Source of the DNA: an uncultured virus (IMG/VR IMGVR_UViG_3300020204_000044)
Taxonomy: Duplodnaviria > Heunggongvirae > Uroviricota > Caudoviricetes
Length of the DNA stretch: 20,000 bases
Direction: 5' to 3' (one strand)
IMG/VR virus record: IMGVR_UViG_3300020204_000044
The position numbers were made by a program, and so were the translations under genes. The notes under the pieces are model-generated. The model saw only the letters and a list, made by a program, of their open reading frames with translations. It did not search any database and had not been told where the DNA came from. Of this stretch, positions 1-20,000 are shown piece by piece. Within the stretch, counting starts at the first letter, position 1, and every line of letters starts with the position of its first letter.

Positions 1-3000
1 GTTACCAAATGACTCATACCCCTGATAACTATTTTGTCGCCAACTTTTAATTGTTCTGTGAATCTTGTGCTCGCACCAAATACGCTGTTACTATCTGTGG
101 CAATACTAATCGTGCCGGTTAACTGGTTGGTGCTGGATCTTCGGACTACAGCCATTTCTTGTCCGTCATACTGATAGAAAATACCGTTTTGTTCATCGAA
201 TGCGCCAATACGCACCGTGGCACCGTGCCAGCGTTTTAGTAATATCTTACAATCGGGACCTAGTTGTGCTGTTGTTGTAGTTAAAGTTACATTTGATCTT
301 ACACGGAATCTACGTGCATCAATGATATTTTCAACAGTATAATCACCATTATATTCGAATGACAACATTCCGATGATTTCAATCTCGGCGCCTGGTTGTA
401 GACCGTGATCTGTGTCGTCTAGTGTAACTGTGATCAGGCTGTTAATCACAGTTGCTACAGCAGTGGCGCTGGCGATATTATAACTAGGCGCAAACAGCCC
501 GCCTGTGGTATACATCATACCTTTACCAGATTGGTAACGGATATATTTTTTACTCTGCCGTATGGCCTGTGCGCCGTGGCTGGGATTGCCTGTGCCTAAC
601 TGTACACCACCGTCAAACGGTCTGTGCGTAAAGAATGCGTCTGGTCTTGCATAAATTACCCCGGTCATGGCCGCAGCGGATGTATTAATCGTTCCTGTAG
701 TCCTGGAAGGAAATCTTATAGTAGTGGCTGACGGCACAGCAGTTACCACGTGTGGACCAGTACCTAATTGATGGTTGGCAGATGTTAAGTCAATACTTTG
801 GGCTGCGTTGGTGTTACCTACCGCGGCAAATCTTCCAAAGCCTGTATAGGTAGTATAAGCCACTTCTGCCCAATTTGATGTGCTAGCCAAGGTCCTCGCA
901 GTAAACGAACCCGTTTCACCGGTGAAAGAAGTCAGTGCAGATGTGCTGCCAGACGCTACAACTAGAAACACGTCATCACCGAATGTCACAGCACTCCAAG
1001 AGGCACTGCTGGGCAGTGTTGCTGCTGTCCAGACAGTGCCGTTGGTTGAAAATGCTGCGTTAGTTCCTCCAGAGGCAACTGCGAAGAAGCGATTGTTGCC
1101 AAAGGTTAGGCTTGACCAAGTGGTAGATGCTGGTAATGCTCCGGTGGCTATCCAGGATGCTCCGCCGTCTGCAGAATAATTTGCCAATGTACCGCCAGAT
1201 GCTATGGCTACAAAGTACACGCTGGTACCGACTAATCCCGCTGCAACATCCGTCCATGTGGTTGAAGAACTTAATGCTCCGCCTGCCGTCCATGTTTGTC
1301 CACCGTCTGTGGAAAATGCTGTGGCAGTACCGCCCGAGGCTATAGCCACGAATCTACCGTCTCCAAAAGTAACTGACACCCAGTTAGCTGAGGATGGTAG
1401 TGTTGCTGCTGTCCAGGTCTGTCCTCCATTAGCCGACCATGCTGCGGCATTGGATGTTGTCGTTGCTACTGCTACGAAATAATTTGTAGATCCGACAGTT
1501 CCTGCTGCCACAGATCTCCAGGCAGCACCTGAAGGCATATTTCCACCTGCCGACCAAGTTTGACCATCAGTCGATCTAGCAGAGGTAACTGAACTTGATA
1601 ATACTGCTGTATAAACACCTCCCAGGCCTGCTATCCCTGTCCATGTGCCCGATGCCGGCAAGGTTCTGGCCTGCGCGGCAAATTCTGGGGCAGGTTGAGA
1701 AGTGACCTGTGTCAATATTGTAGTGCCAGGCACGAGTCCATGCGCTGAAGTAAAATCAACCTGTACTGTAGCAATAGCACCGGTGTTAAGCACTGTGCCA
1801 TCTAAAATTGTTCCGGTTACTGCTTCACTGATGCTTAGGGTAGAATAAATCGCTATAGGATCACCTGCATATGGTGTTCCTTCTGCGGTTATGGTGGTGA
1901 TTACACCAGCACTTATTCCTGTGACCCTTACAATACAATCATTCGAAGGACTGGCACCATCCAATGCTGTGCCTAAAATTCTAATACGATTACCAACTTG
2001 ATACCCACTACCACCGTCGCCTGCTAATGCTATAGTTGCTGTATATGTTCCGTTTTCTCTTTCAATATCAAATTCTGCATCAGAACCTAATGCGGGAATA
2101 TTTGCTGCTCCCTCTGATGGATAAGTAGCATCACCAGTATCTCCTATCGGTGATCCAACGATTTCAAAATCTACTACATTTTGATTGGGGAATCCTACTC
2201 CGTTAATTTGTATGACAATATTATTGTCTGGGTTGGATCCTCCTAGGTCTGTACCTGAGAAAGTTACCGTATCACCGGGATTATATAATGTTCCACCTGC
2301 AGCCAAGGTTACTTCATATGCTCCCGTGCCGCCGGTTCTTACCACGTCAATTAAAAATCCGCTGCCGCCACCCGTGGTTGAGCTCTGGGCCACATTGGTA
2401 TAAGTAGCGCCTCCGGAAATCGCTGTGCCGGTAAAGTTGAATGTATCGATAGCACCGCCCGAATCAACTCCTGTAACAACAATTATTATATCATTGGCTG
2501 GCGTTGCACCGCCGACATCAGTGCCCAATATTAATAGATTGTCGCCTTCGGCATAATTAATACCGTTTGACGAACTATCCCCAGCGTCTGTTACTGTATA
2601 AATGCCTGCGCTGCGAAATATGTCAAAGGTCGCACCGGTACCAATAGGTGCGATATTTGTGCCTGTGACCGTAAGATTAGTTGCATTGGCGCCGATATAC
2701 GTTGCCCCAATTGCTGTTGATAGTGTAAGTTGATTACCGGCAATAGAATTGATAAAGGCAGCAGATCCAGCAGCATCTATGGCCATCTGTTGTTGCACAC
2801 CGGTTAAATCGACCAATGTAATTGTTGTATCTGAAGGTGATGTTACACTATCTCTTATGTTTGCATTGACTGTGCCAGATCCGACCACACCTGCTACTGA
2901 TGTACCACCGGGGATATTAGGAGATCCTGAAATAGGAGAACCTACTGTAGGCGCTGTCCCATCAAATGCAATAGAAAAACTGCCGGTTAGTGTATCAAAC

Positions 3001-4358
3001 TTTGATGTTACTGTGCTGCTTGATCCATTACTAAAAACAGAAAATGTTGGCTGTCCGATCGAAGCGCCGGTAAAAAACCCTGCTTGCCTGATCTGTGTAA
3101 AAGTAGTTAGAAGGCTGTCACCGCTATTTGTGCCTACCTTGGCGCTTGAAAAATAGGTAAAACTAACTGAACTAGGAATGCTGTAAATTAAAAAAGAACC
3201 TTCTGCTCGAGCAAATCCCGAAATAGCGGCATTCAATCCTTTTACAGTTATGGGTTGAGCGACTGAAAATCCATGAACACCGCTGGTAGTTACAGTAATC
3301 AATGAAGAACCAAACCCACCGGTATTCACTGATGCATCAGTGATGACATTACTAATTCCTAAGTCTGTTCCTGGAATTTCATAAACAGACGGGTACATAC
3401 GTATCGTACCCAATGCCTGCCACTTAGTAGGCTGTAGTCCATATTCAAAGTCAGCGTCAAGCATGGCCTGCGGTGCAGCCACACGCATACGCTCAATAGC
3501 ATCTGTGCCAAATTCCCAAGGACGAATCGTCTGTGCTGCTTCTTCTACAAATATCTGTAATTCAGTAGCAGAAGAAAGATTGCTGGTATCTGTGCTAAGA
3601 TTCAAAGTAGTTATGCTATCGTTAGCCTGATACCAAGATGGAAAGTCAACGTCACTGAGCAGTTGCCCATCGCTGCTGCTACGACCTTGTTTATATGTTA
3701 CTGTGATTGAGTTATTAGCATCAGCAAAATTATAAAGTATTTCGCCGCTATTGGTGTTTGTAATCAATAAAATAGAACTTACATCTATCTGACCAATTAA
3801 TCTAATAGAAGATACCCCAGTAACTTTTACAGGCATCGCCGGGATACCATTGGTGATCACATCTGTGAATATATTCCATAATGTGGTATTTCTTGAACTT
3901 GCTCCAGATTCTGCGTTTTGTCCTAGGATAAAAGCCTGCGGTACGGTGTTACCATATCCTGGACTCACTGCTGTATTAGTAAAAATAAAACTGTTGATGA
4001 TAGTTCTGAGATATGTCTGGGCGGTTGTTTCTGGAGTGACATCGCCTCGGATTTGTGGTTCGCCATCGATCCAGAAGTAGTCTGCTACCTGGCGGGATTG
4101 AACGTTACCACCGTATCTAAGATCGTGTAAGATCGCATCAATAAAAAATCCTACATCGCGAGTACATTTTTGACTGGCATAGGCGTAGCCTATATAAGGG
4201 GCTACATTATTTGCGATTTGATCGTTGATGAATGCTACTACTTGATTCTGTAAAAAAGTTTTGTTAGCGGCTAGTAATGCTACGGCCTTGGGGTATAGGT
4301 TATCATCTTTGCTGATACCTGGTTCAAATACATAATATTTTAACTGTTTCTTTGCCAT
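1..4358 (-). CDS. Giant phage virion structural protein (>1450 aa, runs off the left edge), T4-like cyanomyovirus-type
   Basis: Absent from the ORF track because it has no stop in the window. Manual translation from the ATG at 4358 (preceded by AAGGAAAAGAATAA) gives MAKKQLKYYVFEPGISKDDNLYPKAV... and stays open to ...GDKIVIRGMSHLV at position 3. It contains a CTRDVGFFIDAILHDLRYGGN repeat, RPWEFGTDAIERMRVAAPQAMLDADFEYGLQPTKW, three GxYxV..GG..Y..GD..I.GT.LGG..P.N domains, six Asp-box-like SxD/NGxxW repeats and HRPFDGGVQLGTG..HGAQAIRQSKKYIRYQSGKG. I recall these blocks from myovirus virion proteins (not verified by search). Confidence 0.85.
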   Translation of the reverse strand, partial: MAKKQLKYYVFEPGISKDDNLYPKAVALLAANKTFLQNQVVAFINDQIANNVAPYIGYAYASQKCTRDVGFFIDAILHDLRYGGNVQSRQVADYFWIDGEPQIRGDVTPETTAQTYLRTIINSFIFTNTAVSPGYGNTVPQAFILGQNAESGASSRNTTLWNIFTDVITNGIPAMPVKVTGVSSIRLIGQIDVSSILLITNTNSGEILYNFADANNSITVTYKQGRSSSDGQLLSDVDFPSWYQANDSITTLNLSTDTSNLSSATELQIFVEEAAQTIRPWEFGTDAIERMRVAAPQAMLDADFEYGLQPTKWQALGTIRMYPSVYEIPGTDLGISNVITDASVNTGGFGSSLITVTTSGVHGFSVAQPITVKGLNAAISGFARAEGSFLIYSIPSSVSFTYFSSAKVGTNSGDSLLTTFTQIRQAGFFTGASIGQPTFSVFSNGSSSTVTSKFDTLTGSFSIAFDGTAPTVGSPISGSPNIPGGTSVAGVVGSGTVNANIRDSVTSPSDTTITLVDLTGVQQQMAIDAAGSAAFINSIAGNQLTLSTAIGATYIGANATNLTVTGTNIAPIGTGATFDIFRSAGIYTVTDAGDSSSNGINYAEGDNLLILGTDVGGATPANDIIIVVTGVDSGGAIDTFNFTGTAISGGATYTNVAQSSTTGGGSGFLIDVVRTGGTGAYEVTLAAGGTLYNPGDTVTFSGTDLGGSNPDNNIVIQINGVGFPNQNVVDFEIVGSPIGDTGDATYPSEGAANIPALGSDAEFDIERENGTYTATIALAGDGGSGYQVGNRIRILGTALDGASPSNDCIVRVTGISAGVITTITAEGTPYAGDPIAIYSTLSISEAVTGTILDGTVLNTGAIATVQVDFTSAHGLVPGTTILTQVTSQPAPEFAAQARTLPASGTWTGIAGLGGVYTAVLSSSVTSARSTDGQTWSAGGNMPSGAAWRSVAAGTVGSTNYFVAVATTTSNAAAWSANGGQTWTAATLPSSANWVSVTFGDGRFVAIASGGTATAFSTDGGQTWTAGGALSSSTTWTDVAAGLVGTSVYFVAIASGGTLANYSADGGASWIATGALPASTTWSSLTFGNNRFFAVASGGTNAAFSTNGTVWTAATLPSSASWSAVTFGDDVFLVVASGSTSALTSFTGETGSFTARTLASTSNWAEVAYTTYTGFGRFAAVGNTNAAQSIDLTSANHQLGTGPHVVTAVPSATTIRFPSRTTGTINTSAAAMTGVIYARPDAFFTHRPFDGGVQLGTGNPSHGAQAIRQSKKYIRYQSGKGMMYTTGGLFAPSYNIASATAVATVINSLITVTLDDTDHGLQPGAEIEIIGMLSFEYNGDYTVENIIDARRFRVRSNVTLTTTTAQLGPDCKILLKRWHGATVRIGAFDEQNGIFYQYDGQEMAVVRRSSTNQLTGTISIATDSNSVFGASTRFTEQLKVGDKIVIRGMSHLV
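880..1670 (-). repeat. Six Asp-box/BNR-like protein repeats (about 43 aa), probable beta-propeller
   Basis: RSTDGQTW, WSANGGQTW, FSTDGGQTW, YSADGGASW, FSTNGTVW, TSFTGETGSF. An exact 18-nt direct repeat agtgttgctgctgtccag occurs at 1015-1032 and 1399-1416. Confidence 0.75.
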
Positions 4359-4370
4359 TTATTCTTTTCC

Positions 4371-4967
4371 TTATGCCCCGAAGGCGATAGCGAATGCTGA
4401 AATTCTTGCGTCTACATAATCTTTTCTTGTGGCATGCGTACTCAATGATGGTGTATTGCCCAATGTTAAATCACCATCAACGCTCAGATCGTCAGTGATT
4501 GATGCATTTCCCTGCACAGACAATTCACCAGAACTATCCCCTGGGCCAACATTCAATGATGTAAAGTTTCCTGCTGCGGGATTTTGAAGACCGATTTCTA
4601 TATTGTCCATACGACCGACCGCAGCAAAACTTTCTATTTCTACGTGGCCATTGACCACACTGAAATACGGTGATGATCCCTGAGCGATTCTAAGATCTCC
4701 GTCAATGTTGAGAAATTCAAGTGTTCCTAATCTTGTGAGCGAACTACCTATGATCTGGCTGCCTAACGCTACCAATGATGATTCATCGAAATCCGCTTCT
4801 ATTAATTGTATATTTTTTACATATATCTGATCGGCACGCAGTATGCTTTCTTGGCCTTGGCCACCTACTTCTAATGCTCTGACCTGCACATTACCTAATT
4901 CGTCGACAGTAAATCCCGGACTACGAAAGCCGCTTTTAGACTCGAAAGGTATGTAATTTATTGACAT
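4371..4967 (-). CDS. Putative virion/tail-fibre-associated protein (198 aa)
   Basis: ORF with SD GCGGAGA. It has fibre-like LSVQGNASITDDLSVDGDLTLG repeats, a HATRKDYVD motif (the DA(A/T)xKxYVD type seen in phage fibres) and a hydrophobic C-terminus SAFAIAFGA. Confidence 0.65.
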   Translation of the reverse strand: MSINYIPFESKSGFRSPGFTVDELGNVQVRALEVGGQGQESILRADQIYVKNIQLIEADFDESSLVALGSQIIGSSLTRLGTLEFLNIDGDLRIAQGSSPYFSVVNGHVEIESFAAVGRMDNIEIGLQNPAAGNFTSLNVGPGDSSGELSVQGNASITDDLSVDGDLTLGNTPSLSTHATRKDYVDARISAFAIAFGA

Positions 4968-5017
4968 TTAGATCTCCGCTATCACACCAACAACGACTAC
5001 TACAAAGACTACGATAG

Positions 5018-5025
5018 TATTTAGT
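5018..5025 (-). promoter_or_regulatory. Putative T4-type late promoter (ACTAAATA)
   Basis: Minus strand reads ACTAAATACTAT in the intergenic gap, about 50 nt upstream of the 4967 ATG. It resembles the gp55-dependent TATAAATA consensus. Confidence 0.55.
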
Positions 5026-5036
5026 CTAGGTATCTG

Positions 5037-5474
5037 TTAATACTGTACTAGATTGTTTACGGTATAATAATAGTTCGCGCTGAATATCACCTTCGCTCCG
5101 GCCAATAACGTAGAATTATCATAGGTGCTGTCAGTAGGACTAGTAGCGCCTCTTATCGTGACCGTGCATTTTGATGCTGTTACTACTACATTTAGATCGA
5201 TTAGATTTTCATTGAGATTGGTTCTGCCATATACCGTGACTGCAGCAGACTCAGGACCCGCTACCACTAGTGCCTTGATCATTTCTTTTCTGGTATTGCC
5301 CGCATCTATGACTATGGTATATTCCGCAGACATAAAGTCTCCTACATAAAATTCGTCCAATACAGCATTTTCAGTGAACAGAATCCACGGGCCTTTATAG
5401 GAGAAATTTACTCCATTCTGCAATCGAAGAGTATTTTTTATACCCTGTAAGAAAAAGTTAGCGAAATTTAACAT
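5037..5474 (-). CDS. Small putative virion structural protein (145 aa)
   Basis: ORF containing a beta-rich SAEYTIVID..KEMIKALVV....AAVTVYG segment. This resembles the ~90-aa 'SA(K/E)Y...YG' domain recurrent in myovirus fibre and virion proteins (recalled, not searched). Confidence 0.55.
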   Translation of the reverse strand: MLNFANFFLQGIKNTLRLQNGVNFSYKGPWILFTENAVLDEFYVGDFMSAEYTIVIDAGNTRKEMIKALVVAGPESAAVTVYGRTNLNENLIDLNVVVTASKCTVTIRGATSPTDSTYDNSTLLAGAKVIFSANYYYTVNNLVQY

Positions 5475-5477
5475 AAG

Positions 5478-5515
5478 AGATCCGATCTATAGTGTATTTA
5501 CCATAGAGCGGATCT
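5478..5515 (-). promoter_or_regulatory. 13-bp hairpin with a late-type promoter (GGTAAATA, 5495-5502) in its loop, overlapping the RBS of the 5474 gene
   Basis: Arms 5478-5490 (agatccgatctat) and 5503-5515 (atagagcggatct) are reverse complements with one mismatch. The minus-strand loop is GGTAAATACACT, and the 3' arm ends 3 nt before the ATG. Confidence 0.65.
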
Positions 5516-5518
5516 TGT

Positions 5519-7351
5519 TTAGTTTGGTATTTTTACTAATTTACCGTACTCTGGAAGATAGAGATATTCGATATCGGATTTTTCCAGCGTCCACAGCGCA
5601 TCATCGAGAGTTTCCACTAAAGGCTCGCCACCGAGATTGAAACTGGTATTAAACACTATAGGAATTCCAGTTTCATCTTTGAAAGCCTTGATTAGATCGT
5701 GGTAGTGTGGATTCTGCTCTCTGTTAACTGTCTGTATGCGGCAGGTACCATCTTCATGTATGATCGAAGGAATCTTTTCGGCGATGCCCGGTTGGCAATT
5801 GACAGCATACATCATGAACGGTGAGTTTTTCATCCCTCTGAGGTCGAACCATTCGTGTACATCTTCTTCTAAGACAGATCCTGCGAACGGACGGAAGTAC
5901 TCTCTACGTTTGACCATATTGACATAATCTTTGCCGTCGGGGAATGTGGGATCAAACAGCACAGATCTATTACCCAATGCTCTAGGACCGTTTTCTGATC
6001 GACCTTGGAATATGGTCACGATATTCTTTTCACGTAGCAGTTTAACGATGTCTTTGTGTGCAGCATCGACAACTGTAGCGTCTTTGATCGCAGCAACCTT
6101 GCTTTCGATTTCTTCGTTGGTGTAACAATATGAAGGTCCGAGATACAGCGTGTCGTGTACACGGATAGTTTCATCATTTTGCATTCCGTACCAAAACATC
6201 AGAGCAGCGCCAATCGCGGTGCCTGCATCGTTCGAAATAGGTTCGACATAAAAATTGATGCCTTCTTTTTCGAGTTCTGCGAGATAATAATAATTGGCCA
6301 CGCAATTGAGTCCATATCCCCCGCTGAGCACGACATTTTTACGCCCTGTCCGTTTGACCGCGTCTTTGATCAATTTAAGTACCTGCTCCTGGGTCTGTGT
6401 CTGCACCGCGTAGGCCATGTCTCTCCGGCTCTGTAGATAAGTGACATCATCGCCGGGGGCCTGAGGCATTTCATCTAGCCCGTCGAACAGATATCCGTTA
6501 ACCATGGCACTCATTGGATACTTAGGAACAAATAAATTCCTGTTTGTTAAAGGAATCTTAGATGTCTCATCAAACAATGGTGGGATTTTATCGTTAGGTC
6601 TGCCGTAGGGAAACAGTCCCATGGTTTTTCCGGCCTCGATCGCTGAAAATCCGCAGTATTCTGTCACTGCTTCATAGGCCTTGACTATACCTGCATGGTC
6701 AGTGACCCATGCTTCGTGCGTATCACCGTCTTCTCCTAGATTGTTGCTAGGAAAATTAGACAGATACGCTCCAGCGATAGGCTCTTTGGTGCCGTAGTGT
6801 TTGTATAATGTTTTGAACTCTGCAGGATAATCACAGTTCACAATCGACTCAACTTCCCATACCCAGATCGGCATTTCGTTGTAAGACATCTGATAAAACG
6901 TTCCTGCTCCGTCAACCACTACGCTGACCGCATCTTTGAATCCGCTGCGATAAAAAGCGCAGGCAGAATGTAATTTATGATGCATGAAACTTAGATCGAT
7001 CACTTGCGGATGGCGATGCAGATCCTTGACCTTGCGATCTATGAGATTCAACTTTCTCGCTAGACCAGTATATACATCGTCACCTGTATAGTCTATCTTA
7101 CCAGCCGTTTCATAGAGATTCTGTGTATGCGCGATTATCAAATAATCTAGTTTATCTGTGTATTCTAAAATTTTAACCATCGAGGCCAATGGACCGCCAT
7201 CATATTTTTGGCGTGTGAATCTTTCCTCTTCGATGGCAAATACTATTTCGCCATCTTTGAGCAAACAAACGCCACTGTTATGCCCCCTAGCGATACCTGC
7301 TATCCAAACAGGTTTTTTCTCTTTTTTGATTTCGATAGTTTTAACTGTCAT
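5519..7351 (-). CDS. O-carbamoyltransferase, NodU/CmcH/TobZ family (Kae1-like plus YrdC-like domains), 610 aa
   Basis: Family motifs are present throughout: GHNSGVCLLKDGEIVFAIEEERFTRQK, HHKLHSACAF, VVVDGAG, GKTMGLFPYG, SGGYGLNCVAN, EPISNDAGTAIGAA, GRSENGPRALGNRS, KRREYFRPFA, SPFM, HEDGTCRIQTV, NTSFNLGGEPLVET. The start overlaps the upstream GT stop by 11 nt. Confidence 0.93.
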   Translation of the reverse strand: MTVKTIEIKKEKKPVWIAGIARGHNSGVCLLKDGEIVFAIEEERFTRQKYDGGPLASMVKILEYTDKLDYLIIAHTQNLYETAGKIDYTGDDVYTGLARKLNLIDRKVKDLHRHPQVIDLSFMHHKLHSACAFYRSGFKDAVSVVVDGAGTFYQMSYNEMPIWVWEVESIVNCDYPAEFKTLYKHYGTKEPIAGAYLSNFPSNNLGEDGDTHEAWVTDHAGIVKAYEAVTEYCGFSAIEAGKTMGLFPYGRPNDKIPPLFDETSKIPLTNRNLFVPKYPMSAMVNGYLFDGLDEMPQAPGDDVTYLQSRRDMAYAVQTQTQEQVLKLIKDAVKRTGRKNVVLSGGYGLNCVANYYYLAELEKEGINFYVEPISNDAGTAIGAALMFWYGMQNDETIRVHDTLYLGPSYCYTNEEIESKVAAIKDATVVDAAHKDIVKLLREKNIVTIFQGRSENGPRALGNRSVLFDPTFPDGKDYVNMVKRREYFRPFAGSVLEEDVHEWFDLRGMKNSPFMMYAVNCQPGIAEKIPSIIHEDGTCRIQTVNREQNPHYHDLIKAFKDETGIPIVFNTSFNLGGEPLVETLDDALWTLEKSDIEYLYLPEYGKLVKIPN

Positions 7352-8282
7352 CTCTTTTTCCTAGTACGTGTTCCACTACCAATGTGGTAATATCGTCATT
7401 CATCGTCATTATATTTTCATTTAGTCTATCCACACGTTCGTCTGGGAGAATGCGGATCGGACTGTACTCTCGACTCACCTCTCCCATATCTAGTATATCA
7501 AAATAATCGCAATCTGGATATGATACATTGATAGGATATGTCGATCCCGTGATAACTGTAGAAGGAGTTTCCATGATATAGGCTAGATGCTGTCCTAGGC
7601 TATCGCATCCAAGGAAATGCTGGGCATATTTGATGATCGCTGCCCAAATACGGAAATTGACATTTTCCGGCATGGCCACTTCATCTTTGAGTTTGGCGTC
7701 AGACAGATCTATCTTAAACTCGCTCATTAATATCACAGCAAAGTCTTTTTCTTGTAGTTTTTTTATGATCTGCTTGACATCTTTTAATTCGAAACTCCTT
7801 GCGGTTCTATCCACTAGAGTTTCGTCAATGTATTCGATACCTCGACCAAATGGCTGTAAAACTACTAACTTGTCTTTTTTGAGTTTCTGTTTAACCTGGC
7901 TCACTACCTGTCGACCATTCAATAGTTCATCTTTGCTGAGTCTGAACGTCGGTTTTGGTAATTCTCTGATGCCCTTGTCATTGATCTGTATATCAAAGGC
8001 CTGTGCGATAGAACACTGTTGATTATAATATTCCCAGATCCTGTAAGGTTCAGTGGTAACGATATCTCGATCGCGCAAATAATCTTTGAACAGTCCTTTA
8101 TGCCAAACATCATAAGTTCTGCTGTCTAAGGTAGGATGCCCTTTGAAAACATCTGTACCGCCTTCGCAGACGATGATAAAATCTCTATCTCCCGATTCTT
8201 CTTCGTACTTTTCGAATGCTGGAACAGATGTGATCATGCGGCCAGCGCCACCGTTTACGAAGAATGCTTTTGATCTGGTCAT
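7341..8282 (-). CDS. GT-B glycosyltransferase, GT9 (ADP-heptose heptosyltransferase)-like, 313 aa
   Basis: N-terminal FFVNGGAGRMITSVP, central LVVLQPFG and C-terminal AAIIKYAQHFLGCDSLGQHLAYIMETPSTVITGSTYP match the GT9 pattern (a.li..a..fig.DS...HlA.a...p.v.l.G.t.p). SD GGAG lies 6 nt before the ATG. Confidence 0.75.
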   Translation of the reverse strand: MTRSKAFFVNGGAGRMITSVPAFEKYEEESGDRDFIIVCEGGTDVFKGHPTLDSRTYDVWHKGLFKDYLRDRDIVTTEPYRIWEYYNQQCSIAQAFDIQINDKGIRELPKPTFRLSKDELLNGRQVVSQVKQKLKKDKLVVLQPFGRGIEYIDETLVDRTARSFELKDVKQIIKKLQEKDFAVILMSEFKIDLSDAKLKDEVAMPENVNFRIWAAIIKYAQHFLGCDSLGQHLAYIMETPSTVITGSTYPINVSYPDCDYFDILDMGEVSREYSPIRILPDERVDRLNENIMTMNDDITTLVVEHVLGKRDDS

Positions 8283-8296
8283 TTAAACTCCAATAA

Positions 8297-8349
8297 AAAA
8301 GGCCTTGTACAGATTATATATCCTCAGGGATAAATGTACAAGACCTTTT
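8297..8349 (-). terminator. Intrinsic terminator-like hairpin after the Cys-rich/chaperone operon
   Basis: Minus strand reads AAAAGGTCTTGTACA-(23 nt, with an inner TATCC/GGATA stem)-TGTACAAGGCCTTTTTT. This is a 15-bp inverted repeat with one G.U pair, followed by a U tract. The loop is unusually large. Confidence 0.6.
8313..8341 (-). promoter_or_regulatory. Sigma70-type promoter TTGTAC-N17-TATAAT for the GT/carbamoyltransferase pair
   Basis: Minus strand: -35 TTGTAC (8341-8336), a 17-nt spacer ATTTATCCCTGAGGATA, and a perfect -10 TATAAT (8318-8313), about 30 nt upstream of the GT ATG. Confidence 0.75.
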
Positions 8350-8359
8350 CTGGTTTAAA

Positions 8360-9004
8360 TTACAGTGGTGGTGTTGAGAGACAGTTTATCTTCCAATGAT
8401 CCACATTGGCATATTTTGTGGGTACAGATTCACAAAATTCGTAGTGTGTTTTGAATTTTTCTAGATCTGCTGCTAGATAATTACCGCTGTTATAGGCATC
8501 TCTGTATGTTTTTGCCTGTTGAGCCATAGATGCCAAGAAATCCTGCCTAGTAATGGCATGCACACGATATCTTGGGCGTATCCAAGTATTTGTTGGACGG
8601 TCGTAGCGGATATCATCGACGTAGAATGGCTGTGTTAAAGCACCGTTGAAGTCATCGTAGTTGTATTCCCAGGTTTCGCCGGTAGGCAGAGTTTCTCGAT
8701 AGTTTGGAACTTCACCATGCTCGTACTCGTTAGTGATGTGTGCTGCTTCCCAAGTATGGGTTTCGGCATCTAGCACGATCTGGAAAGTGTCACCATCGAG
8801 TGCCAGTTGTTCCTTAGTCATCTTAAAAGGCTCTAATTCTTCTGCGGTATCTGCTCGTCTTTCCAAGGCAAACATGGTTCCATCACCGTTCAAACGGATC
8901 AACAGGAATCGTCTACCGGTGTAGATACAATCTACTGTGATGTTTTTCTTGGTAGTGGTCTTGTATGGTTCGTCTGGAAGAACCGTTTTAAATGCTTTTC
9001 TCAT
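8360..9004 (-). CDS. Hypothetical protein, possible tail-fibre assembly chaperone or partner (214 aa)
   Basis: Its ATG abuts the upstream TAA, with SD GAGAGGGT. It is charged and soluble. The C-terminus HYEFCESVPTKYANVDHWKINCLSTPP loosely recalls Tfa-like chaperone tails (..P..y.....i.xP..P), and it lies directly after the fibre-like genes. Confidence 0.45.
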   Translation of the reverse strand: MRKAFKTVLPDEPYKTTTKKNITVDCIYTGRRFLLIRLNGDGTMFALERRADTAEELEPFKMTKEQLALDGDTFQIVLDAETHTWEAAHITNEYEHGEVPNYRETLPTGETWEYNYDDFNGALTQPFYVDDIRYDRPTNTWIRPRYRVHAITRQDFLASMAQQAKTYRDAYNSGNYLAADLEKFKTHYEFCESVPTKYANVDHWKINCLSTPPL

Positions 9005-10000
9005 TTATACCCTCTCGATAAAGTTTATTCTAATTAGTCCTAGGCCGCCTCGATACCCATTATCTCTGACATCGGGGCAGGGCTGCGCCGGTAAGCCACC
9101 CATGCCTGGAGGAATGAACGGCATACAACCAGTGACATCATAGCAACCGCAGGCTCTAGTATGTTGGCTGTAGCAGGCGGTCCATGGATTACCTCTAGCC
9201 GGGCTGCGGCTCATGGCGTTCAATGCGGAAATAAAATTGTGATAGCCCATGCCTGACCACTCTGAAAACCCGCTGTCTGAGTCTCGAGTGAACGTGACCA
9301 CACCTCCATCGCAGGCAAACATGCCTGGAGGAATAGCCACGTGATTGTGTGTGGCACAGGGGCATGAACTGCCATTAGTACCAAAGAATGTGGCGCAACT
9401 GAATCCGCCGCGCTTGTTTATGTCTCCACCATATGCTTCTGCGCAGCAAGAACCAGTACCTGAACCAAAGTTACAGATCATGCCCTGTGATCCACCGAAG
9501 TTGGTGTTGCAGTAGTTACCTGCGGTAAAGCAGCAGTAACCGCCCGTGCCCGTAGAGCACCATGTTACTCCGCCCCGTCCTCCCTGTGTGCAGATGCAGC
9601 CGTTTATGGCTGCACCTGTGTTTGGATTGCGACCGAACCAACAGACGCAGGACGCTTCTGAACAACCACGGAAGCATAAAGCGTCAGCATTGTTGCACGA
9701 TCTACCTACATATCCGCAGATAAAGTCTCCGGCGTTGACGCAGACGCATCTCCTGGCATAGGCGCCTGGATTTCCCGGTATGCCCATGCCGCAGCAGCAC
9801 ATACGAGCACCACTGCCCCCGGCCCCCCAGACATCTAAGATCACTTTTCCTTGACAGCAGGCGATCCAGCAGAAGCCATTGACAAAGTTAGCGTATTCCG
9901 TGCCTGGAGTGTAACTCCATATGCGGCCTTTTTCTAGATTGGTCTCGTCGAAATCGATCTGGTCTAGTTTTTGTTCTACCAATGTTCTTAAGTTAGCCAT
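9005..10000 (-). CDS. Cys/Gly-rich phage protein, paralog 3 (331 aa, about 32 Cys)
   Basis: Contains NLEKGRIW, WGAGGSGARMCCCG, GCICTQGGRGG, ACGCYD and PCPDVRDNGYRGGLGLIRI, and is collinear with the two upstream paralogs. Confidence 0.8.
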   Translation of the reverse strand: MANLRTLVEQKLDQIDFDETNLEKGRIWSYTPGTEYANFVNGFCWIACCQGKVILDVWGAGGSGARMCCCGMGIPGNPGAYARRCVCVNAGDFICGYVGRSCNNADALCFRGCSEASCVCWFGRNPNTGAAINGCICTQGGRGGVTWCSTGTGGYCCFTAGNYCNTNFGGSQGMICNFGSGTGSCCAEAYGGDINKRGGFSCATFFGTNGSSCPCATHNHVAIPPGMFACDGGVVTFTRDSDSGFSEWSGMGYHNFISALNAMSRSPARGNPWTACYSQHTRACGCYDVTGCMPFIPPGMGGLPAQPCPDVRDNGYRGGLGLIRINFIERV

Positions 10001-10001
10001 G

Positions 10002-10052
10002 TTATCTCGACCCGCCTCCTGTTGTTAAAAAATAGAATTTTGATTTGTCCAT
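10002..10052 (-). CDS. Putative 16-aa micro-ORF MDKSKFYFLTTGGGSR
   Basis: It exactly tiles the intergenic gap (TGA-t-ATG ... TAA-c-ATG) and contains the AGGAGG upstream of the 10000 start. There is no direct evidence of translation. Confidence 0.4.
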   Translation of the reverse strand: MDKSKFYFLTTGGGSR

Positions 10053-10053
10053 A

Positions 10054-11283
10054 TCAGTAACTGCTGCCCCCAGCGATAGGTATGAATTTGATGCGCACAG
10101 CACCCATACCGCCACGACCTGCGTGATCTCTAACGTTCGGGCAAGGATGTGGAGCTGCTCCAGGAACACCCACGGGCATGAAACTCATGCAGCCCTGCAT
10201 CTCATAGCAGCCGCAGGATCTCTGGTTGTTCCAGCAGGTATAGTGTTCGTTGTGGCTGGGTGATCGGCTCAAGGATTTCAGCGCATTGAAATGCACAGCC
10301 TGTGACGATCCCGACCAACCTCCCATGATGCTGTCGTCCGAGTATGAAGTATAGGTAAACGTGCCTCCATCTTCTGCGAACAGGCCTGCGGCCGTGGGCA
10401 CGTGATATTGGTACATACATGGGCAGGTCTGTAAGCAGGCATGGAACGACACGCAGCTCCACAGACCGCAGCAGTTGATGTCGCCGCCAAAACCGCAGGC
10501 CACGTTGTAGCCGTTCTGGCACCAATTGCAGATTATACCGCAGGCTGAGTTACCTGTATCGCACATGTTGTGTCCGGGTCCTAGACCCGTACCACAGAAA
10601 TAACCTGTTCTGAAACAAGAATAAGGTGATTTGGTATCCATACAGAACGATATGCCGCCTCGCCCTCCCTGTGCGCAGAGACAGCCGCGTGTGAAGTTGC
10701 CGCCTAATCTGCCCACGGTACAGCATCTACCCGTGCTGCAACAGAGTTCGCAGCCTTGGTTAGCACCTATCATGTTTGTACGATCGCCTCGTCCCTGGAT
10801 GGGACCGTTGGCTGTGCTGATCATATCTGAACCCTGCGAGCCCCATCCCCAGGGATTGCTGGGGACCTTGTCATCATACTCATCGGCACGCTGTCCGCCT
10901 TCGTTGAGATTGTGATGCGAGCAACCAAACCAGCACACGCAGGTGGCCTCTGAACAGCCACGGAAACACAGCGCTGAAGAGTTATTGCAGGAGCGTCCAA
11001 TGTAGCCACAGACGAAATTTCCCGATGCCACGCAGACGCATTTCCTTAGATACGCAGGGGCGTTACCTGGTGTACCTGCTCCGCAGCAGCACATCTGTGC
11101 TCCTGAACCAGCAGAACCCCATACATCGATCTGGATGAATCCGCAACCGGGCGCACGCCAGCAGAAACCATTACAGAATCCGGTGTACATAGTTCCTTCT
11201 TGATAGACCCAGATACGACCTTTTTCTAGATTATCCTCGAAAGCCAAATCTCTGCCACCTAGCAGTGTTGATAACTTTGCCAT
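10054..11283 (-). CDS. Cys/Gly-rich phage protein, paralog 2 (409 aa, about 41 Cys)
   Basis: Contains NLEKGRIW, WGSAGSGAQMCCCG, GCLCAQGGRGG, SCGCYE and PCPNVRDHAGRGGMGAVRI. It carries an internal segment of about 79 aa where the paralogs have about 10 aa. SD AGGAGG lies inside the end of the upstream gene. Confidence 0.8.
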   Translation of the reverse strand: MAKLSTLLGGRDLAFEDNLEKGRIWVYQEGTMYTGFCNGFCWRAPGCGFIQIDVWGSAGSGAQMCCCGAGTPGNAPAYLRKCVCVASGNFVCGYIGRSCNNSSALCFRGCSEATCVCWFGCSHHNLNEGGQRADEYDDKVPSNPWGWGSQGSDMISTANGPIQGRGDRTNMIGANQGCELCCSTGRCCTVGRLGGNFTRGCLCAQGGRGGISFCMDTKSPYSCFRTGYFCGTGLGPGHNMCDTGNSACGIICNWCQNGYNVACGFGGDINCCGLWSCVSFHACLQTCPCMYQYHVPTAAGLFAEDGGTFTYTSYSDDSIMGGWSGSSQAVHFNALKSLSRSPSHNEHYTCWNNQRSCGCYEMQGCMSFMPVGVPGAAPHPCPNVRDHAGRGGMGAVRIKFIPIAGGSSY

Positions 11284-11284
11284 A

Positions 11285-12304
11285 TCAGTACATACCTCCT
11301 AGTTTAGCACAGTTTTGGCCGTACATGTTAGTTCCTCTATAGGTCAATCTAATAGCGCCCATGCCACCTCGCTTGCCGTGGTCTCTGACATCTGGGCAGG
11401 GATAGGATCCAATGCCGCCCACGCCATAGGAATTGAACGGTATGCAGCCATACATTTCATAACAACCGCAGCTCTGTGTTGAAGAATAACAGGTGATCCA
11501 TGATATACCCGAAACCGGAGAACGGCTCAGGGCGTTCTGAGAATATTGATGCTGTAGCAGACCCGTGCCGCTCCATTGAGTGAATTCTGGATCTTCTTCT
11601 GGCAGAGACGATATCACGCCACCTTGATCGCTGAATATTCCTGGTGCGTAGGCCACGAACTGGTGTATGTAGCAGGGCCGAGGATTGCCCGTGTTACAGA
11701 AGAAATGCATGTAACTGATGCAGCCGCAGCAGTTGGTGTCACCGCCATAGCCACAGCCGATATGGCCACCGGAACATTGATTGCAGATGATACCACAACT
11801 GCTGCCAAACAGAGTGTGACAGAATCCTGCTGCTACGAAACAGCAGTACATGGCCGTGCTGGTCGAACAGATCGATGTGCCGCCTCGGCCTCCTTGTGCG
11901 CACATGCAGCCGTTTGAGTAGCCGCAGAGGTCTCGAGCGTTGCACCAGGCTAGATAACTAGCTAATCCGCAACCGCTGAAGCAGAGATCGTGTGCGTTAC
12001 AGGCCATACCTGGACAGGCACAGATCGCTGAGTTACAGAACACAGCCAAACATTTTCTCGTGTATCCGGGAGCATTTCCTGGTAGACCGCTACCGCAGCA
12101 GCACATGCGAGATCCACTACCTGCTGCTCCCCACATTTCTATTTCTAAGACACCACAGCCCGGAGATGCCCAGCACCAGTTCATATCTGATCGAATACAG
12201 GCGAACATACCACCGTTGGTCACGGTGTACACTCGGCCCTTCTCCAGATTTGTCTGGTTGGCCGCGATCTCTCTGGTGGATAGTAGATCAGTAAGTCTTG
12301 CCAT
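11285..12304 (-). CDS. Cys/Gly-rich phage protein, paralog 1 (339 aa, about 36 Cys)
   Basis: Contains NLEKGRVY, WGAAGSGSRMCCCG, GCMCAQGGRGG, SCGCYE and PCPDVRDHGKRGGMGAIRL. SD is AGGA. Confidence 0.8.
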   Translation of the reverse strand: MARLTDLLSTREIAANQTNLEKGRVYTVTNGGMFACIRSDMNWCWASPGCGVLEIEMWGAAGSGSRMCCCGSGLPGNAPGYTRKCLAVFCNSAICACPGMACNAHDLCFSGCGLASYLAWCNARDLCGYSNGCMCAQGGRGGTSICSTSTAMYCCFVAAGFCHTLFGSSCGIICNQCSGGHIGCGYGGDTNCCGCISYMHFFCNTGNPRPCYIHQFVAYAPGIFSDQGGVISSLPEEDPEFTQWSGTGLLQHQYSQNALSRSPVSGISWITCYSSTQSCGCYEMYGCIPFNSYGVGGIGSYPCPDVRDHGKRGGMGAIRLTYRGTNMYGQNCAKLGGMY

Positions 12305-12316
12305 TTTATTTTCCTA

Positions 12317-12643
12317 TTAGGGTCCGATAAAGACCCAACCAAATGTTACGCCCGAATAAATCATCGTTACAGCAGCGTTGTTCATGTCTAAAACTAAATT
12401 TTCTGTCAAGTTCTGGATCTTTTCTCCATTTCTCGCTATGGTTACATTGTTCGTAGCGAAAATCCCCGCGACATCGATGATTTGGATGGTATCCCCCACT
12501 ACTGGTGTAGCGGGCAGGGTGAGTGTAAATGCCCCCGAAGTGGCATTAGCGAATATTCTTTCACCTGCAGTAAGAGTGGCCGTGGCAGTCACGGTTCTGT
12601 TGGATACTGCATCGGTTCCGAAAGATGATACTTGTCGTCCCAT
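12317..12643 (-). CDS. Small tail-fibre-associated protein, T4 gp34 N-terminal-like domain (108 aa)
   Basis: ANATSGAFTLTLPATPVVGDTIQIIDVAGIFATNNVTIARNGEKI...VTMIYSGVTFGW resembles the repeated beta domain of proximal long tail fibres. SD is AGGAG. Confidence 0.65.
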   Translation of the reverse strand: MGRQVSSFGTDAVSNRTVTATATLTAGERIFANATSGAFTLTLPATPVVGDTIQIIDVAGIFATNNVTIARNGEKIQNLTENLVLDMNNAAVTMIYSGVTFGWVFIGP

Positions 12644-12657
12644 TTTATTCTCCTAAA

Positions 12658-12978
12658 TTATACTGTTGAAGTCTCTATACCATACGCATTCACTGATACG
12701 TTGGCATTGCTGGCGTATACTACGAGACGTTTGCCAGCGTCCATCATGATACCTGTTCGTTCTAACACCCCGTTAGATCCTATCTGAACATCATATTCGA
12801 TGTATTCTGCGTTTGTCGGACTCGCGCCTGCGGCTAAAGCGACTCTGACCGAAACTGCTGTGCTTCCTCGGTTCAGCACATTTATGCTCAGAACCGTAAA
12901 AGTAGTGGCAGGCACGGTATACACTGTTGTATTTGTTGTCGCTGCCAGTGTTGATTGACCTAATAATCCTGTTGCCAT
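12658..12978 (-). CDS. Small conserved phage virion or adaptor protein (106 aa)
   Basis: The pattern TTVYTVPA...SINVLNR...EYIEYDVQI...LERTGIMMDAGKRLVVYAS..VSVNAYGIE is common in myovirus tail clusters (recalled). SD is GGAG. Confidence 0.6.
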   Translation of the reverse strand: MATGLLGQSTLAATTNTTVYTVPATTFTVLSINVLNRGSTAVSVRVALAAGASPTNAEYIEYDVQIGSNGVLERTGIMMDAGKRLVVYASNANVSVNAYGIETSTV

Positions 12979-12991
12979 TTAAAATTCTCCA

Positions 12992-15900
12992 TTAATTTGC
13001 TTGTAAAAAGTAATTTAACACAAGGGCATCGCCTGCAATACCACCTTTGAAGTTTACCTTACTATTTATGTTAATTTGAACATTTGTCGTAGTGCTAATG
13101 GACTGTCCCGCCACATAAATCACACCCGCAGTCAAAGTATTCACGTTCAAACTAGATCCGCCTCCACCGATCTGGCTAGTAATATACGCCTTAATAGCCC
13201 GCTGTGTAGGAACCACAGAATCCGAATCTTGTGTAAAGAATGGATCTGTTGAAAATTCTGAGATCGTTGCACCTGACCCACCTAGCGCCACTGAGCCCAG
13301 CGAAAGTTCATTCAAACCTGCGATGTTGAAGGCATCTGCGTTCAAGGTCGCTACACCAGTGCTCTGTTCAACGTTAAACAGTCCACCTACACGGAAGTTA
13401 CCATCTTGGTCAGTTGAAGTATAGAACACTCGTCCGCCACCGCCAACTCTGGTCTCATTAGCAGGTATAGGATCGTTTAAAGGTAGTCCGGGATAATTAG
13501 ATTCTGTGAAATTACCGGTACCAATATCCAAGAAATCATGACCGGTCAGTCGAACCTGGCTGTATCGTCTGCGTATCGTCGTAGTCGTATCATGTTCTGG
13601 CGCTTCTGCAGCACCGATAGCAGGGCTCAATTGTAGGGTAGCATCGTATGTGCCATCTGGATTTGTCAAGAGCCCGGTAACGTTAACCAATCTATAGTAG
13701 ACGTCGTCGATACCTGCTATCTGCACATTGGAGCCCGCTTTGGGGATTCCTGTGAGGTTCTTGAACGATACAAATGCAGTGACCTGATAATTATCTGCGT
13801 AGCCGTTTCCAGCAACTTCTGCTGCTGCTGCTGTATAAAGAGTTCCTCTGTTAGTAAATGTTGGCTGTGCGATAACTCCGTTGCCTATCCTTACCTGTGT
13901 GGTAGCATCCGGACCTGTGTTATTTGGATCTGTGATAGTCAGCGTCGGTGCGGCGACATATCCAGAACCTGGTTCGTGTATCCAGATTTCAGTGATCAAC
14001 CCTTCGCCAGTGACTAATGATCGTGCTCTTGCCCGAGTACCTTGTCGTATGTTCAAGACTCCCTGTGAATTGCTGCCTATCACTACCCATCTCGGATACG
14101 ATTGATAATTTCCAAATGCCGATGCCACATAAGTCTTGCTGGTCAAGGCCAGCATGCTGCCTGATCCTGTGCTTAGAGCGAATGTAGATCCTCCGCTGGT
14201 TTCAGATATGCTGAATCTAGTGGCATCATAGATGCTATTGACAAAGTAAATCTTTCCTGAATCCGTACGGACTCCTCCGAATATTTCAGAACCTGATGAA
14301 TCACGGATGAATCTAACACGATCTCCTACATTCAGTCCGGTTGTCGTGCTGGTAGTAGTCAACCAGTTTACTTCAACAGCAAATTCCATGCTAGATGCCG
14401 TGGTAGTTGTCGAGGTAGCTAATGTGGCCACGGTATAGGTCGTAGTACCTGTTGAGGCCGCGGTAAACCAATCAGCAGTTGAACTCTGCGCTGGTCCTTC
14501 TATCCAAGTCACGCCGTTTGTAGAGTAGGCTGTTCTGTTACTGTTGTAGGCAAATGCCAAGAACGCTGTGCCTGTCCAAATAACTTTGATCCAACGTGCA
14601 GCAGCACCTGGCATGGTAGCCGCTGTCCAAGTTGTTCCGTTGGTACTGTATGCTGCCTTAGTTGTAGTAGTGGCTGTATTACCCGCTACTGCAACAAATC
14701 TGCTGTTACCGTAGGCCACAGAACTCCATAGATCTGAACTGGGCATAGAGTTAGCAGTGGTCCAGGTTGATGCACTGTTTGTAGAATGTGAAACTGCTTG
14801 GCTAGCTGATGCGCCGCCGCTTACTATGATATAATAAGTAGTTGCTCCGATAGCACCTACCGCGATACTGGTAGCATCTGACGAACCTCCTGATACAGCA
14901 GAACCAGTCCATGAAGTACCGTTTGCGCTTGTTGCTATATTAGCACTGTCTGCTCTGATTGCCACGTATTTAGAACCATCCCAGATTACCTGTTTCCAGA
15001 ATGAATTAGCAGGTAATGCATTGGCTGTGGTGCTCCAAGTAGTGCCGTTAGCAGAAGTAGCGATATCATTGTTACCACCGTTACCGCCAATCAGTGCCAC
15101 GTATTGATTGGTACCGTTATAGGCCAAACAGGTATATTCCCAGTTACCACCGGATTGAGCGATAGTCCCACCAGTCCAGGTCGCACCGTCGGTGCTGGTT
15201 GCGTATGCTCCGAGACTCGTAGCAGTAGTATAACCTATGGCTACGAATTTGCTTCCGTCCCAAAGGACATCTTGCCATGTGCTGGCACTAGGAAGTGTTC
15301 TGGCAGTAGTTGATGCTGGAATAGAGTTAGCATTAGTGCTGGTTATGTCTATAGGCAAGAAACTACCGTCACGTAGAGTCCAAGTAACCCCGTCAGGAGA
15401 ACTGGCAGCAGCGTCACCTAGGCTGGTGACATAGAATACGCCTTGACCGTAGGATATAGAACTCCACTCGCTGATCGATGGTAGATTGCTCTTATACCAA
15501 GTAGCACCGTTAAACGAATATGCTGCCATGGCAGAACTGTCTGCGATCGCAACAAATCGTCCGTTACCGTAGGCTATATCTACCCAGTTAGATTCCGAGG
15601 AGTCGTCATTGGCTGGAAGTGTGGTCACAGTCCAAGAGATTCCATTAGTGCTGTAAGCCACAGAATTTGAAAAATTACCTTCTACTAGGACGAATCTGCC
15701 ACCGCCATAGGCTATGGCTTTAGAGCCAGTGGCCACTGTAGCCGAGGTCCAAGTCGCACCGCCGTTGGTAGATGTTGATCTCCAAGTGGTGCTAGAATCG
15801 CTATCTGCTATGGCCACAAACGTTCCGTTACCTCCCACGACATCACTCCAGTCTTCGACCACTCCTAGCGATACTGAAGTCCAATTGATGCCATCGAACG

Positions 15901-18900
15901 AATAAGCAGCAGTCGATGATCCTTTGGCCACTGCTACAAATCTGCTGACATTTTGATAGGCATCGTATGTGATGGCTACCCATTGATTATCCGGTTCTCC
16001 GCCGCCACCGCCTGTGGCCGTAGGCATGGTCATCGACGACCAATTAACGCCATCTAGAGAATATGCTCCAGCGGTACTGCCATTGACTACTGCAACATAT
16101 TTAGGTGTAACAGCAGTTCCCGACACAGTGACCGAAGTTATCGCACCGCTGGGATTAGTGGCTGTTGCCACGGTCAATGTAAGATTATTGGCCGGAGTCG
16201 TTCCTCCTAGACTCGCTCCTAGTATAGTTAAAGTATCGCCTATCGCATACAAAGCACCACCTTGGTTTACCTCTACGCTGTAAACTCCGTATCGTCGAGT
16301 TATATTGAAATTAGCTAAAGAACCTGCTCCGCCTGTGGCTGCCACAGCAGAATAAACTCCGTATCCGTCACCGAATACCACATCGCTCCAATTGCTGTTG
16401 GCATTCATGTTAGCAGTTGTTTTAGTAAACGGCGGAGCGGACATCTCAATTCTAGGGGTTATCTCGTAGGAAGTGGTAACATCTAACGCTGCAGCGATAG
16501 GTGTTCCAGGAACCACATGATCCCATCCTGCCGTACCGTCGCTGTCTTTAAACACAGTCGCTACTTTAGAACCAGCATTATAAGTGCCGATGTATCCATA
16601 TTGACCTGCGCCTGTTCCTGTAATTAAGTATATGCTCATGCCTACATAGGCAGTGCTGGTTCTATTATCAGCGGCCGCCAATGTTATCTGCGTGGTATTT
16701 CCGCTCTGTGCCTGGTTCGCGGCTGTGATATAACCTTCGCCGCCTATCCCCGAAGAATCGCCCGGATCTGTCAATCGTATATTGAATACTCCACCGTCAC
16801 GAAACTCATTGACTATCGTCTGCACTCCTGAACCAGTACCAGATGTGCTGATCGTAGCAGATGTATAGTCGTTGCCTGCATTTCTAAATTCGTAGATTAA
16901 AATATTGCTGCCGTTGGTTATTACATTTCTGACATCGGCTTCATCTGCTCGGTTATTAACTTCTCCGGTTACAGCAACTTCGGTGATATCTATACCTTCT
17001 GACACTGATCCAAAATCGCCGTAAGAATTGTTGCCGTTGGTAGCACGGATCTTACCGCCGTTTTCTGCCAGATAACCGATGTAGTTATAGTATGTGAACA
17101 CAGAAACTAATTCTGCGCGACCTAGATTGGAGATCCATGCACCGATTCCATCGCTGAGTACCTGTGTGAAGTCGTTGCTCACGATAGAATCGACACCTCC
17201 TGCATGTAGACTTCCGTCAATTTTCTGTCCTACGCAGGCTGTACCGAATGTAGTGACGTTCTGGACATAGGTTGATTTGTTCGTGACCCATACATTTTCA
17301 TCGTTTGGTCCCCAACCTGGATTCAGCGACACATATGCTCCGGCTAACGGACGCTGTGTACCATATTCGTTAGCAACGGTTAGTCCATCAGCATCACCGG
17401 CGCCTGCGGTATTACCGTCTGACGTTCCGTCTAAGCCCAACAATGTTTGATTACGAATACCACAGCCTCGACTTACATAATACATGTCTTCTAGTTTAGA
17501 ACCAGTAAATGCGTTTCTATAGAATCTTGCTGCCATCACAGACTTATAATTACCTGTGAATTTCATATCATGTGCGATGGCTTCTACGTAATTTCTCACG
17601 TCATTCTGACAACTTGCTGAATTATAGTACCACTTGACTAACATTGAACCAGCAGCCGTGGATAAATCAACGGCCGATCCACCCGGTGTTAATGATACTT
17701 TGAATGTAGTAGCAGTTAATCCGCTTGCAAGAACGTAGTATGTGGTATTAGTGCTGATACCTCCAAATACAGTTCCAGAAAATCTCACAGTGTCGCCTGC
17801 TACCATCCATGTCTGTGATGAGCAGGTAAATTCGTCTGTGGCGCCACCTGTAGATGCAGATACTGTGGCACGGAATGTTTGATCAACATAGGCCGTGGCC
17901 TCTGCTACCATGAATTCTTTGTTAAGCAATAAGATCTGTGAACCGTTATAGCGATCAATATCTGTGGTAGGATCCATAGTACCAACTATGATAGGTCTTG
18001 TACCTGTGTTAGCATAATTGATAATATCATCCCATAGCAACTGTGACATTACAGAAGAACCAAAAGATACAATAACTGCACCTTTCTTGCTGATAAAGTC
18101 TAGTATAGTTTGTGTAGCAGCCAATTGGTTAGCCACAACTAATTGTGCAGAAGCAGTGCCTCTACGATAACTCATACCTGCTTTGATAGAAGCAAAGTTA
18201 CTGTTAAACATTAAGTCATAACGTAAAGCATCCACAATTAATCCAACATCTCTAGAACAGGTCGCATCATCAAACACCAGATCAGGAAATTCTCTCTTGA
18301 TATAGTTAACAGAGTGAGTTTGAATTTCTGATCTAGCAGAGTTAAGTGCTGTGCCTGCTGTTTGGAGTTCTGTAGAAACCCATGATGTAGCAGGTTGTAC
18401 AGTGGCTGGATAACCTACTGCTGTTTCAACACCATCTACTGTGATAAGATCGATGATGTTTTGGATCCGCTCTTCCCCGAAGTTTTTGCTGGCTGTGGTA
18501 CCTGCGGTACCGCTGACGTCTTGTGTTAGGGCGTTGCCTGCAGAAACTGTGACCGCGGCTTCCGTAATCACTTCACCCACTACAATTTTTAATCTTGCGT
18601 AGGCTGCCAGTGTTTCGTCTTTTTCGCCCTCTCCGAATGTGGCTTCACCAAAACTATAATATGCTTTGGCAGCGATCATAGTCTGTGTGTTGCCACCGTA
18701 GGTTAAATCGTAACGTACTGCATCTAGGATGTATTCTACGTCACGAGCGCAGGCTGCTGCATCGTAGGTAAATGATGCACTAAATGGTGCGATTGAACCT
18801 GCCACCTGGACGGCAATCCAAGCAGTGATTTCTGCTTTGATGAATGCAGTGTTAGCCAGTATCTGTGCTCTAGCATTGTCATATCCAGTAGTAGCACCTG

Positions 18901-20000
18901 TGACGTTTCCAGTACTTGCAAAAGCAGTATTGGTTAAAGAAGAACCCCAGTCAGTAGGATTGGTCAACACAAATGCATCCACTGCACCTAGACCGTTGGT
19001 AAGGATATCGTCAATCTCAGCAACACCTGCCTGCAATCTTGTAACAGCAGTAGTAGATCCTACGTTACCTTCGTTTTGGCTAGTGGTATCTTGCGTTTCA
19101 GTGTTTCCAGAAGTAGGAGTAACTGCACTATTAGTAACAATATTGTCGGTAATAGATTTTAGATGTGTTAGTGTTGCGATAGTTTTGGCTTTGTCGTTGT
19201 TGCCTACGAGTTTGCCTGCTGGGCTTACCCGTGCAGAACGTAGTTCGTCTCCCACGATAGCAGTATTGCTGGGAACGCGAATTGGTAAGACTTCTTCGAA
19301 TAATCCTGTTTTGACATTTATAGTATAGTTTGGTATATCTTCAGAAGGTACACTAGATGTGTTTCCCGCTGTTACAGCATCGGTTATGATTTCTGCTAGT
19401 CCTTGGCAGATTGCCAGTGTACCGCTTTCTGCTGTATAAGTGGCATCTATTAACTGCAGAGTTCTATCTCCCGGAGAAATGCCATTCAAACCTTGATAAT
19501 TGTCTGCCGGTGCTGTGTTTGACAGAACATTACCGATCAATATCACGCCGTAATTTATAGCGGCAACCAACTGCTCATCCTCGTCGGCGATCGCAGGTAT
19601 CAATGCGGTGCCTGCTGTATTAAAATATGATCTAGTTGCTTCTATGGTTTTTATATTACCTGTATGTGTCAGATCGTAGATTATAGCATCTAGAATCAAT
19701 CCCATATCTCTTTCGCACAGTGCTTCATTATCATTGATGAACCCAGAAAATATACCGATGTTATTTGTGATCTGATAATCTACCCATTCGGTGATTTCTC
19801 TCTGCATGAATGTTCGATTCATTCTCAACAGATAAGCAGCATCGGGATATTCTGTTCCTAGATCGATCTGTTCGCAGGCGTAACGAACGCTGGCCCAGGG
19901 TTGATCTACAGTCATGCCATAGATCGGAGCAGGACTGTTCGTACCGTTAGGTCCTACATAAAATACGTTTTCGACTTTGCCGAAATATTCCCAGGCGGGC
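12992..20000 (-). CDS. Giant virion structural / tailspike-like protein (>2335 aa; true start lies beyond the right edge)
   Basis: The frame stays open upstream of the track's Met at 19915 (PAWEYFGKVENVFYVGPNGTNSPAPIYG-MTVDQPW), so the gene is truncated by the window. It has pectin-lyase-like beta-helix motifs (VFYV..NG...PW.SV.YA; TINVKTG.FEE.LPI.VP...AIVGDELRS; YVQNVTTFG...NDFTQVLSDGIG...NGNNSYG), four CxRD-type helical repeats, 12 SxD/NGxxW repeats and a C-terminal SQVRLTGHDFLDIGTG...GRVFYTSTDQDGNFRVG block. Confidence 0.88.
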   Translation of the reverse strand, partial: PAWEYFGKVENVFYVGPNGTNSPAPIYGMTVDQPWASVRYACEQIDLGTEYPDAAYLLRMNRTFMQREITEWVDYQITNNIGIFSGFINDNEALCERDMGLILDAIIYDLTHTGNIKTIEATRSYFNTAGTALIPAIADEDEQLVAAINYGVILIGNVLSNTAPADNYQGLNGISPGDRTLQLIDATYTAESGTLAICQGLAEIITDAVTAGNTSSVPSEDIPNYTINVKTGLFEEVLPIRVPSNTAIVGDELRSARVSPAGKLVGNNDKAKTIATLTHLKSITDNIVTNSAVTPTSGNTETQDTTSQNEGNVGSTTAVTRLQAGVAEIDDILTNGLGAVDAFVLTNPTDWGSSLTNTAFASTGNVTGATTGYDNARAQILANTAFIKAEITAWIAVQVAGSIAPFSASFTYDAAACARDVEYILDAVRYDLTYGGNTQTMIAAKAYYSFGEATFGEGEKDETLAAYARLKIVVGEVITEAAVTVSAGNALTQDVSGTAGTTASKNFGEERIQNIIDLITVDGVETAVGYPATVQPATSWVSTELQTAGTALNSARSEIQTHSVNYIKREFPDLVFDDATCSRDVGLIVDALRYDLMFNSNFASIKAGMSYRRGTASAQLVVANQLAATQTILDFISKKGAVIVSFGSSVMSQLLWDDIINYANTGTRPIIVGTMDPTTDIDRYNGSQILLLNKEFMVAEATAYVDQTFRATVSASTGGATDEFTCSSQTWMVAGDTVRFSGTVFGGISTNTTYYVLASGLTATTFKVSLTPGGSAVDLSTAAGSMLVKWYYNSASCQNDVRNYVEAIAHDMKFTGNYKSVMAARFYRNAFTGSKLEDMYYVSRGCGIRNQTLLGLDGTSDGNTAGAGDADGLTVANEYGTQRPLAGAYVSLNPGWGPNDENVWVTNKSTYVQNVTTFGTACVGQKIDGSLHAGGVDSIVSNDFTQVLSDGIGAWISNLGRAELVSVFTYYNYIGYLAENGGKIRATNGNNSYGDFGSVSEGIDITEVAVTGEVNNRADEADVRNVITNGSNILIYEFRNAGNDYTSATISTSGTGSGVQTIVNEFRDGGVFNIRLTDPGDSSGIGGEGYITAANQAQSGNTTQITLAAADNRTSTAYVGMSIYLITGTGAGQYGYIGTYNAGSKVATVFKDSDGTAGWDHVVPGTPIAAALDVTTSYEITPRIEMSAPPFTKTTANMNANSNWSDVVFGDGYGVYSAVAATGGAGSLANFNITRRYGVYSVEVNQGGALYAIGDTLTILGASLGGTTPANNLTLTVATATNPSGAITSVTVSGTAVTPKYVAVVNGSTAGAYSLDGVNWSSMTMPTATGGGGGEPDNQWVAITYDAYQNVSRFVAVAKGSSTAAYSFDGINWTSVSLGVVEDWSDVVGGNGTFVAIADSDSSTTWRSTSTNGGATWTSATVATGSKAIAYGGGRFVLVEGNFSNSVAYSTNGISWTVTTLPANDDSSESNWVDIAYGNGRFVAIADSSAMAAYSFNGATWYKSNLPSISEWSSISYGQGVFYVTSLGDAAASSPDGVTWTLRDGSFLPIDITSTNANSIPASTTARTLPSASTWQDVLWDGSKFVAIGYTTATSLGAYATSTDGATWTGGTIAQSGGNWEYTCLAYNGTNQYVALIGGNGGNNDIATSANGTTWSTTANALPANSFWKQVIWDGSKYVAIRADSANIATSANGTSWTGSAVSGGSSDATSIAVGAIGATTYYIIVSGGASASQAVSHSTNSASTWTTANSMPSSDLWSSVAYGNSRFVAVAGNTATTTTKAAYSTNGTTWTAATMPGAAARWIKVIWTGTAFLAFAYNSNRTAYSTNGVTWIEGPAQSSTADWFTAASTGTTTYTVATLATSTTTTASSMEFAVEVNWLTTTSTTTGLNVGDRVRFIRDSSGSEIFGGVRTDSGKIYFVNSIYDATRFSISETSGGSTFALSTGSGSMLALTSKTYVASAFGNYQSYPRWVVIGSNSQGVLNIRQGTRARARSLVTGEGLITEIWIHEPGSGYVAAPTLTITDPNNTGPDATTQVRIGNGVIAQPTFTNRGTLYTAAAAEVAGNGYADNYQVTAFVSFKNLTGIPKAGSNVQIAGIDDVYYRLVNVTGLLTNPDGTYDATLQLSPAIGAAEAPEHDTTTTIRRRYSQVRLTGHDFLDIGTGNFTESNYPGLPLNDPIPANETRVGGGGRVFYTSTDQDGNFRVGGLFNVEQSTGVATLNADAFNIAGLNELSLGSVALGGSGATISEFSTDPFFTQDSDSVVPTQRAIKAYITSQIGGGGSSLNVNTLTAGVIYVAGQSISTTTNVQININSKVNFKGGIAGDALVLNYFLQAN
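14430..16100 (-). repeat. Twelve Asp-box/BNR-like protein repeats (two sets of six), probably two beta-propellers
   Basis: First set: SLDGVNW, SFDGINW, STNGGATW, STNGISW, SFNGATW, SPDGVTW. After a linker, second set: STDGATW, SANGTTW, SANGTSW, STNSASTW, STNGTTW, STNGVTW. Confidence 0.75.
17549..19720 (-). repeat. Four C-x-(R/N)-D...DA...D(L/M)...(G/S)N helical repeat domains inserted in the beta-helix
   Basis: LCERDMGLILDAIIYDLTHTGN (about 19655-19720), ACARDVEYILDAVRYDLTYGGN (about 18689-18754), TCSRDVGLIVDALRYDLMFNSN (about 18197-18262) and SCQNDVRNYVEAIAHDMKFTGN (about 17549-17614). A fifth copy is in the left giant protein (about 4104-4169). Confidence 0.8.

Follow-up and report, generated by a model that had tools for sequence, protein, structure and literature searches.

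The region analysed here is best explained as the module with which a giant T4-like phage recognises its host; in it, a GT-B glycosyltransferase (GT313) and an O-carbamoyltransferase (CT610) are kept together with three Cys-rich proteins that probably form fibre tips. A carbamoyl-heptose is well supported as the product of the enzyme pair, because the cassette is conserved and because two near-complete relatives carry an NDP-heptose operon, no other GT9 enzyme and no ThyA-type hydroxymethylase. We further propose, at slightly less than even chances, that the pair places this modified sugar on the phage's own host-recognition (fibre) proteins.

An enzyme pair within a fibre module

The window (the whole 20,000-nucleotide stretch analysed) comes from a 37-kb contig of lake-water metagenomes whose near-complete relatives measure 353-364 kb and lack psbA; given this source and these relatives, the host need not be a cyanobacterium. 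Every gene in the block 5519-12304 lies on the minus strand, and the features are as follows.

12992..19915, minus: long tail-fibre protein, 2307 aa, heading the module; phrog_9851 (tail fibre, E 2.5e-70), also phrog_4527 and phrog_5342
12658..12978, minus: g106, small fibre-like protein; phrog_11338 and phrog_693, both tail fibre
12317..12643, minus: g108, small fibre-like protein; best match phrog_31104 (E 8e-23)
11285..12304, minus: cysA, putative Cys/Gly-rich fibre-tip paralog, 339 aa, 36 Cys (10.6% Cys, 15.3% Gly); phrog_4205 (E 3e-7)
10054..11283, minus: cysB, putative Cys/Gly-rich fibre-tip paralog, 409 aa, 41 Cys (10.0%), with an insertion of ~70 aa
9005..10000, minus: cysC, putative Cys/Gly-rich fibre-tip paralog, 331 aa, 32 Cys (9.7%); predicted TNF-like plus glycine-rich-domain fold
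8360..9004, minus: g214, 214 aa, fast-evolving, always beside the Cys-rich genes (78/78 relatives with enough upstream DNA)
8297..8349, minus: conserved stem-loop between g214 and GT313; MFE -29.8 kcal/mol, z -5.25
7341..8282, minus: GT313, GT-B glycosyltransferase of a divergent GT9-like (heptosyltransferase-like) clade, 313 aa; phrog_8954 (E 8e-135)
5519..7351, minus: CT610, TobZ/NodU/CmcH-type O-carbamoyltransferase, 610 aa, Kae1-like and YrdC-like domains; phrog_1601 (1.4e-166)
5037..5474, minus: g145, conserved small protein after the enzyme pair; homolog after CT610 in most relatives
4371..4967, minus: g198, Gly-rich (11%); homolog after g145 in most relatives
3..4358, minus: large virion structural protein, N-terminal 1452 aa, extending past the window; phrog_5838 (E 1.3e-110)

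The preliminary description had set the enzyme pair between virion genes, and the annotation agrees: the 2307-aa fibre and two fibre-like proteins of ~106 aa lie on one side, with g145, g198 and the phrog_5838 protein downstream. A large fibre ORF also occupies the position of the 2307-aa protein in relatives, the adjacency of g108 and g106 is conserved, and g106 homologs lie 5' of the Cys-rich genes wherever the DNA reaches, likewise in S-CAM1 and P-SSM2. Further, the 17 PHROG families that g108 matches describe for the most part segments of tails, fibres or spikes. Pfam and PHROG searches returned no family for g145 or g198; we read the latter as fibre-like from its composition and its position before a virion protein, the frame of which carries on into L006 (9740-11860). 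The module would then run from the long fibre through two small fibre-like proteins, three tips and a 214-aa partner to a translationally coupled enzyme pair, the genes of which overlap, as first described, by 11 nt (GT313 stop and CT610 start, 7341-7351).

Counted Cys contents of 9.7-10.6% match the figure of about 10% first given for the three paralogs, while the window's nine other proteins contain 0-1.4%. cysB and cysA are 50% and 45% identical to cysC, and 34 columns are invariant among 28 family members, of which 13 are Cys and 18 Gly. The AF2 model of cysC (pLDDT 71, pTM 0.74) gave the Pam3 fibre (7ypx, 7yfw; E 1.6e-5) as its best Foldseek matches, and by VIA it aligned with the Pam3 gp24 receptor-binding tip at Z 14.3 (rmsd 3.4 A, 191 residues), the Bxb1 tail tip at Z 11.3 and ALK/LTK glycine-rich domains at Z 7-10, all others falling below Z 5. 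The modelled fold therefore favours the fibre-type assignment made earlier, and suggests that the paralogs adopt, in Cys-rich form, the TNF-like plus glycine-rich fold of cyanophage Pam3 gp24 and serve as alternative or co-assembling receptor-binding tips. In Pam3, host recognition falls to the gp24 tip domain, and its chaperone is encoded by the gene that follows (PMC9608196). By position and by analogy to Pam3 gp25, g214 is a candidate fibre-assembly chaperone or adaptor; it had no Pfam family, matched only phrog_9740 (E 1e-3) in PHROG, gave Atlas leads that all scored < 0.9, and is 19-40% identical among loci whose glycosyltransferases are 56-72% identical.

The stem-loop between g214 and GT313 carries a ATATATAAT box in its loop (8313-8321) and is followed by a T-run and then by the GT313 ribosome site, GGAG. 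None of 200 shuffled sequences folded as well, and across 19 sequences each of the 12 predicted pairs is backed by compensatory double changes. The element is terminator-like and encloses the region's best sigma-70-like match (10 of 12), a possible internal promoter. With this hairpin and its -10-like box between them and the tip genes, the two enzyme genes may have a transcript of their own.

The enzymes and their probable chemistry

CT610 proved to be a complete enzyme of the NodU/TobZ type, as had been claimed, matching Carbam_trans_C (PF16861, E 8.5e-59) and Carbam_trans_N (PF02543, E 2e-28) in Pfam and 7xb6 (6e-53), NovN, GdmN and TobZ (~1e-46) among PDB homologs, with the family's signature motifs aligned. 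GT313 has no Pfam match of its own, even at E<=10, and its GT-B/GT9-like identity is thus invisible to a simple domain scan. Nevertheless, three approaches agree with the earlier reading of a GT9-like enzyme. Among 40 diverse representatives of its family, PF01075 is the sole recurrent Pfam family, found at E<=0.1 in 24 and reaching the cut-off in seven. The AF2 model (pLDDT 72, pTM 0.75) is nearest to GT9 heptosyltransferases, with 3tov best in Foldseek (GT9, E 3e-8), followed by WaaC, WaaF and TibC, and VIA Z scores of 11.7 for 3tov, 9.8 for TibC, 9.6 for WaaF and 9.4 for WaaC. Profile-profile comparison by hhalign with WaaC/WaaF/WaaU gave 91% probability, aligning GT313 162-251 with WaaC 192-285 and leaving the N-terminal domain of GT313 unaligned. 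In this alignment D227-S228...H232 of GT313 fall on D261-T262...H266 of WaaC, and R162 on K192; these four donor-side residues (D227, S228, H232, R162) vary little or not at all among 39 diverse relatives.

Two features set GT313 apart. By register, Arg-15 appears to take the place of the catalytic Asp of WaaC (D13) and TibC (D110), with Arg in 35/39 family members, so that its chemistry or acceptor may differ from those of known GT9 enzymes. In addition, GT313 lacks both the beta-barrel and the iron finger with which TibC engages its protein substrate. No hydrophobic segment was found in GT313, CT610 or g214 (maximum 19-residue Kyte-Doolittle < 0.9); all three are predicted to be soluble and could meet fibre proteins in the cytoplasm.

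As stated in the preliminary description, the window holds no hydroxymethylase or nucleotide-sugar gene, and the heptose operon was not seen in the 37-kb contig. Both near-complete relatives (353 and 364 kb; 98% and 100% complete), however, carry a five-gene NDP-heptose operon, comprising in G006 a cupin, a HAD phosphatase, a cytidylyltransferase-like protein, a PfkB kinase and an epimerase; neither G006 nor G010 has a PF01075 match besides the GT313 ortholog. The heptose kinase is present in 22 of the 23 GT313 phage records, the exception being a 4-kb fragment. Both steps have precedents: HepII of the Pseudomonas LPS core bears a carbamoyl group assigned to WapO (PMC8005017), and TibC works in the cytoplasm, attaching heptose to the adhesins TibA and AIDA-I (PMC4358343). 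The HepII precedent and the operon of the relatives support the suggested two-step chemistry; we infer heptose as the donor and the order of the two reactions.

Conservation of the cassette

The samples comprised the best 80 of 571 (GT313) and the best 80 of 263 (Cys-rich) confirmed relatives, all from one phage group, so that shared ancestry inflates the counts; the 80 GT313 loci form 43 clusters at 90% GT identity. Among these best 80 of 571, CT610 lies downstream of GT313 in every locus (adjacent in 75), all 78 loci whose upstream DNA spans >=800 nt keep g214, and two or more Cys-rich genes occur in all 68 with enough upstream DNA. The proposed co-conservation of the pair with the Cys-rich genes and g214 thus extends to every scorable sampled relative. 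Even in a rearranged locus (L087), where enzymes and Cys-rich genes lie on opposite strands, they are neighbours. Conversely, both enzymes lie within 9 kb in 67 of the best 80 of 263 Cys-rich loci; of the other 13, four are cut off, and of the nine remaining contigs five were searched, four of which have both enzymes at another place. Within the phage collection, the 23 GT313 records are exactly the 23 best CT610 matches. Cys-rich homologs number three in S-CAM1, three in S-SSM7 and two in P-SSM2, phages for which the cassette genes were already listed as hypothetical proteins, a "Nol-like carbamoyltransferase" and "LPS genes".

Fibre proteins and other possible acceptors

The linkage to receptor-binding genes fits a receptor-modifying pair equally well. 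It is possible, though on the whole unlikely, that the pair works at the cytoplasmic face on a glycan of the host envelope, be it LPS core, O-chain or another surface polysaccharide, and gives it carbamoyl-heptose, either masking the receptor of the tips and keeping progeny from being wasted on infected cells or debris, or changing the surface for another reason; the enzymes would then travel with the tip genes because the specificities of receptor and adhesin have to agree. Phage T5 encodes the receptor blocker llp beside the receptor-binding pb5, a precedent for such an arrangement. The best-matching solved GT9 structures (3tov, WaaC, WaaF) are mostly LPS heptosyltransferases, and the conserved hairpin with its sigma-70-like -10 box, which separates the pair from the fibre genes, also favours this reading. 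The sole documented heptose carbamoylation known to us is that on LPS by Pseudomonas WapO (PMC8005017), and published work reads the cyanophage cassette genes as LPS or cell-wall modification genes (PMC3037559, PMC12801897). The heptose genes of S-SM2 and S-T4 sit in large polysaccharide-type clusters far from the fibres, in company with further glycosyltransferases and a putative membrane protein; yet these phages have neither GT313 nor a Cys-rich homolog, the enzyme pair tracking the Cys-rich genes and not the heptose genes. Moreover, the pair has no membrane, flippase or ligase gene beside it in any of the best 80 of 571 loci, and the GT313 clade was seen only in the phage cassette (10/10 loci found among 185,579 species genomes). 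Finally, marine Synechococcus WH8102 and CC9311, which are hosts of the cultured carriers' group, have an LPS with neither heptose nor Kdo (PMC4515613), and the classical WaaC/WaaF acceptor would therefore be absent there.

We give a small probability to the pair acting on something besides a virion protein or host glycan, such as a small glycoconjugate, soluble or linked to lipid, or a cofactor or ligand that the Cys-rich tips bind, or to GT313 having lost transferase activity and become a binding or assembly factor, with CT610 working alone, perhaps on a protein side chain in the manner of HypF, which S-carbamoylates a cysteine of HypE. The apparent Arg in place of the presumed catalytic Asp points this way, as does S-CAM8, in which a more distant carbamoyltransferase adjoins a 30%-Gly fibre-like protein without GT313. 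Known TobZ/NodU-type enzymes have small molecules or glycans as substrates, and none is known to modify a glycoprotein; the matched characterised relatives TobZ, NovN and GdmN all act on small molecules. On the other hand, the near-invariant donor-side motif argues for a working nucleotide-sugar site, and GT313 carriers retain the phage heptose pathway. A weak HypF_C_2 match of CT610 (E 1e-4, under the cut-off) would fit the HypF-like variant, but it reflects a common Kae1-like fold, the TobZ-type domains scoring far higher.

DNA hypermodification, in which the pair would glycosylate and carbamoylate a hydroxymethylated base in the manner of T4 glucosyl-hmC, was raised as an alternative at the outset and is very improbable: although the DNA glucosyltransferases of T4 are of GT-B type, some phages are described as having carbamoylated bases, and other carbamoyltransferase clades adjoin thymidylate synthase in S-RIM44 and S-SCSM1, the latter clades are paralogs of 35-40% identity from phages that lack GT313, the modelled GT313 fold appears nearest to heptosyltransferases and not DNA glucosyltransferases, the pair lies inside the fibre module in 80/80 loci (best 80 of 571), and the ThyA family, to which dCMP and dUMP hydroxymethylases belong, is represented in neither near-complete relative.

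Returning to modification of the phage's own fibres, GT313 would take nucleotide-activated heptose from a five-gene phage pathway encoded elsewhere in the genome, as seen in relatives, and move it onto an acceptor in the cytoplasm. The YrdC-like domain of CT610 would form carbamoyl-adenylate from carbamoyl phosphate and ATP, and its Kae1-like domain would O-carbamoylate a heptose hydroxyl, as proposed for Pseudomonas HepII. The likeliest acceptor, in our view, would be a fibre protein of the phage itself, with the Cys-rich tips as first candidates and the neighbouring large fibre or virion proteins as second. Tips bearing carbamoyl-heptose would then leave the cell, and their decoration may tune stability or adsorption.

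Gene order and conservation of the cassette

The window corresponds to bases 11844-31843 of a 37.3-kb virus contig, and the stretch was present in 20 of the 23 runs listed, all of them lake-water metagenome DNA with no RNA run among them. The flanks of the contig encode tail sheath, tail tube and gp13-, gp14- and gp15-like proteins along with another fibre, and the contig is the tail region of a T4-like myovirus. All long open reading frames (ORFs) of the window lie on the minus strand. They are given below in reading direction; cysA, cysB and cysC are Cys-rich paralogs, GT313 is a 313-aa GT-B enzyme, CT610 is a predicted 610-aa O-carbamoyltransferase, and g214, g145 and g198 are small proteins named by their length.

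12992-19915 (-), tail fibre, 2307 aa, first in reading direction
12658-12978 and 12317-12643 (-), two proteins of ~106 aa with tail-fibre PHROG matches
11285-12304 (-), cysA, Cys-rich paralog
10054-11283 (-), cysB, Cys-rich paralog
9005-10000 (-), cysC, Cys-rich paralog
8360-9004 (-), g214
7341-8282 (-), GT313
5519-7351 (-), CT610
downstream of CT610 (-), g145, then g198
3-4358 (-), virion structural protein, first 1452 aa, last in reading direction

The 11-nt overlap of GT313 and CT610 reported in the preliminary description was confirmed, and the other gene junctions are mostly 0-14 nt. Across cysA-cysC (window 9000-12300) the G+C content is 52-54%, against 40-46% in neighbouring genes, a rise that probably reflects Gly/Cys codon content and not foreign origin. 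A megablast search with positions 5000-13000 yielded no match among 50,697 phage records. In the virion structural protein (3-4358, -), residues ~1000-1250 carry a repeated S-x-D/N-G-x-x-W with a weak BNR/Asp-box match (E 5e-4, under the cut-off), which suggests that a sialidase-like beta-propeller lies inside this large protein.

GT313 matched 23 phage records, including S-CAM1, S-CAM3, S-SSM7/S-SSM6a, Sf-FS3, P-SSM2 and P-SSM5 as well as four single-cell virus contigs. The 23 best matches of CT610 (44.5-62.7% identity) fell in these same records; the other 113 CT610-matching records encode more distant carbamoyltransferases and are without GT313. Our survey of IMG/VR covers the best 80 (57-100% identity, in 43 clusters at 90%) of the 571 stretches that encode a GT313 relative.

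Gene content around GT313 relatives in the best 80 of 571 IMG/VR stretches
CT610 downstream of GT313: 80/80
CT610 adjacent to GT313: 75/80; the remaining 5 have one extra ORF of ~290-306 aa
g214 present: 78/78 loci with at least 800 nt upstream
At least two Cys-rich ORFs: 68/68 loci with at least 4 kb upstream
Second GT313 paralog after CT610: 9/80
Heptose genes within 8 kb: 5/80

The enzyme pair (GT313 and CT610) and the Cys-rich genes, which the preliminary description had placed in one system, are indeed conserved together (80/80 for CT610, 68/68 for at least two Cys-rich ORFs), in counts that represent nearest relatives and common ancestry, not independent events. Linkage beyond inertia is indicated by locus L087, in which the enzymes and the Cys-rich genes are inverted relative to each other yet still neighbours, and by the block itself, which in several cyanomyovirus genera is either present or absent as a whole. 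The reverse search, from the Cys-rich family (best 80 examined of 263 confirmed members), showed GT313 and CT610 within 9 kb at 67 of the 80 loci, and 4 more run off the contig end. A lone extra Cys-rich copy occurred elsewhere in 9/80; when five such contigs were searched, four carried GT313 and CT610 elsewhere, and in the fifth the Cys-rich locus lies at the contig end. Close GT313 relatives in 185,579 species genomes amounted to 10 loci, all with the phage cassette and with unrelated MAG labels. These contigs (L172-L181, one of 335 kb) come from MAGs that bear the labels Chitinophagales, Neomarinimicrobiota, Methanobacteriota, Flavobacteriales, Crocinitomicaceae and Yoonia; in all likelihood they are of phage origin and were wrongly binned into cellular genomes.

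Two variants of the gene order were seen. The order GT-CT-GT occurs in L072-L074, L076, L078, L081, L083, L084 and L086 (~10.7-11.7 kb in each), the second GT313 paralog being ~53-54% identical to GT313 of the window. An extra ORF of ~287-306 aa lies between GT and CT in L059, L064, L075, L077 and L087, and also in L172 and L173; it belonged to no Pfam family in the four scanned (L059, L077, L087, L172) and may be a further tailoring enzyme.

The counterpart of the cassette in cultured phages, carried by P-SSM2, S-SSM7, S-CAM1 and S-CAM3, is T4-GC 297-303 with the adjoining "LPS genes" T4-GC 304-308 (P-SSM2 PSSM2_302-313, S-SSM7 SSSM7_114-133, S-CAM1 SXBG_00228-00216). In P-SSM2, S-SSM7 and S-CAM1 the order is that of the window: tail fibre, two small proteins, two or three Cys-rich proteins (8.4-11.6% Cys), one low-Cys protein of ~220-270 aa, a homolog of GT313 (40-54% identity) and a "Nol-like carbamoyltransferase" with 48-63% identity. 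Heptose genes directly follow the carbamoyltransferase in those cyanophages, whereas in the window this place is taken by g145, g198 and the virion protein, and in the window's near-complete relatives 12-90 kb separate the heptose operon from the cassette. GenBank records give the GT and Cys-rich genes as "hypothetical protein", and Sullivan 2010 treats the sugar genes as LPS genes without an assigned use or as "stuffer DNA" (PMC3037559). In the accessible text of the literature, we found no paper that describes T4-GC 302 as GT9-like, recognizes Pam3-type tips in the Cys-rich genes, or treats the block as one unit. Likewise, titles and abstracts, with most subscription journals outside coverage, yielded no paper on a phage heptosyltransferase acting on virions or fibres. 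The cassette genes are thus already known as hypothetical proteins, a "Nol-like carbamoyltransferase" and "LPS genes", and the subject is related to phage virion glycosylation, adhesin heptosylation and heptose carbamoylation.

Predicted fibre tips and g214

Three paralogs with about 10% Cys had been claimed, and the composition agrees: cysteine accounts for 36 of 339 residues in cysA (10.6%), 41 of 409 in cysB (10.0%) and 32 of 331 in cysC (9.7%), with 15-17% Gly, while the remaining nine window proteins contain 0-1.4% Cys. Identity to cysC is 50% for cysB and 45% for cysA, and an alignment of 28 family members has 34 invariant columns (13 Cys, 18 Gly and 3 Asn). No Pfam family was found for cysA, cysB or cysC; two of the three matched PHROG 4205 (function unassigned). 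A tblastn search with cysC against the phage collection returned nothing at E<=1e-5, though PHROG 4205 and its family search show homologs there, and we take this miss as an effect of sensitivity or of the composition filter, not as absence.

The AlphaFold model of cysC (28 sequences, pLDDT 71, pTM 0.74), the single model on which the fold comparison rests, has a TNF-like sandwich with a glycine-rich lattice cap.

Structural matches of the cysC model
Cyanophage Pam3 fibre gp24: Foldseek E 1.6e-5; VIA Z 14.3, rmsd 3.4 A, 191 residues
Mycobacteriophage Bxb1 tail-tip chain: Z 11.3
ALK/LTK glycine-rich domains: Z 7-10
All other folds: below Z 5

The match to gp24, which covers its residues 76-278 at 17% identity, supports the earlier "fibre-type" label of the Cys-rich paralogs, as judged from the cysC model. 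In Pam3, the part that is TNF-like and rich in glycine is the fibre's receptor-binding end, and gp25, encoded next after gp24, is an assembly chaperone that is absent from virions (PMC9608196); gp25 is trimeric and has relatives among tail-fibre-assembly proteins. The window and Pam3 (gp24/gp25; PDB 7ypx, 7yfw) have in common the TNF-like plus glycine-rich fold, a short N-terminal helix, and a small gene directly after the fibre gene. They differ in that the window proteins contain ~10% Cys, with 13 invariant cysteines, and form three tandem paralogs where Pam3 has one fibre, and in that g214 is without detected similarity to gp25 or to tail-fibre-assembly families. The cysteine load is an unusual feature of these predicted fibre tips. 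We know of no sugar enzymes linked to the Pam3 genes.

The small protein g214 belonged to no Pfam family and no solid PHROG family, and an Atlas look-up gave weak leads, all below 0.9. It occupies a position like that of Pam3 gp25 in 78/78 loci with at least 800 nt upstream (best 80 of 571), and always accompanies Cys-rich genes; in P-SSM2 and some metagenomic loci it lies between them or is duplicated. Its identity is 19-40% across loci in which GT313 is 56-72% identical, and such fast evolution fits a chaperone or adaptor co-evolving with the tips, the role that we infer for it. Published cyanomyovirus virion proteomes are those of S-SM1, S-PM2 and Syn9 (PMC3037559); none of these is among the 23 GT313-matching records, and the cassette is missing from the proteome-analysed phages.

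The enzyme pair and its upstream hairpin

CT610 matched both PF02543 (Carbam_trans_N, the N-terminal Kae1/ASKHA-like domain; 100.3 bits, cut-off 24, E 2e-28) and PF16861 (Carbam_trans_C, the C-terminal YrdC-like domain; 198.3 bits, cut-off 27, E 8.5e-59, profile 2-166 of 170), and with both domains far over their cut-offs the proposed NodU/TobZ carbamoyltransferase stands. Homology to solved enzymes extends along its length (7xb6 6e-53, NovN 6e-48, GdmN 4e-47, TobZ ~1e-46), and the motifs GH(N/D), HHxxH, GPRALGNRS, FRPFA and NTSFN align to the TobZ/NodU/CmcH family. In its domains, homology and motifs CT610 thus has the sequence characteristics of a TobZ/NodU/CmcH O-carbamoyltransferase, and we predict this activity for it, with carbamoyl phosphate and ATP serving to carbamoylate a hydroxyl.

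Other carbamoyltransferases were found in different surroundings. In S-CAM8 (L182, NC_021530.1 26519-38090), a carbamoyltransferase 40% identical to CT610 lies in the tail-fibre region, end to end with a 393-aa fibre-like protein (30% Gly) and adjoined by four 2OG-Fe(II) oxygenase genes; among its neighbours we found neither GT313 nor any Cys-rich gene. An association of carbamoyltransferases with glycine-rich fibre proteins may extend beyond this cassette. In S-RIM44 (L183) and S-SCSM1 (L184), paralogs annotated as split into two to four ORFs come immediately after the thymidylate synthase ThyX and precede phoH, a non-structural context that hints at a different substrate for this clade. Further, 2OG-Fe(II) oxygenases, a second carbamoyltransferase and a tryptophan halogenase lie between the enzyme pair and the heptose genes in S-SSM7 (L002, 15043-22033) and L082 (11679-12888), and may represent further tailoring activities.

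The description of GT313 as a GT9-like GT-B enzyme was borne out by fold, profile-profile alignment and transitive Pfam matches, but not by any PF01075 match of the window protein itself, for which no Pfam family matched even at E<=10, PF01075 included. Searches of PDB sequences, with either the single sequence or a 19-sequence profile, gave no meaningful match; the link to GT9 came from fold and profile-profile comparison only. PHROG 8954 (function unassigned) matched at E 8e-135. The GT313 model (19 sequences, pLDDT 72, moderate confidence, pTM 0.75) has the two-Rossmann GT-B fold. Its Foldseek matches were 3tov (GT9; E 3.4e-8), WaaC (1e-5), WaaF (2e-5) and TibC (3e-4), and VIA Z was 11.7 for 3tov, 9.8 for TibC, 9.6 for WaaF and 9.4 for WaaC, a modest margin over the 8-9 of other GT-B families. 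A profile search of 1.84 billion representatives gave 586 relatives at E<=1e-3; among 40 diverse full-length relatives, PF01075 was matched by 24 at E<=0.1 and by 7 at the cut-off (22 bits or more), and no other Pfam family recurred. The orthologs in G010 and G006, two near-complete relative genomes, scored 33.7 and 15.4 bits, respectively, and the JGI name "ADP-heptose:LPS heptosyltransferase" is attached to 4 of the 120 close homologs listed.

When compared with E. coli WaaC/WaaF/WaaU by hhalign (91% probability, E 1e-6), GT313 162-251 aligned on WaaC 192-285, pairing R162 with K192, D227-S228 with D261-T262, and H232 with H266. D227, S228 and H232 are invariant in 39/39 GT313 relatives, and R162 is present in 38/39; in WaaC, K192, D261-T262-G263 and H266 form the C-terminal nucleotide-heptose binding motif. 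The N-terminal domain lies outside this alignment, and its register comes from the motif and the start of the structural alignment. In this inferred register, "...MGD" of WaaC and "...VGD" of WaaF, which hold the catalytic Asp (D13 in WaaC), would correspond to "GGAGR" of GT313, with Arg in 35/39 relatives; D or N occupies position 10 of GT313 in 31/39.

Compared with WaaC/WaaF (2gt1, 2h1h, 1psw; 3tov), GT313 has in common the GT-B fold, the D-S/T-G...H donor motif and a basic residue at the K192 position, and differs in its missing PF01075 match and its apparent "G-R" N-terminal motif; the GT313 loci found lie in the phage cassette only, none in an LPS core operon. TibC/AAH is a cytoplasmic heptosyltransferase encoded beside the adhesin that it modifies (PDB 4rap, 4rb4; PMC4358343). 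The catalytic domain compares with TibC at the Z of 9.8, GT313 1-311 lying on TibC 92-391, but 313 aa leave no space for the N-terminal beta-barrel that TibC needs for activity (residues 1-97; PMC4358343). The four-Cys iron finger of TibC, which accompanies a beta-hairpin thumb for the dodecamer, is also missing (GT313 has 4 Cys in total, none family-conserved, and position 226 is C, I or V), and by register there is no Asp at the position of TibC D110, the catalytic Asp equivalent, whose D110A variant is inactive (PMC4358343). The putative substrates differ as well, being glycine-lattice fibre tips in the window and beta-helical autotransporters for TibC/AAH. Because it is without the beta-barrel and the iron finger and appears to have "G-R" for "G-D", GT313 was kept out of the TibC family and is filed, as far as sequence and model indicate, as a putative divergent GT9-like clade. 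No membrane-like segment was found in either GT313 or CT610.

The 77-nt gap between g214 and GT313 (window 8283-8359, -) contains a long stem-loop (-29.8 kcal/mol, z -5.25), with compensatory double changes in all 12 consensus pairs across 19 diverse loci; in L009-L077, too, it lies between the g214 and GT313 homologs. An ATA-n-ATA box is kept in the loop (ATATATAAT in the window), followed by a T-run and by the GGAG site of GT313. This hairpin resembles a terminator of the fibre-tip genes, and its loop may hold a start signal for the enzyme pair. As a general promoter motif, ATATATAAT was rejected for want of enrichment: allowing 1 mismatch, the window has 6 matches where 8.9 are expected. 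A single copy of the T4-type late motif NATAAATA lies on the coding strand (13063-13070), and none precedes GT313. In its accessible part, the expression paper on P-SSM2 reports measurements of cobS, psbA and gp22 only (PMC6628666).

Sugar supply, acceptor and significance

After the carbamoyltransferase, S-CAM1, S-SSM7 and P-SSM2 carry genes annotated as heptose kinase/adenylyltransferase, carbohydrate kinase, "phosphoheptose isomerase", "cysteine dioxygenase" (cupin) and nucleotide-sugar epimerase; the window has no heptose genes after its carbamoyltransferase. Its lineage is a jumbo phage of ~353-364 kb with T4-like tail genes and no psbA (G006 and G010, via L010 and L049; L169): psbA was found in 0/3 relatives, which are of lake origin. 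G006 (353 kb, 98% complete by CheckV, GT 84% identical; G010 is 364 kb and 100% complete) has an operon encoding a cupin, a HAD phosphatase, a cytidylyltransferase-like protein, a PfkB kinase and an NAD-dependent epimerase, which reads as a full NDP-heptose route in which the cupin would stand in the isomerase's place. Encoded beside the operon are a ClpP protease, an FkbM-type methyltransferase, a class I/II aminotransferase, and a collagen-repeat protein of >2135 aa. Neither G006 nor G010 has a PF01075 match other than its GT313 ortholog.

Heptose kinase was found in 35 records of the phage collection, including 22 of the 23 GT313 records (the one without it being a 4-kb fragment). Records with the kinase but no GT313 are those of S-SM2, S-T4, P-TIM68, Sf-CH5/8 and one single-cell contig, and in S-SM2 and S-T4 the kinase lies in large polysaccharide-type clusters. 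Homologs of PHROG 4205 number three in S-CAM1, three in S-SSM7 and two in P-SSM2, with none in S-SM2 and S-T4. From these distributions, GT313 implies the heptose pathway, and the Cys-rich tips track GT313, not the pathway. The heptose operon in relatives and the co-occurrence of the kinase make ADP-heptose a candidate donor for GT313.

We give fibre proteins slightly less than an even chance of being the acceptor. The full sequence of events, in which the phage heptosylates its own Cys-rich fibre tips and then carbamoylates the sugar, is a tentative proposal that we place somewhat below an even chance. Self-decoration of the fibre is argued for by the strict linkage to adhesin-type genes, by the solubility of the enzymes, and by the precedent of TibC, in which an adhesin is heptosylated by the product of a neighbouring gene. 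In the marine relatives, it is also argued for by host LPS that contains neither heptose nor Kdo (PMC4515613), which removes the classical GT9 acceptor. This LPS argument is limited to the marine relatives and is not transferable to the window's own phage, because its relatives are without psbA (0/3) and come from lakes, and its host need not be a cyanobacterium. If Arg does replace the catalytic Asp, the acceptor might be something other than a hydroxyl, such as a cysteine thiolate in the 10%-Cys proteins.

That the enzymes instead modify the host surface or receptor is less likely, but several observations speak for it. Carbamoylation of heptose has its precedent on LPS, since the carbamoyl group of Pseudomonas HepII is assigned to the putative NodU-type WapO (PA5005) (PMC8005017). 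Pseudomonas thus shares with the window the combination of heptosyltransferases (WaaC/WaaF) and a NodU-type carbamoyltransferase; there it is a chromosomal LPS pathway with a Kdo-lipid A acceptor, whereas the pair in the window is phage-borne and fibre-linked. The published reading of the genes is as LPS or cell-wall genes (PMC3037559, PMC12801897), the heptose genes of S-SM2 and S-T4 have a polysaccharide-cluster context, and the conserved hairpin separates the enzyme pair from the fibre genes. Another product, or a non-catalytic GT, is improbable. DNA modification is very improbable, given that PF00303 (the ThyA family, to which dCMP and dUMP hydroxymethylases belong) was found in 0/2 near-complete relatives (G006 and G010) against 10/14 reference genomes as control, and that the nearest folds are heptosyltransferases.

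To our knowledge, phage protein glycosylation is documented mainly for mycobacteriophage capsids and tail tubes. In mycobacteriophages, glycosyltransferases encoded near structural genes reportedly glycosylate virion proteins, as Freeman et al. are said to have found in 2023, with other GT families, sugars and targets (capsid, tail tube) and with neither heptose nor carbamoylation. Self-decoration of fibre tips, if true, would provide the first heptose- and carbamoyl-bearing virion protein and a new class of phage protein glycosylation. The "LPS genes" and "Nol-like carbamoyltransferase" of large cyanophages would then serve to decorate the phage's own adsorption organ, not to remodel the host surface, and a definite function would fall to genes that abundant phages of oceans and lakes carry and that have passed since 2005 for "LPS genes", possibly "stuffer DNA". 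If the enzymes instead mask the host receptor, the cassette would be a system for receptor editing with a genetic tie to the adhesins that it serves. As tail-fibre tips decide which cells can be infected, sugar and carbamoyl groups on these tips would add a new layer of control over host range and stability.
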